Source: Candidatus Dojkabacteria bacterium (GTDB lineage Bacteria; Patescibacteriota; Dojkabacteria; B142; OLB20). Taken from it: a stretch of 64,000 nucleotides of DNA. This document shows positions 1-64,000 of this stretch, in pieces; positions within the stretch are counted from its first letter, which is position 1; the number at the start of each line of letters is the position of its first letter. The notes under the pieces are model-generated. The model ran no database searches and had not been told where the DNA came from. It saw only the letters and a program-made list of their open reading frames with translations. The position numbers and the translations under genes are program-made. Location: positions 415,559-479,558 of the forward strand of contig CP129475.1 of NCBI GenBank assembly GCA_030583785.1, in the 5' to 3' direction.

Positions 1-213
1 TTTAATCGCTCTTGTAATATTATCTGCCGGCATATTTGCGGCTTTAGCTTTTTCTATAGCAAGCCTAAGGGCAAAATTCATGTCAGGATCACCCCCGGCT
101 TCACTGGCCGCTATTGTGATGTTTTTTGCTAGTTTAGTAAACAAGGCTCCTCTTTTGGCATCATTTGCCCCTTTAGCCCGTTTTATTTTTGCCCATTTGG
201 AATGTCCTGACAT
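1..213 (-). CDS. YebC/PmpR family DNA-binding regulator, N-terminal part (C-terminus lies upstream of window start)
   Basis: The minus-strand translation from the ATG at 213 reads [71 protein letters not shown], the canonical YebC N-terminus (GHSKWA.IK..K...D.KR). It is below the ORF-track size cutoff because it runs off the window. Confidence 0.8.
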
Positions 214-240
214 TTTCTATTGAATAATAAGATATGAAGA

Positions 241-1656
241 TTATCTGACTACAGATTCACCGATAACGATTATTATATCACCTATGTGCTTCTCTTCGTA
301 CGGAGATGTTGCATAAACAAGATTTTTGCCAAAAATTCTTTCAATCTCAAAAATCGTAACTGGGTATTTTTCTGGATTTGCTACATATACTGTTGTTTGT
401 TCTGTTATATTTCTTGCATTGCCGATCTGAACGACTCTTCCTCCGCTGTTTGTGATCCATCTTGCTCGTGAATTTGCCATTCCTCTGATCCCAGATGCAT
501 TAAAGACTTCAATACGAGCCTGTTCCTTTGCAAGATTAAAATTAAACATAATGCTAGACATATCTCTATCTATGCTCTCTGTCAATGGTGAATATCTAGA
601 ATATAGTCCTTTAGACTCAAGCGGTAGTAATGAGGCACTTTGTGTATAAGCTAATTTAACTTGATCTCTTCTGATTGCCCATAGATGCCTAGCTAATGTA
701 AAGAATTCATTCTTGCTTATGTTGGTATATACATTATCTTCAATAGCTTGAAGAATTTGAGGAATATTTGCGAGTGTACGTAGTGAATCCAGATTTGCAG
801 CAAATTCGGCTAAGAATCTAGACTGTCTAGCTAATTGTGAGTCGTTTCCATACTCGTTAGCAGCAAGAAATCCAACAAATTGATCCTGATAGATTGTAAT
901 TCTACCTTTGCCCCAAGAAATATTTCTCCCCTTAGTATCCGAAACATCTTCGTCGTTTAAATCATAACGAAGATCTAAAGATACCGGATCAAAGTAACGA
1001 CCTACCTCGGAAAAGCCTTTCGTATTAGTAAGTAAGTATCGATCAATCTTAACAGCCATAAGTGATTCAACAGATCTTACTAAAATTTCGATTTCATTTC
1101 CTTTAGAATCTTTATTGTTAAGAATTGTTCGCAGATTAGAATTTTTATTAAGCCCCGGAACATAAACCTCGATGTCTGGAGAGATCATAAAGATTCCCAG
1201 CTCTGACCTTTGCGGATCAACAACTAGTAGACCTATTGCATCAACGAATCGATGTTCGTCGGAGAATTGATCTATACCTACAATCAAGGTAATGATTCGA
1301 TTAACACCATTCCATTCAACTTGCCCGGGTTCACCTTTATCAGACACCTCCCTTTTAGGAGAGAAATCATAGAAAGCTTTAACATAAGGGGCGAATGCCA
1401 GTATCAGCAATAACAAAAATACCGCAATAATTAGTTTAGGCTTATAGATGATTGAGATTATCCGGTTTTGACGAAGCCTAGTTGAAATCGTTGATCCTTT
1501 TTTTCCGGTAAGTGATTTGCTCTTTTTTTGTCTGCCTCGTTTACTTTGACGAACGATTTGATTTCTGGAGCTGGTCAGCTTCTGTTTTAATTTCTTTAGC
1601 ATTGGCAACAGTAAAAATATCGGGCAATTTTGCTTGTAGTTCGATGTCTTTACCAT
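241..1656 (-). CDS. LytR-CpsA-Psr (LCP) family cell-envelope phosphotransferase with C-terminal LytR_C domain; the true start is probably the internal Met near 1602 (MLKKLKQ), as the ORF N-terminus overlaps rluD
   Basis: There is an N-terminal TM helix, an LCP core (RIITLIVGIDQ...DAIGLLVVDP...GIFMISPDIEVYVPG...KIDRYLLTNTKGF), and a C-terminal LytR_C-like segment (ARIEVFNASGIRGMA...VIGESV). Confidence 0.65.
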   Translation of the reverse strand: MVKTSNYKQNCPIFLLLPMLKKLKQKLTSSRNQIVRQSKRGRQKKSKSLTGKKGSTISTRLRQNRIISIIYKPKLIIAVFLLLLILAFAPYVKAFYDFSPKREVSDKGEPGQVEWNGVNRIITLIVGIDQFSDEHRFVDAIGLLVVDPQRSELGIFMISPDIEVYVPGLNKNSNLRTILNNKDSKGNEIEILVRSVESLMAVKIDRYLLTNTKGFSEVGRYFDPVSLDLRYDLNDEDVSDTKGRNISWGKGRITIYQDQFVGFLAANEYGNDSQLARQSRFLAEFAANLDSLRTLANIPQILQAIEDNVYTNISKNEFFTLARHLWAIRRDQVKLAYTQSASLLPLESKGLYSRYSPLTESIDRDMSSIMFNFNLAKEQARIEVFNASGIRGMANSRARWITNSGGRVVQIGNARNITEQTTVYVANPEKYPVTIFEIERIFGKNLVYATSPYEEKHIGDIIIVIGESVVR

Positions 1657-2518
1657 CGAGCAATTTGAAACTTAACCTCCAAGCATGAAGCATAAGTCGT
1701 GCAAACTTATTACCTCTTCCGTATATATTATCACCTAGGATTGGCAAACCCAAACTACTCAGCTGCACTCTTAATTGATGAGTTCTTCCAGTTTTGGGAA
1801 TAGCCTTTACTAACGAACATGTCTTGCCATCCAGTTGGAAAACACCCAAATTATAAAAATCTGTTTCAGCGAGCTTCCCTTTTTTGTCTGCAAGGACAGT
1901 AATCTTCTTTCTATTCTGAGGATTTCTACCCAGATAGTTAACAATCTTTCTTTTTTTGCCGATATTTTTAGTAGCATCACCTGCAACAACCATCAAGTAT
2001 GTCTTTTGGATATTCCTTTCAGCAAAAGCTTTTGAATAAAACCATAATGCCTCTGTTGTTTTGCTTATCATTACCAGACCAGATGTATCTTTATCCAAAC
2101 GATGGATAAGACCGGATCGAATACTATCTCCGACAGTTTGCAGTTCGCTGTATCTATACATAACAGCATTCATCAAAGTATCCTGACTATTCCCCGCAGC
2201 CGGATGAACAACCATACCTGAGGGTTTATTTACCACCAGTAGATGCTCGTCCTCATAAACAATATCTAATTCGATATTCTGAGGTTTTAGTTGAAGAGTA
2301 TCATTAGAAATTACACTTTGATCGAATACAATAGTATCTCCTGCGCGCACTTTGTATTGTGCTTGAGTCTGAACAACGCCATTCACCATTAAGCCCTTTG
2401 CTTCAATAACTCTTTTACAAGCACTTCGACTATATCCTACGATTTTCTTGCTTAAGAATAAATCTACCCTTTGAGTTGCATCTTCAGATTTTACTGTGAA
2501 TTTTTGAAGCTCTTGCAT
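1541..2518 (-). CDS. rluD: 23S rRNA pseudouridine synthase, RluA/RluD family (S4 domain + PseudoU synthase)
   Basis: An S4-like N-terminus (RVDLFLSKKI...SRSACKRVIEAKGLMVNG) is followed by the catalytic motif HRLDKDTSGLVMISKT and C-terminal GRTHQLRVQLSSLGLPILGDNIYG. Confidence 0.85.
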   Translation of the reverse strand: MQELQKFTVKSEDATQRVDLFLSKKIVGYSRSACKRVIEAKGLMVNGVVQTQAQYKVRAGDTIVFDQSVISNDTLQLKPQNIELDIVYEDEHLLVVNKPSGMVVHPAAGNSQDTLMNAVMYRYSELQTVGDSIRSGLIHRLDKDTSGLVMISKTTEALWFYSKAFAERNIQKTYLMVVAGDATKNIGKKRKIVNYLGRNPQNRKKITVLADKKGKLAETDFYNLGVFQLDGKTCSLVKAIPKTGRTHQLRVQLSSLGLPILGDNIYGRGNKFARLMLHAWRLSFKLLDGKDIELQAKLPDIFTVANAKEIKTEADQLQKSNRSSK

Positions 2519-2927
2519 TTGCTAAAGATAACATTAGAAAAAGTCCTAAGGCCGAAGTTATATATACATCAGCGAGATTAAACCAAGGGAATGAACCAAT
2601 TGCTATGAAGTCTACTACACCTCCGTAGGCTAGACGATCAAAAAGATTCGAGAAAGCTCCCGATAACAATAACAACATGACTATCCATAACCACTTTGCT
2701 CCAATTGTACTGCGACTCTGAAATATTATGATAATTGAGATTAATAATCCAAAAACACTAAAAATCATTGCCTGCGTATTGTCTTGAGTTCCTATTCCAA
2801 GTGCTAAAGATTGATTGATGGTGTAATCAAGATGTTCAATTGCAATAAGTTTTAACAAGCGATCGGCAATGAATAAAATGCTAATAACAGAAAATAGATA
2901 ATTCTTGTTAATTGGAATCTTTGCCAT
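2484..2927 (-). CDS. lspA: Lipoprotein signal peptidase II; start taken at internal Met (MAKIPINKN) because the longer ORF (to 3011) overlaps the upstream gene
   Basis: Conserved LspA motifs are present: NLFDRLAYGGVVDFIAIGSFPWFNLADVYIT, plus 4 TM segments. Confidence 0.8.
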   Translation of the reverse strand: MAKIPINKNYLFSVISILFIADRLLKLIAIEHLDYTINQSLALGIGTQDNTQAMIFSVFGLLISIIIIFQSRSTIGAKWLWIVMLLLLSGAFSNLFDRLAYGGVVDFIAIGSFPWFNLADVYITSALGLFLMLSLANARASKIHSKI

Positions 2928-3918
2928 CTGCTTCTTGTCTAAGTTTATCTCCAAACGACAATATAAACCGATCCCTACCTGCAGTTTTGCCGAAAGAAGA
3001 CTCTGTTTCAATATTCTGATTCAATTTGGCTCGCTCCCTTGCCCTACTGGCACGATCTTGATTAATGAATTGTGCCTCTGCTACTGACCTACTTCTCTTG
3101 AGTCCACCGAAAGATTTATTTATCGTTCGATTCTCAAGAATATTTCCGATAAGAAGGATTAGCCCAACAAAGAACACTACAACTGCAATCAGCTGATGAT
3201 AATCAAGTATTTCGTAAAACGAAGGTTGATAATTGGCTGTTATTGTGCGCAGGTTAAGTTCAGAAACTGAAAATATCAGAAAGAATATTATTGACAACAT
3301 TCCCTGTTTATTAGCAAATACACGCCAAGTAAGCCCTGAGAAAACCAGGAATATTGTAATTATTGAAAATTGAATCAGCTGTATAGAATACCTGACCGTA
3401 CCATCTGCATATCTAATACCAAGTATACTTTCGGTCAATTCTCCTGCTGCATATCCATGGATAAAAAGCCCGATAAGTAAAAACAGATTTGCAAAAGCGT
3501 AACTCAGTACCAATTTATCAAACAATAGAAAAACGGTTTTCTTCTGATTAGAGTTCTTATAGATAATTAACATACCAATTACAAGCCCAAGAAAAATTCC
3601 AATATAAGAGAAGTTTCCGTCATTAAACCTAAAAAATGACCATGGTAGCTGATATAAAAGCCTTAATCCTTCTGAGGTTTCGTTGAGTGGCAGCAAACCT
3701 ACGCCCCTCTCGAGATATGTTTCAAGATTAAGAAGCATCCCTAGCAAACGAGAAGAAATAACTGCTGAAATAATATTTAAGAAGGCAATATCAAAGATTG
3801 TATTTGCTTTTAGATCTTTCCTTGTAAATAACCAAAACGAAAGTATATAAGCAACAAAGAAGACAAAGATAAAAACATATATTAAATATTGTGGCGCATC
3901 TAAACTAATCGGACTCAT
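2908..3918 (-). CDS. Polytopic membrane protein, weakly Lgt-like (prolipoprotein diacylglyceryl transferase?), located immediately upstream of lspA
   Basis: It has 7+ predicted TM helices. The segment LRLLYQLPWSFFRFNDGNFSYIGIFLGLVIG loosely resembles the Lgt region L.LFRVWDGGMSFHGGLIG but with His to Tyr, and the GRLGNF motif is not evident. Context with lspA is suggestive only. Confidence 0.3.
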   Translation of the reverse strand: MSPISLDAPQYLIYVFIFVFFVAYILSFWLFTRKDLKANTIFDIAFLNIISAVISSRLLGMLLNLETYLERGVGLLPLNETSEGLRLLYQLPWSFFRFNDGNFSYIGIFLGLVIGMLIIYKNSNQKKTVFLLFDKLVLSYAFANLFLLIGLFIHGYAAGELTESILGIRYADGTVRYSIQLIQFSIITIFLVFSGLTWRVFANKQGMLSIIFFLIFSVSELNLRTITANYQPSFYEILDYHQLIAVVVFFVGLILLIGNILENRTINKSFGGLKRSRSVAEAQFINQDRASRARERAKLNQNIETESSFGKTAGRDRFILSFGDKLRQEADGKDSN

Positions 3919-3948
3919 ATTGTTTATGCTTATAGTATATCTTAACAG

Positions 3949-5223
3949 CTAGAAGTTGATATTTGCTGTTAAATTCGAGAAATCAGTATTTGCAGGAGCT
4001 AGAGTGGCAATTAGCATTTCCTTACCTTCCAGCATTTCTCTCCATGCATCTATCACACTGTTCCTATTCTCAGAATTTAGCCTATTAATGTACTCATCCA
4101 CCGAAAGTAATTCGTCTTTTAATAATTTTTGAAGTCCGAACCATACGGCTATGTCTTCTGCAGCTTCGAGATCGGTTGTCATCGATCCCAGTAGGTAGTT
4201 TCTAGCTCTTTCAAAATCTTTGTCCGAAAAATCTCCTTTGATCAGCGATTCTAGCTCGGTCAATATTGCTTCAATTGCCTTTTTAGCATTTTTTTTATCT
4301 GTTCCTAGAGCTATCGAGTACCTGCCTGTGTCGGCATAACTAGAAATAGATGCTCCGATATAATATGCGAGCCCTAGTTCGTCCCTAATCTTTTGAAACA
4401 ATTTTGATCCGAATCCATAACTCAATATTGAATTACCAATTTGTAAAGCATACTTATTCTTTGAGTTTCGTCTTGGAGCATATCCTCCCATAACAATATG
4501 TGCTTGTTCCAGATCCTTATTTTCAACCACAAAATTATTGCTGATTCTATGGTTTGAAAAATGTTGCGGCTCAATTGTTTGTCCTTGTGGTAAGGAACCA
4601 AAATGGATCTCACAGAGTTCTTCTGCAAGTTCCTTATCAAAATTTCCAGCAATACTGATTAACAGATTTGCTTTTGTGTAGTACTTCTCGGCGAACAATC
4701 TTAGTTGCTCTCGGCTAGTTGCCTTTACGGTTTCTTGCGTTCCTGCAATATTTCTTCCCAAAGGGTGTCTTGCAAACAAGTTCTCCGTAAAAATTTCGCT
4801 AACCCTGGATCTTGGCAAGTCGTTATACATCTTTATTTCTTCACAAATAACGCCCTTCTCTTTTTCTATTTCACTTTCAGTAAAGAGTGGCGAATTAATC
4901 ATATCTGCTAAGATTTCAAAGCTTTTCTCGAAATTATCCTTTGGAATTTTTATGTAGTAACCTGTGTAGTCATATGAGGTAAAGGCATTAGAAGTCCCGC
5001 CGAGTAGTTCGATTTCCATACCAATAATCTTGCTTGTTGGGTATCTTTTAGATCCCTTAAATAGTGTATGCTCCACAAAGTGAGCGATCCCAGCCTCTGC
5101 ATCAGTTTCGTATCTGGATCCTACGCCTGCAAGAACCACTATCGCAACTGAAGGACTGGTATTATTATCTACTAAGAGAGTTCTGACACCGGATTTAGTA
5201 ATTTTGAAATCTGGTTTCATCAA
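3949..5223 (-). CDS. M16 family (insulinase/pitrilysin-like) zinc peptidase
   Basis: It carries the inverted zinc motif HFVEHTLFKGS (HxxEH), downstream Glu-rich region EEIKMYNDLP, and typical M16 two-domain length (424 aa). Confidence 0.85.
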   Translation of the reverse strand: MMKPDFKITKSGVRTLLVDNNTSPSVAIVVLAGVGSRYETDAEAGIAHFVEHTLFKGSKRYPTSKIIGMEIELLGGTSNAFTSYDYTGYYIKIPKDNFEKSFEILADMINSPLFTESEIEKEKGVICEEIKMYNDLPRSRVSEIFTENLFARHPLGRNIAGTQETVKATSREQLRLFAEKYYTKANLLISIAGNFDKELAEELCEIHFGSLPQGQTIEPQHFSNHRISNNFVVENKDLEQAHIVMGGYAPRRNSKNKYALQIGNSILSYGFGSKLFQKIRDELGLAYYIGASISSYADTGRYSIALGTDKKNAKKAIEAILTELESLIKGDFSDKDFERARNYLLGSMTTDLEAAEDIAVWFGLQKLLKDELLSVDEYINRLNSENRNSVIDAWREMLEGKEMLIATLAPANTDFSNLTANINF

Positions 5224-5226
5224 TGA

Positions 5227-5904
5227 TTACTTCCTTCTCTTCTTTTTTCTTTTCTTTTTATGTTTTTGGGAAGAGTCATCTATGGAGGGTTGATCTAACT
5301 TAACTGGAAGTGATGCTTCTAGATCTGTGCTTTGCTCAACTTTTTTTGTACTTTTTTTCGCGACACTCTTAATTTTGGCCGCAACAGCTTTAAGCTTTCC
5401 ATTAACACTTGATATTATTGTTCTTCCGGTAATAGACCTTACTGGTTTATCGGCATCTGCTGACTGAATATCTGCTCTACTTACAACTTGTTTTTGAGAG
5501 TCATCTGAAAGGAAGCTAACATCTATCTTCATTTCAGAATCGTTATCTGAGGCGATTCGTTTTGGATTGATTTTTAATTCGAAACTCATTACTACTCCAT
5601 TTTCTCCGGTGAAATTGACGATTGGAACATTGACCCCTCCATCAATCCAGTCCTCAAAATCTTCGATAGTAGCAGGTCTGATTAAGAGGTAAACAAAAAG
5701 GAACGGGAACTGAAGTAAGAAGTTAGCTACCGCAATCACTATTGAAACCCAGCGTCTTTTGAATCTTTTCTGGGCATCGGCATACACCCACATGCTTACT
5801 ACCAGCCAAAGGATAGCTAAATAAAGAAAAACAGCAGGAATAATCAGATCTTGATAAGGAACATCTGAATTTAAGTCTAAGAATTGTAGTAACGCTTCAA
5901 CCAT
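5227..5904 (-). CDS. Hypothetical membrane protein (2 N-terminal TM helices) with extremely Lys/Arg-rich C-terminal tail
   Basis: Hydrophobic stretches IIPAVFLYLAILWLVVSMWVY and IVIAVANFLLQFPFLFVYLLI are followed by a C-terminal KHKKKRKKKRRK. No recognised family. Confidence 0.4.
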   Translation of the reverse strand: MVEALLQFLDLNSDVPYQDLIIPAVFLYLAILWLVVSMWVYADAQKRFKRRWVSIVIAVANFLLQFPFLFVYLLIRPATIEDFEDWIDGGVNVPIVNFTGENGVVMSFELKINPKRIASDNDSEMKIDVSFLSDDSQKQVVSRADIQSADADKPVRSITGRTIISSVNGKLKAVAAKIKSVAKKSTKKVEQSTDLEASLPVKLDQPSIDDSSQKHKKKRKKKRRK

Positions 5905-5929
5905 GATTTCAAAAAATAATATTTAGCAA

Positions 5930-6493
5930 TTACACTCTACCTAAATACTCGTATGTTTGTGTGTTGATTTTAATAATTTCTCCTTCTTTTAGGAAAAGTG
6001 GGACTTTGATTTGCAATCCGGTTTCCATAACCGCATTCTTTAAGGCGTTTTGAGCTGTGTTTCCAGCTACTGCAGGATCTGTTGTTTGAATTTTTAGATC
6101 TACAGTTTTTGGCAGTTCGATACTCACTGGGATTCCATCGATATACAAAGTAATAACTTTAGATCCTTCGATCATGAAGAGAAGTTCGTCTTGGATTTGT
6201 TCAACTGGGAGCTCGAACTGAGAGAAGTCCTCGTTACTCATAAAGTATGCATTTGAATCATCTGCATACAAGAACTGTGCTGATTGTTTTGCAACATCTG
6301 CCTCCTGGACACTTTGTTCGTTTGTGAAAGTTTTCTCCGTAATAACGCCGTTTTCAATATCTCTTACTTTAAGCCGGATAGTTGCTTGGCCTCTTCCCTT
6401 TTTAATATGCTGATATTTTAATACTACATATTTACGATCATCAAGTTCAAAGACTGAACCGTTTCTTAAAGCATTAGATGCGATAGTTCCCAT
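5930..6493 (-). CDS. efp: Translation elongation factor P; start set at MGTIASN (the longer ORF to 6625 runs through a tRNA gene)
   Basis: MGTIASNALRNGSVFELDDRKYVVLKYQHIKKGRGQATIRLKVRDIENG matches the EF-P N-terminal KOW-like domain and the protein is 188 aa. The loop reads KKGRGQA where E. coli has KPGKGQA. Confidence 0.85.
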   Translation of the reverse strand: MGTIASNALRNGSVFELDDRKYVVLKYQHIKKGRGQATIRLKVRDIENGVITEKTFTNEQSVQEADVAKQSAQFLYADDSNAYFMSNEDFSQFELPVEQIQDELLFMIEGSKVITLYIDGIPVSIELPKTVDLKIQTTDPAVAGNTAQNALKNAVMETGLQIKVPLFLKEGEIIKINTQTYEYLGRV

Positions 6494-6517
6494 AGAATTT
6501 TTTAAATTTATTAAAAA

Positions 6518-6603
6518 TGCTGGTGGTGGGGGTCGAACCCACACGCGGGGTAAGCCGCACGGGATTTTGAGTCCCGCGTGTCTGCCAATTCCACCACACC
6601 AGC
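6518..6603 (-). tRNA. tRNA-Leu(CAA), type II (long variable arm); 3' CCA not encoded
   Basis: The minus-strand read is GCTGGTG-TG-GTGGAATTGGCAGACAC-G-CGGGA-CTCAAAA-TCCCG-TGCGGCTTACCCCGCGTG-TGGGT-TCGACCC-CCCAC-CACCAGC-A. It has a 7-bp acceptor stem, a 5-bp anticodon stem and anticodon CAA. The discriminator A is followed by TTT, not CCA. Confidence 0.85.
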
Positions 6604-6663
6604 AAGAATTAAGCAGTGTTTGCAAGGATTATAAGTGATGAGTAGGAAAAAGACAAAACGAAA

Positions 6664-7077
6664 CTACCCTTTTTTTGTTCCCATCTCTCGGTTATACATC
6701 GGCATTCGTGTTAGCTGTCCTGCTATACGCTGCAAAGCATTTTTTCTGGCAGCAATTCCACTTTTTAAGCCTCCTATTGCTTCTTTTACATTTGCAAGCC
6801 CTTCTTTAATTTGGGCAATTCTGGAAACAAGAGTTTTTCGGTCTGCAGAAAACTTGGAGAGTTGATCCATTAACTGTTTTCTAGCCTCAGGTGGAATATT
6901 GCCAGCCAACCTATCTCGAACCTGACCAATGGCATTATCGATTGCTGCTTTGCTTCCTTCCATTTGAGAAAGTGCCTTGAGCATACTCTCGCGTTGCGCC
7001 TCTACATTAGATTTCTGAGATTCTGCTCGTAATATTTCTGATCGAAGTTGTGATATTTGAGGTGCCCCACCTGCCAT
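6664..7077 (-). CDS. Hypothetical small basic coiled-coil protein
   Basis: The 137-aa sequence is Ala/Gln/Arg-rich with heptad-like repeats (ISQLRSEILRAESQKSNVEAQRESMLKAL...). No recognisable motif. Confidence 0.4.
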   Translation of the reverse strand: MAGGAPQISQLRSEILRAESQKSNVEAQRESMLKALSQMEGSKAAIDNAIGQVRDRLAGNIPPEARKQLMDQLSKFSADRKTLVSRIAQIKEGLANVKEAIGGLKSGIAARKNALQRIAGQLTRMPMYNREMGTKKG

Positions 7078-7098
7078 ATAATGTGAACTAACTCAAAA

Positions 7099-7449
7099 TT
7101 AAACTTCGGTATTATCAGAGTTTTGTTTCTGTAGATAATCGTTTCTAAATTGGACCAGGACTTGAAGAATTTGATTTTCTAAATCGGGTATGCTTTCAAC
7201 CAGATAATTAAGTAACCCATCTTGTGCAGCACCTTTTTCGACAAGTTTATCAAATTCACCTTTTTGCTCTGCGGTAAGCATTGGCTCAAAATAATCTACG
7301 AGATTATCGCCAAATATATCGTACAGTCTTGATGACTCTTGATTCAAAAAGTCCATATCGATATCGTCACCGTGCTTTTCTTGAACAAGCTGCATCATAA
7401 AACTAAGGACATTTTGGTCTTTAGGATCGGAATTATTTGAATTGGTCAT
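7099..7449 (-). CDS. Hypothetical small acidic protein
   Basis: It is 116 aa with many Asp/Glu and lies 21 bp upstream of the 6664..7077 gene on the same strand. No recognisable motif. Confidence 0.4.
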   Translation of the reverse strand: MTNSNNSDPKDQNVLSFMMQLVQEKHGDDIDMDFLNQESSRLYDIFGDNLVDYFEPMLTAEQKGEFDKLVEKGAAQDGLLNYLVESIPDLENQILQVLVQFRNDYLQKQNSDNTEV

Positions 7450-7553
7450 CTGAAAACTAATAAAGTATTTTTAATTTTACTCTATGCGATCAAGAAATGA
7501 AAATCCAGAATTGACTTCTACCAGGTCAATGACTACATTATATTAGGCTAATA

Positions 7554-8225
7554 ATGTTTTTGAAGTATAAAAAATACCTAACAAACTTTTTTTATTTCGC
7601 TGCCGGTTTAAGTTTGCTGGTAAGTATTGTATTAGTTGTTTGGCTTCTGCAAAAGACAGACGGAAATATTTTAGGACTCCATTGGTGCAACGGCATATCT
7701 CCCTGTACAGAAGGTCCGCAACCCCCCGTAACAGTTACTGCATTCATACGAATTGTAGATGTTAAATTCACTGTTTATCCCGAAAAAAGGGAGCCTGCAA
7801 TTGGAAACTGGGCTACCATAGCCGATGTTAGACTTCAAGATTGCAACAATTCAAACAATTTCACTTATAATGCCATTGTCACAAATTCAATTGGTAAGGG
7901 CACGGTTGTGATCCCCTCTTCTAATCCTTTACCTGAAGGTGACTATAGATTTTTCATTCGTGGTTTTTCTCATCTAAACGAAGAATTCAACTGTTATACA
8001 TTAGATACTATCGGACCAGATATTGACCTGACACTTGAAGGCAAAGAGCTTCTTGCGGGCGAGGTTAGTAACAGTTATGATAATTATGTAAATTCCCTAG
8101 ATATGTCTGTGCTTATAGGTAAGCTGTTTACTAATGACTACAAAAGCGATCTTAATCAAGATACTTTGGTAAATGGCCTTGATTTTGGCAACCAAATTTA
8201 CAACCTATTTAAAAATGGCGACTAA
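7554..8225 (+). CDS. Membrane-anchored secreted protein with C-terminal dockerin-like module
   Basis: An N-terminal TM anchor (FFYFAAGLSLLVSIVLVVWLL) is followed by a beta-rich region and a C-terminal duplicated segment (SYDNYVNSLDMSVLIGKLF ... SDLNQDTLVNGLDFGNQIYNLF) matching the dockerin repeat pattern D.N.D..VN..D...L...L. Confidence 0.5.
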   Translation: MFLKYKKYLTNFFYFAAGLSLLVSIVLVVWLLQKTDGNILGLHWCNGISPCTEGPQPPVTVTAFIRIVDVKFTVYPEKREPAIGNWATIADVRLQDCNNSNNFTYNAIVTNSIGKGTVVIPSSNPLPEGDYRFFIRGFSHLNEEFNCYTLDTIGPDIDLTLEGKELLAGEVSNSYDNYVNSLDMSVLIGKLFTNDYKSDLNQDTLVNGLDFGNQIYNLFKNGD

Positions 8226-8228
8226 TCG

Positions 8229-10148
8229 ATGAAACTATCATATAAAATTCTGCTTTCTTCAATAACTTTCTTTTTGTTTTTCTTAATTGGAAACAGCAAA
8301 GCACAAGCAGGGTCTTTTTACTTCTCACCTGCTAATGCCAACCTGATTCAAGGCTGTATCAATGAAGTTGTCGTCATGGTTGATACTGCCGGTGCAAATT
8401 CAAACGCAGCAGATATTGAAATTACTTATAATCCTGCTCAGATACAGGTCTTAGATTCAGACCTTATCACTCCTGGGGTGCAGGTTATCCCCGGTAACGC
8501 CTATCAGGCATATGTTTACAACAATGTAACACCCGGGGTGATTAAAGTCGCTGCTGGTTCTTTTATCGGTGACTTGAACGGAGTTGCAACGCTCTTAAAA
8601 ATACAATTTCAATCAATTGGAGCCACGGTAAGCTCTGGTTTTACAATTAACTTTACAGGACCCGGCAATACACTTGATAGTAATATTGCAGAAACAACTA
8701 CCAGCGATGATCTTTTAACCTCAGTAACAAACGGATTTTATACTTTCTCTAGTGGAAGTTGCATCGCTGACACTACACCACCAACAATCAGTTTTACAAA
8801 TCCAGTTAGTAATGCTTCTGGTGTAGGGCCGTCTGCAAATCTAGTTATCACCTTGTCAGATAATCAAAGTGGCGTTGATATTGACTCTGTTGTTGTAACC
8901 TTTAATGGAGTACCCTACCAAAATGGCGATGCAGGATTTAATTTTACCGGAAGCCCAGGAAGCTATGTCATCACGATTACGCCAGTTGGAGGAATTCCTC
9001 AAGGGGTTGCCTCAACTCTTGTAGTTCAGGCAAAAGATCTTGCCGGAAATAGCGCTAGTAGAATCATGAACTTTAATGTTCCGGCAGCCCCGATAGTTAC
9101 TCCCGGACCAACACAACCGCCTGTCCAGCAAGATACAGTTGCCCCAATTATTACACCAGAAGACCCTCAAGATGGGTCACAGGTTGAAATAAATACAAAT
9201 CTAAACATCAATATCACAGACGATGCCAGTGGTGTTAATCTCGGAAGTCTGATTCTTATATTGAACGGTAAACAGTATAAGTTTAATAGTCCACAAGTAA
9301 GTTACTCAGGCGATCCAAATAATTACACATTTATACTTGATCCAGAATCACTTCTGCCAGCAAACAGTCTTTCATACTTAACGATTTTTGTTAAGGACAA
9401 TGCCGGCAATGCATCAATAAAGACTATTAGCTTTGGACCAGACCTGAGCAAACTACCCGACACAGATACTCCAGATTGTCTATGCCCTACCCCTACATCA
9501 CCTCTACCTGATTCATATACTGATGTTGTCCGAATCTACCAATCTATAAACACAATACTACCATCAAACCTTAAATCCTTAGGCTTGCCGGGTTTCATCT
9601 CAGCTTTATTAGCCTTACTAACTGTGCTTGCAATGCTCAGCCTGCTAAAGATTCCAGATCTACTTCTTTTCTTGTTTACCAAAGGAAACAATCGACCTTG
9701 GGGTGTTGTTTATCAAGAGGATAGCGGAGAACCCGTTGCGGGAGCAAAAGCAATATTGAAAAGTATGGAAACAGAGGCATTTATAGAAAAATCAGTTACC
9801 GACTTTCAAGGAAGATACCAATTTGATCAACCTGCTGGTGATTATATGTTGCATGTTTCAAAGAACGGTTTCGGCGAAAAGGAATTAGGCATTAGGCACG
9901 AAATAAACAGTCAAATTGATTACATCGACCTGGCCGTTGATAATACCGGACCTATAATGCTAGTTATGAACTTTATTAAAAAGATTATCAGGTTTATCCA
10001 AAAACAACATCTGGCTTTCGCCTCTGCAGGTCTTGTCTTATCAATCGTATCTTATATGTTTGTGCCGACAGCCATTGCTCTGCTTCTAACAATCTTCTAT
10101 AGTCTTTGGATACTAATCGGGGGTACACTAACTTTTGTAAAGTCTTAA
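8229..10148 (+). CDS. Surface protein with N-terminal cohesin-like domain, two Ig-like domains, Pro/Thr linker, TM helix, CarboxypepD_reg-like (transthyretin-fold) domain and C-terminal TM helices
   Basis: A signal peptide (MKLSYKILLSSITFFLFFLIGNSKAQA) precedes a cohesin-like region (INEVVVMVDTAGANSNAADIEITYNPAQIQVLDSD...GVIKVAAGSFIGDLNGVATLLKIQFQSIGATVSSGFTINFTG). Two similar ~100-aa Ig-like repeats follow (PPTISFTNPVSNASG.../APIITPEDPQDGSQ...). Beyond a TM helix lies GVVYQEDSGEPVAGAKAILKS...FQGRYQFDQPAGDYMLHVSKNGF, typical of carboxypeptidase regulatory-like domains. Confidence 0.55.
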   Translation: MKLSYKILLSSITFFLFFLIGNSKAQAGSFYFSPANANLIQGCINEVVVMVDTAGANSNAADIEITYNPAQIQVLDSDLITPGVQVIPGNAYQAYVYNNVTPGVIKVAAGSFIGDLNGVATLLKIQFQSIGATVSSGFTINFTGPGNTLDSNIAETTTSDDLLTSVTNGFYTFSSGSCIADTTPPTISFTNPVSNASGVGPSANLVITLSDNQSGVDIDSVVVTFNGVPYQNGDAGFNFTGSPGSYVITITPVGGIPQGVASTLVVQAKDLAGNSASRIMNFNVPAAPIVTPGPTQPPVQQDTVAPIITPEDPQDGSQVEINTNLNINITDDASGVNLGSLILILNGKQYKFNSPQVSYSGDPNNYTFILDPESLLPANSLSYLTIFVKDNAGNASIKTISFGPDLSKLPDTDTPDCLCPTPTSPLPDSYTDVVRIYQSINTILPSNLKSLGLPGFISALLALLTVLAMLSLLKIPDLLLFLFTKGNNRPWGVVYQEDSGEPVAGAKAILKSMETEAFIEKSVTDFQGRYQFDQPAGDYMLHVSKNGFGEKELGIRHEINSQIDYIDLAVDNTGPIMLVMNFIKKIIRFIQKQHLAFASAGLVLSIVSYMFVPTAIALLLTIFYSLWILIGGTLTFVKS

Positions 10149-10154
10149 TGGCAC

Positions 10155-12551
10155 TTACTTGATGATAGGTGCTGAACCTTCAACTTGTTCCATTCCTGAT
10201 AAAGGTATAGTCACATAGAAGGTTGATCCTTTCCCTACTTCAGATTCAAACCAGATCTTTCCATTAAACTTGTCCACCATAGACTTAACAATATAAAGCC
10301 CCAAGCCAGAACCGCTAACATCTAGCTGTTTAATATTATCGGCTCGGAACATTTTTTCAAATACTCTATCTTGTTGATCTTTAGGTATACCGTAGCCTGT
10401 GTCGGAAATTTTGATTAGAATTTCTTCTTTAGAGTCATCGGAGCTTTGTTTAAGAATATCGAAACTAACAGTACCTCCGTTTGGCGTGTATTTTAATGCA
10501 TTAGAAAGTAAATTAGACATTATCATTCTCAGGAGTTTTTCATCTGCTCTAATAGTTTGAATCTGATCGCTAAAATTATTATTAAGAATTATATTCTTCT
10601 CTTGAACTAGGTAATTAAATTCTTTAATTATATTTTCGGCAAGTTTAGATATATTAATCTCTGTTGGCGTAATAGGAAGTGTTCCAAGCTCGATCCTTGA
10701 AACATCTAATAAGGAATTAATCAAATCTAACATTCTTTCTGTTGCTTGCTTAATCTCAGTTATGTATTCCTTATCAGAACCACTGTATTTTGAATCGAAA
10801 TCCTGCATTAGCATTTCGATATACCAACTGATTGTGGTAATTGGAGTTCTAAGCTGATGAGATACCATAGATACGAACTCGCTTTTTGCTAAATCAATTT
10901 GTTTTGATTGTGTGATATCTCTCATAATCTCTACAGCTCCAATAATCTTGTTTTGAAAAACTACCATTGAGACTGTTGAGGCTATTGGAATTCTAACCCC
11001 ATTGCTACTTAGTAGATAATATTCTCCCGTTTTGTTTGTTTGCAAAGCGACAGCTTCTTCTATCGGAGTTTTTGCAAGCTTGAGAATATTTCCCTTTGCA
11101 TCTTTTCCTAAAATATTCATCACTTTGCTTACTGGTCTTCCGATAGCCTTGCTTGGATCTACACCAAGCATAGCGATTGCGGCTGGATTAGCCATTATTA
11201 GATTACCTTGCCTGTCTACTGCTAAGATACCTTCTCCAATTGAACCAAGGAAGGCCTCTGTTCTTGCTTTTTCTTCTTCTGAAACCTTTCTTGCTAATTC
11301 TACATCTTCCATAACATTCATAATCGCCATTTTTATTTCAGATAATCTGGCATTACTCTCCTCTAATTTGGACACCTTATTAGTAAGTTTCGCAGTAGCA
11401 GATTGAACGCGCATCTCGAGGTTTTGATTCATTTCCTGAAGATCTTTTGCCATCGCATTGACGGATTTTGCAAGTAAGCCGATTTCATCGTTCGAGCGCA
11501 CTTCTACTCTATTTGTTAGGTTCCCGCGAGCAATCTGAGTAACCGTTCCGGTGATTGACTCTATAGGTTTAACTATTGTTCGAGTTAATAGACTGACTAC
11601 AAGAAAGACAACTAGGAATAAGACTAAGTTTGACAGTATCAACTGATCTCTTAGTCTGTATACACCGCTAAGAATGACTTCTTCAGGTATCTCTTTAATA
11701 ACTAGCCAATAGTCTGAATCTAGGCTTGGAAAGACTACTCTCTCGAAGCTATACAGACTAGCATCAAGAATAAATGTATCTCTAATATTGTTTTGTAAGG
11801 AATAAAGTTTGTCATCTAAAATGTTATAGATGTTTTCTCCTACCTTAAAGCTGTCAACTCTATAAATCTGTGAATTTGTGGCTAGTATAGTTCCGGAATC
11901 AGAAACAATGTATTCTGCGAATCTATTATTACTGCTTGTTTCATTTATAAAGGGTGTTAGGTTTATATCTACAAGAAAGACAATATAAGCCGTTGTATTC
12001 CCGGATAGGGCTATTGGTCTTATAAAGTAGACTTCAGTAATTAGTTCATTATTGTATTGATAAGTGAAATAATCGCTAATCGTTTGCCCCTCTTCTAGAT
12101 CTGAAAGTACAAGAAACGGATCAGCATGCTTGATTAAATCATAAACATCCTCAATAGATTGTTCGTTTTGCAGAAACGAAGGATTCTTGAAATCGTATAA
12201 CGGATTTCCCTGTGAGTCTAAAAGAAATATCCTGCTGAGGTAATTCTTATACTGGATAAAAGTATTGAAATCATTATCGATAACTTCTTGAGGCATATTA
12301 TCCAAACTACCTAGAGTGGTTGTATGCTTAACGATGTGAGTAGCAAGCATTCCAACCTCTTTTTCTATCTGTTGAAGGGCAGTTGTTATTGCTCTTGCTC
12401 GAACTGCTGTTGTGCTGACACTCTCGTTAATACTCTGATCTAAAGCAAGACTTGTCTGGTTTTGTATACTAAAATATGCCAACACAGACATACCTAAACC
12501 TAGGGTTAGTGAAAGAATCAGTGTTACTTTTGTAGATAGTTTAATTTTCAT
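10155..12551 (-). CDS. Sensor histidine kinase (periplasmic sensor domain, HAMP, PAS, HisKA, HATPase_c)
   Basis: Two TM helices flank a ~280-aa extracytoplasmic domain. A HAMP-like region and coiled coil precede a PAS (GEGILAVDRQGNLIMANPAA), an H-box SHQLRTPITTISWYIEML, and N/G boxes (LLSNALKYTPNGG ... DTGYGIP ... GSGLGLYIVKSMV). Confidence 0.85.
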   Translation of the reverse strand: MKIKLSTKVTLILSLTLGLGMSVLAYFSIQNQTSLALDQSINESVSTTAVRARAITTALQQIEKEVGMLATHIVKHTTTLGSLDNMPQEVIDNDFNTFIQYKNYLSRIFLLDSQGNPLYDFKNPSFLQNEQSIEDVYDLIKHADPFLVLSDLEEGQTISDYFTYQYNNELITEVYFIRPIALSGNTTAYIVFLVDINLTPFINETSSNNRFAEYIVSDSGTILATNSQIYRVDSFKVGENIYNILDDKLYSLQNNIRDTFILDASLYSFERVVFPSLDSDYWLVIKEIPEEVILSGVYRLRDQLILSNLVLFLVVFLVVSLLTRTIVKPIESITGTVTQIARGNLTNRVEVRSNDEIGLLAKSVNAMAKDLQEMNQNLEMRVQSATAKLTNKVSKLEESNARLSEIKMAIMNVMEDVELARKVSEEEKARTEAFLGSIGEGILAVDRQGNLIMANPAAIAMLGVDPSKAIGRPVSKVMNILGKDAKGNILKLAKTPIEEAVALQTNKTGEYYLLSSNGVRIPIASTVSMVVFQNKIIGAVEIMRDITQSKQIDLAKSEFVSMVSHQLRTPITTISWYIEMLMQDFDSKYSGSDKEYITEIKQATERMLDLINSLLDVSRIELGTLPITPTEINISKLAENIIKEFNYLVQEKNIILNNNFSDQIQTIRADEKLLRMIMSNLLSNALKYTPNGGTVSFDILKQSSDDSKEEILIKISDTGYGIPKDQQDRVFEKMFRADNIKQLDVSGSGLGLYIVKSMVDKFNGKIWFESEVGKGSTFYVTIPLSGMEQVEGSAPIIK

Positions 12552-14070
12552 CCTGATACCTTGCCAGTTGTTGTTTAAGTTCTTTCATACGAATCTCTCT
12601 ACCGACCATAAGTCTGTTCACTTTTTCTAGTTCTGCGTTTCTCTTCTCTAGTTTTTCTTCACTTTCGTTTCTTTCGATGGCAAACATAATATTTTGTCCA
12701 ACAATGCGCATTATGTTAGTCATGTCTTCTAGCCATCTTCTGGTTTTTGTTAGTTGCGTCATACCAATAAAACCCTTAACAATATTTTTTGTAATAAACG
12801 GAACTACAAGCATTGATTTAATGCCTAGGTTTAGGAATTCATCTCTCTCAAGAACTGCATCCTGTGGTAATTCATTAATATTTTCAAATTTAAAAACCTT
12901 GCCAGAAAGCAAAGTTCTATGCATATTTCGAAGAGTCGTTATAGGAACCCAAACTCTATACTTATCAGGGATTTTCTTCTCTTGAGCAATGGCCCAGTCG
13001 TAACCTATGCTCATCTGACTTTGATCATCTGAATAAAAAAAGATGTAGAGCCTATCTACTCCAATAAATTTCCCGATTCTCTCCATGATATTAACTATAC
13101 GGATTTGAAACTCATCTTTTGGAATATAAATTAGGCTCGAACTAATATCACTGATTAACATTTGTAATGAACTTCTAACCTTTAGCTCTTGCTGGCTTTG
13201 ATAAACATATGTTGTATCTATACCAAAGTGAAAGACAGTTTTCTTGCTTCCAGTCTCTGTTATAACTGTTCTTCTCCAAGATATTTGCCTAATATTTGAG
13301 GGGGAGATTGCAATAATATCGCTCTTCTGGCTTAAGACCGATTTACTATCGCTTAAAAGCTTCTCATACTCACTTGCGTAATATTCTCTTTGATCGACAG
13401 GTGCGATAACATCAAGCCAATCGTTACCGAAAAGCTTTTTGCCATTTGCAAGTATCTTGTCTGCCATCGGATTAGAATAGATTATCTTGTAAGCACTATC
13501 CGTGACCAAGACCAAAGCATCTGAACTTTCGAGATAAATTCTAGATTTGTCCTTCTCAACCGACAACTGTTCTCTGACTTGTTGCTCTTGGGTAATATCC
13601 TTAACATAACTTATTATCGCCTGCACGCTTCCGTTATAATCGAAGAGAACCGAATCAAATATGACTGTTCTGATACTACCATCTGCATGATTAATATTTG
13701 TGCGCAAACTGATTGGCTTTTTATTGCGTAGAATTGCAGCAATTGAACCTAATACTTCTCTTAATGAATCTGGCGGGAAAAGCTTCAACATAGGGATCCT
13801 TTTACCTATCAAATCGTTCGGCGTATAACCTCCGACAGAAGCAAGAGCTTTATTTACTTGCAGAACTTTTCCGGTAGGCGAGGTAATAGCTATTCCGAAA
13901 GGGATTGAATCAAATATTGTCTGATATTTTTTTATTTCAAGCTCAAGATTGTCGTTAGAAGCGCATTCTTTTTCTAATATAGCCACTAAGGGTTTGAGCA
14001 ATTCTTGTTTATTGCTATCAATTTCTCCATAAGCCTGAAGAAGAATTTGTTGGACCTTATTTTCTGACAT
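12541..14070 (-). CDS. Cytoplasmic PAS-PAS-GAF signalling protein without recognisable output domain; overlaps start of downstream histidine kinase by 11 bp
   Basis: Two PAS-like segments (FDSIPFGIAITSPTGKVLQVNKA..., SDALVLVTDSAYKIIYSNP...) and a GAF-like region (RIGKFIGVDRLYIFFY...MLVVPFITKNIVKGFIGM) are followed by a C-terminal coiled coil (EEKLEKRNAELEKVNRL). Confidence 0.6.
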   Translation of the reverse strand: MSENKVQQILLQAYGEIDSNKQELLKPLVAILEKECASNDNLELEIKKYQTIFDSIPFGIAITSPTGKVLQVNKALASVGGYTPNDLIGKRIPMLKLFPPDSLREVLGSIAAILRNKKPISLRTNINHADGSIRTVIFDSVLFDYNGSVQAIISYVKDITQEQQVREQLSVEKDKSRIYLESSDALVLVTDSAYKIIYSNPMADKILANGKKLFGNDWLDVIAPVDQREYYASEYEKLLSDSKSVLSQKSDIIAISPSNIRQISWRRTVITETGSKKTVFHFGIDTTYVYQSQQELKVRSSLQMLISDISSSLIYIPKDEFQIRIVNIMERIGKFIGVDRLYIFFYSDDQSQMSIGYDWAIAQEKKIPDKYRVWVPITTLRNMHRTLLSGKVFKFENINELPQDAVLERDEFLNLGIKSMLVVPFITKNIVKGFIGMTQLTKTRRWLEDMTNIMRIVGQNIMFAIERNESEEKLEKRNAELEKVNRLMVGREIRMKELKQQLARYQDEN

Positions 14071-14094
14071 CTGGCAGTATTGATATCTATATGA

Positions 14095-15258
14095 CTAAAA
14101 TTCAGCTACCTCTTCCCAACTCTTAATGATGATCTCAGGATTTATCTGAACGGTTTTAATCTTAATTCTTCGAACGGCTTCTCCTACAGTTGAGGTCACT
14201 CTAATTTCTTTGTTTGGCTGAGTATTTAATTGACATTGCGTGTATAACAAACTAATTTCTGCAGGTGTTAGCACTCTATCCCAAATATCTAGATTATCGA
14301 TTAGGCCACTCCATGGTTCTGCACCAAGAACATCTTTTGCTCCTCTACCAACTAGTAAAGTCGATGCCCCTGCGATTACACCAGGCACTCGTGGCCCCAA
14401 AAAAGTTGTACCAACAAGGTTACCATTTACAAAAAGCTGAATATCGTCTCCGTTCTCCCAGGTAAGAACCAAATGTTGCCAATCCGTTGTAGTGATATTC
14501 GAAGTAGTTTCCATTTGTTGAACAATATTGCTCACACCATTAAAAATGGTTACTCCAGCCTTAATTACCTCTGTACCCCCCCCATAAAGACCGCCAGCAT
14601 CGTAACGCATACCAAACACATCATCGTCACCGTTAGGTGGAAATGTTATTAAGAAACCTCTGTCTGTGTTAATCGTATCTGACTTTATCCAGGTTGAGAT
14701 AGAAAATGCAGTCATGCCATTAATATAATCTTCTCCGTCTGCATCTTCTAGGAAATCGTTTATTCCATCGAAACTTGCTGCAGAGTCGCACTGACCAATT
14801 ACATCTGCAGTTGGACAAGCACTCCCTGAACACTCGAAGTGTCTGTTATTACCAGAACTATCTAAAAAGGTAGTTGAAGCAGGGGGATCATCAAACTTGA
14901 GAGAAAGAACATTCCCTCCTCCATTATCTCCAACCTCTTCTGGGATATCAGTTATTACATATTCGCAGGTTCCGTCTGCAAGAGATGAGTTTGTTGTTCC
15001 GGTAATTGATGGATCGTTTCTAATAGCATCAAGTGCTCGGTTGGCACAGGCATCGTGAATAGCTCTTGCTGATGTGCTTTCAACTACTAGATCCGTGGTA
15101 TTTACACTCGATGTACCCAACAGGATAATGCTCACAAGAAGGGTTCCCGCAACAATGCTAATCAGAATCACTGTAACTAGTGCGATGTATCCATTTTTTT
15201 TATCTGACATTGATGCTTGCGTAATAAGTTTGAGTATAGTCATTCTCTGATCTGCCAT
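14095..15258 (-). CDS. Type IV pilin-like (minor pilin/pseudopilin) protein fused to a LamG / concanavalin A-like lectin domain; probable start at MSDKKNG (about 15210)
   Basis: A short basic leader MSDKKNG is followed by a hydrophobic helix YIALVTVILISIVAGTLLVSIILL (pilin-like, no Glu5). A LamG-like domain includes FDGINDFLE...DWQHLVLTWENGDDIQLFVNGNLVG. Confidence 0.55.
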   Translation of the reverse strand: MADQRMTILKLITQASMSDKKNGYIALVTVILISIVAGTLLVSIILLGTSSVNTTDLVVESTSARAIHDACANRALDAIRNDPSITGTTNSSLADGTCEYVITDIPEEVGDNGGGNVLSLKFDDPPASTTFLDSSGNNRHFECSGSACPTADVIGQCDSAASFDGINDFLEDADGEDYINGMTAFSISTWIKSDTINTDRGFLITFPPNGDDDVFGMRYDAGGLYGGGTEVIKAGVTIFNGVSNIVQQMETTSNITTTDWQHLVLTWENGDDIQLFVNGNLVGTTFLGPRVPGVIAGASTLLVGRGAKDVLGAEPWSGLIDNLDIWDRVLTPAEISLLYTQCQLNTQPNKEIRVTSTVGEAVRRIKIKTVQINPEIIIKSWEEVAEF

Positions 15259-15709
15259 CTGGATTTACATAGCTAAGAGTTAGGGCCACCCTAACTACAC
15301 CTTTGGTTCCCGGTCTTGATAAGTTAGTTACAAGAAAATTATCAACCGATACTCTGTTCGAGCTTAAATTAACGGGAGGAAAGAATTTCTCTGTCATGCT
15401 AAGTGTGTTTCCACTCAAGGCAATTGTAGTTGGATCAACTGCGGCTGTTACCATATCGAGTTGAATCTGGTTACTACTAAGTCCTGCAGAAGGTAATATG
15501 ATTGCTTCTGAATCACGAACCGATTGAGATATCAACTGTAGTATCTGCATAGCTTGCTGATCGACTTCTGCAACTGTGGCTGCCCGTGCTCTGGCAAATA
15601 TTATCTGCGTAAAGACAAGAGTTATTATAGTCAACACAACAGCGGCTATCGCTGTGTAAAGTAGCACTTCAATTAATGTAAAAGCTTGTTTGTGCTTGTT
15701 ATGATCCAT
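15200..15709 (-). CDS. Type IV pilin-like protein (prepilin-type N-terminal methylation domain)
   Basis: The leader MDHNKHKQA is followed by FTLIEVLLYTAIAAVVLTIITLV, the class III signal/pilin N-terminus with Glu at +5. It has a small 169-aa body. Confidence 0.75.
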   Translation of the reverse strand: MDHNKHKQAFTLIEVLLYTAIAAVVLTIITLVFTQIIFARARAATVAEVDQQAMQILQLISQSVRDSEAIILPSAGLSSNQIQLDMVTAAVDPTTIALSGNTLSMTEKFFPPVNLSSNRVSVDNFLVTNLSRPGTKGVVRVALTLSYVNPDGRSENDYTQTYYASINVR

Positions 15710-17235
15710 TAATTTGGTTGTAGTATATAAAACTCGTTACTATTATCCTGATTTGTCAAAAATATTCTATCAATAGATGGCTGATAAAAAATTCCTGTAG
15801 CATTACCAGGCAAGTTCAAATCTCCCACGAAAACAGGTGAAGCTGGAGTTGTGTAATCTAAAACCAGAAACTCTTGGGCTGCGGACTGATTAGCAACAAA
15901 AAGTCGATTAAATAATGGGTCATAAGCTAGGTCGTTCACCTGGCCACCCGTGCTATAGGTACTCTGGACCACAAGAGATGTTGGTGTAGAGGCACTAACT
16001 GCAACTAGGGTGCCATCAGCTCTGCCAACAAACATTTGTGAACCATCCATAAGAATAGTTCGAGCAATACTCCTTCCAGCAAGATTCAATGAACCGGCTG
16101 CAGAAATTGAACCCGGATTAGTTATATCTAAAATCTGAATCTCTGCAGAACCGCTGTTTGTTGCCAAGTATGCGTAGTTTCCGTAAATTGCAATATCGTA
16201 AACTGTGTTTGGAATATTAAAGCTACCTAATAAAACCGGTGAAGCCGGGGTGGCAATGTTGTAAATGTAAAATTCTGGCTGTCCACCGCTGACTCTACCA
16301 GCATAGAGCCTTGTACCATCAACTCTAACAGCATAAATGTTTTGATTTGTAGCTAAATCGATATTACTTGAATTCGTTGGCGCATTTGGATTTGTAACAT
16401 TAAAAACACGAATCTCTGCATTATTTGCAGACGAAGCTAAATAAAGATAATTTGCTCCACTGTCAGCCAACATGAATCCATTACTGGCAGGAGATGTAGT
16501 TCCGAGAGGAGCAGGTGATGCCGGATTTGAAATATCAAATATTCTGAGTACAGATGCTAGCTGCAATACATAAGCAAAATTACCATTAACAACAACATCG
16601 ATAGCATCATTATTTCCTGCAAAGTTAACCGAAGTAGTTACTGCTGGATTAGCCCAACTAGCGGTTGGTGTTGGTGATGGTGTTGGCGTCGGTGAATCTG
16701 TTGGTAACGGAGTTGCTGATGGTGTTGCTGTTGGTGTCGGTGTCGGTGTATTTGTTGGTGTTGGGGTTGGAGTTGGTGTAGGTGTCGGTGTTGCCAGTCT
16801 GCCCCAATCGCTGATTTCCGTTGATATTGTTACAGATCTGTTTATACCCGTTGGTTCTTGGCTCCAGTTGACAACTGCTGTAACCTGCTTTCGATAAGCG
16901 TCAATCGAGCTTACGGTTATGCTTCTGCTATATTCCCCTACTGTATCGGAAGAACCACTTAGAGCCCAAACACCTCCGGAAATTGTGATACCATGAACCC
17001 CGTCAGGTAGGTTTGAAAAGTCTTCTTCGGCAATATTTCTTGCAGCCTCTATGGCTTCGTCGGCTAAGAATGAGGCTCTGGCAGCATTGCCCGAAGCATA
17101 TATTGATTCTTGAGAGAAAGAAAGTAAGGCAACAACAGAGAATATTAATAACCCTAGCAATGCTAAAGCCAAAAGAACCTCTACAAGAATTGCTGCCTTG
17201 AATTGTCTCTTTTCTTTTCTCATTTTAATAATCAA
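15709..17235 (-). CDS. Large pilin-like protein: prepilin-type N-terminus + Thr-Pro-rich linker + LVIVD-repeat beta-propeller
   Basis: The N-terminus reads KRQFKAA/ILVEVLLALALLGLLIF. The TPTPTPTPTPTPTNTPTPTPTATPSATPLPTDSPTPTPSPTPT linker is encoded by GGTGTT-type hexamer repeats at about 16655..16795. At least 5 repeats follow of the pattern hydrophobic-x-I/V-F/L-D/N-I/V-T/S-N-P-x-x-P (LRIFDISNPASPAPLG, IRVFNVTNPNAPTNSS, FYIYNIATPASPVLLG, IQILDITNPGSISAAG, LVLDYTTPASPVFVG), which is the LVIVD repeat. Confidence 0.65.
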   Translation of the reverse strand: MIIKMRKEKRQFKAAILVEVLLALALLGLLIFSVVALLSFSQESIYASGNAARASFLADEAIEAARNIAEEDFSNLPDGVHGITISGGVWALSGSSDTVGEYSRSITVSSIDAYRKQVTAVVNWSQEPTGINRSVTISTEISDWGRLATPTPTPTPTPTPTNTPTPTPTATPSATPLPTDSPTPTPSPTPTASWANPAVTTSVNFAGNNDAIDVVVNGNFAYVLQLASVLRIFDISNPASPAPLGTTSPASNGFMLADSGANYLYLASSANNAEIRVFNVTNPNAPTNSSNIDLATNQNIYAVRVDGTRLYAGRVSGGQPEFYIYNIATPASPVLLGSFNIPNTVYDIAIYGNYAYLATNSGSAEIQILDITNPGSISAAGSLNLAGRSIARTILMDGSQMFVGRADGTLVAVSASTPTSLVVQSTYSTGGQVNDLAYDPLFNRLFVANQSAAQEFLVLDYTTPASPVFVGDLNLPGNATGIFYQPSIDRIFLTNQDNSNEFYILQPN

Positions 17236-17659
17236 TTACTCCTCTATTATTTATACTTATTACCCATTGCTCGGACTCTGGATTTGTTATTGTTATTGAT
17301 CCAGTATTTGATGTATTGCCTATTACGGGATTAAAAATTACTTCGCTTAATCCGGTGAATGCAAGCTCGTTAGAAACAGTTGTAATCTCATCAAAGTCAG
17401 GATTTCTGGTTAAGTAAGTTTGACCTCGAAAAACCGTAATCGAACCGTTCTGGAAATATACCCCCCAATATGAATCGTTTTCGCCTGTTTGAGATAAAAC
17501 CTGGGCCCTTCTTAACGATTGTACAGAAGCCTGTACCGCAACATCTAAATCATTTGATCCTACAATCCGACCTAGAAATGGTGCCGATACTGCAAATATT
17601 AGAGAAAACAGCGAAATCGCCAGTAGAACCTCGATTAATGTAAATGCTTTGATCCTCAT
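17225..17659 (-). CDS. Type IV pilin-like protein (prepilin-type N-terminus)
   Basis: MRIKA/FTLIEVLLAISLFSLIFAVSAP is a canonical FTLIE pilin N-terminus with Ala at -1. The protein is 144 aa. Confidence 0.75.
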   Translation of the reverse strand: MRIKAFTLIEVLLAISLFSLIFAVSAPFLGRIVGSNDLDVAVQASVQSLRRAQVLSQTGENDSYWGVYFQNGSITVFRGQTYLTRNPDFDEITTVSNELAFTGLSEVIFNPVIGNTSNTGSITITNPESEQWVISINNRGVIDY

Positions 17660-17663
17660 AATC

Positions 17664-19058
17664 CTAACTACCAGAATTATCTTCTATATAAATTTCTTCT
17701 ACCCAGCCTCTAGGTTTACCGCTAGTATTAACGATTAAATACCAACCATTACTTTTTCCTTCATATAACAAGGTTCTTTCTTCACTAATTGTCTCTATAA
17801 CATTACCGTCTGGTTGATTGTATAACTCTATTGTTCGGAACTCGTCCTTAATGGTTATCTGTCTGAAGATCTGCATAGTAGGAACCGGTGTAGCTGTAGA
17901 TGTATTAGTTGCACTGGTATATCTGGCCTGACCTACGCCACCCACCAGATTATAAACAGGAAGGATCACAGATAATGCAACAAAAACGACTCCTAGCCAA
18001 ACAGCTATCAACATTACTGGCTCAAGTAGAACAGAAAGATTTTTACTTGATGTATCAATTCTGTCTTCAAATCTTTCTCCGATTTGTTCAAGAGAATGAA
18101 CAAAATTTCCTGACCTTTCTGCAGCAATTAAAATCTGCTGTACCGGCAGAGGGATTATTTTTCCGATACCCGAGTAGCTTTTAAAAGTATCCGCAAAGGA
18201 ATAGCCATCTTCTATTCTCATGGCCAGATGTAAGTAGAAATTTCGGTAATGATAGAAATCAGATGACTTTACGAGCGAATTGACGGCATCTAAGATAGGA
18301 AGACCTGCTTTAAGCAATGTTCCTAGTAGAAAACCCATTCTGGCAACTTCGATATTGGTAACAATTATTCTCAGTGGTTTTATAGCGAAAATCATTTTTT
18401 GACCAATATGTTTTGATTTTTCGCGCACAAACAAGAATCTGTAAAGAAGGATCACAAAAACAAAAATTAGAGGGACAACAATTATTCCGTATTGAGACAA
18501 GAAGTCACCTAACCCAATAAGGAGCGAGGTTATAACTGGCATCTCGATATTTAATGCTGAATATACTGCTGAAAGTCTTGGGATAACAAAAATAAATATT
18601 CCCAAACCTAAGACTAGAGATAATCCGAGTATAATCGCAGGATAAAGCATTGCCGAAAGAAGTTTTGAACGAAACATTCTATTCTTTTTGATCTGTTCAA
18701 CAACCAAAGCAAGGTTCTCTGGTAACTGTCCGGATTCTTCACCAATTCTGACGAAAGTTACCAAATAACTTTGTACAACTTTATTTCTATCCAGTGATCT
18801 CCAGAGGGGATAGCCGCTGTCGATATCATCGATTACGCTATCAATTATTTCTAAGACCTGCGGTGTCCTGGTATCGAATCGGACTGCATGCAGTGAAGAT
18901 ACAATATCTAACCCTGAATCAACTAGCAAAGCTAGATTTTCGATAAAATCTTCAAGCTCGCGAGATATTCCACCCAATGGAGATGTAAGAGCAAGAAGTA
19001 TCTTCTTATAGAAGGGCTTCTTCTTTTTTTTTGAGAATTCTGTGCTTGACCTTATCAT
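17664..19058 (-). CDS. pilC: Type IV pilus assembly platform protein PilC/GspF family (two T2SSF domains) with extra C-terminal SH3b-like extension
   Basis: It is polytopic with duplicated T2SSF-like halves (LSAMLYPAIILGLSLVLGLGIFIFVIPRL... and ...GNFVHSLEQIGERFEDRI...LLEPVMLIAVWLGVVFVALSVILPVY). About 90 extra residues follow, ending NGWYLIVNTSGKPRGWVEEIYIED. Confidence 0.8.
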   Translation of the reverse strand: MIRSSTEFSKKKKKPFYKKILLALTSPLGGISRELEDFIENLALLVDSGLDIVSSLHAVRFDTRTPQVLEIIDSVIDDIDSGYPLWRSLDRNKVVQSYLVTFVRIGEESGQLPENLALVVEQIKKNRMFRSKLLSAMLYPAIILGLSLVLGLGIFIFVIPRLSAVYSALNIEMPVITSLLIGLGDFLSQYGIIVVPLIFVFVILLYRFLFVREKSKHIGQKMIFAIKPLRIIVTNIEVARMGFLLGTLLKAGLPILDAVNSLVKSSDFYHYRNFYLHLAMRIEDGYSFADTFKSYSGIGKIIPLPVQQILIAAERSGNFVHSLEQIGERFEDRIDTSSKNLSVLLEPVMLIAVWLGVVFVALSVILPVYNLVGGVGQARYTSATNTSTATPVPTMQIFRQITIKDEFRTIELYNQPDGNVIETISEERTLLYEGKSNGWYLIVNTSGKPRGWVEEIYIEDNSGS

Positions 19059-19066
19059 CAGTTTTG

Positions 19067-20746
19067 TTATTTAGTTTTTGATTTAGTTTGCTTCGCTTCA
19101 GTAATCACTGGGGGAGCTACCCTAAGCACCTCTTCGATTGTTGTAATACCCTGTTTAACTTTAACGATTCCATCTTCAAACATAGAATGTGCTCCCTGCT
19201 CTACTGCTAATCTCCAGATATCTGCTGTTGAGGGATCTGCAAGAATAAGGTCTTTCATTTCTCGAGTCATGTTTATGAACTCGAAAATTGCTGATCTGCC
19301 AATATATCCAGAGTTATGACAAGCTGCACAACCTTTTGCCTCATATAGGCTTACTTCATTTTCAGAGAAAACGCCTTTTATTGCCGGAAATTCTTTTTCG
19401 AGGTCTGCCCTTTTAACATTTTTACTTATTCTGCAAGTTTGGCAAATCTTGCGAACAAGTCTTTGAGCAACGATCAGTTCAAGAGTCGAGGCAAGCAAGA
19501 AAGACTCTACTCCCATATCTCTAAGTCTAGGGATTGCAGTGGCAGCATCATTTGCATGAAAAGTAGACAAAAGTAAATGTCCTGTTAATGCAGCATTAAC
19601 TGCAATCTCGGCAGTTTCTTCGTCACGGATTTCTCCGACAAGAATGACATCTGGATCTTGCCTTACAATAGATCGCAACCCTTTAGCAAATGTTAGATTG
19701 GTCTGGGTGTTAACCTGAATATGGTTTACGCCCTTAATCTTATATTCAACCGGATCTTCAATTGTCGTAACATTTACCCCAGGATTATTTAAAATTCTTA
19801 GTACTGAGTAAAGAGTTGAGGTTTTTCCGGAACCGGTCGGACCGGTGACCAAAATCATTCCGAAAGGCCTTTTGGAGGCTGCTATTAAAAGATCTTGATC
19901 ATTTACAGAAAGACCAATTTCTGAAAGAGAAAATCTTTTTACATACTCGGATAAGATTCTGATTGTAATTTTTTCACCATCAAGTGTTGGAATTACTGAC
20001 ACACGCATATCAACAGCCTTGTCACCTTTTCGGATTCGCATTGAACCGTCTTGTGCTGAGGCATGCTCATCGATGCGCATATGTGCATTAACTTTGATCA
20101 GGTTTAAAATGTTTTCATAATATTTCTTTTCGATTCTGGCAGCTTCTTGAAGAACTCCATCAATTCTAATTCTGATGATAACTTCTGTCTCTTGAGGTTC
20201 AAAGTGGATATCTGACGCTCTATCAACTATTGCATCGTCAATAATTTCCACTACGACATCGGGTGCAATACGATCGGATTGTTCGATAATCTTTTTAAAC
20301 CTTGTTTCAAGAGGTTCACGATAATGGACAAGTAAGCTATCAATGTCTTCTGGAAGTGCGTACGCCAGCTTAACATTTCTTGCCTTGTAGACCTGCTTTA
20401 ATAAAGAAACAATCTCTGCATTAGTAGGATCGTCTGTGGCAACTACAACTTCTGATTTATTGTCGACATATTGAACTACTCTGTACTTTTTACCGATTTC
20501 TTTTGGTATAGAAAGGACTTCTTGCCTGGAAGGAATATTCGTATTCAAGTCAGCATAATTAATCCCTAGACTTTCTGCAACTGCTTGACCGATTAAATCT
20601 TTTGTAACTATTCCCTGGGAAAGTAAATACTCAAGAAGATCTCCTTTAGTTTTTGCAACAACCTTTTCGGCAGATACTAATTCTTCTTCTGAGATGTAAC
20701 TGCCTTTTAGCAGTATTTGACGGATTGCTTTATTGTCGAGTTTCAT
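19067..20746 (-). CDS. pilB: Type IV pilus assembly ATPase PilB / GspE family
   Basis: It has an N-terminal T2SSE_N domain and Walker A GPTGSGKTSTLYSVL. Asp box, His box and a tetracysteine-like CQTC...CAAC are present. Confidence 0.9.
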   Translation of the reverse strand: MKLDNKAIRQILLKGSYISEEELVSAEKVVAKTKGDLLEYLLSQGIVTKDLIGQAVAESLGINYADLNTNIPSRQEVLSIPKEIGKKYRVVQYVDNKSEVVVATDDPTNAEIVSLLKQVYKARNVKLAYALPEDIDSLLVHYREPLETRFKKIIEQSDRIAPDVVVEIIDDAIVDRASDIHFEPQETEVIIRIRIDGVLQEAARIEKKYYENILNLIKVNAHMRIDEHASAQDGSMRIRKGDKAVDMRVSVIPTLDGEKITIRILSEYVKRFSLSEIGLSVNDQDLLIAASKRPFGMILVTGPTGSGKTSTLYSVLRILNNPGVNVTTIEDPVEYKIKGVNHIQVNTQTNLTFAKGLRSIVRQDPDVILVGEIRDEETAEIAVNAALTGHLLLSTFHANDAATAIPRLRDMGVESFLLASTLELIVAQRLVRKICQTCRISKNVKRADLEKEFPAIKGVFSENEVSLYEAKGCAACHNSGYIGRSAIFEFINMTREMKDLILADPSTADIWRLAVEQGAHSMFEDGIVKVKQGITTIEEVLRVAPPVITEAKQTKSKTK

Positions 20747-21143
20747 GGGGCAGATATTGATTAATTTGTTGAATTATCGCCGAGAGCGGCGTATTTGATT
20801 TGACATAGTATCCAACTGCCCCTTTGGATTTTGCTTTATCAATATCCTCTTGTTGACTTAAATTTGAACTGACTATGATGGGGGGCAAATTTGGCTTTCC
20901 CTTTATTGCGTCAAGGAAGCCAAAACCATCAAGATTAGGCATAATTAAATCAAGAAGAATAAGATCAAATTTATTTTTTTCGAGTTCACTGATTGCCTGC
21001 ATTCCGTCAGCTGCAACAGTAGCTTCGTAGCCACTACTAGTAAGCTTTAATTGCAAAGCTTTAGCTATCGGTCTTTCGTCTTCTACAATAAGTATTTTGA
21101 GTGCCACTTTTTTATTACCCTTTGATAGGTTAATAATAAACAA
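20730..21143 (-). CDS. Stand-alone response regulator receiver (CheY/PilH-like)
   Basis: ILIVEDERPIAKAL...FDLILLDLIMPNLDGFGFLDAIK...PPIIVSSNLSQQED...K carries the conserved Asp pocket and phospho-acceptor Asp. It has no output domain and overlaps the pilB start by 17 bp. Confidence 0.85.
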   Translation of the reverse strand: MFIINLSKGNKKVALKILIVEDERPIAKALQLKLTSSGYEATVAADGMQAISELEKNKFDLILLDLIMPNLDGFGFLDAIKGKPNLPPIIVSSNLSQQEDIDKAKSKGAVGYYVKSNTPLSAIIQQINQYLPHETRQ

Positions 21144-21174
21144 TTTATCTCTACTAGTCTACACAATTAAGCTT

Positions 21175-22497
21175 TCAAGAGCGAATTTTATCAATTTCTC
21201 TAAATCGAGCCTGTTCTTTAACAAAGAATAGTTCAACAGCGCCAGTAGGTCCGTTTCTATGCTTTGCTATAGTAAGCATTCTGTTATCCGAACTGTTTTC
21301 TTCGTCGCCCCCTACCTTGCTAAGAAATAATACAACATCCGCATCTTGTTCTATTGAACCGGAATCTCTTAGATCAGATAGTTGCGGGACACCGTCACCG
21401 CCACGCTGTTCAACCGATCTAGAAAGCTGAGAAAGAGCAATGACTGGTACATCTAATTCACGAGCTAAGGATTTTAGAAACCTAGATATTTCCGATACTT
21501 CTTGTACCCTGCTCTCTTGTCTTCTTCCCTGCATTAGCTGTAGATAGTCGACAATTATTAAATCCAGACTATTTTCAACCTTCAACCTTCTGGCTTTTGT
21601 TCGCATTTCCATAATGCCAATACCTGGAGTATCGTCAATGAACAAATTTGCTTCTGACAACATTCCCATAGCCTCGGATAACCTAGAAAAACCTTCATCG
21701 GAAATTCTTCCCATCCTTAAATCCCAAAGACCTATACCAACTTGCATAGATAGAAGCCTATCCATAAGCTGAGTTCCAGACATTTCAAGAGAAAATACAC
21801 CAACACTCTTTCCTTCAATTACTGATGCGTGCCTTGCTAAATCAAGAGAAAATGCAGTTTTTCCGACCGAAGGTCTTGCCGCAAGAATTATCAAATCTGA
21901 CTTTTGGAGACCACCAAGAAGAGAATCAAGATAACTAAAACCTGTTGGAATACCACGAAGTTGGCCTTGATTCTTGTTTAACTCTTCGGCCATCTCGTAC
22001 GACTGCTCCAAAAGCTTAGAAATATGAATAAAGTCTCGATCTAAGCTAGATTCAGAGATACCAAGTAGTTCTCTTTCTGCTCCGTCAAGTAGCACTTCAA
22101 GATCTTCGTCTTCTTGATAAGCCATTTCATCAAGCTTGGCGGCCATATGAATCATTCTACGACGCATACTTGCCTCTTTTATCAGTTTTCCATACTCTTC
22201 TACATGAGCAGCTGTAGGCACACCCGCCACAAGCTCTGACAAAAAAGCTGATCCACCGATCTTATCAAACACCTTTCTTTTTTTAAGCTGAGAAGAAAGG
22301 GTTAAAATATCGATGGCTTTTCTTTCGGACATTAAGTCAATGATTGCTTGATAAACAATTCTATGGGTATCTTTATAAAAATGTTCCGGTTCTAAGAATT
22401 CTGCAACCTTGTAAACAGCCTCTTGATCTAAAAGCATTGCTCCAAGAACAGATTGCTCTGCTTCGTTATTCTGCGGAGGAAGTTTTAACTCCGGCAT
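21175..22497 (-). CDS. dnaB: Replicative DNA helicase DnaB
   Basis: The N-terminus LPPQNNEAEQSVLGAMLLDQEA matches DnaB. Walker A is ARPSVGKTAFSLDLA, and a RecA-like C-terminal domain follows. Confidence 0.9.
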   Translation of the reverse strand: MPELKLPPQNNEAEQSVLGAMLLDQEAVYKVAEFLEPEHFYKDTHRIVYQAIIDLMSERKAIDILTLSSQLKKRKVFDKIGGSAFLSELVAGVPTAAHVEEYGKLIKEASMRRRMIHMAAKLDEMAYQEDEDLEVLLDGAERELLGISESSLDRDFIHISKLLEQSYEMAEELNKNQGQLRGIPTGFSYLDSLLGGLQKSDLIILAARPSVGKTAFSLDLARHASVIEGKSVGVFSLEMSGTQLMDRLLSMQVGIGLWDLRMGRISDEGFSRLSEAMGMLSEANLFIDDTPGIGIMEMRTKARRLKVENSLDLIIVDYLQLMQGRRQESRVQEVSEISRFLKSLARELDVPVIALSQLSRSVEQRGGDGVPQLSDLRDSGSIEQDADVVLFLSKVGGDEENSSDNRMLTIAKHRNGPTGAVELFFVKEQARFREIDKIRS

Positions 22498-22500
22498 TGT

Positions 22501-23058
22501 TTAATCAGATAAAAGATACAATGAAGTACTATGCTCTTCGTCTGCAAAATCTGATTCAACAAATTTAAATTTACTTTCTTTTTGTGGAAGTTCTACTCCA
22601 AGCTCTGCGGCAATCTTTTTTGAAAGCTCCTCGTTTGCCCCTAAGGGAAGAAAAATGTAGGGATCAAAAATTGAGATCATTTCTAATCTCTGCTGATAAT
22701 CTTTTTCGTCGTAGAAGTCTACAACCAGAATATGGTCTATTCCAACTTGCTCTGCAACTTTGGGATCTATCTTTTTTGTGTTTGCATCTAGATACACTAT
22801 TTGAATTTGTTCTAGATTGACGCTAAACATATTTGCCTCTGTACTTTCGTTGGTATCAAGAGCATAAATAAAGACTCCCTTAGCTTCATATTCACCAGGA
22901 TGAGTTATTAACAAGCTATCTTCTGCAGATTCGACTTGTTTACCACTAAGCACAATATCTTGATCAAACTTTTTAGTTTTCGAAGAAGTACCAACAATTG
23001 CGACTGAAACATTTGCACCCCTGAGAATTAAATTATTCTTTTCGGATTTAATAAGCAT
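22501..23058 (-). CDS. Hypothetical protein (185 aa), 3 bp downstream of dnaB
   Basis: It is acidic with no TM and no motif I can name. Confidence 0.35.
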   Translation of the reverse strand: MLIKSEKNNLILRGANVSVAIVGTSSKTKKFDQDIVLSGKQVESAEDSLLITHPGEYEAKGVFIYALDTNESTEANMFSVNLEQIQIVYLDANTKKIDPKVAEQVGIDHILVVDFYDEKDYQQRLEMISIFDPYIFLPLGANEELSKKIAAELGVELPQKESKFKFVESDFADEEHSTSLYLLSD

Positions 23059-23204
23059 GATGATTTATCTATCAATTAGAAATTTATTATACACGACTGT
23101 CAACAGACTTTGAATAGTTGTTACGATTAACTACTTTTACAATCTAAAGTGACAAAGAAGATATGATTCGTAACCTTTGTTGTAATAAGTGGATATCTCC
23201 CAGA

Positions 23205-24440
23205 TTATTCTAGTCTATCAGATCCAATAAAGACGATCGCCTGAACAGTTTCGTCCTCTGGCAATGCTTCACCATCTGGTAATTCGGATCGTAGAGGGTA
23301 CCCCAGACTATCTGCAAGCTTCTGCACGGCCTCGTTCTCGCCTGCGCTCAGATCGAGAACAAAGCTTTCTTCATATCTAAAATCAGAAGTCGACCTTTTG
23401 GAAACACTGTAAGCAGAACTAAGACCGGTCAATTCTTTTTGCACCTGGAGAGTAATACCGCTAGCGTCTGTACCATTTCGAATTTCGATAAACAGACTTT
23501 CTTCAGTTGTGGTAGGAACAACCGTAGCTACCGGACTAGTATCTGTAGTTACAGGACTTAATCCTTCAAAAACTACTGCCGAACTTTGGAGCAAAGTATT
23601 TGGATCGGATATCTGCCCCATATTTACTATCTTGTTTAGTTGAGCCCTATAAACAATGACAAGATTTGCAGAACGAAACACGATAAGGTTATCGCCATTT
23701 GCAGTGAATCTATGCAGCGAACTGTCTAACCCTCGTAGAACTTCTGAGTCAGAGACCAAACCAACAAGCGGTTCCTCACCTAAAGGAAGTTGAACTAGCC
23801 GATCAACAGAAGCTAACACTTCAGAAGATCCATTATTGTTTGACCCGTTAAAAACCACTACTGCAGCCATAACCAATATGACAAGAACCAAAATGCCTAC
23901 AATAATATAAAATCCTTTCTTTGACTCTTTGTTTTGTTGACCTGGCCTATCTCCAAGTGCCTCGTCGGCTGCAGAAGAAGAATTCATCAAAGAGGCAAAA
24001 CTAACCTTTTCTTCTGCCTCCGAAGTATTATTAGATTCATCCTGCCCGGCTTCTTGAACATTGTCAGGTTGTGATTGAGCTTCGTCTATTTGCTCAGCTT
24101 CGCCTTCCTGAACTACCGCCTTTTCTTCACTGGGTTCCTCTTCTTCAGCTTGCTTAACCTGAGAGCCAAAAATCGAACGGTTTCTTTCTTCCTTTGACTC
24201 ATCAGCGACTTGCTCATCGGCAACCCGCTCGTTAACTACTTCTTCTGGCTCTCGGGCTTCGGGTTGAGATATTACCTTCTTAGCTGGAGCAAGGAATGTT
24301 GGAACGAACTTTTCCTCCTTAGTTGCAGACACTTCCTTTTTGGCTTTAATAGCTGGCTTTTTTTCTTTTGTTTCGATTTTTTTGGGCATGGAATTACATT
24401 TATTAAGTGTATAACAATAAGTTAACGAAAGCTTAGGCAC
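23205..24440 (-). CDS. Membrane-anchored protein with long acidic low-complexity region and C-terminal LytR_C domain; likely start at MPKKIE (about 24389)
   Basis: A Lys/Glu-rich N-terminus and a TM helix (FYIIVGILVLVILVMAAVVVF) are followed by a C-terminal LFIEIRNGTDASGITLQVQKELTGL...AIVFIGSDRLE, matching the LytR C-terminal domain pattern. Confidence 0.45.
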   Translation of the reverse strand: MPKLSLTYCYTLNKCNSMPKKIETKEKKPAIKAKKEVSATKEEKFVPTFLAPAKKVISQPEAREPEEVVNERVADEQVADESKEERNRSIFGSQVKQAEEEEPSEEKAVVQEGEAEQIDEAQSQPDNVQEAGQDESNNTSEAEEKVSFASLMNSSSAADEALGDRPGQQNKESKKGFYIIVGILVLVILVMAAVVVFNGSNNNGSSEVLASVDRLVQLPLGEEPLVGLVSDSEVLRGLDSSLHRFTANGDNLIVFRSANLVIVYRAQLNKIVNMGQISDPNTLLQSSAVVFEGLSPVTTDTSPVATVVPTTTEESLFIEIRNGTDASGITLQVQKELTGLSSAYSVSKRSTSDFRYEESFVLDLSAGENEAVQKLADSLGYPLRSELPDGEALPEDETVQAIVFIGSDRLE

Positions 24441-24501
24441 TAGTCAAGAAAAGACTTGCTTAAATAATGGCACTACTGCTATAATTACGACGCTTAGAAA
24501 T

Positions 24502-24822
24502 ATGAAAAAAGACATTCATCCAAAACTTTATAAAAACGCCAAAGTGACAGATGTTTCAACAGGTCAAACATTCACTTTAGCAAGCACCAAAGAAGAAATC
24601 GTAGTAGATGTTACCAACCTTTCACATCCATTCTATACCGGTCAACACCGTATTGTTGACACAGAAAACCTTGTTAAGAAGTTCGAAGAAAAACGAAAAG
24701 TAGCAGACGGCAAAGAAGTTCGAAAAAAATCAGATAAACGCAACGCCAGAAACAGAAAAGTTAGCGAAATCAAAGGTGGCAACAAGCTTACCTTAAAAGA
24801 TATGCTTAGCCAAATTAAGTAG
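24502..24822 (+). CDS. rpmE: 50S ribosomal protein L31 (non-zinc, type B-like) with Lys-rich C-terminal extension
   Basis: MKKDIHPKLYKN...HPFYTGQHRIVDTENLVKKFEE is the L31 signature without the CxxC pair. About 35 extra basic residues follow. Confidence 0.8.
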   Translation: MKKDIHPKLYKNAKVTDVSTGQTFTLASTKEEIVVDVTNLSHPFYTGQHRIVDTENLVKKFEEKRKVADGKEVRKKSDKRNARNRKVSEIKGGNKLTLKDMLSQIK

Positions 24823-24871
24823 ATATTCCCTACTCTTCAAACTATAATACCTAATGTAGGTAAATTTTCTC

Positions 24872-25921
24872 ATGCAAGAAAAAATCAACAAAGTTATTGA
24901 AAGATACAAAGAAATAAACGAGCTTCTTTCTGCTCCTGATACACACGCCAAGCCGAACCTAATTAAAACTCTCGCTATAGAACAAGCTGCATTAGAAGAT
25001 CTTTATAATCTTGCCGAAAAACACAACAAACTTCAAAAAGAGTTAACCGAATTAAAAGAAATGATCGCAACAGAGTCAGATCACGAAATGCTCAATCTGT
25101 TAAACGAATCACAACTTGAAGTATCCGAAGAATTAACCGCAACATTAGAAGCCTTTGAAAAACTAGCCAGAAAGGCAGACCCAAATGCCACTCGCAGTGT
25201 TATTATCGAAATTCGTGCCGGAACTGGCGGAGAAGAAGCCGCACTTTTTGCAGCAGAACTCTATCGAATGTACCTGCGCTATGCAGAACATAACAACTGG
25301 AAGACTGAGCAATTATCATTAAACCACTCTTCCACAGGCGGACTTAAAGAAGTGATTTTTCTAATTGAAGGTGCTGCTTATGGCAAATTAAAATTCGAGA
25401 GTGGTGTGCATCGAGTGCAAAGAGTCCCTGCAACAGAAGCCTCTGGCAGAATACATACATCTGCATCATCGGTTGTTGTTCTTCCTGAGGCCGAGGATGT
25501 CGAAATCGATATAAAGGAAGAAGATCTTAAAGTTGATGTTTATCGCTCTAGCGGTCCTGGTGGACAAAGTGTTAACACCACAGATTCAGCTGTTCGCATC
25601 ACTCATATACCAACCGGTATCGTTGTTACCTGCCAAGACGAAAAGTCACAGTTAAAAAACAAGAAAAAAGCCCTGTCTGTCCTTAAAAGCAGACTTTATG
25701 ATATGGAACTTCAAAAACAGCAGGACAGCGAAAGAAGCAAAAGGCAATCTGCGATAGCAGGTGGAGACAGATCCGCAAAGATTCGTACATACAATTTCCC
25801 TCAAAGTCGAGTAACAGACCATAGAATCAAGGTCAGTTGGCATAATTTAAACGAAATCATGGATGGATATCTCGATGCGATTATTGAATCTTTACAAGAA
25901 GCTTTAGCCAATGAATCTTAA
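24872..25921 (+). CDS. prfA: Peptide chain release factor 1
   Basis: The tripeptide anticodon region RVPATEASGRIHTS (PxT type) marks it as RF1. The GGQ motif is in SGPGGQSVNTTDSAVRITHIPTG. Confidence 0.9.
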   Translation: MQEKINKVIERYKEINELLSAPDTHAKPNLIKTLAIEQAALEDLYNLAEKHNKLQKELTELKEMIATESDHEMLNLLNESQLEVSEELTATLEAFEKLARKADPNATRSVIIEIRAGTGGEEAALFAAELYRMYLRYAEHNNWKTEQLSLNHSSTGGLKEVIFLIEGAAYGKLKFESGVHRVQRVPATEASGRIHTSASSVVVLPEAEDVEIDIKEEDLKVDVYRSSGPGGQSVNTTDSAVRITHIPTGIVVTCQDEKSQLKNKKKALSVLKSRLYDMELQKQQDSERSKRQSAIAGGDRSAKIRTYNFPQSRVTDHRIKVSWHNLNEIMDGYLDAIIESLQEALANES

Positions 25922-26768
25922 AGCCGCTATCGTCTTTGTAAAACGAGCGCTCCAAGGTCTTAATACAGATATTGAAACTGAATCAAGCATTCTTGTTTCT
26001 TATGTTTGCTCCATAAGAAAAGAAGATATCTTTAAAGACCCTGAAAAAGAGCTTAGTTCTGACGAAATAGAACTATTAGAACAATTGGTTCTACAAAGGA
26101 AAGGAAATACACCTCTCCACTATCTTATCGGCAATAAAGACTTTTATGGCAGGAATTATCGCCTCAACGAATCCGTCTTAATTCCAAGACCCGAAACCGA
26201 AGAATTGTGTTGGCATGCAATAAAATATGCCTCTATACTCAGAAAACCCTTCAAAGTTCTAGATATTGGAACAGGAAGTGGTGTAATTGCCATTACCCTT
26301 GCAGCAGAATTGAGCCAAGCGAGAATTGATGCCATCGATATCTCTTCTGAAGCAATAATAGTTGCGAAAGAGAATGCGAAAAATTTGCTTAATCGTGATC
26401 AAGACAGAATAAATTTCTACAATATTGGTATTGAAAACTATAATCCCCAAAACCAATACGACATAATTATCAGCAATCCTCCTTACATACCTATAGGAGA
26501 GGGCTCTGAACTAATGCCAGAAGTAAAAAAAGAGCCTGCTTCTGCGTTATTTGCTGGAGAAGATGGTCTGGATATTTACAAAAAGATATATAAACAGCTA
26601 CCGCAACTTACAACAAGCCAGGCTCGAGTATATCTAGAAATACACAGCCCAAACTTAGGACAGAACATAAATCTTGTCAGAAAAATGTTGCCAAGTTGGC
26701 AAATAGTCACATATAAAGATCTTCAAGGCAGAGATAGGATACTCGAAATTATTCGCGCTCAGCAATAG
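25911..26768 (+). CDS. prmC: Release factor glutamine N5-methyltransferase PrmC (HemK)
   Basis: The SAM-binding motif VLDIGTGSGVIAI and substrate motif IISNPPYIP are present. It overlaps the prfA stop by 11 bp. Confidence 0.85.
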   Translation: MNLKAAIVFVKRALQGLNTDIETESSILVSYVCSIRKEDIFKDPEKELSSDEIELLEQLVLQRKGNTPLHYLIGNKDFYGRNYRLNESVLIPRPETEELCWHAIKYASILRKPFKVLDIGTGSGVIAITLAAELSQARIDAIDISSEAIIVAKENAKNLLNRDQDRINFYNIGIENYNPQNQYDIIISNPPYIPIGEGSELMPEVKKEPASALFAGEDGLDIYKKIYKQLPQLTTSQARVYLEIHSPNLGQNINLVRKMLPSWQIVTYKDLQGRDRILEIIRAQQ

Positions 26769-27975
26769 TTACTGTTGTCTCGAATGTTTCGCGATTTCGA
26801 AAAATACCAACTTGAACTTTTGAACCAATTTCGGATTTCTGAATTAAAGAGAATAAGCTTTGATTCTCAAGATCCTGACCAGCAAATTCAATAATAATAT
26901 CTCCTCGAGTGATACCAGCTAAAGCAGCTGGACTATCGGATAAGACTCTAAGAATTTCTGCTCCCACGGTAGAACGCCCATCAACAAATACTATTCTAAG
27001 CCTGTACTCAACACCTAGGTATGGAATTCTGAATTTGCCGAAGCGGTTTAGCTCGTCAATTCTATCTTTAATTCGATTAACAGGAATAGCAAAGGAAAGA
27101 TTATCAGCACCACTAATAGTTGCAAAATTCATTCCGATTACTTCTGCTGAAGTGTTTAATAGTGGCCCTCCTGAATTTCCGGGATTTATTGCAGCATCTG
27201 TTTGAATAACATCTTCATATGTTTGCACACCTGATGAAAAGAAACCTTCGGAAATCTGAACTTCACGATTAAGTCCGCTGATTATGCCACTTGTTACTGT
27301 TCCAGAGAATCGACCTAAGGGGTTACCAATTGCCACAACTGTTTGACCTTGAATTAGCTTTTGTGAATCTCCGAGAGGAAGTGGTTTGAGTCCAGATTGA
27401 TTGATTGTGATTAAGGCAATATCGTTTATTGGATCACGATGTATCTTTTCGACCGAAATAGGATTCTCGCTTTCGTTGAGAGTAACAAAATACTGGGCGT
27501 TCCTATCTTCTACAACATGCCTATTGGTAACAATTAACCCGTTTTCGGTTACAACAAAACCTGTTCCAATAACTCGATCTTCGGAAAAACTATCCCCTCT
27601 GATTCCAATAGCAACAACCGATGGACTTGCCGACTCAACCACAGAGGTAATCAACTGCTCCTGAGAAGTGATTGTTATTTGATCAGTCTTTTCTTGATAG
27701 CGATACTCTCCTTCTCCAACCGTTGACAGATTATAGTTTTCGCAAGTCAGATACTCCCATATTTGTGATTTCGGAAGAACGAGAGAACAAGTATATTTCT
27801 GTACATATCCAGCAAGCCAAAGCACAGAAACAACTCCGCAACAAATCGTTAATAGAAACAACACGAAAAAGACACAACCGAATCTGAATCTGCGTGAAGT
27901 TTTTTTTGCTGGCTTGGTACTTTCTTTGACCACATTATTTTCTGTTGAGATCTTTTCTGCGGTTTGCATAATCAA
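26749..27975 (-). CDS. HtrA/DegP-family trypsin-like serine protease with C-terminal PDZ domain, membrane anchored
   Basis: An N-terminal TM helix precedes the catalytic triad context (TNRHVV; DIALI; GNSGGPLLN) and a PDZ-like C-terminus (AEILRVLSDSPAALAGITRGDIIIEFAGQ). Confidence 0.85.
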   Translation of the reverse strand: MIMQTAEKISTENNVVKESTKPAKKTSRRFRFGCVFFVLFLLTICCGVVSVLWLAGYVQKYTCSLVLPKSQIWEYLTCENYNLSTVGEGEYRYQEKTDQITITSQEQLITSVVESASPSVVAIGIRGDSFSEDRVIGTGFVVTENGLIVTNRHVVEDRNAQYFVTLNESENPISVEKIHRDPINDIALITINQSGLKPLPLGDSQKLIQGQTVVAIGNPLGRFSGTVTSGIISGLNREVQISEGFFSSGVQTYEDVIQTDAAINPGNSGGPLLNTSAEVIGMNFATISGADNLSFAIPVNRIKDRIDELNRFGKFRIPYLGVEYRLRIVFVDGRSTVGAEILRVLSDSPAALAGITRGDIIIEFAGQDLENQSLFSLIQKSEIGSKVQVGIFRNRETFETTVTIAERE

Positions 27976-27998
27976 TTCATCTGTAAAAGATAAAATAA

Positions 27999-29228
27999 TT
28001 ATTTGATGTTCTTTAGTTCTTCAAGCGCCTTTGCATCCTGTTCTTCGTAATCATCTACTAGGATATCAGGCACGATTGGATCATCTTGATTAATGTTTTT
28101 ACCTGAAGGTGTCAACCATTTCTGGAAGACGAGCTGCAAAGTAGAACCATCTCTAAGCGTAATTAATCTTTGCTCAACTCCTTTACCTACAGTTTTCGAA
28201 CCTATTACTTTAGCTCGGTTATTATCAGAGATAGCACCTGCAAATATTTCTGAAGCAGATGCGCTTCCGTCGTTAACGATAACAACCATTGGCATATTAA
28301 GTAATCTTCCATCTCTATTAACTCGATGCTCAGTTTTGTTCCCACGGCGGTCTTCTTCACGGAAGATCATACTATTTCTGGGTAAGAATTCACCTAGAAC
28401 ATATTCAACCGAATTAACAAAACCTCCTGGGTTGTTTCTAACATCTACCACGATTCCTTTTGGATTCTTTGCAATTATTTGATCTACAATACTGTCCCAT
28501 TGCTTATTAAATGCTTCAACGGAGTCTTCTGTAAATTTATATATCTTTACTTTGAGATAACCGTCTTGAATATCTTCAATTACAATATTGTCTAGATCAA
28601 TTTTTGCCCTAGTTATTGTAACTTCATATCTTTTTGACGATTCTGGACGGAACAAAGCAAGAAGAACATCTGTTCCTGCCTGACCACGGATTGTTGCTGC
28701 AACTTCGTAAACGCTCTTACCCTGCATATCAGATCCATCAACCTCTAGAATGATGTCTCCAGGTTCAAGTCCAGCTTGTTTTGCGGGCGATCCATCTATA
28801 GGGCTTTCTACAGCCGCATACTCCCCTTCTTGTCTAAGAGTCGTTCCTATACCTTCAAACTCGCCTTTATTAGAACTAAGATATTGCTTAGTTTCTTCTG
28901 GAGTAAGAAAAGCTGTGTACTTGTCTCCAAGACCACTGACTAGTCCCTTAACTGCTCCATACAACAATTCCTGTCCATCTACCTCTTTGTTTATGTATTC
29001 TGCATCAATAAGTTCCCAAACTTCCCATAATAAGCCAAGATCAACTTGTTTAAACTCTTTTTTTGCTCCGGTAAGTTGATAATCAGATCTTGATGATCCT
29101 GTTGTGCTGTTTTGAGATTGAATATTCTGTGTTCCTAGATAGAAACCACCCAGGAAGAATCCGACAATTAAGATGAAAATCAGTAGTAAATAAGTAATAA
29201 ATTTTGTGTGTTTATCCATGTTATTCAT
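27999..29228 (-). CDS. Carboxyl-terminal processing protease (S41 family, CtpA/Prc-like) with PDZ domain
   Basis: An N-terminal TM helix precedes a PDZ (GLEPGDIILEVDGSDMQGKS) and the S41 catalytic region VVIVNDGSASASEIFAGAISD...KTVGKG (Ser/Lys dyad). Confidence 0.85.
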   Translation of the reverse strand: MNNMDKHTKFITYLLLIFILIVGFFLGGFYLGTQNIQSQNSTTGSSRSDYQLTGAKKEFKQVDLGLLWEVWELIDAEYINKEVDGQELLYGAVKGLVSGLGDKYTAFLTPEETKQYLSSNKGEFEGIGTTLRQEGEYAAVESPIDGSPAKQAGLEPGDIILEVDGSDMQGKSVYEVAATIRGQAGTDVLLALFRPESSKRYEVTITRAKIDLDNIVIEDIQDGYLKVKIYKFTEDSVEAFNKQWDSIVDQIIAKNPKGIVVDVRNNPGGFVNSVEYVLGEFLPRNSMIFREEDRRGNKTEHRVNRDGRLLNMPMVVIVNDGSASASEIFAGAISDNNRAKVIGSKTVGKGVEQRLITLRDGSTLQLVFQKWLTPSGKNINQDDPIVPDILVDDYEEQDAKALEELKNIK

Positions 29229-31119
29229 CTAAAGGTATAATATTGCCAATAAACGAAGAAGATACTTCGTCTTTCGAGCTAAGTAACAACTCGGTTCCTT
29301 CTTGGACACTTTCTATTCTAGCATAAGGGTATGAGCTTTTATAATCAAAAAAACGAACTCTATTACCTTTGATGAATTTTGCTTTACTAAGCTGAATTTC
29401 CTGATCATCTTCTTCGATTTTTGAGGCAGAAGTTACCTTAAATTTCAATTTTTCTCTCTCAAATATCAACTCATTGTTTTGAATTACAACAAATTGTCCA
29501 AGCAAGCTTCGAATTAATCTAGTTTCCTTGGCTGACATTTGAATTCCAGGTTCCCTTATTATTACCAGATCACAGTACTTCCAGACAGAATTCCCCAAGA
29601 TTCTTCGTATCGATAATGTATCATTAACAGCAGGAACAATAACAACCCTAATAGAATATTTGAGAACATCCTCTATACTCGGAAAGGCTCCATCATCGTG
29701 ATACAGGACCTTAGGGACAAAAGGAGCATCTGTTGTGTAATTTTGAACAATCTTTCCAAAGACCGATTCAGATGTGGACAAAAACAAGGGAAAACTCGAG
29801 GCACTATTCGGCTTTATCGCTAGACCTCTTTTTGGATAAACTGCCGAAATCTCACCAGAAAAAGGTGAAGAAACATCATAAATAATCTTTTGTCTAATTT
29901 GAACAATATTTTCTTCTGCGAGCAAAGAGTAATCAACTCTTCCAAAGTGTAATTTGTTTTCTTTTCTTCCAAGTAGCTTATTTTTCGAAAATAAGTCTTC
30001 CCCCTCTTTAAAAAATTCGCCATCACTAAGTCTTAATTTATCCCTTTTCGTGTCTACTCGAACTGCATCACCAACATAATCAGCTTCGAGTTTTACTAGA
30101 GCAGCATTTTTCTCTACCTTATCGCCAGGATTTATATAATGTTCTGAATTTAGTACATTAGGGTGAATAAGTCTGACTTCTTCTACTCGATTATTTACAA
30201 AGATTTGTTTTAAATAACAATAATTATTCTTGTTAAAATCTTTGTACCCAGTTCTGTGTATATATTTACTAAAAGTCGCGCTATCCATTTCAGATATTCT
30301 AGGCAAAGGAAATTCGGACAGGTAAACATATTCGGACAACAATCGATTATTATATGAATACCCCATGTTTCCACTAAAGAGTTGGATTCCACTACCATCA
30401 TTGACGAGCACCCTCTCACCCTCAGAGGAATTAAATGCGTATTTGGACAATTTCGATTTAATACTTGGTTTGTTTATCCAGGTTAACTGTGGAATAAAAG
30501 CACGATTATGAAGGTAAGATACAGGATTTTCTCGCTTAACCTTTGATACAGAAAGAGTTTCGAAAATTGCCATCTTATCGATAAATACCCTAGCATCCTG
30601 ATTGCCTAATAAGACACACAGAATCTGAATAATTAGAATCCCATCCAGCCAACCACTCCAAAGCATCTCCCCACCAATAGCTACCTCTGTAAAAGAAGTG
30701 TTCTCAAATTGTATAGGAGGTAACTTTGATAATAGTTCTTCGAGTATAAGCGAATTAACCTTACGATCTTCATGGTTGTATGTTAATACAGGATTAGTAA
30801 AGTATCTAGAAACAACCGCCTGTGCATCAATCTTATTCTTTTTTTGCCTAGATAATGCGTCTACGATAAGCTCCTCGCTAATTTCTAACTCGAATATCTC
30901 TTCACCAAGAACCAACAACCATTTATCAAAATTCATCTGCAAGTAGAGTTCATACTGACCAACCTGTGACAATAGTTTGCGAATGTTGTCGATCCTAGCC
31001 TCATTATTTGACCTCCTGCCTATGCTGGAGGCAACGATTGAATTACTTTCGAGGAATACTTCAAAATCAGAATACGGCCTTGAATATTTGTTTAATCGCC
31101 TCGATATTTGCCAAGGCAC
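29221..31119 (-). CDS. Hypothetical 632-aa protein with one predicted TM helix (about residues 150-175) and a possible biotin-lipoyl/HlyD-like beta segment
   Basis: The TM helix is MLWSGWLDGILIIQILCVLLG. The segment HYINPGDKVEKNAALVKLEADY...FSGEISAVYPKRG loosely resembles membrane-fusion-protein beta-barrel halves. No catalytic motif is recognised. Confidence 0.35.
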   Translation of the reverse strand: MPWQISRRLNKYSRPYSDFEVFLESNSIVASSIGRRSNNEARIDNIRKLLSQVGQYELYLQMNFDKWLLVLGEEIFELEISEELIVDALSRQKKNKIDAQAVVSRYFTNPVLTYNHEDRKVNSLILEELLSKLPPIQFENTSFTEVAIGGEMLWSGWLDGILIIQILCVLLGNQDARVFIDKMAIFETLSVSKVKRENPVSYLHNRAFIPQLTWINKPSIKSKLSKYAFNSSEGERVLVNDGSGIQLFSGNMGYSYNNRLLSEYVYLSEFPLPRISEMDSATFSKYIHRTGYKDFNKNNYCYLKQIFVNNRVEEVRLIHPNVLNSEHYINPGDKVEKNAALVKLEADYVGDAVRVDTKRDKLRLSDGEFFKEGEDLFSKNKLLGRKENKLHFGRVDYSLLAEENIVQIRQKIIYDVSSPFSGEISAVYPKRGLAIKPNSASSFPLFLSTSESVFGKIVQNYTTDAPFVPKVLYHDDGAFPSIEDVLKYSIRVVIVPAVNDTLSIRRILGNSVWKYCDLVIIREPGIQMSAKETRLIRSLLGQFVVIQNNELIFEREKLKFKVTSASKIEEDDQEIQLSKAKFIKGNRVRFFDYKSSYPYARIESVQEGTELLLSSKDEVSSSFIGNIIPLDE

Positions 31120-31295
31120 TCGAAATACTGAAGAGGAATCATTTATTGGAGTGTAGCCTTTTACAGCAGAACCCGTTAGATGAAGTGAATAACCGAAAAA
31201 CTTTCCCCAGATAAGGATTTCTTTATAGTTTCTAACGAAACCATGAATTTGGCTAGTGGACAGTTGTTTGATTTTGAGATAACGCTAATTCTTTA

Positions 31296-31541
31296 TTATA
31301 TCAGCTCATTGTATGGTAAGAGAGCCATGTATCTTGCTTTCTTTACCTCTAAAGCTAATTTCCTTTGGCACCTTGGACTTACACCTGTTCGCTCAGGGGG
31401 GAGCATTCTCCCTCTGGTAGTAACAAATTTTTTAAGTCTATAAACATCTTTATAATCAATTAGTTCTGTTCTACCACGAAATGGGCATGAAGGTTTTTTG
31501 AAGCGCTTTAGCTGTTTTCTTTTTTTTAGTGTCTTTGCCAT
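31296..31541 (-). CDS. rpsR: 30S ribosomal protein S18
   Basis: [59 protein letters not shown] matches S18. Confidence 0.9.
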
Positions 31542-31558
31542 TAGTAATTAATTAGAGA

Positions 31559-32059
31559 TTAAAAAAGATCGTCTTCTTCGTCGTCATTTGTAGTTACTTT
31601 TTCTTCGTTACTCTTGACTGAAGTATTATCGTTTGTTGTTTGATCGTCCGCAATAACAATATCTTCTTCTGCTGAGTCGCCCTCTGATCTTGCTGCATCA
31701 ATACCTATTCCTTTTTTTCCTTTGTCATCAAGAAGCTTCATATCATTAACCTTGATCTCTGTTTTGTATCTTCTGCCTCCAGTGCTGTCTTCCCATGTTC
31801 GAGTTCTAAGTTCTCCTTCTATCCAGACCAACATTCCAGTTGATAATATTTGTGCGCAAATCTCGGCAAGTTTATTCCATGCTACAACATTATGAAATTC
31901 TGTTCTTTCCTGTAGATTACCGTTACTGTCTTTCCATGAGTCGTTTGTTGCTACACCGAAAGTGCAAACTGTTGCATTATTTGAAGTACTTCTAAGTACT
32001 GGGTTTCTAGTAAGATTACCAATCAATAGAACTTTGTTTAGTGATCGTGAGGTTGCCAT
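31559..32059 (-). CDS. ssb: Single-stranded DNA-binding protein
   Basis: An OB-fold (NKVLLIGNLTRNPVLRST...TEFHNVVAWNKLAEIC...GMLVWIEGELRTRTWED) is followed by a disordered acidic tail ending EEDDLF (the SSB C-terminal tip). Confidence 0.85.
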   Translation of the reverse strand: MATSRSLNKVLLIGNLTRNPVLRSTSNNATVCTFGVATNDSWKDSNGNLQERTEFHNVVAWNKLAEICAQILSTGMLVWIEGELRTRTWEDSTGGRRYKTEIKVNDMKLLDDKGKKGIGIDAARSEGDSAEEDIVIADDQTTNDNTSVKSNEEKVTTNDDEEDDLF

Positions 32060-32081
32060 CTGTTCTTCGTATAATAATTAA

Positions 32082-32363
32082 TTAATCAATTTTTGTAAGC
32101 AGAAACCTGAGAATATCGTTCATTAACTTGAGTTCATTCTGGAACTTTGCTGCGTGTCCAGGATCAAGTTCAAGGGTGTAAACAAGATAGTAGCCTTCTT
32201 CGTGCTTTTCTATCTCATAGGCAAGATGTCGTTTTCCCCAAACATCGATATTAGTAATAGTACCCTTAGCTTTTTTAACATGGGCTTCAATCTTCTTCTG
32301 GATACCAGCTCGAATATCTTCTGGAAGAAGAGGTTTTAAGATGATCATCAATTCGTATTTCAT
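32082..32363 (-). CDS. rpsF: 30S ribosomal protein S6
   Basis: MKYELMIILKP...GTITNIDVWGKRHLAYEI...GYYLVYTLE matches S6, in the classic rpsF-ssb-rpsR order. Confidence 0.85.
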   Translation of the reverse strand: MKYELMIILKPLLPEDIRAGIQKKIEAHVKKAKGTITNIDVWGKRHLAYEIEKHEEGYYLVYTLELDPGHAAKFQNELKLMNDILRFLLTKID

Positions 32364-32489
32364 GCTTTTCTAACCTTTAAATCATTAAATTAAGTAATAT
32401 ATCTAGGTCAAAAGTATGGATGCAATCATAACACACTTTTGCATAAAATTGAACAAATTCATTGCAATTTTATTGGCAGAGAGCAGTTA

Positions 32490-33212
32490 TTAGTTTCTAC
32501 TAATTTGAGTATTGTATACTCCTCTTTCTACAATTGTTGCCTGACCTGCAGATGTCCGAACCAAAAGAATGAGTTGTTGCTCGGCAAAGATAGCAATTAT
32601 ATCACCTGCCTTAGCCTTTGCATAGAATTCTGGATCTTGTTTCTGTAGAACTGTAGGGTCTGTAACTACAGACATTTGAGGATTGGCATCTGTATTCTGT
32701 GAGATCAATCCTGCAGAAACAGCTGCATTCACGACACTATCTCGTAATGCCTGCTGATTCTTATTAAGAAGTACTCCAGGACTTTCACCTTGGTAAATGA
32801 TTTCTCCGGTTTCTCTTCGATAGATTACCATCTTATCTGAAAAACCAAGCACATAGTCACCATTATTGGCATTGGCATACACCTCTGCCTGAATAGAATT
32901 TGCCTTTCTTAGGCTTTCTGCATCGGCAACAACACTTACAACAGGGTTCTCGAAAGGATTGACCTGTACTAACGCAGCAACCTCTTCAGTTACTTGCTGT
33001 GTAAGATTTTTTTCTGCCAAGTATGGAGGATTTATTGTTAAAACAATATTAATTACCAACAATATAATAATTATCAAAACCGAGGGAACAAGAATCGTAT
33101 GAGCACTGATTTTGATGCCCTTTCGTTGTTGTTGATTCATTCCATAGTGTTGATTCATCGAATCATTCGGCAGATTTGGTTGTTGCATATATACGGGATA
33201 ATAATTACCCAT
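32490..33212 (-). CDS. Hypothetical membrane-anchored protein, paralogous to 33531..34016, containing two copies of a ~45-aa motif
   Basis: A Gln/Asn-rich N-terminus and TM helix (ILVPSVLIIIILLVINIVLTI) are followed by motif copies ...EVYANANNGDYVLGFSDKMVIYRRETGEIIYQGES and ...EFYAKAKAGDIIAIFAEQQLILLVRTSAGQATIVERG. Confidence 0.45.
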   Translation of the reverse strand: MGNYYPVYMQQPNLPNDSMNQHYGMNQQQRKGIKISAHTILVPSVLIIIILLVINIVLTINPPYLAEKNLTQQVTEEVAALVQVNPFENPVVSVVADAESLRKANSIQAEVYANANNGDYVLGFSDKMVIYRRETGEIIYQGESPGVLLNKNQQALRDSVVNAAVSAGLISQNTDANPQMSVVTDPTVLQKQDPEFYAKAKAGDIIAIFAEQQLILLVRTSAGQATIVERGVYNTQISRN

Positions 33213-33263
33213 AAACTATAACCATTTGCAAATATCAAGTCAATGAGGATCTAAAGAAGAAAA

Positions 33264-33294
33264 AAAATCACGTAGTGCAAGTACGTGATTTTTA
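33264..33294. terminator. Perfect 12-bp inverted repeat hairpin (AAAAATCACGTA gtgcaag TACGTGATTTTT) flanked by A-run and T-run; candidate bidirectional rho-independent terminator
   Basis: The stem-loop is read directly from the sequence. On the minus strand it is followed by TTTTTTTT, consistent with terminating the 33531..34016/giant-gene transcript. Confidence 0.5.
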
Positions 33295-33530
33295 TATACA
33301 AGAAAGGCAAAAAGTTTACCTTAAGGCAGTCAGAATAGTTAAAAATGCGAATATGTAAATATTATGTATTAGCTAGAAAAGCGTGTCAATATTTACAACA
33401 ATAAAAATTGAGAAAATAATCCAAAATACCAAATATCCGTGTATAGCAATTAAATAGACCACAAGTATACTACAAGTATATTCAGGTAAAAAGGCATTAT
33501 TGATTGAGTATTATTTTTATACAAACAATA

Positions 33531-34016
33531 CTATTCTTCGAGGGTTGGGGTTGGAGTTGCCACCTCAAGGTCCGATCTTTTGATTGGCACAATAGCAATT
33601 ATAATATCTTGGGATTCTCTATAAATAACTGCTTTATCTGAGTAGACCAATAGCCGATCACCGTTCTGTGCATAAAAATAAAAGTTTGGATTAGAGAGTT
33701 TTAGCTGTTCGATATCAGATATAGTTGCTACTGTGGGCTTCTCGTCGTCTGGAATAAGGAGTTTTTTAGCGACATTTTGCGCAACATCATTGTTTTTTAT
33801 CGATTCACCGGCAACTTCACCCTGTGTTGTTTGGTCCTCTGCCTGACCAAGATAGCCGTTACTAAGCAGAAACGAATGGCTTAACCAACCTGCAACAAAA
33901 AGTATAACTGCCAAAGTAAGGCGCAAAATCAAATCTACAGTATTTGCTGACTGATTCTTACCTAACGATGAGACAATTGTTCTTTGGTACTCTGCTCCGT
34001 ACATAGTTTTGATCAA
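33531..34016 (-). CDS. Hypothetical membrane-anchored protein, paralog of 32490..33212, immediately downstream (40 bp) of the giant gene
   Basis: A TM helix (LAVILFVAGWLSHSFLL) is followed by a motif copy NFYFYAQNGDRLLVYSDKAVIYRESQDIIIAIVPI, aligning with NGDYVLGFSDKMVIYRRETGEIIY in the paralog. Confidence 0.45.
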   Translation of the reverse strand: MIKTMYGAEYQRTIVSSLGKNQSANTVDLILRLTLAVILFVAGWLSHSFLLSNGYLGQAEDQTTQGEVAGESIKNNDVAQNVAKKLLIPDDEKPTVATISDIEQLKLSNPNFYFYAQNGDRLLVYSDKAVIYRESQDIIIAIVPIKRSDLEVATPTPTLEE

Positions 34017-34055
34017 CTAATCATACTATATATCTTTTAATTGCTTTTTGGGAAG

Positions 34056-37000
34056 CTAATTTATTATGAAGTAGTTAAATATTGTATCAGTATCAATTGA
34101 GTTTTCGATTTCTATCGTAAACCCGACACCTGGTTTAATATTTACAACCCTATATTGGACAAATTGGTTTGCAGTAAGTTGAACAATTGAATCTGAATTT
34201 ACCTGAATGTTGTTAACCTCTACTCTAACAGACCCGGCTGAAATAACTGCCTTACCGGCAGCCTGATTCTGCCCTGTTCCAAGAGATAGTTTTCTTTCTA
34301 TCAATAAGCTGTTTGTAACAGCTTCGTTAGCGTAAAAGACTCCTAGAACATCAAGATCACCTTCTACGACTAGAGCACCTTTTACTACTAACTGATCAAT
34401 CGAGATTGCTAATGAAGTACTACCAGGATTATCGATAATCTCAAATAGATTATCTCCATTTGCTAAGGTAAATGATTCGATTTGCAGAGCAGAGATTCCG
34501 TTGTTTCTTTCTCCAAAGACTTCACTGCCAACATATATTGGAGACACATAGGCATTGATTCTTCCAATTTCTGGTAGAACTGTTGCTTCTTCTTGAATCA
34601 TCTCTGCCAGAATTCTTGCTTTCTCATCCTCAATATTAAGTTCCTTGTAGAGTTCATTATTAACTAGATTTAACAAAGTCTGTGCGTCCTCGTTACTAAG
34701 CCCCTGTCTGATTAACTCATCAATATAATCATAAGCTTCTATTTTGTAATTAACTATGTTTTCACGAACCAGCTCGGAATCTCCAGCAGTGAAGAATGTC
34801 GAGTCAAAATCCTCGAGCGCTCTACCAACAACCATGCCAGGTTTTGTTGCTCTCATTACATATCCAGGAATGGATGCTGGAGCAAGGAAATCACCTCGTT
34901 TTATCGGACCGTTTTCTTCCGAGATATATACTATGCTTGATCCTCTCATTAATGTTGGGACAGATGCAGTCGACCCATTAACTAGCTTATCGATGTTCAC
35001 CTTTGGAGAAACTGAAGCAACACCAGCTATTAGATTTGAATTCAAGTTGTTAGACTTAGATACCTCAAGAGGATTATCTGTGTAAGAAACAACTTGACCC
35101 GGCAAGACTAGCTCTTCTTCTTTGGCGAAGAACATTTCGTTAGTCGATTCAACAGAGATTGTGTTGTTGATCACAATTGGGTCAATTGGTTTGATTATTG
35201 GCGCTTCTGATTGATCTGGAGCTTCAATCTCGGGGTCGAAAGCTAAACTAGAACTGTCTTCACCCATTACGAACTCTGGAATTCCATCTCCGTCTGCATC
35301 GAATTCGAACTTGCCTGTTTCAGGATTAAATCTAATAACACCATATCCGTTGCTACCAATTGCTATAGAATTTTCATCTGATGGGTCGAACCAAGTATTA
35401 TTGATCATCACTAGAATGCTTATCTTGCCCGATTCTTTTGTCCAAGCTTCCAGAGCTGTTCCGATAATCATACCTCTGCTTGTTGCTTTCTGTCCTCTAC
35501 CTGCATTCGATGATACCGAGATAGGATCACCGATAGAAATATCCTGCGATTCTGTAGATATTTTGACGGGGACTCTTCCTGCCAAGGCAAGCGGTTTGAA
35601 GTAAGCCAAATCTAGTTTATTATCTGGTGTAGATGGGTTTAGTACCAACCCTGGATTTGTTGAAATAATTCCCAATACATTATTCCGTGAAGAAGTTGTT
35701 GCTTTTTCAACAAGAAATCTATTGTACAGATTCTCGTCTTCGTGTTGCTTGTTTGATACGCTGACGATATCGCCTGCACTTATTGATGTATCATCGGTTT
35801 TGACATATTCTGCAATGTCCGGAGTACCCGAACCGTTAGTCATATCAACCCATTCATAGTTGTTCGAAGAATTCTGTCTGCACAAGTAGATTGAACCATT
35901 CTCCCCAGAGTCCCGATTATAGATAGTAGTGCCAACGGTTGAAGAATCGCATGTAGGAGCATTACCTGTCGCTACATTAGCATATACTATTCCAGCAGAT
36001 GTTCCTGAGATGACTATATTTCCACTCACAGTGATTGAATCACTTAGTTGAAACTCACTGTCAGTGCCGTTCCACTTCAATGTTTCTGTATTTGTTCCCC
36101 CGAAGTTGATTGTGATATCACCTGAAGCAGTTGTATCTTGATCTGTCTGGAGATAAAGGTCACCATCTGTGAAGATTCCTCCTTCAACCCCTAAAAGGCC
36201 TGCCACAAACATATCATCTCCAGATAACGAGAAACTACCGTGAGCAATGGTTGATGTTGCACTTGTTGAAGCACCAACGATTAAATCGCCTCCCACATAA
36301 ACACGGTCTCCAACTTCAAGGTCATCTGTGACTCGCATATCACCTGCAGATGGAGTACTTACATAGCTAAATGCAGCATCTGCACCAATTATTATTGCTT
36401 CTGTATTTGAGAAATATCCGTTTGTTCCATTGGTCCATAGTGCGCCTGCCAGGAGATCAATATTTGATGATCCATTATAGAAATAGAGGTTCGTTCCGTT
36501 CCACCATAGATCTCCATTAACAGGTGCAGATGGATTCACACCAGATGAAGATGATAGATTAATCTGAGCACTTGCTGTTGTTGCTGCTTTGATATCTAAC
36601 CAAGCATCTGGATTCTGTACACCAATTCCGACCCTATCTGTCCCACCAGATGCATTGATCAGATACGAATCGGTATCGCCCTCAATTATAAAATCTACAG
36701 CAGCACCATTTTGGTTAAATACAAAGTTTGCATCATTGAGTTCAAGAGTATCTGCGTTCGTATATTCGAGTCTTCCAGTGTTGCCATTTGCAGAATAGAA
36801 ATCGATTTTTCCATTTGATCCTGAACCGACACCAACTCTCACCAGATTATTGTTTACATCAACACTAAAGGCAGCAGTAAGTCCAGTACCGCCAATTGCA
36901 AAGTTATCTGTGGTACTAGTTAGATATGTAACCGTACCTGCATCAGTCAAGAGTGGATTGAATCCGCAGTTGGGTTGACTTGCATTACAAACCAATTTAT

Positions 37001-40000
37001 CACCCCAGTATAGATTATCAGTTGCAGCATTTGCTTGAGCAACAGTTGATAAGAAATTGTTTGGATTCGAACTACCTAGATGAATAAATTCTGTAACTTC
37101 AAGCCTATCGTCAACAACAACATAGCCATTATTATTCGCTCGCAGAATTAGATCTTCATCGCTAGCTAAATCTCCTGCGACAATGTATAGAGGCGAATCT
37201 GATTTAATGTAACTTGCAGTAGAGTTTGTGAATACGATGTCATTTGCAATCTGCACATCTCCAATACTTGTAAATGTGGCAGGCACATTGGCAGTGATGC
37301 CTACTGAAGATACAGTAAAAATCTCGGTACCATCAATTGCAAGCTCAAGTAGATTTCCACTAAACCCACTTGCAGGATTGACATACAATGCTGTCTCTGA
37401 TCCGTCGAGTTGTGTTCCCAATGTGGTTGTTCCTCCAAAAAGGAAATCGCCGTAGGTTTCGCTGGCTACATCATTAATGTAACCAAATTGATTAGCTCCA
37501 AAGCCGAATTCAAACCTTTGATCTGTTGCGTTGTCGTATCGCATAAAGAAGTCGGCGTTGCTTCCAAAGAACATTGATCTATCACTTGCTAGAAGAATGT
37601 CTCCACCAGTAAACTCCCAGCGATCATCGGTTGTAAATGTTATTGCTCCAGTATCTCCATCACTGGCAAACATATTCAAGACGGCATTGGCTGTTGATCC
37701 AGTGCCGATTCTAACGGTATTATCGCTAACATCAACACTAAAAGCAGCTCCAAGTGTGCTTCCACCGACTGCAAAGTCATCAGTTGTCTGGGTTAAATAA
37801 GAGATTGAACCTGAATCGGTGAATAATGAACCTCCTCCAAATGAGATACCGCAATTTGCTTCGCTAACATCACAAAGTAGGTCCTCTCCCCAATATAGAT
37901 CACCATTGGCACCAATACCAGTTGTGCCCACACTAAGGACATCAGAACTGTTTGTTCCTAAGTTGAGTCTGCCATCTATCTGTAGATTACCCGAATTATC
38001 AAGCCTAGCAACCTCCGTGGACAAGTCATTAACGAAACTCAACGCATAGTTTGTGTCACTAGTAATACTTAGGAGTACTCTCATATCAATCTCGTTATCA
38101 CCAGCGTTGTAATAATTACCTCGAAGTATTAAAGCACCTGAATTTGCTGTTGATCCTGTTGTTGAGTTGTCGATGATCATATTAAAAGGAGTTGTTCCTT
38201 GCACTGTTAAGTCTCCACCCACCCTGAAATTATCATCTGTTGCAAGAAGGTTGGTTCCTGCGTCATATAGATTTGTGTCGTTACCAATAACCAATCCACC
38301 GCTAGAGCCTGTCGAGATAACCCTTAACTGCTGATCGACCTGAAGATTGCTTGAAGTTACTAATAACTGAGTTCCCCCATCATAAAGATAAGTATCGTTG
38401 CCTATCTCAATACCAGCTGCAGACCCTGTTGTATTCAGCCTAAGTCTTCCGGTGCTGGGCTGGAAGAAGAATGGCCCTGTATCCGCACTGGCTCCAAGCA
38501 CAAAATTATCGGATGTACTAGTAAGGTATGTGAATGTGCCAGAGTCTGTAAATAACGAGCCAGTCCCGGCTAATAGATCAACAGTCTGACTGCCATCATA
38601 AAAGTTCAGACTAGTTCCATTAAACCAAAGGTCACCTGACCCGGGAGAACTTGGATTAGTTCCTGGCGAGAGATTAATCTGAGCGTTTGATGAAGTTGAA
38701 GCTGCAATATCAAGGAATGCTGTAGGAGCAGTAACTCCACCAATGCCGACCTTTCCTCCTGAGCTTTGCAAGGCAAGATCACCAGTGCTAATTATACTTA
38801 ATACATTAGTGGAAGTGTTGTAACTAATTGCCCCTTCGTCTGTCGTTGAAGTTCCAATATGTAGAGTACTTGGACCTAAGAATAACTCTTGGAAACGCCT
38901 TGTGTTTGATCCCAGATTGAAAGACTCGTTCGTGGAAGGCATTAAACTATTTGAAATCTCAAAACCAGTTAATGATGATCTCCAGGCAAGAACCTGTGGG
39001 CTTGTGCCTCCAAATTGAATTAAGGCATCTCCAGAAGCAGTATTTACATCTGTCTGTATATAAAGGTTGCCGTCAGAATAAATATTACCTTCAACTCCAA
39101 GATCTCCAGCGACGAACAAGTCGTTTCCATTCAGAACAAAACCACTATCGGCAATAGTAGATGTTGTTGACCCGATAAGTAGATCACCTCCACTCACATA
39201 AACATCGGCACCTGCAAATTCAAAAGTATCACTATCGAGAAATACTATGCTTCCACTATTTGTAGCATCACTTGCATAAAATTGTATCGTAGGATCATTG
39301 GAATCATTAGCGCCGTCACCAATTCTAACTAAGTTGGCAGCAACATCAACACTAAATGGAGCAACTAGCGTGTTATTTGCACCAACTGCAAAGTTATCGG
39401 CCGTCTGAGTTAAGTAAGTAATTGCGCCTCCATCTGTAAATAAAGAGGATCCACCAAAGGCGATGCCGCAGTTTGGTTGACTTACCATACAAATAAGATC
39501 CTCACCCCAGTAGAGGTCGCCATTTGCCGATGCACCAGTTGTGCCGACACTAAGTAAGTCACTAGTATTTGTTCCAAGATTCAATCGACCAGAAATCTGA
39601 AGGTTGCCCGATTGGTCTATACTTCCGACTTCACTTGCTTGAGCAGAGTTGTAAAAGCTTAATCTGTAGTCTGTATCGCTAACAATGTTTAATAACAAAC
39701 GCATATCTATCTCTGAGTCAGAAACGTTGAAATAATTTCCTCGAAGAATTACAGCACCTGAATTTGCAGTTGCCCCAGTGGTTGTATTATCAATTACAAT
39801 ATTTCCTGGAGTTGTTCCGCTCACAATCAAACTATTACCTCCGGTTATACTCGCATTTCCACCTGCAACTTGAAGAGCATCGTTAATATATACAAGATAA
39901 GAACCACCAGCACTTAATTCAAGATTTGCTCCTGTTTGGGAGATGAAACCGTCTGTAAGGGCTAGAGTACCTGCTCCAACATATATTCCATTTTCAACAT

Positions 40001-41561
40001 ATAACGCATCTCCTACTCCTAAAAGATCTAAGACAAATAGGTCGTCTGCATTGGCAGCATCAAGTACAAAATTTGTGTTTGTAAGAGGAGTATCATCACC
40101 TGACCAATTGCCGATTATGACATCATAATCATTCTCAACTGTTGCAGTGTTACTACCAGAATTGAAGGTAACTGTTTCCCATAAACCGTAGTTCGAATTA
40201 CACCCTGTTCCGTTCTGCAGACAAACCCTTTGATCTCCCCAAAAAAGGTCGTTTGTTGCTGCACTGGCTGCAGAGATGCCTAGAACATTATTAGCTGCAT
40301 TCCCAATATTTACAGTACCACTAACTATTAAGTTGCCTGTGCTTCCAGCATCTGTAAGAGCCATTAAGAGATTTGTTCCATCCCTGTATTCAAGACGATT
40401 ATTGGAAGTACTGTAGAATACCTGAATATCATCATCCGTACCAAGCATTAGCCTTGTATCATCAGTTATTCTAAAGGCTCCGCCACTCCACTGAAGAGTA
40501 TCAACAATATACTCAAACATGCCTGTATCACCTGTGGAAGAATAGAATTCTACCTTTGCATTTGATGTTGAACCATCTCCGAATCGAATCCTGTTTTCGC
40601 TCTTCTTAACGCTGAAGGCAGATACAAGTGTCGAAGAAAGCGACAAATCAGAGCCAGAAGAAGTAAGATAAGTTACATTTCCGTTGATAGTCCAAAGACC
40701 GCCTCCTCCTCCCGATGCTGCGTTAAGTGCATGAAGGATTGAATTAGTTCCTGCAGGAAGCGAACCATAAACTCCATCACTAAATGCGATATCTCCTGTA
40801 TTTGTATCGTTAAAAGTAAGTGTTGCATTACTGTATATGCCACCGGCATTGATATTAGCGTTACCTGCAATCGTAAGGTCGCCGCCATTAGATATTGTAA
40901 ATCTATCAGAACCCCCAACCTGAAATTGCAACAAGTTCGGAGTTCCGGTTCCATTCTCGTTCAAGAATAAAAGCGGAGAGGTAACATTACCAGTTTCTTG
41001 AACAGATGCAGGTGAGAGATGTACGAACCCAGTTGAAGAGATACCACCCAGGGTCTGAGCTTCGTATGCAAAAGGCACTGTGGTTAACAATTTTCGAGTA
41101 AATGTTTCTGGACTTGAAAAGTCACCGTTTCCGTCATCGTCGAACTCTACCTGTATATAGATTGTGTTGTCAGCGCCCCATACCAAACCTGATCCGCTAC
41201 ATCCACCAGAAGGTGACTCCCAGCTATTACAGATCGAATTCAGAGAAAGAGAGAATACGCCATCGTAATCTCCAAGTTCAACATCTTCATGAGTTTCTTG
41301 CCATAAAAGTGTTCCACCAACGCTGTCTGAATAGATACTGATTCTGAGGTCGCAAGTATCGGCTCCGGCTGAAACACAAGCTGGTGAACCCGGCACAAGG
41401 TTTGTTCCATTTGTCTTGTTGACTATCTTTCCTTGAAAACTCATTTGACTAGAAACAGCGGCTAGAGTAGATGGTGGGAAAGACAACAACGCCAGAAAGA
41501 TTACAACAGCTATTGCAATAGCTATGGTTGGCAGAATTTTTAGATTTTGTTCAGAACCCAT
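34056..41561 (-). CDS. Giant (2501 aa) secreted/surface protein: N-terminal signal anchor, long Gly/Ser/Thr/Asn/Asp-rich presumably beta-helical region with repeated DLYWG(E/D)..C.....NCG modules and an internal ~190-aa duplication, two tandem ~130-aa C-terminal domains
   Basis: The N-terminus ILPTIAIAIAVVIFLALLSFPPSTLAAVS is a signal/anchor. Four modules recur: DLFWGDQRVCLQNGTGCNSNYG, DLYWGEDLICMVSQPNCGIAFGG, DLYWGEDLLCDVSEANCGISFGG and NLYWGDKLVCNASQPNCGFNP. The strings LLAGTGSLFTD.G..TYLTSTSDNF also recur. A duplication spans aa ~578-770 vs ~1118-1310. The C-terminal pair is AGDIVSVS...ALAGRVPVKIS...GDPISVSS...TSRGMIIGTALE vs PGQVVSYT...LMRGSSIVYIS...GDFLAPAS...TKPGMVVGRALE. Confidence 0.8.
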   Translation of the reverse strand: MGSEQNLKILPTIAIAIAVVIFLALLSFPPSTLAAVSSQMSFQGKIVNKTNGTNLVPGSPACVSAGADTCDLRISIYSDSVGGTLLWQETHEDVELGDYDGVFSLSLNSICNSWESPSGGCSGSGLVWGADNTIYIQVEFDDDGNGDFSSPETFTRKLLTTVPFAYEAQTLGGISSTGFVHLSPASVQETGNVTSPLLFLNENGTGTPNLLQFQVGGSDRFTISNGGDLTIAGNANINAGGIYSNATLTFNDTNTGDIAFSDGVYGSLPAGTNSILHALNAASGGGGGLWTINGNVTYLTSSGSDLSLSSTLVSAFSVKKSENRIRFGDGSTSNAKVEFYSSTGDTGMFEYIVDTLQWSGGAFRITDDTRLMLGTDDDIQVFYSTSNNRLEYRDGTNLLMALTDAGSTGNLIVSGTVNIGNAANNVLGISAASAATNDLFWGDQRVCLQNGTGCNSNYGLWETVTFNSGSNTATVENDYDVIIGNWSGDDTPLTNTNFVLDAANADDLFVLDLLGVGDALYVENGIYVGAGTLALTDGFISQTGANLELSAGGSYLVYINDALQVAGGNASITGGNSLIVSGTTPGNIVIDNTTTGATANSGAVILRGNYFNVSDSEIDMRLLLNIVSDTDYRLSFYNSAQASEVGSIDQSGNLQISGRLNLGTNTSDLLSVGTTGASANGDLYWGEDLICMVSQPNCGIAFGGSSLFTDGGAITYLTQTADNFAVGANNTLVAPFSVDVAANLVRIGDGANDSNDPTIQFYASDATNSGSIVFLDSDTFEFAGADVYVSGGDLLIGSTTSTIADSGFVLNGNDLFVAGDLGVEGNIYSDGNLYIQTDVNTASGDALIQFGGTSPQVLAWRSSLTGFEISNSLMPSTNESFNLGSNTRRFQELFLGPSTLHIGTSTTDEGAISYNTSTNVLSIISTGDLALQSSGGKVGIGGVTAPTAFLDIAASTSSNAQINLSPGTNPSSPGSGDLWFNGTSLNFYDGSQTVDLLAGTGSLFTDSGTFTYLTSTSDNFVLGASADTGPFFFQPSTGRLRLNTTGSAAGIEIGNDTYLYDGGTQLLVTSSNLQVDQQLRVISTGSSGGLVIGNDTNLYDAGTNLLATDDNFRVGGDLTVQGTTPFNMIIDNSTTGSTANSGALILRGNYYNAGDNEIDMRVLLSITSDTNYALSFVNDLSTEVARLDNSGNLQIDGRLNLGTNSSDVLSVGTTGIGANGDLYWGEDLLCDVSEANCGISFGGGSLFTDSGSISYLTQTTDDFAVGGSTLGAAFSVDVSDNTVRIGTGSTANAVLNMFASDGDTGAITFTTDDRWEFTGGDILLASDRSMFFGSNADFFMRYDNATDQRFEFGFGANQFGYINDVASETYGDFLFGGTTTLGTQLDGSETALYVNPASGFSGNLLELAIDGTEIFTVSSVGITANVPATFTSIGDVQIANDIVFTNSTASYIKSDSPLYIVAGDLASDEDLILRANNNGYVVVDDRLEVTEFIHLGSSNPNNFLSTVAQANAATDNLYWGDKLVCNASQPNCGFNPLLTDAGTVTYLTSTTDNFAIGGTGLTAAFSVDVNNNLVRVGVGSGSNGKIDFYSANGNTGRLEYTNADTLELNDANFVFNQNGAAVDFIIEGDTDSYLINASGGTDRVGIGVQNPDAWLDIKAATTASAQINLSSSSGVNPSAPVNGDLWWNGTNLYFYNGSSNIDLLAGALWTNGTNGYFSNTEAIIIGADAAFSYVSTPSAGDMRVTDDLEVGDRVYVGGDLIVGASTSATSTIAHGSFSLSGDDMFVAGLLGVEGGIFTDGDLYLQTDQDTTASGDITINFGGTNTETLKWNGTDSEFQLSDSITVSGNIVISGTSAGIVYANVATGNAPTCDSSTVGTTIYNRDSGENGSIYLCRQNSSNNYEWVDMTNGSGTPDIAEYVKTDDTSISAGDIVSVSNKQHEDENLYNRFLVEKATTSSRNNVLGIISTNPGLVLNPSTPDNKLDLAYFKPLALAGRVPVKISTESQDISIGDPISVSSNAGRGQKATSRGMIIGTALEAWTKESGKISILVMINNTWFDPSDENSIAIGSNGYGVIRFNPETGKFEFDADGDGIPEFVMGEDSSSLAFDPEIEAPDQSEAPIIKPIDPIVINNTISVESTNEMFFAKEEELVLPGQVVSYTDNPLEVSKSNNLNSNLIAGVASVSPKVNIDKLVNGSTASVPTLMRGSSIVYISEENGPIKRGDFLAPASIPGYVMRATKPGMVVGRALEDFDSTFFTAGDSELVRENIVNYKIEAYDYIDELIRQGLSNEDAQTLLNLVNNELYKELNIEDEKARILAEMIQEEATVLPEIGRINAYVSPIYVGSEVFGERNNGISALQIESFTLANGDNLFEIIDNPGSTSLAISIDQLVVKGALVVEGDLDVLGVFYANEAVTNSLLIERKLSLGTGQNQAAGKAVISAGSVRVEVNNIQVNSDSIVQLTANQFVQYRVVNIKPGVGFTIEIENSIDTDTIFNYFIIN
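37634..38210 (-). repeat. Copy 2 of intragenic duplication inside the giant gene (approximate bounds)
   Basis: It reads LTVQGTTPFNMIIDNSTTGSTANSGALILRGNYYNAGDNEIDMRVLLSITSDTNYALSF...DLYWGEDLLCDVSEANCGISFGG...FSVDVSDNTVRIGTG. Confidence 0.6.
39254..39830 (-). repeat. Copy 1 of intragenic ~190-aa (~575 bp) duplication inside the giant gene (approximate bounds)
   Basis: Protein segment LIVSGTTPGNIVIDNTTTGATANSGAVILRGNYFNVSDSEIDMRLLLNIVSDTDYRLSF...DLYWGEDLICMVSQPNCGIAFGG...FSVDVAANLVRIGDG is ~65% identical to copy 2. Confidence 0.6.
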
Positions 41562-41874
41562 AGGGATCTCAATTATTTACTTGCAAAAGGCAAAACAAAG
41601 ATTATGTAAAATCGATGTTTATTCATTCATATTATGCAAAATTTATTAAGAGAGCAACAAAAAGATGTAAAAAAGCGAAGTATAAACTCCATGTCCAACA
41701 AAGGATATAGCGTTCGCTATTATTTTCTGAATAATTTGAAAAATCAAAGATAATGAAGTATATAGCCATACGAAATCAAAACGAATACGCTTCACCAATT
41801 AACATATCCATGCACTTTGGTTTTCGTTAGCACTTCTAGTATATGTTTGCCAATAATTCAAATATACATTGTCA

Positions 41875-42966
41875 CTACGAATGATGAAAGACAATCACAT
41901 CTCCTTCATTAACTATATAATCCTTTCCCTCGAGTCGCATCTTTCCAGCTTCTTTTGCCTTCAACCAACCTCCGGATTTTACAAAATCATCATAAGAACA
42001 AACCTCGGCACGAATGAAGTGATCTTCGAAATCACTATGAATTACTCCTGCAGCAACTGGTGCTTTACTTCCTTTTACCAGAGACCAGGCGCGAACTTCT
42101 TTATTTCCTGCTGTAAAGAAAGAAATCAATCCAAGAGATGCATATGCAGACCTAATTAGCATTTCAAGGCCAGTAGCTTCGATTCCATATTCGTTCATAA
42201 ATTCAAGTCTTTCCAATTGAGAAAGCTGCGATAACTCATACTCGAGTTTAATATCAACTGCAATAAGTTGCGCAGTTTTGGGAATAGAAAGCTTATCCCG
42301 CTTATCATCTAGATCCTGAATAGTAAGATGATCCCTTGTATTTAGAACATAAATCATAGGTTTATCAGTAAGTAGCATCAGCTGTTTCCTTAGTGTAAAC
42401 AATACTAGGTTGTCAGGGTCAACAGACAGGGTCATAGCGAGCTTGCCAGACTCTAGTGTTTCACGGAGCGTGTGTACATGATTAACAAAATCCTGCTTTA
42501 CCCTGCCAGCCCTAAGTTGTTTTTCTAGGCCTGTTAATTGTTTATATACAGTATCTAAATCTTTGAGAATCAATTCAGTCTCAATAATCTCTTTGTCTCG
42601 AATTGCATTAACATCGTTTTCAACATGTATTACTTTTTCATCAACAAAGTCCCTAATTACATGGATTATACAATCTGTATTTCCAATATGTTTTAGAAAT
42701 TCGTTCCCTAGACCCTCACCTTGATGGGCTCCCTTTACGATCCCTGCAATATCAAAAAACTCCACTACAGCTGGAACAATATTTTTTGATTCGCATATAT
42801 TAGCTAATATCTCAAGTCTAGGCTCAGGAACAGGAACTATTCCTACATTGGGATCTATTGTACAAAATGGATAGTTTTCCGCTGCTATCTGTTGAGCTGT
42901 TAAGGCGTTAAACAAAGTGGACTTACCAACATTAGGCAGACCTACAATACCGATAGATAATGACAT
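41875..42966 (-). CDS. ychF: Ribosome-binding ATPase YchF (Obg-like ATPase with C-terminal TGS domain)
   Basis: [18 protein letters not shown] (G1) and the [12 protein letters not shown] motif precede a C-terminal TGS region ([22 protein letters not shown]). Confidence 0.9.
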
Positions 42967-42975
42967 AATTAAAGA

Positions 42976-44412
42976 TTAAAGAGTATGTGATTCATTAAGA
43001 TCTGGTATTATAGCATTCCTACCTTCTGCGACAATTGAATTCTGCAACATCTTACTTTGTGACTCTTCGGCATGAACAAGAAATATCTGCTTTAAAGAGG
43101 ATTTAGCCTGAACATTCAACCAAAACAAAAGCGTGGGTTCGTCTGCGTGAGCTGAAAATCCTCTGATATACTCTACTTGAGAGTTGATATCAATATCTCT
43201 CTTATTAATTTTTACAACTTTTGCTCCATCTACAATAGCCCTCCCAAGCGTTCCTTCAGCTTGATAGCCAACAAATAACAACGAATTTCTAGACTTTGAG
43301 GCATAAGAAGCTACATGCTGAAGTATTCTTCCGCCCTCCACCATACCACTTCCGGCAATTATTATTGACCGACTAGAAGCTTTTAGTCTTAGCGACTGCT
43401 TTGCTGTTCTGATATATCGAAGTTCATCGAAATCGAATCTGGAACTGCCGTATTCACCTATAACTAAAGACTTCTTGACGCCATTCTCATCAGAATATTC
43501 ACCGTACGAAAAATTTCGATTAAAATATGATGCAAATTGCGTGTATATCCTTGTTGCTCTCGATGCCATTGGACTATCCAAAATTATTTGTACATTACTC
43601 TTAATACTGCTACTCTCTATAGATATTTTTAGCAATTCCAAGATTTCCTGCGTACGATGTATAGCAAAGGACGGAATGATAACATTTCCATCTCTTTCAA
43701 TCGTATTATTAACTAAATTTAAGAACTTATTTGTTGTTGATTCTCTATCCTCATGTGTTATTCCTCCATAAAGAGACTCCATTATTATATAATCTGGATC
43801 AAAATCGGATGAATTAGAAAAAGGATTTACTATTGATTGGTCTATTCTCCCAAGGTCGCCAGAAAATAATAGCTTTGTATCATTAACAACAATCTCAATC
43901 GATGCGGCACCAAGTATGTGTCCTGCAGGTACGAATCTTACAGAGACATTACTCATCGGCATAAAAACATCTCCCAAGTTTTTGGTAACAAATCTCGAGA
44001 TTGTATTTTGAGCATCGATGGTATCGTATAAAATATTATGCATTTCAAACGGCATAGACTCAGAATATATATGCTTGTTATTAGAGTTCTTCCTAGACTC
44101 TATTTCTTGAATCTTTGCAGAATCCAATAGAACCAGCTCAGCCAACGCCGAAGTCGGCGGAGTAAGATATATTTTACCAGTGAATCCTTGTCTCACCAGT
44201 TTAGGCAACAACCCACAATGATCCATATGAGCATGGGTCAGCAAGACAAAATCTATTGACTTTGGATCGAAAGCGAAAGGTTTGCTATTTAGATCTTCAA
44301 CATCTGATCCTTGAAACATTCCGCAGTCAACCAAAATATTTACTCCTTCGTCTTGGATTTGATAACAGGAACCGGTTACAGTCTTTGCGGCTCCTCTAAA
44401 GATTAATTGCAT
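42976..44412 (-). CDS. Beta-CASP family metallo-beta-lactamase-fold ribonuclease (RNase J / CPSF-like)
   Basis: The MBL motif LLTHAHMDHCG (HxHxDH) comes after FRGAAKTVTGSCYQI. The protein is 478 aa with a beta-CASP-like C-terminal half. Confidence 0.7.
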   Translation of the reverse strand: MQLIFRGAAKTVTGSCYQIQDEGVNILVDCGMFQGSDVEDLNSKPFAFDPKSIDFVLLTHAHMDHCGLLPKLVRQGFTGKIYLTPPTSALAELVLLDSAKIQEIESRKNSNNKHIYSESMPFEMHNILYDTIDAQNTISRFVTKNLGDVFMPMSNVSVRFVPAGHILGAASIEIVVNDTKLLFSGDLGRIDQSIVNPFSNSSDFDPDYIIMESLYGGITHEDRESTTNKFLNLVNNTIERDGNVIIPSFAIHRTQEILELLKISIESSSIKSNVQIILDSPMASRATRIYTQFASYFNRNFSYGEYSDENGVKKSLVIGEYGSSRFDFDELRYIRTAKQSLRLKASSRSIIIAGSGMVEGGRILQHVASYASKSRNSLLFVGYQAEGTLGRAIVDGAKVVKINKRDIDINSQVEYIRGFSAHADEPTLLFWLNVQAKSSLKQIFLVHAEESQSKMLQNSIVAEGRNAIIPDLNESHTL

Positions 44413-44573
44413 TTGTTATGAAAAGTGATATTTAAAATAATATATGATTTATAATATTGTATTAGATATTGACACAAAAATAACAATAAATATGTTACGC
44501 ACAAAAGTAATTAACCTGAGTATTTAGTACAAACTATTTGATTGCCTGTGCAAATATCTTGTGATCATATATT

Positions 44574-46022
44574 TTACTCTCCTTGGGCATCACGATACAT
44601 ATCGGTGGCGATCCTTAGCAGTTCCTCTTTTTTATTGCTAAGTGGTTCTTCGACAACAATCTCTAGTAGATCGTTCAATATTTTTCCTATCATGGGTCCA
44701 GAGGTTATCCCCAAACCTATCAGGTCTCTACCATTTATTGCCAGATCAGATAATTTGATCGCTAATTCTTGCCTGCGGATTTCTGCTATTCTCGCTTGTA
44801 GTGCGGTAATTTCGTTTGGTTCAAATTGACTATGCGGATTTGCTGTAGCATCAGCTATGCGCAATTTGAATAGATCGTCGATCAGCTCATCACCGACATT
44901 TTTTATGAATCTTCTTACAGCCGCATCTGACCAACCTCCTTCGTAGGCAGCATCTTGAGATTCAGATTTTCTGTATTCTGCTGAAGGATAGTAGAACATG
45001 TGCCACCTAACTAAGGACGCTACTCTTTTCACCACCTTGGATGAATACCTAAGCCTAGAAAGAATCTCTGTAGCCATTTTTGATCCTTCAACATCGTGAC
45101 CAAAGAAATGAATACCTGTTTCATCTTCACTTTTTGTTCTTGATTTACCAATATCATGCAAAAGAGCTGCAAGTTTAATACTGTCCTCAGCAAGATCGAG
45201 CGTTTTTAAGCTATGTGTATAGACATCATCTGCGTGCCATTTTGGTTGAACAAGACCAATCAATTCAAGTAGTTCTGGAATAAATAACTCAAGCAAACCA
45301 CTCATTCTTAGCAGTTCAATACCTTTTGAAGGTTTCGGCGAAAACATTAAGAGTTTATTCAACTCTTCCCTAACCCTCTCCATAGAAATACGCTTTGCTA
45401 CATGCAATGTTTCTTGAATGGCATTAAATGTGTCTATTTCTATCTCAAAATCCAATTCTGAGGCTAACCTGCAAGCTTTAAATGCCCTTAGACCGTCTTC
45501 TCCAAATCGTTCTAGTGGATCCCGCACCGCTCGTATAGTTTTGTTTAATAGGTCGTTAACTCCTTTATAAGGATCAACTATTATCTCTTCTATTGATACT
45601 CCTGGATCAGAAAAGTCTGCAAAATTGATTGCTATAGCGTTAATTGTAAAATCTCTTCTTGCTAGATCCTCTTCTATTGCTGAAGAGAATTCAACATGGG
45701 AGGGCCATCTGCCTCCAATATAATTTTCTTCTTTTCTGTATGTTGTAACCTCAACATCCTTCCTTTCTCCATTCTCATCCTCAATTACAATTAATACAGT
45801 GCCAAAAGCTGCATTTGTAGTTATTGCTTTTACAAAAAGCTTTTGCACATCTTCGGGTTTTGCATTGGTAGCTAGATCAAAGTCTTTAGGTGACCTGCTT
45901 AATAGCAAATCTCTTACTGCTCCTCCAACAAGGTGAGCCTCATAACCGGCATCAATCAGAATATCCGCAACCCTAAAGACATACTCTGGAATCTGATTTC
46001 GTAGTTGTGAATGGTTAATCAT
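44574..46022 (-). CDS. cca: CCA-adding tRNA nucleotidyltransferase with C-terminal HD domain
   Basis: The class II nucleotidyltransferase head LVGGAVRDLLLSRSPKDFDLAT and RRDFTINAIA motif precede an HD domain (LAALLHDIGK). Confidence 0.85.
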   Translation of the reverse strand: MINHSQLRNQIPEYVFRVADILIDAGYEAHLVGGAVRDLLLSRSPKDFDLATNAKPEDVQKLFVKAITTNAAFGTVLIVIEDENGERKDVEVTTYRKEENYIGGRWPSHVEFSSAIEEDLARRDFTINAIAINFADFSDPGVSIEEIIVDPYKGVNDLLNKTIRAVRDPLERFGEDGLRAFKACRLASELDFEIEIDTFNAIQETLHVAKRISMERVREELNKLLMFSPKPSKGIELLRMSGLLELFIPELLELIGLVQPKWHADDVYTHSLKTLDLAEDSIKLAALLHDIGKSRTKSEDETGIHFFGHDVEGSKMATEILSRLRYSSKVVKRVASLVRWHMFYYPSAEYRKSESQDAAYEGGWSDAAVRRFIKNVGDELIDDLFKLRIADATANPHSQFEPNEITALQARIAEIRRQELAIKLSDLAINGRDLIGLGITSGPMIGKILNDLLEIVVEEPLSNKKEELLRIATDMYRDAQGE

Positions 46023-47469
46023 TTGTTGAAGAGATTCTCCAAGTAGTTACTCCGTCCCTATCTTCAAGCTGGACTAAGTATTTAGTAAACAAATAGTCAC
46101 GGATAGCATCCGACTCACTCCACTGCTTATTATTCCTTAATCTATTACGCTCATCTATCTTTTCGTTTATCTCGTTTAACATTCCAAGATCACATTTCTC
46201 AATTTCTTCCCAATCAATAATCCCTAAAACCTGGTCGAATTGTTTCAAGGTTACTAGTAAATCTTTTTCTGCAGCCTCATACTCTAACAATTCAGAAAGA
46301 ACAGCCAAGGCAATAGGCATATTAATGTCGTTCTCTATTGCCTCCCTAAACTTTTTTTCTAGGACACTTATTATCTTTCCTCCCTTAGTCTCTCCCTTAG
46401 ATTTTAGATAGCAGGTTTTAGCAAAATCTATTATTAGAGTTAATCTTTTATCTGCTGCCTCAAGGGAATCCCATGTAAAGTTTTGCACCTGTCTGTAGTG
46501 TGCCGTTAAGAAGAAATACCTGAGCGCAAGCAGATTACTAACCCTTAAGGCTACATCTTCTAATGTATAGGCATTACCCAGACTTTTACCCATTCTTTTA
46601 CCATCTACAGTTAAGAAAGCTCCATGCATCCAATAATTAACGAATTTTTGACCTGTAGCAGCCTCTGACTGTGCAATTTCGTTTGGGTGATGAACTGCTA
46701 TATGATCAACCCCACCTGTGTGAATATCGATAGGTTGTTGAAGATATTTTAGAGACATCGCAGAACATTCAATGTGCCAACCCGGATAACCCTTACCCCA
46801 AGGACTATCCCACTGCATGGAGTGATCAGGTTGGTTAAGTTGCCATAGTCTAAAATCAGCAGGATTTCGCTTTGTGGAATCATACTCTACATCATCTCTA
46901 ACAGCTACAGCCTTTTGATCCAGATCTTGACCCGCCAGTAGTCCATATCCGGGGAATCGACTTGTATCGAAATATACCGCAGTTTTCGTAACATAAGCAT
47001 ACCCTTTACTGATCAAATCATTTATCATTACAATCTGCTCATCTATATGATCTGTTGCTTTGGGCATATGATTTGGAAGACCGATATTCAGTTTTTCGAT
47101 ATCTTCTAGAAAAAGCTTTGTATAGTACTCGGCTACCTCCCATACTGTCATATTCTCTCTCTTTGCAGCCTTCTCCATTCTATCAACACCAATTTCAGTA
47201 TCTGTAATCTCTGGATTATTCAGCTTACTCTTCTGCTCATCAGTCATAGTAAGATGACCGACATCAGTAATATTCATAACTTGTAGAACTTCGAAGTCAA
47301 GATATGAGAATACTCTTTTAAGCAAATCAGCGAGGAGAAAAGATCTTAAATTTCCTATTGTTACCCTTGAATATACAGTAGGGCCACAATTGTACATACC
47401 AACCTTTCCATTTTGTCTTGGCGTGAAACTTTCTACTTTTTTTGTTGCGGTGTTGTAAATCTTAAGCAT
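46015..47469 (-). CDS. cysS: Cysteinyl-tRNA synthetase (start at MLKIYNT; HIGH motif region reads TIGN)
   Basis: MLKIYNTATKKVESFTP...GMYNCGPTVYSRVTIGNLRSF aligns with the E. coli CysRS N-terminus. It also has WHIECSAM, HHPNEIAQSEA and KMSKS as KMGKSLGN. Confidence 0.85.
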   Translation of the reverse strand: MLKIYNTATKKVESFTPRQNGKVGMYNCGPTVYSRVTIGNLRSFLLADLLKRVFSYLDFEVLQVMNITDVGHLTMTDEQKSKLNNPEITDTEIGVDRMEKAAKRENMTVWEVAEYYTKLFLEDIEKLNIGLPNHMPKATDHIDEQIVMINDLISKGYAYVTKTAVYFDTSRFPGYGLLAGQDLDQKAVAVRDDVEYDSTKRNPADFRLWQLNQPDHSMQWDSPWGKGYPGWHIECSAMSLKYLQQPIDIHTGGVDHIAVHHPNEIAQSEAATGQKFVNYWMHGAFLTVDGKRMGKSLGNAYTLEDVALRVSNLLALRYFFLTAHYRQVQNFTWDSLEAADKRLTLIIDFAKTCYLKSKGETKGGKIISVLEKKFREAIENDINMPIALAVLSELLEYEAAEKDLLVTLKQFDQVLGIIDWEEIEKCDLGMLNEINEKIDERNRLRNNKQWSESDAIRDYLFTKYLVQLEDRDGVTTWRISSTND

Positions 47470-47668
47470 ACACAAATCTTACCTGACACTGCCAGAAAAA
47501 TAAAGGTGTCGAATTATGAATACATGGAGATTTTGATATTTAATGTCTGGAAGAAATCACACACTCAAGAATTCTGCTCTGTATAAAAGAAATATAGTTA
47601 GCGAAACGAGATAGCTGAACTCTGAAAAATACTTTCTAATCGTAACTTTGTGTGGATAGTTATTGTGG

Positions 47669-48280
47669 TTAATACTCACTTCTTCCCAGAAGCGCTTTAT
47701 CAAGTGTTGAGAAATCAGCGTATTCAAGATCAGCTCCACTCGGAAGCCCTCTTGCAAGCCTGGAAATTTTAATATTAGACATATGCGAATACTCTTTCTT
47801 TAGGTACATACCCGTTGCCTCACCTTCGAGATTTGGATTTGTGGCGATAATCAGTTCAATTTCTTCGGTATGTGTTTTTAGTCTTTTAGTAAGGAGGTCT
47901 ATTGACAGTTGATCTGGTCCAATACCTTGAACCGGTGATATTGATCCACCTAAAACATGATATGTTCCATCGTAAGTGCCAATATTTTCGAAAGCAAAAA
48001 GATCGAGAATGTCTTCAACCACCAGTATTGTAGATTTATCTCTTTTCTCATCGGAACAAATTGAGCAGGTAGTATTATCTGAAGACATTATGTTTCTACA
48101 TACTCCACAAAAGGCAATATCTTTGGTTAATGCGTTTATTGCCTCTGCGAATGAGGAGATATGCTCTCTCGGACTATGCACTAGATGGAATACAAGTCTG
48201 TAAGCTGTCTTAGGACCAATCCCCGGCAAAGACGAGAAATAATCTGCTAGCCTCTCTATCGATCTAGGGAGCGATTTCAT
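47669..48280 (-). CDS. recR: Recombination protein RecR
   Basis: It has helix-hairpin-helix LPGIGPKTAYRL, Cys4 zinc finger CGVCRNI...CSICSD, and Toprim domain. Confidence 0.9.
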   Translation of the reverse strand: MKSLPRSIERLADYFSSLPGIGPKTAYRLVFHLVHSPREHISSFAEAINALTKDIAFCGVCRNIMSSDNTTCSICSDEKRDKSTILVVEDILDLFAFENIGTYDGTYHVLGGSISPVQGIGPDQLSIDLLTKRLKTHTEEIELIIATNPNLEGEATGMYLKKEYSHMSNIKISRLARGLPSGADLEYADFSTLDKALLGRSEY

Positions 48281-48283
48281 GGC

Positions 48284-48589
48284 TTATCCGCCAAGCATGC
48301 CCTTTAGTTGGCCAAGGTCCATATCTTTCATCAGTTCCTTTTGAAGCTTCTTTTGTGCGTCCTTTAAGGCTTGTTTTATGCCCTTTACTAATAATTTTTT
48401 TTCGGATGGACTAAGAAGCCGATCTTCTATAGTAATGTCTTCAACTTCTTGAGTTCCATTAATACTTACAACAACAAGTTCGTCGTCAGATTTGCCGGTA
48501 ACATGAATATTTTTCATTTTCTTCTGCATTTCTCTAGCCTCTTTCTGAAGCTTGTAAATATCCTTAATTTGTTTGAATGCTCCACCCAT
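48284..48589 (-). CDS. ybaB: Nucleoid-associated protein YbaB/EbfC
   Basis: It is 101 aa with the MGG...KQ...LQ..A.E.Q pattern and terminal GMLGG, in conserved dnaX-ybaB-recR order. Confidence 0.85.
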   Translation of the reverse strand: MGGAFKQIKDIYKLQKEAREMQKKMKNIHVTGKSDDELVVVSINGTQEVEDITIEDRLLSPSEKKLLVKGIKQALKDAQKKLQKELMKDMDLGQLKGMLGG

Positions 48590-48623
48590 TGTTGAATTTT
48601 AAAAAATATAACTTCTAAAAGAT

Positions 48624-50129
48624 TTATATCATATCCGAAAACACTTCTTCTACCAAATCTTTATTTGAATTTGTAGTTTCTGATATGTCTGCGCTATTTT
48701 TTAATTGGGGGTCAACCTCGCATACTATTAATAATGGAGCTCCAAGATGTTCTAAGCATACTTGTGAAAAGATCTCTCTACTGCGTTTGTGCTCCAGTCT
48801 TGACTTATGGAAAGCATAGCCCACTTTCAATAAAATGCGTGAATTATTTATTTCTGATATTTGTGCCTTACTCAACATTGCTACCATCTGAGGATTAACA
48901 ACTTTGCATCTTTCCAGTATTGTTCCCCAAGTTGCATGTAGGGCATCAATCTTCACATCAACAATCGAAGCTTCTTTCTCAGAGAGCTGTTTAGTTGCTG
49001 CTGTCGGTGGTTTTTGAGCTTGAGTTTGTTTTCTCGGTTTATCTTCTTTTGGTTGAATATTTGCAACCGGACGAGGCATACTATGCTCACTTTCTTGCAT
49101 CAAGGACATTATAGCTACCTCTAGGGTTAGAATCGGCAAAAGCGATGTTCTGAGGTCATTCCCGGCGACCACTAATGTATTTATAATCACAGTGATACGC
49201 TTAAGTGATAATTGAGAAGATCGATCTTCAACAGCATTAATCATTAATCCTCTGAACTTATTCAAGAGCTGCACTAAAAGTTGAGCGATATTTATACCCT
49301 GCTCTTCCACAATTTTTAAAGTCTGCAAAGCCTGGTTAGTGTCGCTATTTATTATTGATTCATAAATTTGCTCGATAATCTCTGTGCTCGCATATCCTAG
49401 TACATATTCGACATCCTGAAGATTAATAATCTTATCTTTTATGTAACCATAACTAGATAAAACTTTCTCAAGAACTGTTTCGGCATCTCTGAAGCTGCCG
49501 TTTCCGGCTGCTACAATAAGGTCAAGGGCCTTATCTTCTACCTTGATGCCTTCAGACTTCAATATCTTTTCTAGTTTCTTTTTTAGAACATCTTGCGAAG
49601 CAAGTTTAAAATCATAGCGTTGAGTTCTCGATATTATTGTTAAAGGTAACTTGTGAGCTTCTGTGGTTGCAAGTATGAAAACTATGCGCTCAGGAGGCTC
49701 TTCAAGCGTCTTTAAGAGTGCATTGAAGGCTTCTGGTGTCAACATGTGGACTTCGTCGATAATATACACCTTGTAGCCTCCTTCTGCAGGTAAGAACCCT
49801 ACTTTCTCTCTGAGATCACGAATCTCGTCTATTCCTCTATTTGAGGCCGCATCAATTTCGAATAAATCGAGGAAGCTACCATCAGAAATAGATTTACAAT
49901 TCGAGCACTGGTTGCATGGTTCTCCATCTTGGGGATTAAGACAATTTAAAGCTTTAGCAAGGATCCTTGCAGCACTTGTTTTACCTGTTCCTCTAGGGCC
50001 GGTAAAGAGATAGGCATGCGCTGCAGCTTTGTCTTTAACGGCCTGTCGAAGAACTCTGGTTATGGACTCTTGTCCATATAGTTCACTAAAGTTAGTTGAT
50101 CGATACTTTCTATAGAGAACTTGTGACAT
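48624..50129 (-). CDS. dnaX: DNA polymerase III subunit gamma/tau
   Basis: Walker A is FTGPRGTGKTSAARILAKALNC. A zinc module (C..C.NC) and the sensor motif SRTQ are present. Confidence 0.9.
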   Translation of the reverse strand: MSQVLYRKYRSTNFSELYGQESITRVLRQAVKDKAAAHAYLFTGPRGTGKTSAARILAKALNCLNPQDGEPCNQCSNCKSISDGSFLDLFEIDAASNRGIDEIRDLREKVGFLPAEGGYKVYIIDEVHMLTPEAFNALLKTLEEPPERIVFILATTEAHKLPLTIISRTQRYDFKLASQDVLKKKLEKILKSEGIKVEDKALDLIVAAGNGSFRDAETVLEKVLSSYGYIKDKIINLQDVEYVLGYASTEIIEQIYESIINSDTNQALQTLKIVEEQGINIAQLLVQLLNKFRGLMINAVEDRSSQLSLKRITVIINTLVVAGNDLRTSLLPILTLEVAIMSLMQESEHSMPRPVANIQPKEDKPRKQTQAQKPPTAATKQLSEKEASIVDVKIDALHATWGTILERCKVVNPQMVAMLSKAQISEINNSRILLKVGYAFHKSRLEHKRSREIFSQVCLEHLGAPLLIVCEVDPQLKNSADISETTNSNKDLVEEVFSDMI

Positions 50130-50149
50130 TGAACAGTTTTTAATCGGTG

Positions 50150-50368
50150 TTATTTAGAAACGCCTTTTCTAGCCAATTTTCTAGCAGCAGATCTTCTGCG
50201 TCTTTTAGTTTTTGACCAGAATTTATTGAACTCATGCCTTGTTTCGGCAGGTTTAACCCTGTAACGGTTCTTTAGCAGTTCCGTTGGAATATTTTCGCGA
50301 TTAGCCTCACGCCAAAGCATTTTTAATGCTTGGTCGATTGGCATATCATCATGGACAATAACAGCCAT
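50150..50368 (-). CDS. rpsU: 30S ribosomal protein S21
   Basis: MAVIVHDDMPIDQALKMLWREANRENIPTELLKNRYRVKPAETRHEF...RRRRSAARKLARK matches the S21 pattern (M..V.V..+...+AL+......+E+++R..Y.KP.E.R...). Confidence 0.7.
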   Translation of the reverse strand: MAVIVHDDMPIDQALKMLWREANRENIPTELLKNRYRVKPAETRHEFNKFWSKTKRRRRSAARKLARKGVSK

Positions 50369-50451
50369 TTTAGTAACACCTCCTGTCGTGTTTGGAAAAA
50401 TCCTTTTAATTAATACCTATTGTGTAGGAACTCTGTAATTATAACAGATGT

Positions 50452-52053
50452 CTATAGTCCAATCATACCCCTAAACAAATTCAAGATTCTAGATGGCCAG
50501 TCAAACTGAAACAGATCCTTGGCCATGATTAGAATCATGAAGACGATAAGTAATACGAAGGTTACCGAACCAACTCTTTCTTGTGTTTTAGCCGACAGTG
50601 GTCTCTTCCTGATACCTTCGATGACGAGAAACAATAGATTTCCTCCGTCGAATAAAGGAATCGGCAAAATATTGGCAAAAGCCAAGGCAACACTAACTAG
50701 TCCGGTTAAATTAATTAGACTGGTAAAATCTTGAACCTTAACAAGTTCATTAACAATATTGGCAACACCAATTATCGAACTCACCCCTTCGGATACCGGC
50801 GCCAAACTCTGCTCTTGAAAAGACTGGGAAACAAGAGTGCCCAGGCCCGTGACTGTATAGGCAGTCATATTATAGGTATGCAGGAATCCGCTAAACAGTT
50901 GATTCTCTTGATAAGATATCCTAAGTAGATTTTCGAGATACCCACTATTTAGCGATAGAGTTGCCCCGAGGATTGGTTTTCCATCTTCAACAGCAGGTAA
51001 GTCAATGCTTATATCTTTTTTATTTCCTTGTGAATCGACATATACCATATCAACAGCAGTACCTCTGTTCTCTCTTAGGAGCATAAGAAGATCATCTAGG
51101 CTTGCAATCTCTTGATCGGCAAAATTGAGAATAATATCTCCATTATCTAGACCAGCATTGGCTGCTGTACCTTCTTCTGATACACCTACTATACGAACCC
51201 TGTTAACAAGATCGGCATCGAAGTTGGATCTGTATCCATCTCCGTTAAGAACAAGACTCACCTCTTTATAACCCTGAGGAGTAAAGAGCCTGAGGTTAAT
51301 TTGTTCATTGACCTTCTCGTCAAGAATTCTAGCGAAATCTTCGGTGCTTACATTACGGAATCCCTCCGCATCGATAACTATTGAACCGCTAAGACTATTA
51401 TCTGCATAATAGTCGTATAAGATTGGAACTGTGCTTGTCTTTGCCCCGACGAAACTTGGATTACCAAGTCTAACTAGGTCTACAGAAAAGCCATTAATCG
51501 CAAACAGCACATAGAATAGAACGATTGCAAGTATAATGTTCATTACAACCCCAGCAACAATAACTGAAGCCCGTTGAATTAAAGTTTTTTTATCATAGTT
51601 TCCTGGATGATTGGGAATAAAATCTTTCGTATACCAATTATAGAGCTTCTCAAATTCTTCTTTGTCCAAGGCTTCTTGTTGTTTTGCAACAAACAACTCA
51701 ATTTCGTGGAATTCTGATTTTGAAGGATCAAGTTTGGCTTTTTTTAACAGTTTTTGTGCAAATTGTTTATCGGCGTCAGAATACTTTGATGCCGAGAACC
51801 TAGTAAAACTACTAGCATCTTGATCTCCAAGCATTTTGACATAACCTCCAAGCGGGAGAAGTTTGATGCTATATACAGTGCCATTCCTGAAAAAGGAAAA
51901 TAAAGAAGGGCCAAAACCAATGGCGAATTCTTGAACAACTATACCTGCCCTTTTTGCGGCTACGAAGTGTCCAAACTCGTGAATCAACACCAACAAGCCT
52001 ATTATCAGGATGAATATTGCTCCAGACACACCTATTGAGAGAATTGATTCCAT
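50452..52053 (-). CDS. rseP: Regulated intramembrane (site-2) zinc metalloprotease RseP family (M50) with PDZ domain and insertion
   Basis: HEFGHFVAAKRAGIVVQEFAIGFGP (HExxH) and LPLGGYVKM are followed by a PDZ (GLDNGDIILNFADQEI) and the LDG motif (NILPIPLFDGGNLLF). Confidence 0.85.
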   Translation of the reverse strand: MESILSIGVSGAIFILIIGLLVLIHEFGHFVAAKRAGIVVQEFAIGFGPSLFSFFRNGTVYSIKLLPLGGYVKMLGDQDASSFTRFSASKYSDADKQFAQKLLKKAKLDPSKSEFHEIELFVAKQQEALDKEEFEKLYNWYTKDFIPNHPGNYDKKTLIQRASVIVAGVVMNIILAIVLFYVLFAINGFSVDLVRLGNPSFVGAKTSTVPILYDYYADNSLSGSIVIDAEGFRNVSTEDFARILDEKVNEQINLRLFTPQGYKEVSLVLNGDGYRSNFDADLVNRVRIVGVSEEGTAANAGLDNGDIILNFADQEIASLDDLLMLLRENRGTAVDMVYVDSQGNKKDISIDLPAVEDGKPILGATLSLNSGYLENLLRISYQENQLFSGFLHTYNMTAYTVTGLGTLVSQSFQEQSLAPVSEGVSSIIGVANIVNELVKVQDFTSLINLTGLVSVALAFANILPIPLFDGGNLLFLVIEGIRKRPLSAKTQERVGSVTFVLLIVFMILIMAKDLFQFDWPSRILNLFRGMIGL

Positions 52054-52134
52054 GGCTAATTAGAATACTATTATAGAAACTCTAGTATAAAGATATAACA
52101 GCAAAATGTCATACTTAAGGAAAACAGCAGAAAA

Positions 52135-52710
52135 CTAGACCTGCATCAACTCTTTCTCTTTTTCTTTTCCTATTGTTTCGATTGATTCATTAGTTTCATC
52201 AACAAGCTTTTGCACTTGCTTCTCAAGCCTTTCAGCATCGTCTTCGGATAAGTTATTTGAATCCTTTTGATTACCTACTTCATCTAACAACTCTTTTCTA
52301 ACTTGTCGAACTGCGATTCTTGCTTCTTCCAGTTTTGATTTCATGACCTTTACATAATCTAGCCTTCGTTCTTCGGTCAGTGGAGGAATAGGTAGCTTAA
52401 TGACTTCTCCTTCAACAATGGGCTGAATGCCTATGTCCGAAGACTTAATAGCATTAGTTACTGCCTCAACTGTTGATTTATCCCATGGTTTAACAGTTAA
52501 TAAAGAAGCATCTACTACTGTGATATTCGCTACCTGTACGATAGGCATAAGCTGGCTGTATACATCCACCTTGATATTGTCTAGCATCTGTGGATTTGCT
52601 CTTCCTGCCCTCATTGAAGATAGATCTTTACGGAGATGCTCTAAGACATCCTTAAATTTTGTTGTTGCTTGGTCGATTATTTGCGACATTATTAAATTTA
52701 TAATCCACAA
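52135..52710 (-). CDS. frr: Ribosome recycling factor (possible true start at MSQIID, about 52689)
   Basis: DVLEHLRKDLSSMRAGRANPQMLDNIKVDVYSQLMPIVQVANI...DYVKVMKSKLEEARIAVRQVRKE matches RRF throughout. Confidence 0.9.
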   Translation of the reverse strand: MWIINLIMSQIIDQATTKFKDVLEHLRKDLSSMRAGRANPQMLDNIKVDVYSQLMPIVQVANITVVDASLLTVKPWDKSTVEAVTNAIKSSDIGIQPIVEGEVIKLPIPPLTEERRLDYVKVMKSKLEEARIAVRQVRKELLDEVGNQKDSNNLSEDDAERLEKQVQKLVDETNESIETIGKEKEKELMQV

Positions 52711-53309
52711 GAATTTGAAGTTGCAGCAATTTGGAATCTGCAGAATCTACCGATCTCTATCTTTTCACCGATAGCAGCAATTGCCTCGTTAACAAGGTCT
52801 TCAACTTTTTTGGTATCGTCTTTGACATAGACCTGTTCAAGTAAGACAACCTCTTCGTAAAACTTTTGCATTTTTCCTTCGAGAATTTTTTCGACAACTG
52901 CTTCTGGTTTATTACCTTCGATAGAAGCCTTTGCAATCTCTTTTTCTTTATTTAGGATATCAGCTGGAACATTTTCTCTACTGATATATTCTGGCTTATT
53001 TGCTGCAATATGCAAAGCAAGATTATGCGCTAGCTCTCTAAACTTTTCGTTACGAGCGGTAAAATCTGTTTCAGCATTAAGCTCTACTAGTACACCAATT
53101 GTTCCATCCCCGTGAATGTAGTGTGCAATAAAACCTTTGTCTGCTTGTTTATCGGCCCTTTTAGCGGCTTTGGCTACTCCTTTTTCTCTGAGATACTCAA
53201 CAGCCTTGTCTATGTCACCTTTGCTATGCTCTAATGCTTCCTTTACATTGGTTACACCAGCTCCAGTAAGTTTTCGAAGCTCTTTAATTTGTTCTAAAGT
53301 GATTTGCAT
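52698..53309 (-). CDS. tsf: Elongation factor Ts (short form)
   Basis: The N-terminal UBA-like ITLEQIKELRKLTGAGVTNVKEALEHSKGDIDKAVEYLREKG matches EF-Ts. The protein is 203 aa. Confidence 0.9.
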   Translation of the reverse strand: MQITLEQIKELRKLTGAGVTNVKEALEHSKGDIDKAVEYLREKGVAKAAKRADKQADKGFIAHYIHGDGTIGVLVELNAETDFTARNEKFRELAHNLALHIAANKPEYISRENVPADILNKEKEIAKASIEGNKPEAVVEKILEGKMQKFYEEVVLLEQVYVKDDTKKVEDLVNEAIAAIGEKIEIGRFCRFQIAATSNSCGL

Positions 53310-53333
53310 TAGTTTGTTGTAATAATTAATACT

Positions 53334-54305
53334 TTATTTTCTGGCTTTTGTTGCCTTTTGTCTTTTAGCAGTCTCTTTGTTTTTCTGAATATCTTCTAAA
53401 AGACCTTTCCCAGCCTTTGTAGCTTTTGTAGGCTTCTTCTCAATTTTTGCTGGCCTTGGAGTTTCTGTTTTAACTTCGGCAGAAGTCTGAATCTCGACCT
53501 TTTTCTCGGCCTGCTGTTCTATTCTAACAATTTTTACTTCATAAGTTGAGTAGTCGATTAGCTCGTGCTTAATTCCTCGTCCTCCGTTACCAGTTTTAAT
53601 TGCTTTTCCTAGCAGTCCAACCAATAGGTTAATGGATCCGATCGCATCATCGTTTGCTGGAATAGCATAATCGACAGCTTCAGGATCACAATTTGTGTCA
53701 ACTAGTCCAATAACTGGAATATTTAGTCCCCTTGCTTCTTTTATAGCGTTCCTTTCATAATTACTATCAATAACGACAACTGCCTTAGGATATTGGGTCA
53801 TTGTTTTAACTCCTTCGTAAAGCCTGTTCATTTTTTCCCAGTCTTTTTTCATTTGAGAAACCTCGAACTTGGTTCGACCTTCTACTCCTGTTTTAAATTC
53901 ATGCTCAAGTGTCATGAACTTCTTAAGACTTCTTTGAATCATTTCAAAGTTAGTAAGAAGTCCTCCTGGCCATCTATGAGTGATGTAATGTGCTCCAGTT
54001 TCGATGGCTGTTTTCTTAACGATATCTGCGGCTTGTCTTTTTGTTCCTACAAGCAGGATGCTTCCTTCTGAAGCAGCCTTAGCAAGGAATTGCATTGCCT
54101 CTTGCAGAGCAGGAAGGGACTGAGAAATATCTATGATGTGAATATTTTCTTTCTTACCAAAAATGTATGATTTCATTTTGGGGTTCCACTTCTTTGATTG
54201 ATGTCCGAATTGAACGCCAACCTTTAGGAACTCTTTTATATCGGGCATTTCGAAGTTAAACTTCTTTGGTGCATCTGCTGATGCTACTTTTGCATTTAAT
54301 GACAT
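53334..54305 (-). CDS. rpsB: 30S ribosomal protein S2 with Lys-rich C-terminal extension
   Basis: LKVGVQFGHQSKKWNPKMKSYIFG... matches the S2 core. About 70 extra Lys/Ala/Glu-rich residues sit at the C-terminus. The ATG at 54305 is preceded by AAGGAG 7 nt upstream. Confidence 0.9.
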   Translation of the reverse strand: MSLNAKVASADAPKKFNFEMPDIKEFLKVGVQFGHQSKKWNPKMKSYIFGKKENIHIIDISQSLPALQEAMQFLAKAASEGSILLVGTKRQAADIVKKTAIETGAHYITHRWPGGLLTNFEMIQRSLKKFMTLEHEFKTGVEGRTKFEVSQMKKDWEKMNRLYEGVKTMTQYPKAVVVIDSNYERNAIKEARGLNIPVIGLVDTNCDPEAVDYAIPANDDAIGSINLLVGLLGKAIKTGNGGRGIKHELIDYSTYEVKIVRIEQQAEKKVEIQTSAEVKTETPRPAKIEKKPTKATKAGKGLLEDIQKNKETAKRQKATKARK

Positions 54306-54393
54306 ATTGTTCTCCTTTTTTGTCCTCCACCCGCTCCCCCGATATTATCGGGCAAAAAGGAAATGCAGGTGTGTGTAATAAAATAATACGGCG

Positions 54394-54404
54394 ATTATAA
54401 CACA
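54394..54404 (-). promoter_or_regulatory. Candidate extended -10 promoter element (TGTGTTATAAT on minus strand) for rpsB-tsf-frr; the leader contains palindrome CCGATAtTATCGG (about 54338..54352)
   Basis: A TGn-TATAAT match sits about 90 nt upstream of the rpsB start. The leader holds a 6/6 inverted repeat and a strong SD. This is by eye only. Confidence 0.35.
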
Positions 54405-54412
54405 GAATCTTT

Positions 54413-56641
54413 CTAGATTATCCCCAGAGCCTGTTTTTTTGCTTCGATTTCTTTTTTATTAAGTCTGATAACCTCTTTTACCTCTGGATAATTCGGGTGT
54501 GCCCAAAATTCTCCAAATTTTCCGTTGCGCAAAACCATTCGTTTGCCATCTTTCGATTTCGGTTTTGTTCCATATATTTTCTTGAATACTGCCGAAGTAA
54601 ACTCGAGAGGTTTGGCATCCTTGATTTTTGGATACCCCGGATGTGCCCAAAATTTACCGTATCGGCCCCTTTTTAGTAAATAGTCTTTACCATCTTCTGT
54701 TTGGGGAGCAGGTTTGTACAGGCTAAGAAATTCATTTGTATATGCCTCTTTTGCTTGGTCAGCCTCTGTCTTACCATCTTCGGATCTCATCCCCTTGCAT
54801 TCAGGGAAATTAGAACAGCTAACAAATCTTCCATACCTGCCAAGTTTGATTATCATTGGCCTTTTGCAGTCAGGACATTTGTAATTACTTTTACCTAGAA
54901 CTGTAAAATCATCTCTAGAGATTTCTTTATCTTTAACTTCTAACTGCTTAGAAAAAGGTTTATAAAAGTCATGCATCATTTCAGTCCAGACCCTTTTACC
55001 TTCGGCAATATGATCAAGATCTTCTTCTAGATTGGCGGTGAAAGAAATATCTACTATATTGGGAAAATGTTTCTCTAAAAGCCTAGTTACAACCACACCT
55101 GTATCTGTGGGAACCAAGTTTCTACCTTCTTTTTCTACATACTTTCTAGCAAGGATTGTAGAAATTGTTGGAGCGTATGTCGAAGGTCTACCTATTCCAT
55201 ATTGTTCTAGTGATTTGATCAAACTTGCTTCGGAATACCTTGCTGGGGGACTCGTAAAATGTTGTTCAGCAAAAAGTTCGTTTAGAAATAGTTCCTGACT
55301 CTCTGTCAGTTTTGGAAGTAATTGCTCGCTTGTAGATTCCGGATAAACGCTTAGAAAGCCCGGGAATAGAATTTTTTGTCCGTTTAACTTAAAGAAATAT
55401 TCGGACACTCGAACCTTAACTTGAGTTGATTCGATAACTGCATCTTCCATTTGTGATGCCAGCATTCTATTTCTGATCAAGGTGTAGACTTTATCAGAGC
55501 TGGAATCAAGAGCCAATTTGTTTGCAGTTTTAGTTATATCAGAAGGCCTGATTGCTTCGTGTGCCTCTTGAGCTACTTTTGATTTTGTTTTGTAAGTTCG
55601 AGCATATTTTGGCAAATAGTCGTTACCATAATTTTTAGCGATAAATGCTTGCGTTTTCTTGACTGCTTCTGCACTGACATTAACCGAGTCTGTTCTCATA
55701 TATGTGATATAACCAGCCTCGTATAGCTTTTGGGCGATGGACATTGTTTGTTTAGCAGACATTCCATATTTGTTTGCACAAGCTTGCTGAAGTGTGCTTG
55801 TTGTAAAAGGTGGCTTAGGCGACCTTTTTTGTTTTTTACTTACGATTGAATCGATTATCCAATTTGCATTCTTTACTTTATCTATTACTTTGGTTGCCGA
55901 ATCTCTATTGGCCAGTTGGCTTTTATCGTTTGCATATCCGGCATATTCAAATACCAATCCTTTTGAGAATTCGTGTGATTCATCCTGTTTTTCGGAAAAG
56001 ACTACTCTAATTTGTTTTGCTGATTTTTTCTCTGTTAACAAAGCTTCTAGGGACCAATATTCTTCTGCTTTGAACGCTTCCCTTTCTCTTTCTCTGTCAA
56101 CTATTAGTTTTAGGGCTACAGATTGAACACGCCCAGCAGATAGACCAAATCTTATTTTCTTCCAGAGCAACGGGGAAAGTTTATAACCTACTATTCGATC
56201 CAGTATTCGCCTAGCTTGTTGAGCATTAACCAAATTGATGTCAACGGTTCGCGAATCTTTTATTGATTTGCTAATTGCATCTTTAGTAATTTCTGTAAAT
56301 ACAATCCTCTTAACAGGCTTACCCCTATTTACAATAGAGCCATTCTCTTTTATTGCTTTCAAACGAAGTGCGATATGCCAGCCAATGGCTTCCCCTTCGC
56401 GGTCAGGGTCAACTGCAAGAATGAGTTCATCTGCTTGTTTATAGGCTTCTTTGAGTGATCTTAAGGTTGCCTCTTTGCTGACAACATATTTTGGTTCAAA
56501 GTCATTTTCGATGTCTATCCCAATTTCTGATTTTGGTAGATCGATGATATGCCCTTTTGAAGCGACAACATGATAATCCTTCCCCAGATATTTCTGAATA
56601 GTTTTGGCCTTAGATGGTGACTCAACAATTACTAACTTCAT
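54413..56641 (-). CDS. topA: DNA topoisomerase I
   Basis: The Toprim N-terminus is KLVIVESPSKAKTIQKYLG. The active-site Tyr region and C-terminal zinc-ribbon and Lys-rich repeats follow (CPDCKRPM...CSNFPECKG). Confidence 0.9.
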   Translation of the reverse strand: MKLVIVESPSKAKTIQKYLGKDYHVVASKGHIIDLPKSEIGIDIENDFEPKYVVSKEATLRSLKEAYKQADELILAVDPDREGEAIGWHIALRLKAIKENGSIVNRGKPVKRIVFTEITKDAISKSIKDSRTVDINLVNAQQARRILDRIVGYKLSPLLWKKIRFGLSAGRVQSVALKLIVDREREREAFKAEEYWSLEALLTEKKSAKQIRVVFSEKQDESHEFSKGLVFEYAGYANDKSQLANRDSATKVIDKVKNANWIIDSIVSKKQKRSPKPPFTTSTLQQACANKYGMSAKQTMSIAQKLYEAGYITYMRTDSVNVSAEAVKKTQAFIAKNYGNDYLPKYARTYKTKSKVAQEAHEAIRPSDITKTANKLALDSSSDKVYTLIRNRMLASQMEDAVIESTQVKVRVSEYFFKLNGQKILFPGFLSVYPESTSEQLLPKLTESQELFLNELFAEQHFTSPPARYSEASLIKSLEQYGIGRPSTYAPTISTILARKYVEKEGRNLVPTDTGVVVTRLLEKHFPNIVDISFTANLEEDLDHIAEGKRVWTEMMHDFYKPFSKQLEVKDKEISRDDFTVLGKSNYKCPDCKRPMIIKLGRYGRFVSCSNFPECKGMRSEDGKTEADQAKEAYTNEFLSLYKPAPQTEDGKDYLLKRGRYGKFWAHPGYPKIKDAKPLEFTSAVFKKIYGTKPKSKDGKRMVLRNGKFGEFWAHPNYPEVKEVIRLNKKEIEAKKQALGII

Positions 56642-56647
56642 TTTCTT

Positions 56648-57685
56648 TTATTTGATTCGATAATATCCAGTCAATGATCTAGAAATAATTCCATTTATTT
56701 CTAATTTAAGCAAATAATTTGTAAGATCAGACTTTGCTATATTAACAGATTCTGCCAATTGCTCAAATGAGAGATCATTTTCTTGAAGCTGAACAAGAAT
56801 TGAATTGGTTATACTGTCTTGAGAATTAGTCGAATTAGTTGCTGTAATTTTTAGATAAGAAGCTAGCTTCTCAACAGATTCGACAGCCTGACTTATATTC
56901 TCGGATATCAGGTAGTTTGTACCAGAATTTTTGGAGAAGATTGAATTAGGGAACGAGTATACTGTCCTAGAATAATCAAACGCTAATCTTGCCGTAATTA
57001 GGGCTCCACTTTTAATTGGTGCCTCGACAACAATTGTGTCATCTGCTATTCCGGCTATTATCCTATTTCTTCTAGGGAAGATATATTTGTCATAAGTTTC
57101 TTGATTGTAAAACTCTGATACAACGACGCCACCATTATCAATGATTGAATTATAAGTTTTAATATTTGATCTTGGCGCAGGATTTGAAACAGAAGTTCCA
57201 AGCACTGCGACACAACAGTCTGCATGTTTGGGAAGAATACTTTGATGTGCAATTACATCAATTCCTAACGCCAAACCACTGACTATATTAATACTGTTTT
57301 TTACCAGCAGATCTGAAACCATAGATGTAATTCTCTCACCGTAAGATGTGCAGTTTCTTGTACCAACAACAGCTATGTTTCTTCTCTGATTGATTATTTC
57401 GATACAACCCTTGTAAAAAAGTACAAGCGGAGCATCTGCAATGTTTAGTAAGTTTATTGGGTAATTAGCTTCGCCATAAACCACAAAACTATTCGTATCA
57501 ATTTCGGAACATACGCTCTTTGCGATACCGAGCTTGTGTTTGACTTTTTTATACAAAGTCGAGGAATTGTCTTGCAAGAAAGAGTTAATAGACTGGTAAT
57601 CGTTTAATACTTTCTTAAAAAAAGTAGGACCGACACCTTGAGTATTTGCCAAAATTAATCTTGAATATTTTTCTTGTTCAGTCAT
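56648..57685 (-). CDS. dprA: DNA processing protein DprA (Smf)
   Basis: The Rossmann-like core is NIAVVGTRNCTSYGERITSMVSDLLVKNSINIVSGLALGIDVIAHQ. A C-terminal winged-helix-like tail follows. Confidence 0.85.
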   Translation of the reverse strand: MTEQEKYSRLILANTQGVGPTFFKKVLNDYQSINSFLQDNSSTLYKKVKHKLGIAKSVCSEIDTNSFVVYGEANYPINLLNIADAPLVLFYKGCIEIINQRRNIAVVGTRNCTSYGERITSMVSDLLVKNSINIVSGLALGIDVIAHQSILPKHADCCVAVLGTSVSNPAPRSNIKTYNSIIDNGGVVVSEFYNQETYDKYIFPRRNRIIAGIADDTIVVEAPIKSGALITARLAFDYSRTVYSFPNSIFSKNSGTNYLISENISQAVESVEKLASYLKITATNSTNSQDSITNSILVQLQENDLSFEQLAESVNIAKSDLTNYLLKLEINGIISRSLTGYYRIK

Positions 57686-59586
57686 ATGATTTCACATTTA
57701 TCTGCGAAATCATTGTAAAGGCAAGAAATAAATTTTTTCATAATTGGAACAGTTTTAAATCCTCTGCCGCCCCATTGCTGCATTGTTGTATAACAATAAT
57801 TTTCCTGCTCATAATCAAAACATCCTACAACCCATGAATGCGCGCCTTTGTAATACTTTCCTTGGATATATTCACCTGCATCAGCCGATCCAGTTTTTGC
57901 AATCACATTACCGGGAAGATTCCCCAGGCCAAGAGCCGTTCCATCAAAAGCAGCTTTTCGCATACCCTCTTTTATAATGTCTAGCGTCTTTTTGGAAATA
58001 TTTAGTTCACCCTTTGTAACAGCGACATGTTCTTCAAGAACAGTACCGTTTGGACTTTCGATCCTAGATACAAGATGCGGCTTAACAATTATCCCTCCAT
58101 TTGCAATTGCCGATGTTGCGACTGTCATTTGCAGAGGAGTAACAGTAACCAGTCCTTGACCGATAATTGTATTGCACTCATCACCTGTATACCATGGTTC
58201 ATTTAACAACCTTCTTTTTAGTTCAGGAGATGCCATTGTTCCAGCAGTCTCTCCGGGCAGGTCAATCTCTGTCCTTATTCCGAGTCCGAATCGCGTAGCG
58301 TAGTCGATAAGTGTCCGAATTCCACTCCTTTGTTTATTGATATCTAAGGCTAAATTACAAAAGTAGATATTACTAGATTTTTGTATTGCATCAATAACAT
58401 TCACATTTCCTAGGTAACCCATATCAGCCTCGCAAAACTTAATGCCTCCGGGTAAGTCCATACATCTATTTGACATGTATCTTGTATCCTTCGTAACAAC
58501 TCCCTCTTCTAATCCTGCCGCAGCACCAATAACTTTCCATACAGACCCCGGGGGAAGTTGGAGTCCAATAACTCTATTTAGTAGAGGTGTCTTCGGGTTA
58601 TTCAGTAATTCCTGAAATTCAGAAGAGCTAATCCCTTCTGCGAATTTATTGTTATCATACGATGGCAAACTTACTAAAGCCTTTACTTCGCCTGTTCTGC
58701 TATTCATGATCACGCCTGCAGAGGCAAAGGCTCCGGATTCAATAAGCTGTGCGTTCATTATATCTGTCAGCTTAACCTGCCAATCGTGGTTAATCGTCAA
58801 GACGATATTATCTCCATATTTTACATTCTGAGGAACATATGTTCGTCTACGATCCTCAACTACTGCTCTCTCAGTAATCTCAACTCCCTCTATCCCTCTA
58901 AGGATATCGTCGTATGATTTCTCAATTCCAATCTTTCCGACTCTGGACTCAGAATAAACTCCATTATCTATGTCCTGCTGTGTCGGATCACCTACATAAC
59001 CAATAATATGGGCATAATATTCAGAATAATTATATTCTCTCTCAGGTTCTACACTTATATATACACCCGGAAGATCGGGTACAATTGTCAGGAGTGCTAG
59101 ATATTCATCAAAAGAAAGGTTGTTTACGATACTAACTCGATTAATTTTTCGTTTGTTTCCATTCTCGTCATATACTGCAGTTTGATACCTATTTATTATG
59201 TCATCTTCACCAATTTCGAGATATGCAGATAAATTCTCAAGTACAGGAAGTTCATCAGTTTCTGATATCTGTGATGGATTCACATACAAACTATAGGAAG
59301 GCAGATTGTAGGCTAGCTTTGTTCCATTTGAGTCATAAATAATGCCTCTTGGAGGAATTATCATGTTGGTGGAGCGATTGATTCTTGTTGCTACTTTTAG
59401 GTTCTGACTACCTTCAATAATTTGAAGATTAAATAGATTTAAGAACAGAAATCCGAAAACAAAGACCATTAGAAGGTAGACCGGCAGGTATCGCCATGAA
59501 AAACTAATTCCTTGAAAAGCGTTCTTCCCTGTTTGAAGATTAACGAAATCTATTCTATTTCTTTTTGGATTATTTTTTAAACGCAT
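57682..59586 (-). CDS. mrdA: Penicillin-binding protein 2 (elongasome transpeptidase)
   Basis: An N-terminal TM and dimerisation domain precede SxxK (PPGSVWK), SxN (QKSSN) and KTGS/T (AKTGSA) motifs. It sits directly downstream of mreBCD. Confidence 0.85.
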   Translation of the reverse strand: MRLKNNPKRNRIDFVNLQTGKNAFQGISFSWRYLPVYLLMVFVFGFLFLNLFNLQIIEGSQNLKVATRINRSTNMIIPPRGIIYDSNGTKLAYNLPSYSLYVNPSQISETDELPVLENLSAYLEIGEDDIINRYQTAVYDENGNKRKINRVSIVNNLSFDEYLALLTIVPDLPGVYISVEPEREYNYSEYYAHIIGYVGDPTQQDIDNGVYSESRVGKIGIEKSYDDILRGIEGVEITERAVVEDRRRTYVPQNVKYGDNIVLTINHDWQVKLTDIMNAQLIESGAFASAGVIMNSRTGEVKALVSLPSYDNNKFAEGISSSEFQELLNNPKTPLLNRVIGLQLPPGSVWKVIGAAAGLEEGVVTKDTRYMSNRCMDLPGGIKFCEADMGYLGNVNVIDAIQKSSNIYFCNLALDINKQRSGIRTLIDYATRFGLGIRTEIDLPGETAGTMASPELKRRLLNEPWYTGDECNTIIGQGLVTVTPLQMTVATSAIANGGIIVKPHLVSRIESPNGTVLEEHVAVTKGELNISKKTLDIIKEGMRKAAFDGTALGLGNLPGNVIAKTGSADAGEYIQGKYYKGAHSWVVGCFDYEQENYCYTTMQQWGGRGFKTVPIMKKFISCLYNDFADKCEII

Positions 59587-60049
59587 TTACTGGTTGCCTA
59601 ATTTTTGCAGCAAGGAATATTGCAATAACCAGTATAACACCATTCATAAACAGAGCTGTAAAATCAAACTGGTTGCTTGTCCCACCTAATAGTAAAAGCA
59701 GTTGATGTCTTACAATAAGTGCCACTACAAAGACTATAGATATTTTCAGGTCTAGATTTTCTTGAGAAAGAAACGATGATAATCGATATACAAGTTCAAC
59801 TAGCGCTAGCGAGATAAAGAACGAAAGAGACGAGTATCCGACTATTGTTTGGAAAGTCACTATCTCAATAACCGAAGTTGCGCTAACTACATATATTACT
59901 GCAAGTTTCTTTCTTTTTATAAGAAGCAGAAACAATACACATATATATATGAGTCTTAATTCAGAAAATACTGGTTGAGGAGATGTTGCAAATACTATCT
60001 CAAGTAGAGGAAAAGCAGTAAGTAGAAGTCCTGTGATTAAGGTATTCAT
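59570..60049 (-). CDS. mreD: Rod shape-determining protein MreD (polytopic, 159 aa)
   Basis: About 5 TM helices, size and position after mreC. No strong sequence motif. Confidence 0.5.
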   Translation of the reverse strand: MNTLITGLLLTAFPLLEIVFATSPQPVFSELRLIYICVLFLLLIKRKKLAVIYVVSATSVIEIVTFQTIVGYSSLSFFISLALVELVYRLSSFLSQENLDLKISIVFVVALIVRHQLLLLLGGTSNQFDFTALFMNGVILVIAIFLAAKIRQPVNAFKK

Positions 60050-60900
60050 TGCCTCTGTTTAATAATGTATAGTTTTTCCAGATTGTTAAATTCAACCAGA
60101 GATTCTACTCTTGCCGTTTTGGTGAGTTCGCTTTCAACTGATGTGATTGAACCAATTCTGCCAATATTTAGCCCATATGGATACTTGTTATTTAAACCAG
60201 ATGTAATTAGTAACTCGCCTTGCTGAAGCTCATTCTGAATAAGGACCTCTGTCAAGAGCATCCCGATCCCGAGTTCCCCCTTCACTAAGCCTTTTGTTGA
60301 ACTATTAATACCTATTACTGGAACCACGCTTTCCGGTGAAGTTAATAATCTTATTCTTGAATTGCCAACTTCTGTCTCGATTATCTCTCCAAGTGCAAAG
60401 TTATCGATTATGGCAATATCTCCAATTTTTAAATCGCTTTCCGAACCCTTGTTGATAACTAACTCTCCTACTTTTGTGCGATCGTACATGATAACCCTTG
60501 CTGGTATGATGTCAAAAGCAAGATCAAATTGTAACTGTTTCGTAATTGCTCTGAGTTCATTCACCTCAATCAGGAGTTTCGCATTATCTGATTCAATTTT
60601 TAGGCTTTGCTCTCTAAGAAGGTCGTTTTCTGTTCTAACCTCAGCCAAACTAGAAAAGAAATTAATTTCTTTATCGATTCCCTGAAAAAAGCTGGTGCTG
60701 TCTGCAAGTAACCCCTGTGTTACATATGTGATTACTATTCTGATACCATTAAATGTTCCAGCCAGTGAAAACAGAATCAATAGAAACGAGGCTATTGTGC
60801 CAGCTACTATATGCGCAGGATTAAGAAGATTACCTTTATTTTTCATTTCCCCGTTAGATAATATTGTCACCTTTAACTTGGATTCGCTCCAGAAGCTCAA
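60046..60900 (-). CDS. mreC: Rod shape-determining protein MreC (probable start MKNKGN, about 60846)
   Basis: A TM anchor and coiled coil (LREQSLKIESDNAKLLIEVNELRAITKQLQ) lead into a C-terminal beta domain (GDIAIIDNFALGEIIE...). Position is between mreB and mreD. Confidence 0.7.
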   Translation of the reverse strand: MSFWSESKLKVTILSNGEMKNKGNLLNPAHIVAGTIASFLLILFSLAGTFNGIRIVITYVTQGLLADSTSFFQGIDKEINFFSSLAEVRTENDLLREQSLKIESDNAKLLIEVNELRAITKQLQFDLAFDIIPARVIMYDRTKVGELVINKGSESDLKIGDIAIIDNFALGEIIETEVGNSRIRLLTSPESVVPVIGINSSTKGLVKGELGIGMLLTEVLIQNELQQGELLITSGLNNKYPYGLNIGRIGSITSVESELTKTARVESLVEFNNLEKLYIIKQRQ

Positions 60901-61909
60901 TTTCGTCGAGAAGAATTTCAGTTCCGCGTACTACAGCTGTAAGTGGGTCTTCAGCAATAATAACTGGAGTATTTAGCCTTTCTTCCATAAATTTATCTAT
61001 CCCTTGAATTAGTGCTCCTCCTCCAGCTAGAGTTATACCCCTATCTAATAGATCAGCAAGTATTTCTGGAGGGGATTGCTCTATTGCTTCTTTGATTGCA
61101 TCAGATAGCTTTTCAAGGACCTTAGTCATAGCCTCTCTAACCTCAACACTAGACATAGACACTACCCTTGGTAACCCTGTGACAAGGTCTCTTCCCTTAG
61201 CGTCAATGGATGTCTCTTTTTTTAAGGGTACAGCTGAACCAATGGCGATCTTAATATCTTCGGCCATTTTCTGACCGATGAGAATATTATATTTGTGTCT
61301 GGCGTAATTGAGAATTTCTTCGTCGAATTCGTTTCCAGCAATTCTAATAGTATTATCTACCACAATACCTCCAAGGGAAATAACTGCAATGTCAGTTGTT
61401 CCTGCGCCAATATCGACGATCATACTACCTGAAGCGTCATCGATTGGTAGTCTTGCTCCGACTGCTGCTGCCATAGGTTCTTCAATAATGTAGACTTTTC
61501 TGGCCCCTGCAGATAAGGCGGCATCTATGACAGCCCTACCTTCGACTTCGGTGATAGATGATGGGATACCAATGATAACTCTTGGCCTGGGAAGATGAGG
61601 GAATTTTGGATACAACTCGTAAACCTTCTGTATAAAAAACCTGATCATTGCCTCTGTGGAGTCAAAATCAGAGATAACACCATCATCCAAAGGTTTTATT
61701 GCCACTATGTTGGCAGGAGTTCTACCAATCATCCTTTTCGCTTCTGCTCCGACTGCCAAGACCTGTTTAGTATTCTGATTAACGGCAACAACAGAAGGCT
61801 CGTTTATTATGACCCCCTGGCCTTTTAATGCAACTAATGTACTCGATGTACCCAAATCTATACCTATATCATGGGTAACCATCGACCAGATTGATTCAAG
61901 AAATGACAT
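60854..61909 (-). CDS. mreB: Actin-like rod shape-determining protein MreB
   Basis: DIGIDLGTSSTLVALKGQGVIINEPSVVAV...DIGAGTTDIAVISLGGIV...TLAGGGALIQGI are actin-fold phosphate 1/2 and adenosine motifs typical of MreB. Confidence 0.9.
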   Translation of the reverse strand: MSFLESIWSMVTHDIGIDLGTSSTLVALKGQGVIINEPSVVAVNQNTKQVLAVGAEAKRMIGRTPANIVAIKPLDDGVISDFDSTEAMIRFFIQKVYELYPKFPHLPRPRVIIGIPSSITEVEGRAVIDAALSAGARKVYIIEEPMAAAVGARLPIDDASGSMIVDIGAGTTDIAVISLGGIVVDNTIRIAGNEFDEEILNYARHKYNILIGQKMAEDIKIAIGSAVPLKKETSIDAKGRDLVTGLPRVVSMSSVEVREAMTKVLEKLSDAIKEAIEQSPPEILADLLDRGITLAGGGALIQGIDKFMEERLNTPVIIAEDPLTAVVRGTEILLDEIELLERIQVKGDNII

Positions 61910-62234
61910 ATTTTGAACAATAGATTAAGTCATATTGTAGCACCCCGATTTTATTTTATCTATGAAGCATAGTGTGATATTGAGCAATAACTGATTAATT
62001 GCTATACTCAAATAACCCTACTGCAGGTGTACGGATAAGAAATAATTGAACCTACACTTTCTCGAAAGGGAATCCGATATCTCTCCTTCTCCTTGGAGTC
62101 GGAGCTGAGGAAAACCACGTGTTTTACTACGGATTCAATTAACTTATCTAACGCATGTGGTAGGGCCTTTTATGCACGATTATTTCCATTTATAAACACA
62201 TTTAAGTATAATAGCCGTGCATTGTTGATTAGTT

Positions 62235-62310
62235 GCTGGAATAGCTCAGTTGGTAGAGCATACCCATGGTAAGGGTAAGGTCTCGGGTTCGACCCCCGAT
62301 TCCAGCTCCA
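62235..62310 (+). tRNA. tRNA-Thr(GGT), CCA encoded
   Basis: GCTGGAA-TA-GCTC-AGTTGGTA-GAGC-A-TACCC-ATGGTAA-GGGTA-AGGTC-TCGGG-TTCGACC-CCCGA-TTCCAGC-T-CCA. The fold is hand-built with anticodon GGT. Confidence 0.85.
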
Positions 62311-62363
62311 AAGTAAAGCAAGTTTGTAGAAAATAAATCTTGTTTTGGTATAATGGCGATAAC

Positions 62364-62449
62364 GCAGGGATGGCAGAGCGGTCAAATGCTCCAGACTGTA
62401 AATCTGGCGTCGCGAGACTACGGGGGTTCGAGTCCCTCTCCCTGCACCA
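62364..62449 (+). tRNA. tRNA-Tyr(GTA), type II with long variable arm, CCA encoded
   Basis: The acceptor is GCAGGGA/TCCCTGC, the anticodon arm CCAGA-CTGTAAA-TCTGG, and the variable arm CGTCGCGAGACTACGG. The T arm is GGGGG-TTCGAGT-CCCTC, with discriminator A + CCA. Confidence 0.85.
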
Positions 62450-62572
62450 TTCTTTGTGAGCAAAGCGAACAATTAGAAGGGTGACGTGCCCTTGGTACTG
62501 CACCATTCTTTGTGAGCAAAGCGAACAATTAGAAGGGTGACGTGCCCTTGGTACTGCACCATTCTTTGTGAG
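62442..62572 (+). repeat. Tandem direct repeat, 56-bp unit x2 plus 19-bp partial third copy, first copy beginning with the last 8 nt (CTGCACCA) of tRNA-Tyr
   Basis: The unit ctgcaccattctttgtgagcaaagcgaacaattagaagggtgacgtgcccttggta begins at 62442 and 62498, identical, and partially again at 62554. Each unit holds a small hairpin AAGGGtgacgtgCCCTT. Confidence 0.85.
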
Positions 62573-62580
62573 AATCAGTT

Positions 62581-62656
62581 GCTGGGATAGCTCAGTTGGT
62601 AGAGCAACGGTTTTGTAAACCGTCGGTCAAGGGTTCGAGTCCCTTTCCCAGCTCCA
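62581..62656 (+). tRNA. tRNA-Thr(TGT), CCA encoded
   Basis: GCTGGGA-TA-GCTC-AGTTGGTA-GAGC-A-ACGGT-TTTGTAA-ACCGT-CGGTC-AAGGG-TTCGAGT-CCCTT-TCCCAGC-T-CCA. Confidence 0.85.
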
Positions 62657-62736
62657 AAATAATCCACCACTTCTTGTTAATTCAAGATTTCTGCAAAATA
62701 TGACAACAGAATGCCATGGCAATGGTATAATTCATC

Positions 62737-63462
62737 ATGCAAATCGAAGGAAGAAACACAGTTATTGAGGCCTTAAAGGCTAAGAGTAATCTTAAAGTCA
62801 TATATATTGACGAGAACATTGCTGCCGATCCAAAAATCAATAAAATACGCAAACTAGCATCTATGCAAAATGTTCCAATTAGACACAAACCAAAAAAACA
62901 CTTTAAAAAGATATCTCAAACTGGAACCCATCAAGGAGTCATAGCTGTTAAGCAACAAGAAATACCCCGAAGCTTTCTTGAATTGATACATAACAATATT
63001 GAAAAAGATTTTCAATACTACATTTATATTCGTGAGGCTCTATATGAACATAACATCGGGGCGATTATCAGAACTGCAGAAGCGGCAGGTGCATCTGGCG
63101 TAATCCTCCCCCCAAAAACTAAAATGACGGCACAAACCGTTAGAATATCAATGGGTGGGACAGAACATGTTCCCGTTATCAACGAAAGCCTTTTTCCTGC
63201 AATAAAAACCGCCAAAAGCAATGGACTCAGAGTAATTGGTATCGAAGTCAGCGGAGAAAACTACTACTTTGAATCCGACCTAGTGGGCCCTGCTCTATTT
63301 ATTATTGGCGGTGAAGATAGACCTCTAAGCGAAGAAATAACTTCTAGATGCGACTTGGTAGTTAAAATTCCACTCCTCGGTTACTTAAACTCATTAAATA
63401 TGAGTGTCGCAGCAGCAATTGTTTTATACGATAAAGTTCGTCAAGAATTATCAAAAAAATAA
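62737..63462 (+). CDS. SpoU/TrmH-family RNA 2'-O-methyltransferase (RlmB-like)
   Basis: An N-terminal L30e-like substrate domain (IEGRNTVIEALKA) precedes SPOUT motifs (GAIIRTAEAAGASGVIL ... LFIIGGEDRPLS ... IPLLGYLNSLNMSVAAAIVLY). Confidence 0.8.
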   Translation: MQIEGRNTVIEALKAKSNLKVIYIDENIAADPKINKIRKLASMQNVPIRHKPKKHFKKISQTGTHQGVIAVKQQEIPRSFLELIHNNIEKDFQYYIYIREALYEHNIGAIIRTAEAAGASGVILPPKTKMTAQTVRISMGGTEHVPVINESLFPAIKTAKSNGLRVIGIEVSGENYYFESDLVGPALFIIGGEDRPLSEEITSRCDLVVKIPLLGYLNSLNMSVAAAIVLYDKVRQELSKK

Positions 63463-63494
63463 GTTGCTTGGCTGGACTATCTGCAGGTTTATGG

Positions 63495-63500
63495 TACAAT
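63495..63500 (+). promoter_or_regulatory. Candidate extended -10 (TGgTACAAT) upstream of rpmG-tRNATrp-secE
   Basis: The sequence tatggTACAAT at 63491..63500 lies about 50 nt upstream of the rpmG ATG. This is by eye only. Confidence 0.3.
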
Positions 63501-63549
63501 AGCCTAGATTTTCCCGTATATGGGTTATTAATTTATTACGCGTTCGGAC

Positions 63550-63717
63550 ATGGCCAAAAAAGGCAACCGCATCTTGATCAGGTTAATGAACAAAGCTACA
63601 GGTACATTTTATGTATCTAGCAAAAATAGAATAAACACTACCGACAAACTCAAAGTCCAAAAGTTTGATAAAAAAACCGGAAAGCACGAGATTTTTGAGG
63701 AGACAAAAATTAAGTAA
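63550..63717 (+). CDS. rpmG: 50S ribosomal protein L33 (55 aa; below ORF-track cutoff)
   Basis: The translation MAKKGNRILIRLMNKATGTFYVSSKNRINTTDKLKVQKFDKKTGKHEIFEETKIK is the L33 fold pattern without Cys ligands, with stop TAA at 63715. Confidence 0.8.
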   Translation: MAKKGNRILIRLMNKATGTFYVSSKNRINTTDKLKVQKFDKKTGKHEIFEETKIK

Positions 63718-63723
63718 GCTCAT

Positions 63724-63798
63724 AGAGCCATGGTGTCAATGGTAGCACGGCGGTCTCCAAAACCGTTGGTAGTGGTTCGAATCCACTTGGCTCTGCCA
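63724..63798 (+). tRNA. tRNA-Trp(CCA), CCA encoded
   Basis: AGAGCCA-TG-GTGT-CAATGGTA-GCAC-G-GCGGT-CTCCAAA-ACCGT-TGGT-AGTGG-TTCGAAT-CCACT-TGGCTCT-G-CCA. It sits in the classic position between rpmG and secE. Confidence 0.85.
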
Positions 63799-63826
63799 TA
63801 GTGGAATAATATTGTAGAGTATCAAA

Positions 63827-64000
63827 ATGAAAAAAATATTAGGTGTACCAAAATCTATAGCGAACTTCTTGCAGGAAGTCATACAAGAAATAAAACTTGT
63901 AGAATTTCCATCTAGATCAGAAGTTGTTCGTAAAACAGCAATAGTTTTTGCTGTATCAATTACGATGGGAATTATTCTCTTAGGTCTTGATACTCTACTC
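63827..64000 (+). CDS. secE: Preprotein translocase subunit SecE, N-terminal part (runs off window end)
   Basis: The translation MKKILGVPKSIANFLQEVIQEIKLVEFPSRSEVVRKTAIVFAVSITMGIILLGLDTLL carries the SecE motif (V..E..KV.WP.R.E......VV.) plus a TM helix. Confidence 0.7.
   Translation, partial: MKKILGVPKSIANFLQEVIQEIKLVEFPSRSEVVRKTAIVFAVSITMGIILLGLDTLL

Follow-up and report, generated by a model that had tools for sequence, protein, structure and literature searches.

Few known protein-protein interactions match the strength of cohesin-dockerin pairing, which is best known for gluing cellulosomes together. The present analysis concerns a cohesin and a dockerin encoded side by side in a Dojkabacteria genome. 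The two genes concerned lie within the window (the whole stretch of DNA that was analysed, 64 kb), and the first-pass annotation had described them as encoding a dockerin-like and a cohesin-like module on separately membrane-anchored proteins that might assemble a surface complex. Both open reading frames, and the peptide strings quoted from them, are present exactly as given (7554..8225 and 8229..10148). Their features are as follows (window positions; evidence in parentheses).

7554..8225, + strand: gene 1, dockerin protein of 223 aa (ORF list; family of 22 or more homologues)
7587..7649, + strand: gene 1 aa 12-32, N-terminal hydrophobic segment (hydropathy; AF2 helix 2-33; family comparison)
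7722..8042, + strand: gene 1 aa 57-163, conserved beta-sandwich, transthyretin/Ig-like and X-module-like (alignment; AF2 strands 69-158 at pLDDT ~90; Foldseek)
8043..8222, + strand: gene 1 aa 164-223, dockerin module (Pfam; PDB profile matches; loop statistics; AF2 helices)
8229..10148, + strand: gene 2, membrane protein of 639 aa with N-terminal cohesin (ORF list; homologues; domain map)
8229..8306, + strand: gene 2 aa 1-26, signal peptide MKLSYKILLSSITFFLFFLIGNSKAQA with A-Q-A site (sequence and hydropathy; cleavage site inferred from the -3/-1 rule)
8298..8774, + strand: gene 2 aa 24-182, cohesin module (AF2 model; Foldseek; family Pfam matches; conservation map)
8769..9434, + strand: gene 2 aa 181-402, stalk of two Big_5 bacterial Ig-like domains (Pfam Big_5, 38.2 bits, two stretches)
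9591..9647, + strand: gene 2 aa 455-473, transmembrane (TM) helix 1 (hydropathy; position conserved in homologues)
9702..9893, + strand: gene 2 aa 492-555, CarboxypepD_reg beta-sandwich between TM segments (Pfam 39.0 bits, cut-off 32.3)
10008..10139, + strand: gene 2 aa 594-637, C-terminal hydrophobic region, about two TM helices (hydropathy; similar in homologues)

Gene 1 runs from its hydrophobic segment through the beta-sandwich to a C-terminal dockerin. The window's dockerin scored 13.1 bits against Pfam Dockerin_1 (PF00404; E = 0.12, cut-off 22.9), homologues 55-57% identical to the window protein scored 26.6-30.0 bits, above that cut-off, and 18 of the 22 family members matched Dockerin_1 at E <= 0.01. 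When the gene-1 family profile was run against PDB sequences, all six matches were dockerin-bearing chains. The region comprises two tandem segments of ~22 residues, as in dockerins, with an EF-hand-like Ca2+ loop and then a helix in each: segment 1 (aa 170-192) has a non-canonical loop, and segment 2 (aa 199-219) has a canonical D-x-N-x-D-x-x-x-N-x-x-D loop whose residues (D199-x-N201-x-D203-x-x-x-N207-x-x-D210) are conserved in 45-48 of 49 sequences. The AF2 model places helices at 181-189 and 208-221, in a region of low confidence (pLDDT 44-70). The earlier remark that the first loop is degenerate was right as to positions 1 and 3, which are non-canonical, with an apparent two-residue insertion after an invariant A-G-[E/D]; positions 5, 9 and 12 (D176, N180, D183), however, are kept in 46-49 of the 49 sequences. 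An EF-hand in place of a dockerin was rejected, since neither an EF-hand nor any other Ca-binding Pfam family matched the dockerin region of any family member.

The cohesin was less readily recognized by sequence. Single-sequence searches with the window proteins returned nothing relevant from the PDB (phmmer), nothing from NCBIfam, and from Pfam one sub-threshold dockerin; the window's cohesin module had no Pfam match even at E <= 10 (PF00963 cut-off 24.1 bits). Homologous modules did better, with 15 of 24 matching Pfam Cohesin at E <= 1 (best 2.6e-7). One of them, P0009, is 49% identical to the window's module (E = 1e-44) and passes the Pfam threshold at 28.2 bits, covering profile positions 17-138 of 139. 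The cohesin-family HMM also recovers the cohesins of locus L039 (E = 1e-18 to 1e-24), whose own Pfam scores are 25.1 and 36.3 bits. Run with HMMER on PDB sequences, the family profile brought up no cohesin (best LptA, E = 0.016). Because sequence profiles alone were insufficient, it was the fold search that settled the module's identity. An AlphaFold2 model of gene 2 aa 24-182 (pLDDT 92.9, pTM 0.88) is all-beta, in keeping with the nine-stranded, jelly-roll beta-sandwich of cohesins, and a Foldseek search of the PDB gave 46 matches at E <= 1e-3, all but one of them cohesins (TM up to 0.71/0.79). These matches span types I, II and III as well as non-cellulosomal cohesins, the top one being 6kgf_C (E = 1.6e-8, TM 0.71/0.76). 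The specificity of this fold match led us to reject a generic Ig domain.

Within the cohesin, the model is type I-like: it has no helix insertion, and type I and archaeal cohesins match it better than types II and III do. Cys43 and Cys178 are invariant and probably form a disulfide. The most conserved stretches in the conservation map are SNAADIEIT, TLDSNIAE and DLLTSVTN. Going by classical cohesin topology, the first two presumably fall on strands 3 and 8 of the 8-3-6-5 sheet, the face that canonically binds dockerin. Taken together, these analyses confirm the cohesin and dockerin identities far beyond chance, as the first-pass annotation had proposed for both modules. It had named a lack of HMM hits, or confident assignment to another family, as grounds for giving them up; neither was the outcome, and no competing family emerged.

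Between the hydrophobic segment and the dockerin of gene 1 lies a beta-sandwich whose PEKR..GNW.T and G.SHL motifs are invariant and whose cysteine pair (C97, C147) is nearly so; no Pfam family matched this sandwich in the window protein or the family members searched. The earlier reading had overlooked this conserved domain, which together with the dockerin resembles an X-module-dockerin (XDoc) dyad, and likewise the spread of the gene pair in Patescibacteria. In a Foldseek search, the gene-1 model came out closest to three XDoc chains, 4wi0_B, 5g5d_B and 4u3s_B (E = 3e-5 to 6e-5, ~166 aligned columns), with TM-scores of only 0.3-0.4 and a pLDDT of 44-70 for the inter-domain linker as for the dockerin. 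The sandwich alone also resembles transthyretin-like and CarboxypepD-like folds. Its HMM match is contiguous with that of the dockerin in every relative, such that the two travel together as in an XDoc dyad, and relatives of 330-890 aa carry the unit at their C-terminus. The classical partners of XDoc dyads are type II or III cohesins, which have beta-flaps and a helix between strands 6 and 7; the gene-2 cohesin model has no helix. We also considered the sandwich as a copy of the CarboxypepD_reg domain of gene 2 and rejected this, as no sequence similarity was detectable by family HMM.

Gene 2 is clearly a membrane protein, and its relatives keep the signal peptide, the N-terminal cohesin and the C-terminal TM segments. 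Its Big_5 domains form an internal repeat with 30% identity. In public records, the proteins of such gene pairs are labelled "hypothetical", "Ig-like" or "carboxypeptidase regulatory-like".

Gene 1 and gene 2 are separated by 3 nt, and gaps in relatives are typically -1 to a few nt; no terminator was found between the window's two genes, and the sites returned by a promoter/terminator scan were no commoner than in shuffled sequence. The side-by-side placement noted earlier recurs in relatives. A dockerin gene lies directly upstream of a cohesin gene in all 32 related loci with DNA; these represent several lineages of Patescibacteria and three or more unrelated neighborhoods (EF-P/histidine kinase, GAPDH/CHASE2 and DnaB/L31/RF-1). 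A directly downstream cohesin gene occurs in 25 of 25 GTDB loci with DNA and likewise in L001, L003, L004 and L006; starting reciprocally from divergent cohesin genes, we found the pair in 4/4 loci. The gene-1 family comprises ~115 representative clusters at 50% identity for E <= 1e-30, and 278 for E <= 1e-10. Mean pairwise identity is highest for the dockerin (51%), followed by the cohesin (43%) and the beta-sandwich (32%), and lengths and other domains vary among relatives (gene 1, 190-766 aa; gene 2, 300-1026 aa). The extra repeats of gene-1 relatives are Fn3, Pur_ac_phosph_N-type and DUF4215, with no catalytic domain in the relatives examined. In a related three-gene chain the last gene encodes a cohesin joined to PG_binding_1, and four other Patescibacteria loci (L034, L038, L039 and L043) hold several cohesin and dockerin genes each. 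The gene pair is unannotated and kept across many related lineages. Strong indirect support, drawn from gene order and conservation, exists for genes 1 and 2 being a putative cognate pair.

We consider it reasonably probable that this cassette provides the cell surface with a minimal cohesin-dockerin docking system of non-cellulosomal type, with the two genes co-transcribed and their products predicted to bind. Under this model, translation of the genes would probably be coupled as well. Gene 2 would serve as the anchor, held in the membrane by its C-terminal TM helices after cleavage of its signal peptide and showing a single cohesin atop a stalk (two Ig-like domains plus a Pro/Thr-rich linker). 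Gene 1 would be the ligand, an exported protein whose constant C-terminal sandwich-dockerin unit could dock onto the gene-2 cohesin, probably in a Ca2+-dependent manner. In relatives, the same logic of an anchor plus an XDoc-like tag may display variable N-terminal surface repeats (Fn3, DUF4215), and since relatives display such repeats, tethering of surface, adhesion-type proteins rather than enzymes seems the most likely role. Several observations weigh against the docking model: the window's own modules are sub-threshold in Pfam, the gene-1 dockerin is modeled with low confidence and the XDoc matches have low TM-scores, dockerin and cohesin distances show no pair-specific correlation, and the cohesin is type I-like, whereas XDoc dyads classically pair with types II and III.

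The alternative that survives best, though we regard it as unlikely, is that both modules are genuine and do not bind each other: each would have separate partners elsewhere, or the dockerin would be a Ca2+-stabilized structural tail, with co-transcription reflecting a common envelope process. Consistent with this, a mirror-tree style comparison of pairwise distances gave r = 0.67 for dockerin versus cohesin and 0.65 and 0.68 for control module pairs, so nothing particular to this pair stands out over common phylogeny; by itself the comparison speaks neither for nor against co-evolution. The multi-gene loci L034, L038, L039 and L043 could cross-react, and our view of the source genome spans 64 kb, so partners elsewhere are conceivable. 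However, strict one-to-one adjacency through changing neighborhoods would be surprising unless the two were directly linked in function, the dockerin and cohesin are precisely the best-conserved parts of their proteins, and the window holds one copy of each module.

Flanking genes encode an M16 peptidase, EF-P, a histidine kinase, and PAS-GAF, LamG, LVIVD and T2SSE/F proteins. Within the 64-kb window we found no glycoside hydrolase (GH) or carbohydrate-binding module (CBM), no dockerin or cohesin other than those of genes 1 and 2, and hence none of the hallmarks of a cellulosome or amylosome (dockerin enzymes, a multi-cohesin scaffoldin, a CBM). The earlier judgment that this is not a cellulosome holds within the window, and surface docking in minimal form, with no connection to cellulose breakdown, is the probable function of the cassette. 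Gene 2 might instead be a small cellulosome-like or amylosome-like anchoring scaffoldin that recruits dockerin-bearing, carbohydrate-active enzymes encoded elsewhere, gene 1 being one client of several. A part in carbohydrate degradation has been predicted for Dojkabacteria (PMC7038595), and the amylosome of Ruminococcus bromii shows that cohesins and dockerins can organize enzymes outside cellulosomes (PMC4611034). Against such a scaffoldin, which we find distinctly improbable, stand the contents of the window, the single cohesin per anchor, the gene-1 relatives examined, which have no catalytic domain, and the conservation of the cassette as a fixed pair.

The proposal that both proteins are separately membrane-anchored is secure for gene 2; in gene 1, the hydrophobic segment at aa 12-32 may be a signal anchor or the h-region of a long, possibly cleaved signal peptide. 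A conserved (V/I)-L-G (aa 39-41 in gene 1) lies 6-13 residues past this segment in the family. If gene 1 were membrane-anchored by a tether of ~25 residues, reaching in cis to a cohesin atop a two-domain stalk would be geometrically awkward. Least probable of all, and in our view very doubtful, is a homotypic cell-cell adhesion pair in which both proteins are membrane-anchored and bind in trans between neighboring cells or epibiont/host-attached cells: the K/R-flanked hydrophobic segment of 17-21 residues in short gene-1 forms could be a stable signal anchor, and a cohesin on a long stalk is hard for a short-tethered cis partner to reach, but long gene-1 relatives have N-termini resembling classical cleavable signal peptides and the conserved (V/I)-L-G fits a signal-peptidase site.

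Returning to the docking model, the cohesin-dockerin glue would here take the form of a fixed two-gene cassette in genome-reduced candidate-phyla-radiation (CPR) bacteria with no visible cellulosome. Such a cassette offers a testable handle on surface assembly in largely uncultivated, probably host-attached bacteria, and the sizeable family puts new orthogonal cohesin-dockerin pairs on offer for protein-assembly engineering. A bolder reading, which we put forward as speculation and think unlikely, is that the cassette is a lineage-wide, previously unrecognized surface-attachment device of Patescibacteria, in which a single-cohesin socket embedded in the membrane receives interchangeable XDoc-tagged surface proteins and builds envelope structures for attachment to partner cells or substrates. 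Candidate clients of the socket are the small sandwich protein here and, elsewhere, Fn3 or Cys-rich repeat proteins and multi-step Doc/Coh-Doc/Coh-PG_binding chains. If true, the device would be important for the episymbiotic lifestyle of these ultra-small, probably host-dependent bacteria.

Such a role would fit a dockerin-containing envelope protein of the cultivated Saccharibacterium Southlakia epibionticum, SEML1_0315, which is reportedly essential in Tn-seq (PMC10633639). Compared by its published description, SEML1_0315 is like gene 1 in being a Patescibacteria envelope protein with a dockerin, but it is 927 aa long, carries Ig-like repeats and is monocistronic, with no neighboring cohesin gene in the published table (PMC10633639). 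Given these differences in architecture and context, we did not treat it as a gene-1 orthologue and cite it for context.

Cohesin or dockerin modules without a cellulosome are also found in Archaeoglobus fulgidus (cohesin 2xdh) and Clostridium perfringens (cohesin-like modules 2jh2, 2vo8 and 2w1n), and 2xdh is the second-best fold match of the gene-2 cohesin (E = 4.6e-8, TM 0.66/0.76). The precedents on non-cellulosomal cohesins and dockerins are Bayer (1999) and Voronov-Goldman (2011), both cited in PMC4611034. Those cases differ from ours in that they lie outside the Patescibacteria and have no conserved operon of a TM-anchored single-cohesin protein and a small XDoc protein.

The type II cohesin-XDoc systems of Clostridium thermocellum and Acetivibrio cellulolyticus (the XDoc of CipA with SdbA, OlpB or ScaC; 5g5d, 4wi0, 4u3s, 4fl4) are structurally closest to gene 1, the alignment running collinearly through X module and dockerin (TM 0.3-0.4), and attach a protein to an envelope-anchored cohesin, as is predicted here. 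There, however, the XDoc sits on a large enzyme-carrying scaffoldin and anchoring relies on SLH domains, and the gene-2 cohesin model lacks the helix and flaps of type II cohesins.

The ScaE system of Ruminococcus flavefaciens is a further parallel, for there, as is proposed here, a single envelope-anchored cohesin receives a C-terminal X module-dockerin (partners ScaB and CttA; type III cohesin-XDoc complexes such as PDB 4iu3/4iu2 and 2zf9). One natural ScaE partner, CttA, serves in adhesion and is not an enzyme. The significant fold matches of the gene-2 cohesin include ScaE cohesins (ranks 13, 18, 22, 44 and 45), though sequence identity is ~10-15% and the gene-2 model, closest to type I, lacks type III insertions. 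ScaE is held by sortase attachment to the cell wall, whereas gene 2 is anchored by TM helices and belongs to a fixed two-gene cassette of a CPR genome with no visible cellulosome.

Our data indicate that two adjoining plus-strand genes, encoding a dockerin protein (gene 1) and a cohesin-tipped membrane protein (gene 2), form a conserved cassette. The first-pass annotation had proposed neighboring dockerin and cohesin genes; this observation is confirmed, and both open reading frames (ORFs) are present at exactly its coordinates:

7554..8225, + strand: gene 1 ORF, 223 aa
Gene 1 aa 12-32, + strand: N-terminal hydrophobic helix (hydropathy and AlphaFold2 model)
Gene 1 aa 164-223, + strand: dockerin module
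8229..10148, + strand: gene 2 ORF, 639 aa
Gene 2 aa 181-402, + strand: two Big_5 Ig-like domains
Gene 2, between the Big_5 domains and the TM helix, + strand: Pro/Thr-rich linker
Gene 2 aa 455-473, + strand: transmembrane (TM) helix
Gene 2 aa 492-555 (window 9702-9893), + strand: CarboxypepD_reg domain (Pfam, 39.0 bits)
Gene 2 aa 594-637, + strand: about two more TM helices

The genes are spaced by 3 nt (taa tcg atg), and a scan of the sequence found no terminator-like site between them. Their nearest named relatives are the adjoining TR69_WS6001000621 and TR69_WS6001000622 (64% and 58% identity, respectively) of candidate division WS6 bacterium OLB20, a member of Candidatus Dojkabacteria, which places the window in a Dojkabacteria-like lineage of the Patescibacteria/CPR; cassette proteins carry the database names 'hypothetical', 'Ig-like domain-containing' or 'carboxypeptidase regulatory-like'.

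We scanned one genome per GTDB species for true gene 1 relatives, defined as a dockerin plus the beta-sandwich that precedes it in gene 1 (the sandwich). The scan recovered 26 loci, and in all 25 that have downstream DNA a cohesin-starting gene follows immediately on the same strand, as it likewise does in metagenome-derived loci. Reciprocally, a sandwich-plus-dockerin gene ends just upstream of divergent cohesin-gene homologues in 4/4 cases, and the pairing holds in 32/32 of all loci together. The intergenic gap in relatives is typically -1 to a few nt. Neighborhoods vary: some loci share the EF-P/histidine kinase setting of the window, and others have GAPDH/CHASE2 or DnaB/L31/RF-1. Record titles include Dojkabacteria, 'Patescibacteria group', Peregrinibacteria, Peribacteria, Falkowbacteria and Saccharibacteria MAGs (a few titles are evidently unreliable), and a gene 1 profile matched 115 clusters at E<=1e-30 and 278 at E<=1e-10 among 1.84 billion representatives. 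Relatives of gene 1 span about 190 to 766 aa, with Fn3/Pur_ac_phosph_N or DUF4215 repeats added before the sandwich-dockerin unit, and those of gene 2 about 300 to 1026 aa, with varying numbers of Ig-like and CarboxypepD_reg domains. Mean pairwise identity over 29 pairs is highest for the dockerin (51%), followed by the cohesin (43%) and the sandwich (32%); a distance-correlation test gave no specific dockerin-cohesin co-evolution signal.

The dockerin identity of gene 1 is settled by its family, despite a sub-threshold match of the window copy to Pfam Dockerin_1 (E=0.12, 13.1 bits against a cut-off of 22.9, aa 176-211). Dockerin_1 matched 18 of 22 aligned homologues at E<=0.01, and homologues with 55-57% identity exceeded the Pfam threshold (26.6-30.0 bits). 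Pfam matches of these 22 included no EF-hand family, a single FlgD_ig match being the sole non-dockerin family, and the family profile recovered exclusively dockerin-bearing chains from the PDB (4fl4_A, 1daq, 2mte, 5k39_B, 2yik, 5nrk_B). Across 49 non-identical sequences, the second Ca2+ loop is canonical (D-x-N-x-D-x-x-V-N-S-L-D), with every liganding position kept in 45-48. In the first loop, positions 5, 9 and 12 (D176, N180, D183) are kept in 46-49 of the 49 and an acidic residue follows an invariant A-G; positions 1 and 3 are non-canonical, with an apparent 2-residue insertion, and in the HMMER alignment this loop pairs with the first loop of 5k39_B, a dockerin with a comparable extension there. 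Both dockerin segments have S-L-D and then a helix, an internal symmetry that would fit a dual mode of binding.

Pfam gave no Cohesin match for the window copy of gene 2. No other part of the family is shared as widely as the ~160-aa module at its N-terminus, placed likewise in 32/35 homologues, and 15 of 24 homologous modules matched Cohesin at E<=1 (best 2.6e-7); the homologue P0009, 49% identical to the window module, scored 28.2 bits against a cut-off of 24.1 over nearly the whole profile. From the family alignment, AlphaFold2 gave a confident all-beta model (pLDDT 92.9, pTM 0.88), and 46 PDB structures matched it in Foldseek at E<=1e-3, cohesins except one. Among the matches were type I (CohA2 of C. 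acetobutylicum, E=1.6e-8, TM 0.71/0.76), type II and type III cohesins as well as 2xdh, a non-cellulosomal cohesin from A. fulgidus (4.6e-8); since the model contains no helix, type I is closest. Invariant C43 and C178 (protein numbering) probably form a disulfide. Among the best-conserved stretches (SNAADIEIT, TLDSNIAE and DLLTSVTN), the first two presumably fall on the canonical dockerin-binding sheet, going by classical cohesin topology, a placement consistent with, though not proof of, dockerin binding. The dockerin and cohesin calls of the first-pass annotation thus hold, and we regard the domain assignments of both genes as nearly certain.

The sandwich is well modelled (strands 69-158, pLDDT about 90); its PEKR..GNW.T and G.SHL motifs are invariant, and it has a pair of near-invariant cysteines. 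Alone, it resembles transthyretin-like and CarboxypepD-like folds. The best three Foldseek matches of the whole gene 1 model were X-module-dockerin (XDoc) dyads of type II complexes (4wi0_B, 5g5d_B and 4u3s_B; E=3e-5 to 6e-5, about 166 aligned columns), with TM-scores of only 0.3-0.4 and low confidence in the dockerin portion of the model. Since sandwich and dockerin are contiguous and C-terminal in every relative, we call gene 1 XDoc-like, in architecture only and with no claim of homology to known X modules. In the representative library, P0149 (2,364 aa) contains 17 tandem sandwich copies and P0181 (3,173 aa) ends in a sandwich-plus-dockerin unit. The sandwich can thus be reused as a module, and even very large proteins can bear the same docking tag.

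The two proteins had been described as separately membrane-anchored, which is secure for gene 2, while the evidence for gene 1 points both ways. Short forms have a hydrophobic segment of 17-21 residues with K/R on both flanks, favoring an anchor, whereas long relatives start with apparent classical signal peptides, favoring cleavage. All short homologues also share a near-invariant (V/I)-L-G 6-13 residues past the segment (gene 1 aa 39-41, window 7668-7676). The motif fits the -3/-1 rule of signal peptidase I sites, again favoring cleavage, and may be such a site or a different processing signal. Were gene 1 cleaved, its retention on the cell would come from docking on gene 2; if it is uncleaved, a short tether would hardly let the dockerin reach the stalk-top cohesin in cis, making a trans (cell-to-cell) interaction attractive. 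The gene 2 CarboxypepD_reg domain, flanked by the first TM helix and the two C-terminal ones, would by simple topology face the cytoplasm, an unusual placement for a normally extracytoplasmic fold. Gene 2 homologues have one to three such domains with hydrophobic segments interleaved.

We propose that gene 2 would act as a membrane-embedded anchor displaying one cohesin on an Ig-domain stalk, on which the XDoc-like tail of exported gene 1 would dock, probably in a Ca2+-dependent manner. Relatives would use this socket to display longer repeat proteins, pointing to a role in surface display or adhesion. Mutual binding of the two proteins is likely, and the overall anchor-plus-ligand model is somewhat favored, with slightly less assurance. 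A more distant locus, L039 (CAYIPT010000003.1, 2667-6416; MAG titled 'uncultured Candidatus Saccharibacteria'), has three consecutive genes, all above Pfam thresholds:

First gene, 254 aa: signal peptide (SP)-Fn3-Dockerin
Second gene, 634 aa: SP-Cohesin-Fn3 repeats-Dockerin
Third gene, 331 aa: SP-Cohesin-Gly-rich linker-PG_binding_1

This chain resembles an assembly of several steps anchored to the wall, in a different Patescibacteria lineage. It supports the anchor-plus-ligand logic, and its terminal cohesin would be fixed to the cell wall. Loci L034 and L038 have similar arrangements.

Across the 64-kb window, family HMMs found exactly one match each for dockerin and cohesin. Flanking genes encode an M16 peptidase, EF-P, a dCache-HAMP-PAS histidine kinase, PAS-GAF, LamG, LVIVD and T2SSE/F, with no glycoside hydrolase (GH) or carbohydrate-binding module (CBM) found within the window. 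The earlier judgment that this is not a cellulosome therefore stands within these 64 kb, which lack GH, CBM and any second cohesin or dockerin. About 4-10 kb from the cassette, at higher coordinates, lies a minus-strand run of envelope/surface genes (14095-20746): LamG (Laminin_G_3), LVIVD-repeat, and T2SSF plus T2SSE, the last two being type IV pilus-type machinery, in CPR (Patescibacteria) often tied to attachment or DNA uptake. Elsewhere, tRNA-Leu(caa) (6517-6604, -) lies inside the 5' end of the listed ORF 5930-6625 (-); the true EF-P start is therefore downstream, about MGTIASN, the listed N-terminal extension being tRNA read-through. A giant 2,501-aa ORF (34056-41561, -) has no Pfam match at E<=1e-3, and four tRNAs (Thr-ggt, Tyr-gta, Thr-tgt, Trp-cca) cluster at 62235-63798 (+).

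Full-text literature searches found no paper describing the cassette. The first-pass interpretation is supported, with the caveats that we infer binding and that the gene 1 anchoring evidence is two-sided. An essential envelope protein of a cultivated Saccharibacterium also contains a dockerin (PMC10633639); its architecture differs from that of the cassette proteins, so we cite it only as context. Functionally closest are R. flavefaciens ScaE with ScaB or CttA, in which a single-cohesin anchoring scaffoldin likewise takes XDoc partners; the type II cohesin-XDoc pairs of C. thermocellum and A. cellulolyticus; and the non-cellulosomal cohesins and dockerins of A. fulgidus (2xdh), C. perfringens and the R. 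bromii amylosome (PMC4611034 and its references). The domains themselves are ordinary; what is new, and open to direct testing, is their conserved CPR cassette with its architecture. Unlike these known systems, the cassette is anchored by TM segments instead of by SLH or sortase attachment, pairs an XDoc-like ligand with a cohesin that is type I-like, carries no enzymes, and occurs across Patescibacteria as a fixed operon of two genes.

What the first reader, a model, noticed from the sequence alone, without database searches (positions are those of the whole stretch)
15709..17235. Pilin-like N-terminus fused through a hypervariable Thr-Pro linker to an LVIVD-repeat beta-propeller: candidate pilus tip adhesin
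The 508-aa protein starts with a prepilin-type helix, has a ~45-residue (TP)n linker, and then at least five LVIVD-type repeats (hydrophobic-x-[IV]-[FL]-[DN]-[IV]-[TS]-N-P-..-P). The linker is encoded by near-perfect GGTGTT/GGTGTC hexamer repeats at about 16655..16795, making it prone to length variation. A beta-propeller presented on a pilin stalk would be an adhesin, relevant to host attachment in episymbiotic lineages.
Basis: partly seen in the sequence, partly recalled or inferred. Interest (0 to 1): 0.6.

Follow-up and report, generated by a model that had tools for sequence, protein, structure and literature searches.

The report
Minor pilin carrying a beta-propeller head
This gene in a candidate-phyla-radiation bacterium encodes a small type IV pilus subunit joined by a flexible Thr/Pro tether to a seven-bladed LVIVD beta-propeller, most likely a pilus-tip adhesin; the design is real, but it is already catalogued and has an experimental precedent in a related lineage.

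Summary
Window 15709..17223 (- strand; 504 aa from the ATG, 508 from an upstream TTG) encodes three parts: a pilin module, a 47-residue Thr/Pro linker and a seven-bladed LVIVD beta-propeller. The pilin module is modelled with pLDDT 94.7, the linker with pLDDT <50. The propeller scores 53 bits on Pfam PF08309 (cutoff 20.2), forms 28 strands, and has WD40-like Foldseek matches.

The gene is second of four minor-pilin genes after PilB and PilC. Its N-domain family weakly but consistently matches ComGE, XpsI/GspI and PilV. A tip-located modular minor pilin acting as an adhesin is therefore the best reading.

Two details are wrong or need qualifying:
- The linker DNA is not near-perfect. TRF gives 67% matches and the longest perfect hexamer tract is 17 nt. 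Two independent SRA assemblies are 100% identical, so no slipped-strand variation was seen. Linker length differs only between species (7, 29, 47, 69 aa).
- The signal is atypical (KA|AILVE, Ala at -1 and +1, no PF07963 hit). Orthologues have the canonical KG|FSLVE.

Novelty is low. Pilin plus LVIVD architectures (30 proteins) are listed in Raynaud et al. 2021. In Saccharibacteria, a propeller-bearing minor pilin (PilX2) is needed for efficient host binding.

The parts
15709..17223 (-). Whole gene, stop included. It gives 504 aa from ATG 17223; the ORF listing extends it to TTG 17235 (508 aa). It is a modular minor pilin. The ATG lies 1 nt after the stop of the upstream pilin gene, and the stop overlaps the ATG of the downstream pilin gene by 1 nt (TAATG).
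   Evidence: (gene callers use the ATG)
17194..17223 (-). Leader peptide MRKEKRQFKA (10 aa, basic). It is aligned with the leaders of the orthologues, which end in KG. The predicted cleavage site is KA|AILVE, with Ala at -1 and +1, which is non-canonical.
   Evidence: PF07963 not matched by the target
17023..17193 (-). Alpha-1 helix of the pilin module (aa 11-67), with Glu at +5 (E15 in 504-aa numbering). Its first half is hydrophobic.
   Evidence: AF2 helix 4-67, pLDDT 94.7; E15 invariant in the family
16798..17022 (-). [quoted passage not shown] Conserved residues are G75, G78, W86, D93, R100 and W120.
   Evidence: family members match ComGE 34/40, XpsI 31/40, PilV 28/40, GspI 13/40
16657..16797 (-). 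Thr/Pro-rich linker (47 aa, LATPTPTPTPTPTPTNTPTPTPTATPSATPLPTDSPTPTPSPTPTAS). It is encoded by an imperfect ACN-CCN hexamer array.
   Evidence: AF2 pLDDT <50 for residues 143-177; orthologue linkers 7/29/69 aa
15712..16656 (-). Seven-bladed LVIVD beta-propeller (aa 190-504). Blade motifs: LRIFDISNP 16522-16548, IRVFNVTNP 16387-16413, FYIYNIATP 16246-16272, IQILDITNP 16114-16140, LVAVSASTP 15982-16008, FLVLDYTTP 15844-15870, and a terminal FYILQPN.
17225..17659 (-). Upstream minor pilin (144 aa, RIKA|FTLIE). It sits at the H position and has weak GspH / ComGD matches.
15200..15709 (-). Downstream minor pilin (169 aa, HKQA|FTLIE). It sits at the J position; the class is assigned by gene order only.
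14095..15258 (-). Fourth minor pilin (387 aa). Its N-terminus G|YIALVTV lacks Glu5, as in GspK, PilX and ComGG, and it carries a C-terminal LamG_3 lectin-type domain. It is a second modular pilin.
   Evidence: (PF13385, 78.9 bits)
17664..19058 (-). PilC/GspF platform protein (T2SSF, two domains).
19067..20746 (-). PilB/GspE assembly ATPase (T2SSE 400 bits, plus MshEN).

Best explanation
The gene encodes a modular core minor pilin of a type IV pilus in a Dojkabacteria/WS6-like CPR bacterium. Its N-terminal 142 residues form a pilin module of the GspI / PilV / ComGE class. A 47-residue Thr/Pro tether is grafted onto this module, followed by a seven-bladed LVIVD beta-propeller.

Proposed mechanism:
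1. The alpha-1 helix anchors the protein in the membrane.
2. The leader is removed by the prepilin peptidase.
3. The protein assembles with the three neighbouring minor pilins (H, J and K positions) into the priming complex on PilC.
4. PilB-driven polymerisation of the major pilin, which is encoded outside this window, pushes this complex outwards so that it caps the filament.
5. The extended linker lets the propeller reach past the other tip subunits. There it binds a ligand on a host cell or substrate, alongside the LamG lectin module of the K-position pilin.

Shown here: the domain architecture, the fold predictions, the operon position and the conservation of both. Inferred: processing, tip location and adhesion.
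For: Architecture and fold
- Pfam LVIVD 53 bits against a cutoff of 20.2.
- The AF2 full-length model has pLDDT 87.8, with a pilin lollipop, a disordered linker and 28 strands.
- Foldseek matches to 7-bladed propellers have target-normalised TM-scores of 0.74-0.81.
- The N-domain model has pLDDT 94.7.

Operon position
- Operon order is receiver, PilB, PilC, pilin, target, pilin, LamG pilin without Glu5, with start/stop overlaps.
- The same order and position recur in WS6 OLB20, a JGI contig, a Gracilibacteria-labelled MAG and two further metagenomic loci. In three of these, PF07963-positive or canonical G|FTLxE pilin genes (candidate major pilins) lie in the same cluster, and one of these three also has PilM.

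Minor-pilin class
- Of 40 N-domain family members, 34 match ComGE, 31 XpsI, 28 PilV and 13 GspI. H, J and K models are rare.

Family breadth
- At least 32 of the 150 best propeller hits carry the homologous pilin N-domain.

Hints at ligand binding
- The WS6 OLB20 orthologue adds a C-terminal CBM2 carbohydrate-binding module.
- Against OLB20 the target is the fastest-diverging structural protein of the pilus operon: 37% identity versus PilB 79, PilC 60, K pilin 57, H pilin 49 and J pilin 45. The divergence is concentrated in the propeller (31%) rather than the pilin module (53%).

Literature
- Modular pilins are proposed to be tip-exposed adhesins, and PilB of S. sanguinis is shown to be one (PMC8179133).
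- The propeller-bearing minor pilin PilX2 of Saccharibacteria TM7x is required for efficient host binding (PMC11623550).
Against: - No binding, localisation or processing data exist for this protein or for any LVIVD pilin.
- The cleavage site is atypical (Ala at -1 and +1) and PF07963 does not match. Processing could therefore be inefficient.
- No prepilin peptidase, major pilin, PilM/N/O or PilT gene lies in the 64-kb window.
- The class I assignment rests on sub-threshold HMM scores (26 bits against a cutoff of 49). The only structural hint is a non-significant Foldseek match to EpsI (E 0.21).
- The propeller has no recognisable ligand-binding signature. LVIVD repeats are of unknown function.
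Confidence: 0.65

Rival explanations
1. The protein is an unprocessed, membrane-anchored surface protein. The degenerate class III signal would act only as an uncleaved N-terminal transmembrane anchor. The propeller would then be displayed on the cell envelope at the end of the Thr/Pro stalk and would not be incorporated into a pilus.
For: - The protein has Ala at -1 and Ala at +1. The family has Gly at -1 in 96 of 99 cases and never Ala at +1.
- PF07963 fails on the target but hits 36 of 40 relatives.
Against: - Glu5, the leader length and the whole pilin module are conserved.
- The two neighbouring pilins of the same operon also have Ala at -1, as do some pilins in the related loci L003, L004 and L006. 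The lineage's peptidase therefore probably accepts Ala.
- The gene keeps its minor-pilin slot and its translational coupling.
Confidence: 0.12
2. The propeller is a DNA receptor at the tip of a competence-type pilus. The filament would serve DNA uptake, and the propeller would capture DNA in the way the E. coli propeller YncE is reported to bind DNA (from my own knowledge, not checked here).
For: - The gene order ATPase, platform, then four minor pilins resembles comGA-GG, and the best N-domain model is ComGE.
- The propeller has a weak sequence match to chains deposited as 'YncE family protein' (E 1.4e-4).
- CPR pili have been linked to DNA uptake (PMC6744442). DprA, RecR and SSB genes lie in the window.
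Against: - ComGE scores are below the cutoff, and PilV and GspI models match similarly.
- The YncE match covers only about 110 residues of generic propeller sequence.
- The companion LamG module and the CBM2 module of the orthologue point to glycan ligands rather than DNA.
Confidence: 0.08
3. The propeller is an enzyme displayed on the pilus or pseudopilus. It would be catalytic (for example a hydrolase acting on host envelope or on polysaccharide), not an adhesin.
For: - The top Foldseek hit is the propeller phosphotriesterase 5HRM (E 7e-12).
- The orthologue P0002 carries CBM2, a module typical of glycoside hydrolases, and NCBI names it 'Endoglucanase D precursor'.
- Modular pilins with peptidase modules exist (PMC8179133).
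Against: - Identity to 5HRM is 11%, and the match is one of more than 1000 generic propeller matches.
- No catalytic family was matched by Pfam or NCBIfam.
- The endoglucanase name derives from the CBM2 module alone.
Confidence: 0.07
4. The linker is a contingency locus. The Thr/Pro-coding hexamer array would change length at high frequency by slipped-strand mispairing and so tune how far the propeller projects.
For: TRF detects a period-6 array of 21.7 copies. Linker length differs between orthologues: 7, 29, 47 and 69 aa.
Against: - The array has only 67% matches. The longest perfect tract is 17 nt (fewer than 3 units) and synonymous codons are mixed.
- Two independent assemblies are identical.
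- No closer variants were found in JGI metagenomes.
Confidence: 0.05

Closest known systems
Modular type IV pilins with LVIVD repeats (IPR012902 + IPR013211 architectures in Dataset S1 of Raynaud et al. 2021, PNAS, PMC8179133)
   Same: The domain combination is the same: a prepilin-type N-terminus followed by LVIVD repeats. The dataset lists 30 such proteins (8+8+7+4+1+1+1), including a Candidatus Falkowbacteria protein that the text describes as 860 residues with 12 copies. IPR013211 is the LVIVD repeat entry (PMC10210494).
   Different: That survey only lists the architecture and calls the motif 'of unknown function'. The present protein would not have been picked up by IPR012902, because PF07963, the Pfam model of the same motif, misses its Ala-Ala site. 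This work adds the I-class assignment, the operon position, the 7-blade model and the Thr/Pro tether.
PilX2 of Nanosynbacter lyticus TM7x (Saccharibacteria), PMC11623550
   Same: [quoted passage not shown] Its deletion roughly halves host binding, from 10.6% to 4.6% of host cells. TM7x also has a jelly-roll-bearing minor pilin (PilX1), which parallels the LamG pilin encoded here.
   Different: The PilX2 propeller is of the RCC1 type, and no RCC1 match was found here. PilX2 is reported to lack a PilD-type signal, and its authors gave it the 'X' name. The present protein belongs to the PilV/GspI/ComGE class, has Glu5, and joins the propeller through a long Thr/Pro linker.
PilB and PilC modular minor pilins of Streptococcus sanguinis (PMC8179133, PMC9934059)
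   Same: A small pilin module carries a grafted binding module: vWA in PilB and a concanavalin-A-like lectin in PilC. PilB has been shown experimentally to be an adhesin. The neighbour at 14095-15258 has the same pilin plus lectin-superfamily design as PilC.
   Different: The grafted module and the linker type differ (a short loop there). S. sanguinis is a Firmicute with a different set of pilins.
PilY1 / PilC tip adhesins of Pseudomonas and Neisseria (IPR008707 / PF05567)
   Same: A beta-propeller is presented at the type IV pilus tip together with the core minor pilins.
   Different: PilY1 is not a pilin; it docks onto the minor-pilin complex. Here the propeller is covalently fused to a minor pilin. 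No match to the PilY1 propeller family appeared at E<=1, and PilY1 is not among the top 50 Foldseek hits.
GspI / EpsI, PilV and ComGE core minor (pseudo)pilins
   Same: The gene is second in an H-I-J-K-like series. It has a small pilin fold with Glu5. Its N-domain family gives weak HMM matches to these three models rather than to H, J or K models.
   Different: The N-domain family's matches are weak and the target's own score is below the curated cutoff (ComGE 26 bits against 49). No significant structural match was found (EpsI E 0.21). Classical members are about 120-190 aa with no extra module.

Membership tests
Type IV pilin (class III signal peptide, PF07963 / IPR012902) | Short basic leader ending in Gly at -1 | tested here: not met
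   The leader MRKEKRQFKA ends in Ala. Orthologues have KG. In the family the -1 residue is Gly 96 times and Ala 3 times. The two neighbouring pilins also have Ala at -1.
Type IV pilin (class III signal peptide, PF07963 / IPR012902) | Glu at +5, followed by about 20 hydrophobic residues that form alpha-1N | tested here: met
   The sequence reads A|AILVEVLLALALLGLLIF. E15 is invariant in alignments A2 and A4. AF2 models the helix to residue 67.
Type IV pilin (class III signal peptide, PF07963 / IPR012902) | Match to the N_methyl HMM above threshold | tested here: not met
   The target has no PF07963 hit. 36 of 40 homologues match at E<=0.01.
Type IV pilin (class III signal peptide, PF07963 / IPR012902) | Lollipop fold: a long N-terminal helix packed on an antiparallel beta-sheet | tested here: met
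   The AF2 N-domain model has pLDDT 94.7, with helix 4-67 and six strands between 75 and 138.
Type IV pilin (class III signal peptide, PF07963 / IPR012902) | Encoded with the assembly ATPase and platform protein | tested here: met
   PilB (T2SSE, 400 bits) and PilC (T2SSF, 142 bits) lie immediately upstream. The arrangement is conserved in five other loci.
Type IV pilin (class III signal peptide, PF07963 / IPR012902) | Cleavage and N-methylation by a prepilin peptidase, and incorporation into filaments | not testable with these tools
   This needs biochemistry. No peptidase gene lies in the window.
I-class core minor pilin (GspI / PilV / ComGE) | HMM match above the curated cutoff | tested here: inconclusive
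   The target scores 26 bits on ComGE against a cutoff of 49. Family members match ComGE 34/40, XpsI 31/40, PilV 28/40 and GspI 13/40 at E<=0.01.
I-class core minor pilin (GspI / PilV / ComGE) | Second gene of an H-I-J-K minor-pilin series whose last member lacks Glu5 | tested here: met
   The order is 144-aa pilin (weak GspH/ComGD matches), target, 169-aa pilin, 387-aa pilin without Glu5.
I-class core minor pilin (GspI / PilV / ComGE) | Structural similarity to solved GspI or PilV | tested here: inconclusive
LVIVD-repeat beta-propeller (PF08309 / IPR013211) | HMM match above the gathering threshold | tested here: met
   53 bits against a cutoff of 20.2, E 2.1e-14, two stretches. Six motif copies and a terminal partial copy are present.
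LVIVD-repeat beta-propeller (PF08309 / IPR013211) | Beta-propeller fold | tested here: met
   AF2 predicts 28 strands in seven groups of four, at pLDDT mostly above 90. Foldseek finds 1059 PDB matches at E<=1e-3, with target-normalised TM-scores up to 0.81 to 7-blade WD40 domains.
PilY1 / PilC tip adhesin (PF05567 / IPR008707) | C-terminal PilY1-type propeller domain | tested here: not met
   No PF05567 match at E<=1. PilY1 is not in the top 50 Foldseek hits.
RCC1-propeller minor pilin (TM7x PilX2 type) | RCC1 repeats in the propeller | tested here: not met
   No RCC1 family appears among the Pfam matches at E<=1.
Slipped-strand contingency locus | Long perfect tandem repeat tract | tested here: not met
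   TRF gives 67% matches. The longest perfect hexamer tract is 17 nt.
Slipped-strand contingency locus | Repeat-number polymorphism among closely related genomes or reads | tested here: inconclusive
   Two assemblies are identical but may be the same strain. No other close relatives were found.

The most novel reading that the evidence does not exclude
In Dojkabacteria-like CPR bacteria the pilus tip may be a two-headed adhesin built entirely from pilins. The I-position minor pilin would carry a fast-evolving LVIVD propeller on a long Thr/Pro tether. The K-position minor pilin would carry a LamG lectin. Together they would replace the non-pilin PilY1 of classical type IVa pili, and the propeller would determine host specificity. 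A corollary is that the PilV/GspI-like module serves across CPR as a general carrier for interchangeable heads (propellers, Cys-rich knots, Ig/FN3 arrays). A further corollary is that this lineage's prepilin peptidase accepts Ala at -1.
Probability: 0.35. Interest if true: 0.5.

Novelty: new member of a known kind. Interest (0 to 1): 0.3.

Why it matters
How CPR/Patescibacteria epibionts recognise and hold on to their hosts is largely unknown, and type IV pili are the leading candidates. This protein gives a concrete candidate receptor-binding module for an uncultivated Dojkabacteria-like lineage. The module is well modelled by AF2 (pLDDT mostly above 90) and is a discrete domain that could be expressed on its own.

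The work also shows that the LVIVD-pilin architecture sits at a defined position (I class) in conserved pilus operons. That turns a catalogue entry 'of unknown function' into a testable adhesin hypothesis. It does not reveal a new kind of system.

Tried and rejected
- A word-indexed homologue search with the N-domain alone returned nothing, although P0001 and P0002 clearly share the domain. A profile search later found 104 relatives.
- The full-length search was swamped by Thr/Pro low-complexity hits. Only P0001 and P0002 were orthologues.
- A sequence search of PDB with the N-domain profile matched only alpha-1 helices of unrelated pilins.
- Foldseek with the N-domain gave no significant hit.
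- A JGI metagenome scan for close relatives found none, so population-level linker variation could not be examined.
- A cluster look-up of ten family members returned no names or taxonomy.
- PilY1, RCC1 and choice-of-anchor-B membership were considered and rejected. PilY1 and RCC1 gave no hit, and TIGR04312 scored 31.6 bits against a cutoff of 100.
- The 'Endoglucanase D' name of the orthologue was rejected as an annotation carried over from its CBM2 module.
Full report
**What is there**

The ORF at 15709..17235 (- strand) is real. The ORF listing starts it at a TTG that lies inside the upstream gene. Two public assemblies call the ATG at 17223, giving 504 aa. That start gives a 10-residue leader, the same length class as in the orthologues. 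I use 504-aa numbering below.

The gene is tightly packed. Its ATG lies 1 nt after the stop of the upstream pilin gene, and its stop overlaps the ATG of the next pilin gene (TAATG).

**C-terminal domain**

- Pfam LVIVD (PF08309) scores 53 bits against a gathering cutoff of 20.2, E 2.1e-14.
- A motif scan finds six h-x-h-h-[DNS]-h-x-x-P units spaced about 44 residues apart, plus a C-terminal FYILQPN.
- AlphaFold2 on a 25-sequence alignment gives mean pLDDT 87.8. It predicts 28 beta-strands between residues 194 and 502, in seven groups of four, i.e. a seven-bladed propeller.
- Foldseek against PDB returns 1059 matches at E<=1e-3. The top 50 are all propellers. They include the 7-bladed phosphotriesterase 5HRM and many WD40 domains, with target-normalised TM-scores of 0.74-0.81.
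- An exhaustive HMMER search with the propeller alone finds 30,992 cluster representatives at E<=1e-3. It is therefore a member of a very large superfamily.

**N-terminal domain**

- The AF2 model of residues 1-142, built on a 40-sequence alignment, has pLDDT 94.7. It shows one long helix (4-67) and a six-stranded sheet, the pilin 'lollipop'.
- The sequence aligns position by position with the canonical class III signals of its orthologues: KG|FSLVEV in WS6 OLB20 and KG|FSIVEI in a JGI contig. The target itself reads KA|AILVEV.
- Glu5 is kept, but Gly(-1) and Phe(+1) are both Ala. PF07963 does not match the target, whereas it matches 36 of 40 homologues.
- Among 99 family members with a recognisable site, the -1 residue is Gly in 96 and Ala in 3. 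Ala never occurs at +1.
- The two other Glu5 pilins of this operon also have Ala at -1 (RIKA|FTLIE and HKQA|FTLIE). Some pilins in the related loci L003, L004 and L006 do too.
- I therefore infer that the lineage's peptidase tolerates Ala. This is not shown.

**Linker**

- Residues 143-189 (window 16657..16797) are LATPTPTPTPTPTPTNTPTPTPTATPSATPLPTDSPTPTPSPTPTAS. AF2 gives pLDDT <50 for residues 143-177.
- At the DNA level, TRF finds a period-6 array with only 67% matches. The longest perfect hexamer tract is 17 nt. Thr uses four different codons and Pro three. This is not a 'near-perfect' repeat.
- Two assemblies from different sequencing runs (SRR24881069 and DRR859388) are 100% identical to the window over 12.9 and 8.6 kb, linker included. 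A scan of JGI metagenomes found no other close relative.
- Between species the linker is 7 aa with no Thr/Pro (Gracilibacteria-labelled MAG), 29 aa (WS6 OLB20), 47 aa (here) and 69 aa (JGI contig).
- The linker therefore changes on evolutionary time scales and is dispensable. Nothing indicates high-frequency slippage.

**Genomic context**

On the - strand the order is:
1. receiver domain
2. PilB/GspE (T2SSE, 400 bits)
3. PilC/GspF
4. 144-aa pilin (weak GspH / ComGD matches)
5. the target
6. 169-aa pilin
7. 387-aa pilin-like protein, whose N-terminus G|YIALVTV lacks Glu5 and which carries a LamG_3 domain (78.9 bits)
8. PAS/GAF protein
9. histidine kinase

The block from DnaB to the kinase is syntenic with candidate division WS6 bacterium OLB20. 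Identities there are DnaB 82%, PilB 79%, PilC 60%, K pilin 57%, H pilin 49%, J pilin 45% and target 37%. The source organism is therefore a Dojkabacteria/WS6-like CPR bacterium.

Homologues occupy the same slot in four further loci. In three of them, PF07963-positive or canonical G|FTLxE pilin genes (candidate major pilins) lie in the same cluster, and one of these three also has PilM. The 64-kb window itself contains no major pilin, prepilin peptidase, PilM/N/O or PilT.

**Which minor pilin is it?**

- Scanning 40 members of the N-domain family against NCBIfam gives ComGE in 34, XpsI in 31, PilV in 28 and GspI in 13. H, J and K models appear in at most 4.
- These matches are weak, and the target's own score is below the curated cutoff (ComGE 26 bits against 49). 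They are nevertheless consistent with the gene's second position in an H-I-J-K-like series.
- Foldseek gave no significant PDB match for the N-domain. EpsI appeared at rank 12 with E 0.21.
- I therefore call it 'I-class' with moderate confidence.

**Family**

- A profile of the N-domain retrieves 104 proteins, mostly 140-270 aa. Those that carry a source name are from Patescibacteria (Daviesbacteria, Collierbacteria, Moraniibacteria, Magasanikbacteria) and are annotated as prepilin-type proteins or PilV.
- Many of these carry other small C-terminal modules, for example a Cys-rich module of about 60 residues.
- At least 32 of the 150 best propeller hits have the homologous pilin N-domain. Some have FN3/Ig arrays or a second propeller in between.
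- The genome-collection scan found relatives only in CPR MAGs, apart from two MAGs labelled Gammaproteobacteria.
- The PilV-like module thus behaves as a carrier for interchangeable heads, and the LVIVD propeller is a common one.

**Mechanism**

Shown here: the architecture, the folds, the operon slot and the conservation.

Inferred from established knowledge of type IV filaments (PMC8179133; PMC11623550): the four minor pilins form the priming complex that ends up at the filament tip. The Thr/Pro tether lets the propeller project beyond the other tip subunits. The propeller, together with the neighbouring LamG lectin module, binds a surface ligand.

Circumstantial support for binding:
- The OLB20 orthologue appends a CBM2 carbohydrate-binding module.
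- The target is the fastest-diverging structural protein of the pilus operon, and the divergence lies in the propeller (31% identity to OLB20) rather than the pilin module (53%).

**Comparison with what is known**

- Raynaud et al. 2021 defined modular pilins and showed that PilB of S. sanguinis is an adhesin. Their Dataset S1 lists IPR012902 + IPR013211 architectures totalling 30 proteins. The text notes a Falkowbacteria protein of 860 residues with 12 copies of this motif 'of unknown function'.
- IPR013211 is the LVIVD repeat entry (PMC10210494).
- The neighbour's architecture (pilin + PF13385) is the commonest in that dataset, with 229 proteins.
- In Saccharibacteria TM7x, the minor pilin PilX2 carries a heptabladed RCC1 propeller. 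Its deletion lowers host binding from 10.6% to 4.6%.
- The present protein is not a PilY1 or RCC1 family member. It works like them but is covalently a pilin.

**Verdict**

This is a correct and well-supported reading of the architecture. The adhesin role is plausible but untested. One claim (the hypervariable repeat) is unsupported, and one needs qualifying (the atypical signal). It is a new member of a known kind, of modest interest.

Noticed in passing
window 17225-17659, 15709-17223, 15200-15709 (- strand): All three Glu5-bearing pilins of the operon have Ala instead of the near-universal Gly at position -1 of the class III signal (RIKA|FTLIE, QFKA|AILVE, HKQA|FTLIE). Some pilins in the related loci L003, L004 and L006 do too. 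This suggests a prepilin peptidase with relaxed -1 specificity in this lineage.
   Followed up: partly
window 14095-15258 (- strand): The fourth minor pilin (387 aa, no Glu5, K position) is itself a modular pilin with a LamG_3 / concanavalin-A-like lectin domain (78.9 bits). It is 57% identical to its WS6 OLB20 counterpart. In three related loci (L004, L006, L017) the K-position gene encodes only about 135-144 aa and has no LamG domain.
   Followed up: partly
window 17664-19058 (- strand), aa ~385-464 of PilC: The PilC platform protein has a C-terminal extension after a Thr/Pro-rich stretch, with a weak SH3_3 match (E 0.016). The match is also faint in WS6 OLB20. The extension is absent from the 357-362-aa PilC proteins of L006 and L017.
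   Followed up: no
window 34056-41561 (- strand): A 2501-aa ORF has no Pfam match at E<=1e-4.
   Followed up: no
proteins P0272, P0279, P0296, P0301, P0293; P0302, P0322: The same PilV/GspI-like pilin module carries other heads in CPR proteins. One is a Cys-rich module of about 60 residues (C..YCQ...G.CR...C...E.YE.GGD..C...DTCCC.P), duplicated in P0293 with a Thr/Pro linker. Another is an unannotated C-terminal module of about 130 residues.
   Followed up: partly
window 10155-14070 and 20730-21143 (- strand); L003, L004, L006, L017: The pilus operon is bracketed by a stand-alone receiver domain upstream of PilB and by PAS/GAF and HAMP-PAS histidine kinase genes downstream. This arrangement is conserved across the related CPR loci and suggests dedicated two-component control of this pilus.
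   Followed up: no
window 15709-17223 versus L003 10001-11875: Against WS6 OLB20 the target is the most divergent structural protein of the operon (37% identity, against 45-82% for its neighbours). The OLB20 orthologue has gained a second Thr/Pro linker and a CBM2 module at its C-terminus.
   Followed up: yes
window 56648-57685, 47669-48280, 31559-32059 (- strand): DprA, RecR and SSB genes lie in the same window. They are recombination and DNA-processing genes that could bear on a DNA-uptake role for pili, but they are not linked to the operon.
   Followed up: no

Follow-up and report, generated by a model that had tools for sequence, protein, structure and literature searches.

We interpret the gene at 34056-41561 as coding for a surface fibre, Sec-exported and probably homotrimeric, which a tiny, uncultured bacterium of the Dojkabacteria (candidate division WS6, CPR/Patescibacteria) builds along the lines of a phage tail fibre, a reading to which we assign a probability of roughly 0.6. 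An earlier sequence-only reading of the window (the whole 64-kb stretch of DNA that was analysed) had likened the architecture of the protein to phage tail fibres, and its C-terminal modules are indeed homologous to tail-spike and tail-fibre modules by predicted fold and, weakly, by sequence. As that reading had also claimed, this is one uninterrupted 7.5-kb gene, a single minus-strand open reading frame of 2501 aa free of stops and Ns, and its product is rich in Gly (11.2%), Ser (10.5%), Thr (9.0%) and Asn (8.6%), to which Leu (8.8%) can be added.

The gene and the N-terminal part of its product comprise the following features:

34056..41561, minus strand: whole gene, 2501 aa plus stop codon, from the ORF list and translation
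41460..41561, minus strand: probable Sec signal peptide, aa 1-34, predicted to be cut between TLA and AV, from hydrophobicity and the leaders of relatives
40962..41459, minus strand: N-terminal domain, conserved, aa 35-200, containing close Cys pairs at 62/70 and 111/121

A sequence-identical protein is predicted on 7 independently assembled contigs, the internal DNA repeats of the gene are 67-75% identical to each other, and orthologues bring the range of total lengths to 2143, 2501 and 3183 aa. These three observations together rule out an assembly artefact, and misassembly or repeat collapse, which the sequence-only reading had named as grounds for doubting the gene, was rejected. The orthologues are 66% identical in WS6 OLB20 and 61% identical in a Dojkabacteria MAG, and they differ in the length of the shaft described below; the apparent split of the OLB20 protein (2143 + 360 aa) was rejected as a different architecture and attributed to a frameshift in the OLB20 MAG. 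A promoter scan performed at chance level (30 found, 29 expected). Downstream of the gene, at 33531-34016 and 32490-33212, lie the genes of two small membrane proteins.

The sole strongly hydrophobic segment of the 2501 aa is N-terminal (about aa 5-38, covered by 19-residue windows starting at 5-20). Its earlier description as a signal anchor is probably wrong, as in the 30 relatives examined an A-x-A-type site closes the leader and the N-domain follows directly; this family-wide arrangement fits a cleaved Sec signal peptide, which, judged from these leaders, the segment probably is. In an iterative local search the N-domain stood directly behind the leader in 113 of about 330 relatives. Seven close Cys pairs in the protein fit short disulfide loops, as would suit an extracellular protein. 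Neither an LPxTG motif nor a second strongly hydrophobic segment is present in the whole 2501 aa, and the lack of such a cell-anchoring device counts against our preferred explanation.

Between the N-domain and the C-terminal region lies a long repetitive shaft, whose modules were scored with a module profile:

35985..40961, minus strand: variable shaft rich in repeats, aa 201-1859, best internal repeat E 2e-64
40449..40895, minus strand: module copy without Cys loop, aa 223-371, LWTINGNVTYLTSSGSDL..FSVK..RFG, 102.5 bits, with internal BLAST pairs
40185..40343, minus strand: degenerate Cys-loop copy, aa 407-459, DLFWGDQRVCLQNGTGCN, LFTD string absent, 12.1 bits
39180..39623, minus strand: repeat module copy, aa 647-794, DLYWGEDLICMVSQPNCG, then LFTDGGAITYLTQTADNF..FSVD..RIG, 181.9 bits
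38436..38702, minus strand: Cys-free variant module, aa 954-1042, GDLWFNGTSLNFYDG, then LFTDSGTFTYLTSTSDNF, 59.3 bits
37563..38003, minus strand: repeat module copy, aa 1187-1333, DLYWGEDLLCDVSEANCG, then LFTDSGSISYLTQTTDDF, 197.4 bits
36702..37109, minus strand: repeat module copy, aa 1485-1620, NLYWGDKLVCNASQPNCG, then LLTDAGTVTYLTSTTDNF, 159.3 bits

Internal repeats were found by chunked BLAST, whole-protein self-BLAST having returned the diagonal only. The strongest pair, aa 601-750 and aa 1141-1288, is 70% identical (E 2e-64), several more pairs were recovered, a degree of duplication well above chance expectation, and the module copy at aa 1187-1333 is about 70% identical to that at aa 647-794. 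The sequence-only reading had described a Cys-containing module recurring four times, each time followed by an LFTD string. Repetition is borne out and the proposed regularity is not: the exact motif DLYWGEDL[IL]C....[PA]NCG occurs in two copies (aa 682 and 1221), the copy at aa 1516 begins NLYWG, and the copy at aa 438 is degenerate, lacking both NCG and a following LFTD..TYLT string. Cys-free variants are also present (DLWFNG near aa 975 and DLWWNG at 1684), together with additional LFTD/TYLT strings elsewhere. As neither the shaft nor the N-domain has detectable relatives of known structure, the label "fibre" rests on composition and repeats.

The C-terminal region begins with a small Cys-bracketed segment and continues with a cassette of two related modules, their linker and a distinct tail:

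35844..35984, minus strand: small Cys-bracketed segment ahead of the C-terminal cassette, aa 1860-1906, C1871...C1894, seen in the sequence
35400..35843, minus strand: copy A, G2-type intramolecular-chaperone-like module, aa 1907-2054, with D-I-A-E at aa 1915-1918 (nt 35808-35819) and a putative cleavage junction at D1915, GSGTPDIAEYVK
35151..35399, minus strand: A-B linker, aa 2055-2137, conserved in close relatives only
34794..35150, minus strand: copy B, same module, aa 2138-2256, N-E-M-F replacing D-x-A-E, E 2e-35
34275..34793, minus strand: post-B region, aa 2257-2429, first part helical-looking by eye, partly conserved in the family
34059..34274, minus strand: terminal six-stranded beta-sandwich, aa 2430-2501, of the tailspike C-terminal or H-lectin-like type

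The sequence-only reading had proposed a tandem pair of domains of about 130 aa that could not be assigned to a family. The pair itself is supported by chunked BLAST (aa 1951-2038 and 2167-2250 are 30% identical, E 7e-5) and by a single family profile that matches both copies (A 147.6 bits, B 107.6 bits), with sizes corrected to about 148 and 119 aa. The pair can moreover be assigned: on profile matches and predicted structure, copies A and B are a distant branch, at superfamily level only, of the phi29 gp12 / Peptidase_G2 intramolecular-chaperone fold. Monomer structure prediction gives the copy-A-type module the fold of gp12 residues 692-854, and the family profile matches gp12 at E 0.0025. 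D1915-I-A-E1918 of copy A aligns with DFAE, the first residues of the separately crystallised gp12 C-terminal fragment 3gqh, and in a 42-sequence family alignment the E is invariant while conservation of D and A is at least 90%. In gp12 the D and the E have a catalytic role. The motif of copy A is unchanged in the orthologues, and copy B lacks D-x-A-E, the OLB20 protein having SNEIVA at that place. Copy A does not reach the threshold of Pfam Peptidase_G2 PF11962 (15.1 bits, threshold 25), 13 of the 42 family members give sub-threshold matches (best E 9.5e-5), and a Pro precedes D1915 in place of the Ser of gp12; this Pro and the sub-threshold score both weigh against our preferred explanation. 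When phage genomes were searched by tblastn, copy A alone found no match and matches came from the family consensus alone, which places the module at the C-terminal end of two phage proteins, the virion protein PA5oct gp359 and the tail fibre protein of Campylobacter phage CP21. Between A and B the gap measures 84 aa, compared with a family median of 134 aa, and conservation of the Cys-bracketed segment at aa 1860-1906 is limited to the Dojkabacteria orthologues and P0002/P0003.

Towards the end of the protein, the monomer prediction has low confidence at aa 2330-2429 (pLDDT 42-62), and the extreme C-terminus adopts a six-stranded beta-sandwich in the predicted structure. The terminal domain misses the curated threshold of K1-lyase_C PF24146 (24.4 bits, threshold 27, E 4.1e-5), 13 of 34 relatives match K1-lyase_C and 7 of 34 match H_lectin, and the terminal-domain profile matches PDB 7eea (E 1.4e-4).

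The protein as a whole is not unique and, judged by its modules, is part of a very large, unnamed family. An exhaustive profile search defines at least 26,000 protein clusters by module, mostly giant CPR "hypothetical proteins", and all members looked up carry the label "hypothetical protein". Giant relatives were taken from this search and from a genome scan; homologue searches that reached proteins up to about 1,050 aa only gave two proteins for the DLYWG module and one for the tail. Whole-protein scans of Pfam, NCBIfam and PHROGs returned nothing significant, single-sequence PDB searches returned no matches, and N-domain and shaft-module profiles had no credible match in PDB or Pfam. PQQ-dehydrogenase matches of these two profiles (E 0.008-0.05) were rejected as repeat-motif noise, and single-member matches to gp37_trimer and Beta_helix were rejected as not significant. 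The sequence-only reading had held that its case would be undone if the entire protein fell into a well-described family of annotated function; this outcome was not observed, and most of the protein, N-domain and shaft module included, matches no family. Autotransporter, S-layer and sortase-anchored proteins were rejected, as their defining features are absent: an autotransporter barrel or YadA-type anchor has no Pfam or NCBIfam match and the C-terminus is a predicted soluble beta-sandwich.

In the mechanism we propose, aa 1-34 would direct export and be cut off after TLA. The C-terminal cassette would then fold first and trimerise, as suggested by the trimeric state of the homologues of copies A and B and of the terminal sandwich. 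By analogy with gp12, K1F endosialidase and T5 pb1, the cassette may set the register of the three chains, from which the shaft (aa 201-1859) would zip toward the N-terminus. Copy A may finally cut before D1915, between G-T-P and D-I-A-E-Y, freeing the last 587 residues, a putative self-cleavage to which we give about even odds; the Cys-bracketed aa 1860-1906 would thereby become the new C-terminus. The most likely role of the fibre is to mediate contact with a surface glycan or with another cell, be it partner or host, as its architecture and the lifestyle of cultivated CPR bacteria suggest. Two observations sit uneasily with this scheme. The conserved lectin-like domain lies among the 447 residues that follow copy A and would be lost with them on cleavage. 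In giant relatives the tandem pair plus tail is the rule, and most large ones keep D-x-[AS]-E in both copies, which is hard to square with a simple discarded chaperone.

The strongest alternative, still clearly the less probable one, is that copies A and B are permanent, uncleaved trimer clamps resembling capsid cement or the base of a head fibre, so that the entire C-terminal cassette remains part of the mature fibre and its lectin-like sandwich forms a distal glycan-binding tip. A structural clamp, however, has no obvious need for a near-invariant D-x-A-E exactly where the crystallised gp12 fragment starts, and 40 of 90 shorter relatives, like the phage proteins, end in this module, as expected of a removable chaperone.

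It is improbable that the polarity of the fibre is instead reversed, with the C-terminal lectin-like cassette anchored to the cell's own wall glycopolymer and the N-domain distal and partner-binding. Such an arrangement would accommodate a signal peptide that is seemingly cleaved with no other anchor visible, a C-terminus with a carbohydrate-binding-type fold and an N-domain conserved across the family. However, the phage counterparts sit at the virion-distal end of the fibre, an arrangement known from gp12, the module is likewise C-terminal in the PA5oct and CP21 proteins, and a Pfam scan of the whole protein detected none of the known wall-binding domains SLH, LysM and SH3b.

For every assignable module the closest relatives known are tail-fibre and tailspike proteins of phages, yet a tail-fibre gene of a phage, prophage or tailocin is highly unlikely and was rejected on context, signal peptide and synteny, as the surrounding genes have housekeeping roles (YchF, an RNase J-like protein, CCA-adding enzyme, CysRS, SSB, CtpA and HtrA), the 64 kb hold no phage gene or paralogue, the protein gives no PHROG match and carries a probable Sec signal peptide, the neighbourhood recurs in three Dojkabacteria genomes, and the GC of the gene is only slightly higher than that of the surrounding window. 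A module profile search found no module of the protein in any other ORF of the window, which, together with the housekeeping neighbours and the synteny kept in two other Dojkabacteria genomes, argues for a cellular gene.

The preferred reading, a cellular surface fibre on a phage-tail-fibre plan, bears on how epibiotic bacteria may hold on to their hosts. Cultivated CPR bacteria live on host cells, and beyond type IV pili and some adhesins few attachment factors are known (PMC10633639). Tying the conserved C-terminus of the family to a phage tail-spike chaperone and a tailspike end domain predicts that the protein trimerises, is cut before D1915 and has an end that binds glycans. The link further suggests four domain models (N-domain, shaft module, G2-like subtype and terminal sandwich) that are absent from curated libraries or barely touched by them, and it indicates module exchange between cellular surface fibres and phage fibres. 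More speculatively, and with considerable doubt, we suggest that CPR/Patescibacteria and some other phyla may have co-opted the assembly cassette of phage receptor-binding fibres for their own giant Sec-exported surface fibres, self-trimerising and self-processing, with conserved ends and fast-evolving shafts, as a main determinant of the host cells to which an epibiont can attach. If so, the tandem-module-plus-lectin cassette would be a two-step maturation device for which no phage counterpart is described.

Among known systems, giant adhesins (trimeric autotransporters and the giant proteins of Omnitrophota, bioRxiv 10.1101/2023.11.21.568195) are likewise very long, repeat-rich and exported, with a supposed role in cell contact, whereas the present protein has no autotransporter barrel, YadA anchor, SecA-like or dockerin-type domain by Pfam and has termini of the phage-tail-fibre type. 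In Peptidase S74 chaperones such as those of K1F endosialidase and T5 pb1, a C-terminal domain trimerises, registers the fibre chains and cleaves itself (PMC4690869, PMC3357383). The logic proposed here is the same, but these are functional analogues only, with another fold and motif (a Ser/Lys dyad and a helical body), and Pfam Peptidase S74 has no match at E <= 1 in the whole protein and none among 42 family members. The trimeric capsid cement or decoration proteins of HFTV1 (8qsy) and XM1 (7kmx) and the phi29 head-fibre base gp8.5 (6qyy) are beta-tulip-related, but are small, stand-alone and capsid-binding, whereas here the module is part of a giant exported protein.

The C-terminal domain of gp12, the pre-neck appendage (tail spike) protein of phi29, is an intramolecular chaperone that is needed for trimer assembly and is missing from the virion (PMC3357383, PMC9863714, PMC4690869). 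Compared with this auto-chaperone (3gqh/3suc; PF11962), which belongs to a phage protein, the module described here comes from a cellular gene whose product has a Sec signal peptide; gp12 has one terminal copy, whereas two tandem copies here are followed by a further ~245 residues, the second copy is without the motif, Pro takes the place of Ser before the Asp, and the sequence stays below the Pfam threshold. A repeat shaft of ~1,650 aa precedes the module where gp12 has a beta-helix enzyme domain. For the end of the protein, the best sequence and fold matches are the C-terminal domains of phage tailspikes and depolymerases (Klebsiella K1 lyase, PF24146; cyanophage Pam1 tailspike, 7eea) and H-type lectins, and, as in those tailspikes, the terminal 72 residues are predicted to form a six-stranded sandwich at the extreme C-terminus.

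The giant gene is one unbroken ORF without ambiguous bases (34056-41561, minus strand; ORF list and translation), and its 2501-aa product is dominated by Gly, Ser, Thr, Leu and Asn, in agreement with the single gene and Gly/Ser/Thr/Asn-rich composition described in the sequence-only reading. An assembly artefact is ruled out as its source, since an identical product is called on 7 contigs and the DNA repeats inside the gene are just 67-75% identical; neither an interruption nor collapsed repeats were found. Chunked self-comparison paired aa 601-750 with 1141-1288 (70% identity, E 2e-64), 784-878 with 1751-1848, 931-1042 with 1635-1744 and, near the C-terminus, 1951-2038 with 2167-2250 (30% identity, E 7e-5). 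The 14 cysteines form seven close pairs spaced by 7-23 residues. A 109-aa ORF antisense within the gene (34756-35085, plus strand) is most likely a chance ORF in a long coding region.

The neighbours are housekeeping genes, encoding YchF, an RNase J-like beta-CASP protein, the CCA-adding enzyme, CysRS, SSB, a CtpA-type S41 protease and HtrA, and the tRNA genes of the window look like ordinary chromosomal content:

33531-34016, minus strand: small gene 1, 161 aa, directly downstream of the giant gene
32490-33212, minus strand: small gene 2, 240 aa, downstream of the giant gene
62235-63798, plus strand: four tRNA genes (Thr-GGT, Tyr-GTA, Thr-TGT, Trp-CCA), at the window end
6517-6604, minus strand: tRNA-Leu

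In a scan of species-representative genomes, the closest relatives were candidate division WS6 bacterium OLB20 (74% identity in copy A, aa 1907-2054) and a Candidatus Dojkabacteria MAG (57%), whose orthologues of 2143 and 3183 aa are 66% and 61% identical, respectively, over some 2,000 residues. The OLB20 locus has YchF upstream, and the two small genes lie downstream at the same position in both genomes, making them syntenic across all three. The giant gene is genuine and, given these conserved loci and orthologues, a conserved gene of Dojkabacteria chromosomes; it encodes a giant protein with predicted export and a repeat-rich shaft (aa 201-1859) of variable length. The OLB20 orthologue is split just past copy A (locus L002, 2082-8513 and 8579-9661) by a frameshift, as the sequence (GSNGKGVIRFN...FEFDADGDG) runs on in another frame; either an error in sequencing or assembling that MAG or a pseudogene is the probable explanation. 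A second frameshift was seen near its end.

The two small genes are mutual paralogues (E 3e-9) without a Pfam match, and each product has, by eye, one N-terminal hydrophobic helix; these membrane proteins might act as partners of the fibre or anchor it, and are candidates for holding the mature protein on the cell. Only 39 nt separate the giant gene from the 161-aa gene, and the two may form one operon. A terminator-like hairpin, with a 12-bp stem followed by a T-run, lies after the 161-aa gene (33263-33293, minus strand), and a promoter scan performed at chance level. Four profiles built from the giant protein found no further match among the other ORFs of the 64-kb window, and a PHROGs search returned no match. 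Farther downstream, a 632-aa ORF (29221-31119, minus strand) has no Pfam match; at the equivalent syntenic position, locus L003 carries a 690-aa ORF (12908-14980).

Within the giant protein, strong hydrophobicity is limited to a single stretch, about aa 5-38 (19-residue windows with starts from 5 to 20). In the 30 relatives examined, the leader ends with an A-x-A-type site, here TLA|AV, followed at once by a conserved domain of ~165 aa, an arrangement that favours a cleaved Sec signal peptide over the signal anchor first proposed. This N-domain (aa 35-200) was found in 113 of ~330 relatives by iterative local searches, and its profile matched nothing in PDB or Pfam.

Four DLYWG-Cys modules, each followed by an LFTD string, had been described. 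The motif is exact at aa 682 and 1221, but the copy at aa 1516 begins NLYWG and that at aa 438, DLFWGDQRVCLQNGTGCN, lacks both NCG and the subsequent LFTD..TYLT string; Cys-free variants also occur. Of the 330 relatives examined, only the Dojkabacteria orthologues and one Woesebacteria protein contain the exact DLYWG-C-x6-C loop; the LFTD..TYLT..FSVD..RIG half is more widely spread. A profile of the whole module gave no credible match in PDB or Pfam.

Searches with the last 601 residues recovered 93 proteins sharing a ~140-aa module, which forms the C-terminal end in 40 of 90 cases. An alignment of 42 module copies (A1) opens with D-x-A-E, in which Glu is invariant and Asp and Ala nearly so, and contains further conserved blocks (GD, G..S..P, AL.GRVP.K and GD). 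The A1 profile matches the pre-neck appendage protein gp12 of phage phi29 (E 0.0025), with D-x-A-E aligned on DFAE, the first residues of the separately crystallised C-terminal gp12 fragment (chain 3gqh). Sub-threshold matches to Pfam Peptidase_G2 occur in 13 of the 42 members, and phage cement families likewise appear. Copy B (aa 2138-2256) matches the profile with 107.6 bits and carries N-E-M-F in place of D-x-A-E. The giant protein bears two tandem copies of the gp12-type (G2-like) fold; the pair previously considered unassignable exists, but belongs to known phage fibre-assembly folds. In gp12, this domain is an intramolecular chaperone required for trimer assembly; it is removed by cleavage once folding is complete, and the virion lacks it (PMC3357383, PMC9863714, PMC4690869).

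Weak, non-significant A1 matches were observed to chlorovirus PBCV-1 P22 (8h2i, residues 1126-1189, 'SGADYAEMMEWED', E 0.026) and the Aureispira grappling-hook protein GhpA (9flp, E 0.077); the D-x-A-E start kept in P22 hints that the module occurs in giant-virus fibres too.

Beyond copy B, aa ~2330-2501 are conserved in 143 of ~330 relatives (iterative local searches), lying at the very C-terminus in most relatives listed and ~80-230 residues from the end in others. The structure model of this region is confident for the last 72 residues only, which are predicted to fold as a six-stranded sandwich (pLDDT 84-98) of tailspike type.

An exhaustive profile search placed the module in 31,962 cluster representatives at E <= 1e-3 (26,001 at E <= 1e-10). 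The best 150 of these, 485-5,766 aa long, all carry two or three copies, with medians of 134 aa between the last two and 261 aa for the tail, and about 136 of the 150 retain D-x-[AS]-E in both; the giant protein conforms to this plan, its gap being 84 aa and its tail 245 aa. The family to which it belongs is unannotated and very large; the ends of its members are conserved and the shaft varies. Most titles among the best 80 genome loci name CPR lineages, where a search for homologues had been proposed. About 25 of the 80 (L006, L007, L014, L023, L029, L044 and others), third-party MAGs with labels as given, are titled 'uncultured Gammaproteobacteria' or 'Pseudomonadales'; either the family's range goes far past CPR, or the labels cannot be trusted. 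Shorter relatives, from Elusimicrobia, Omnitrophica and Chloroflexi as further sources, pair the module with Gly_rich_2, Ig-like, FG-GAP, LVIVD, H-lectin and SH3 domains. All named relatives are annotated 'hypothetical protein', and a literature search found no paper on the family. In annotated phage genomes, a single-sequence query did not find the module, but the family consensus located it in PA5oct gp359 and in tail fibre proteins of Campylobacter phages, in each case at the C-terminus. PA5oct gp359 was detected by MS as a virion protein, and its gene adjoins the long-tail-fibre gene.

We propose that, after Sec export, the C-terminal cassette (both copies and the terminal sandwich) would trimerise and put three chains in register, that copy A would cut the chain before D1915, and that the fibre may mediate attachment. 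In gp12, trimerisation reportedly precedes cleavage, with ATP needed for release, and Xiang et al. 2009 reportedly raised the possibility that this route of maturation is shared by bacterial adhesins. The main problem for a discarded cassette is the presence of two modules plus a conserved lectin-like tail; in the chief rival explanation, the modules stay in place as permanent clamps of the trimer, with the terminal sandwich serving as the binding tip.

What the sequence-only reading observed is confirmed in part, and its interpretation is partly supported and sharpened. Because the C-terminal domains fall in known phage fibre-assembly folds, this is not a categorically novel system but a new variant, the new element being a cellular, predicted Sec-exported protein with a tandem cassette. 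The giant protein exemplifies a large, still uncharacterised protein family in CPR bacteria, distinct from both the proteins of the Omnitrophota giant genes (bioRxiv 10.1101/2023.11.21.568195) and the Saccharibacteria adhesins (PMC10633639).
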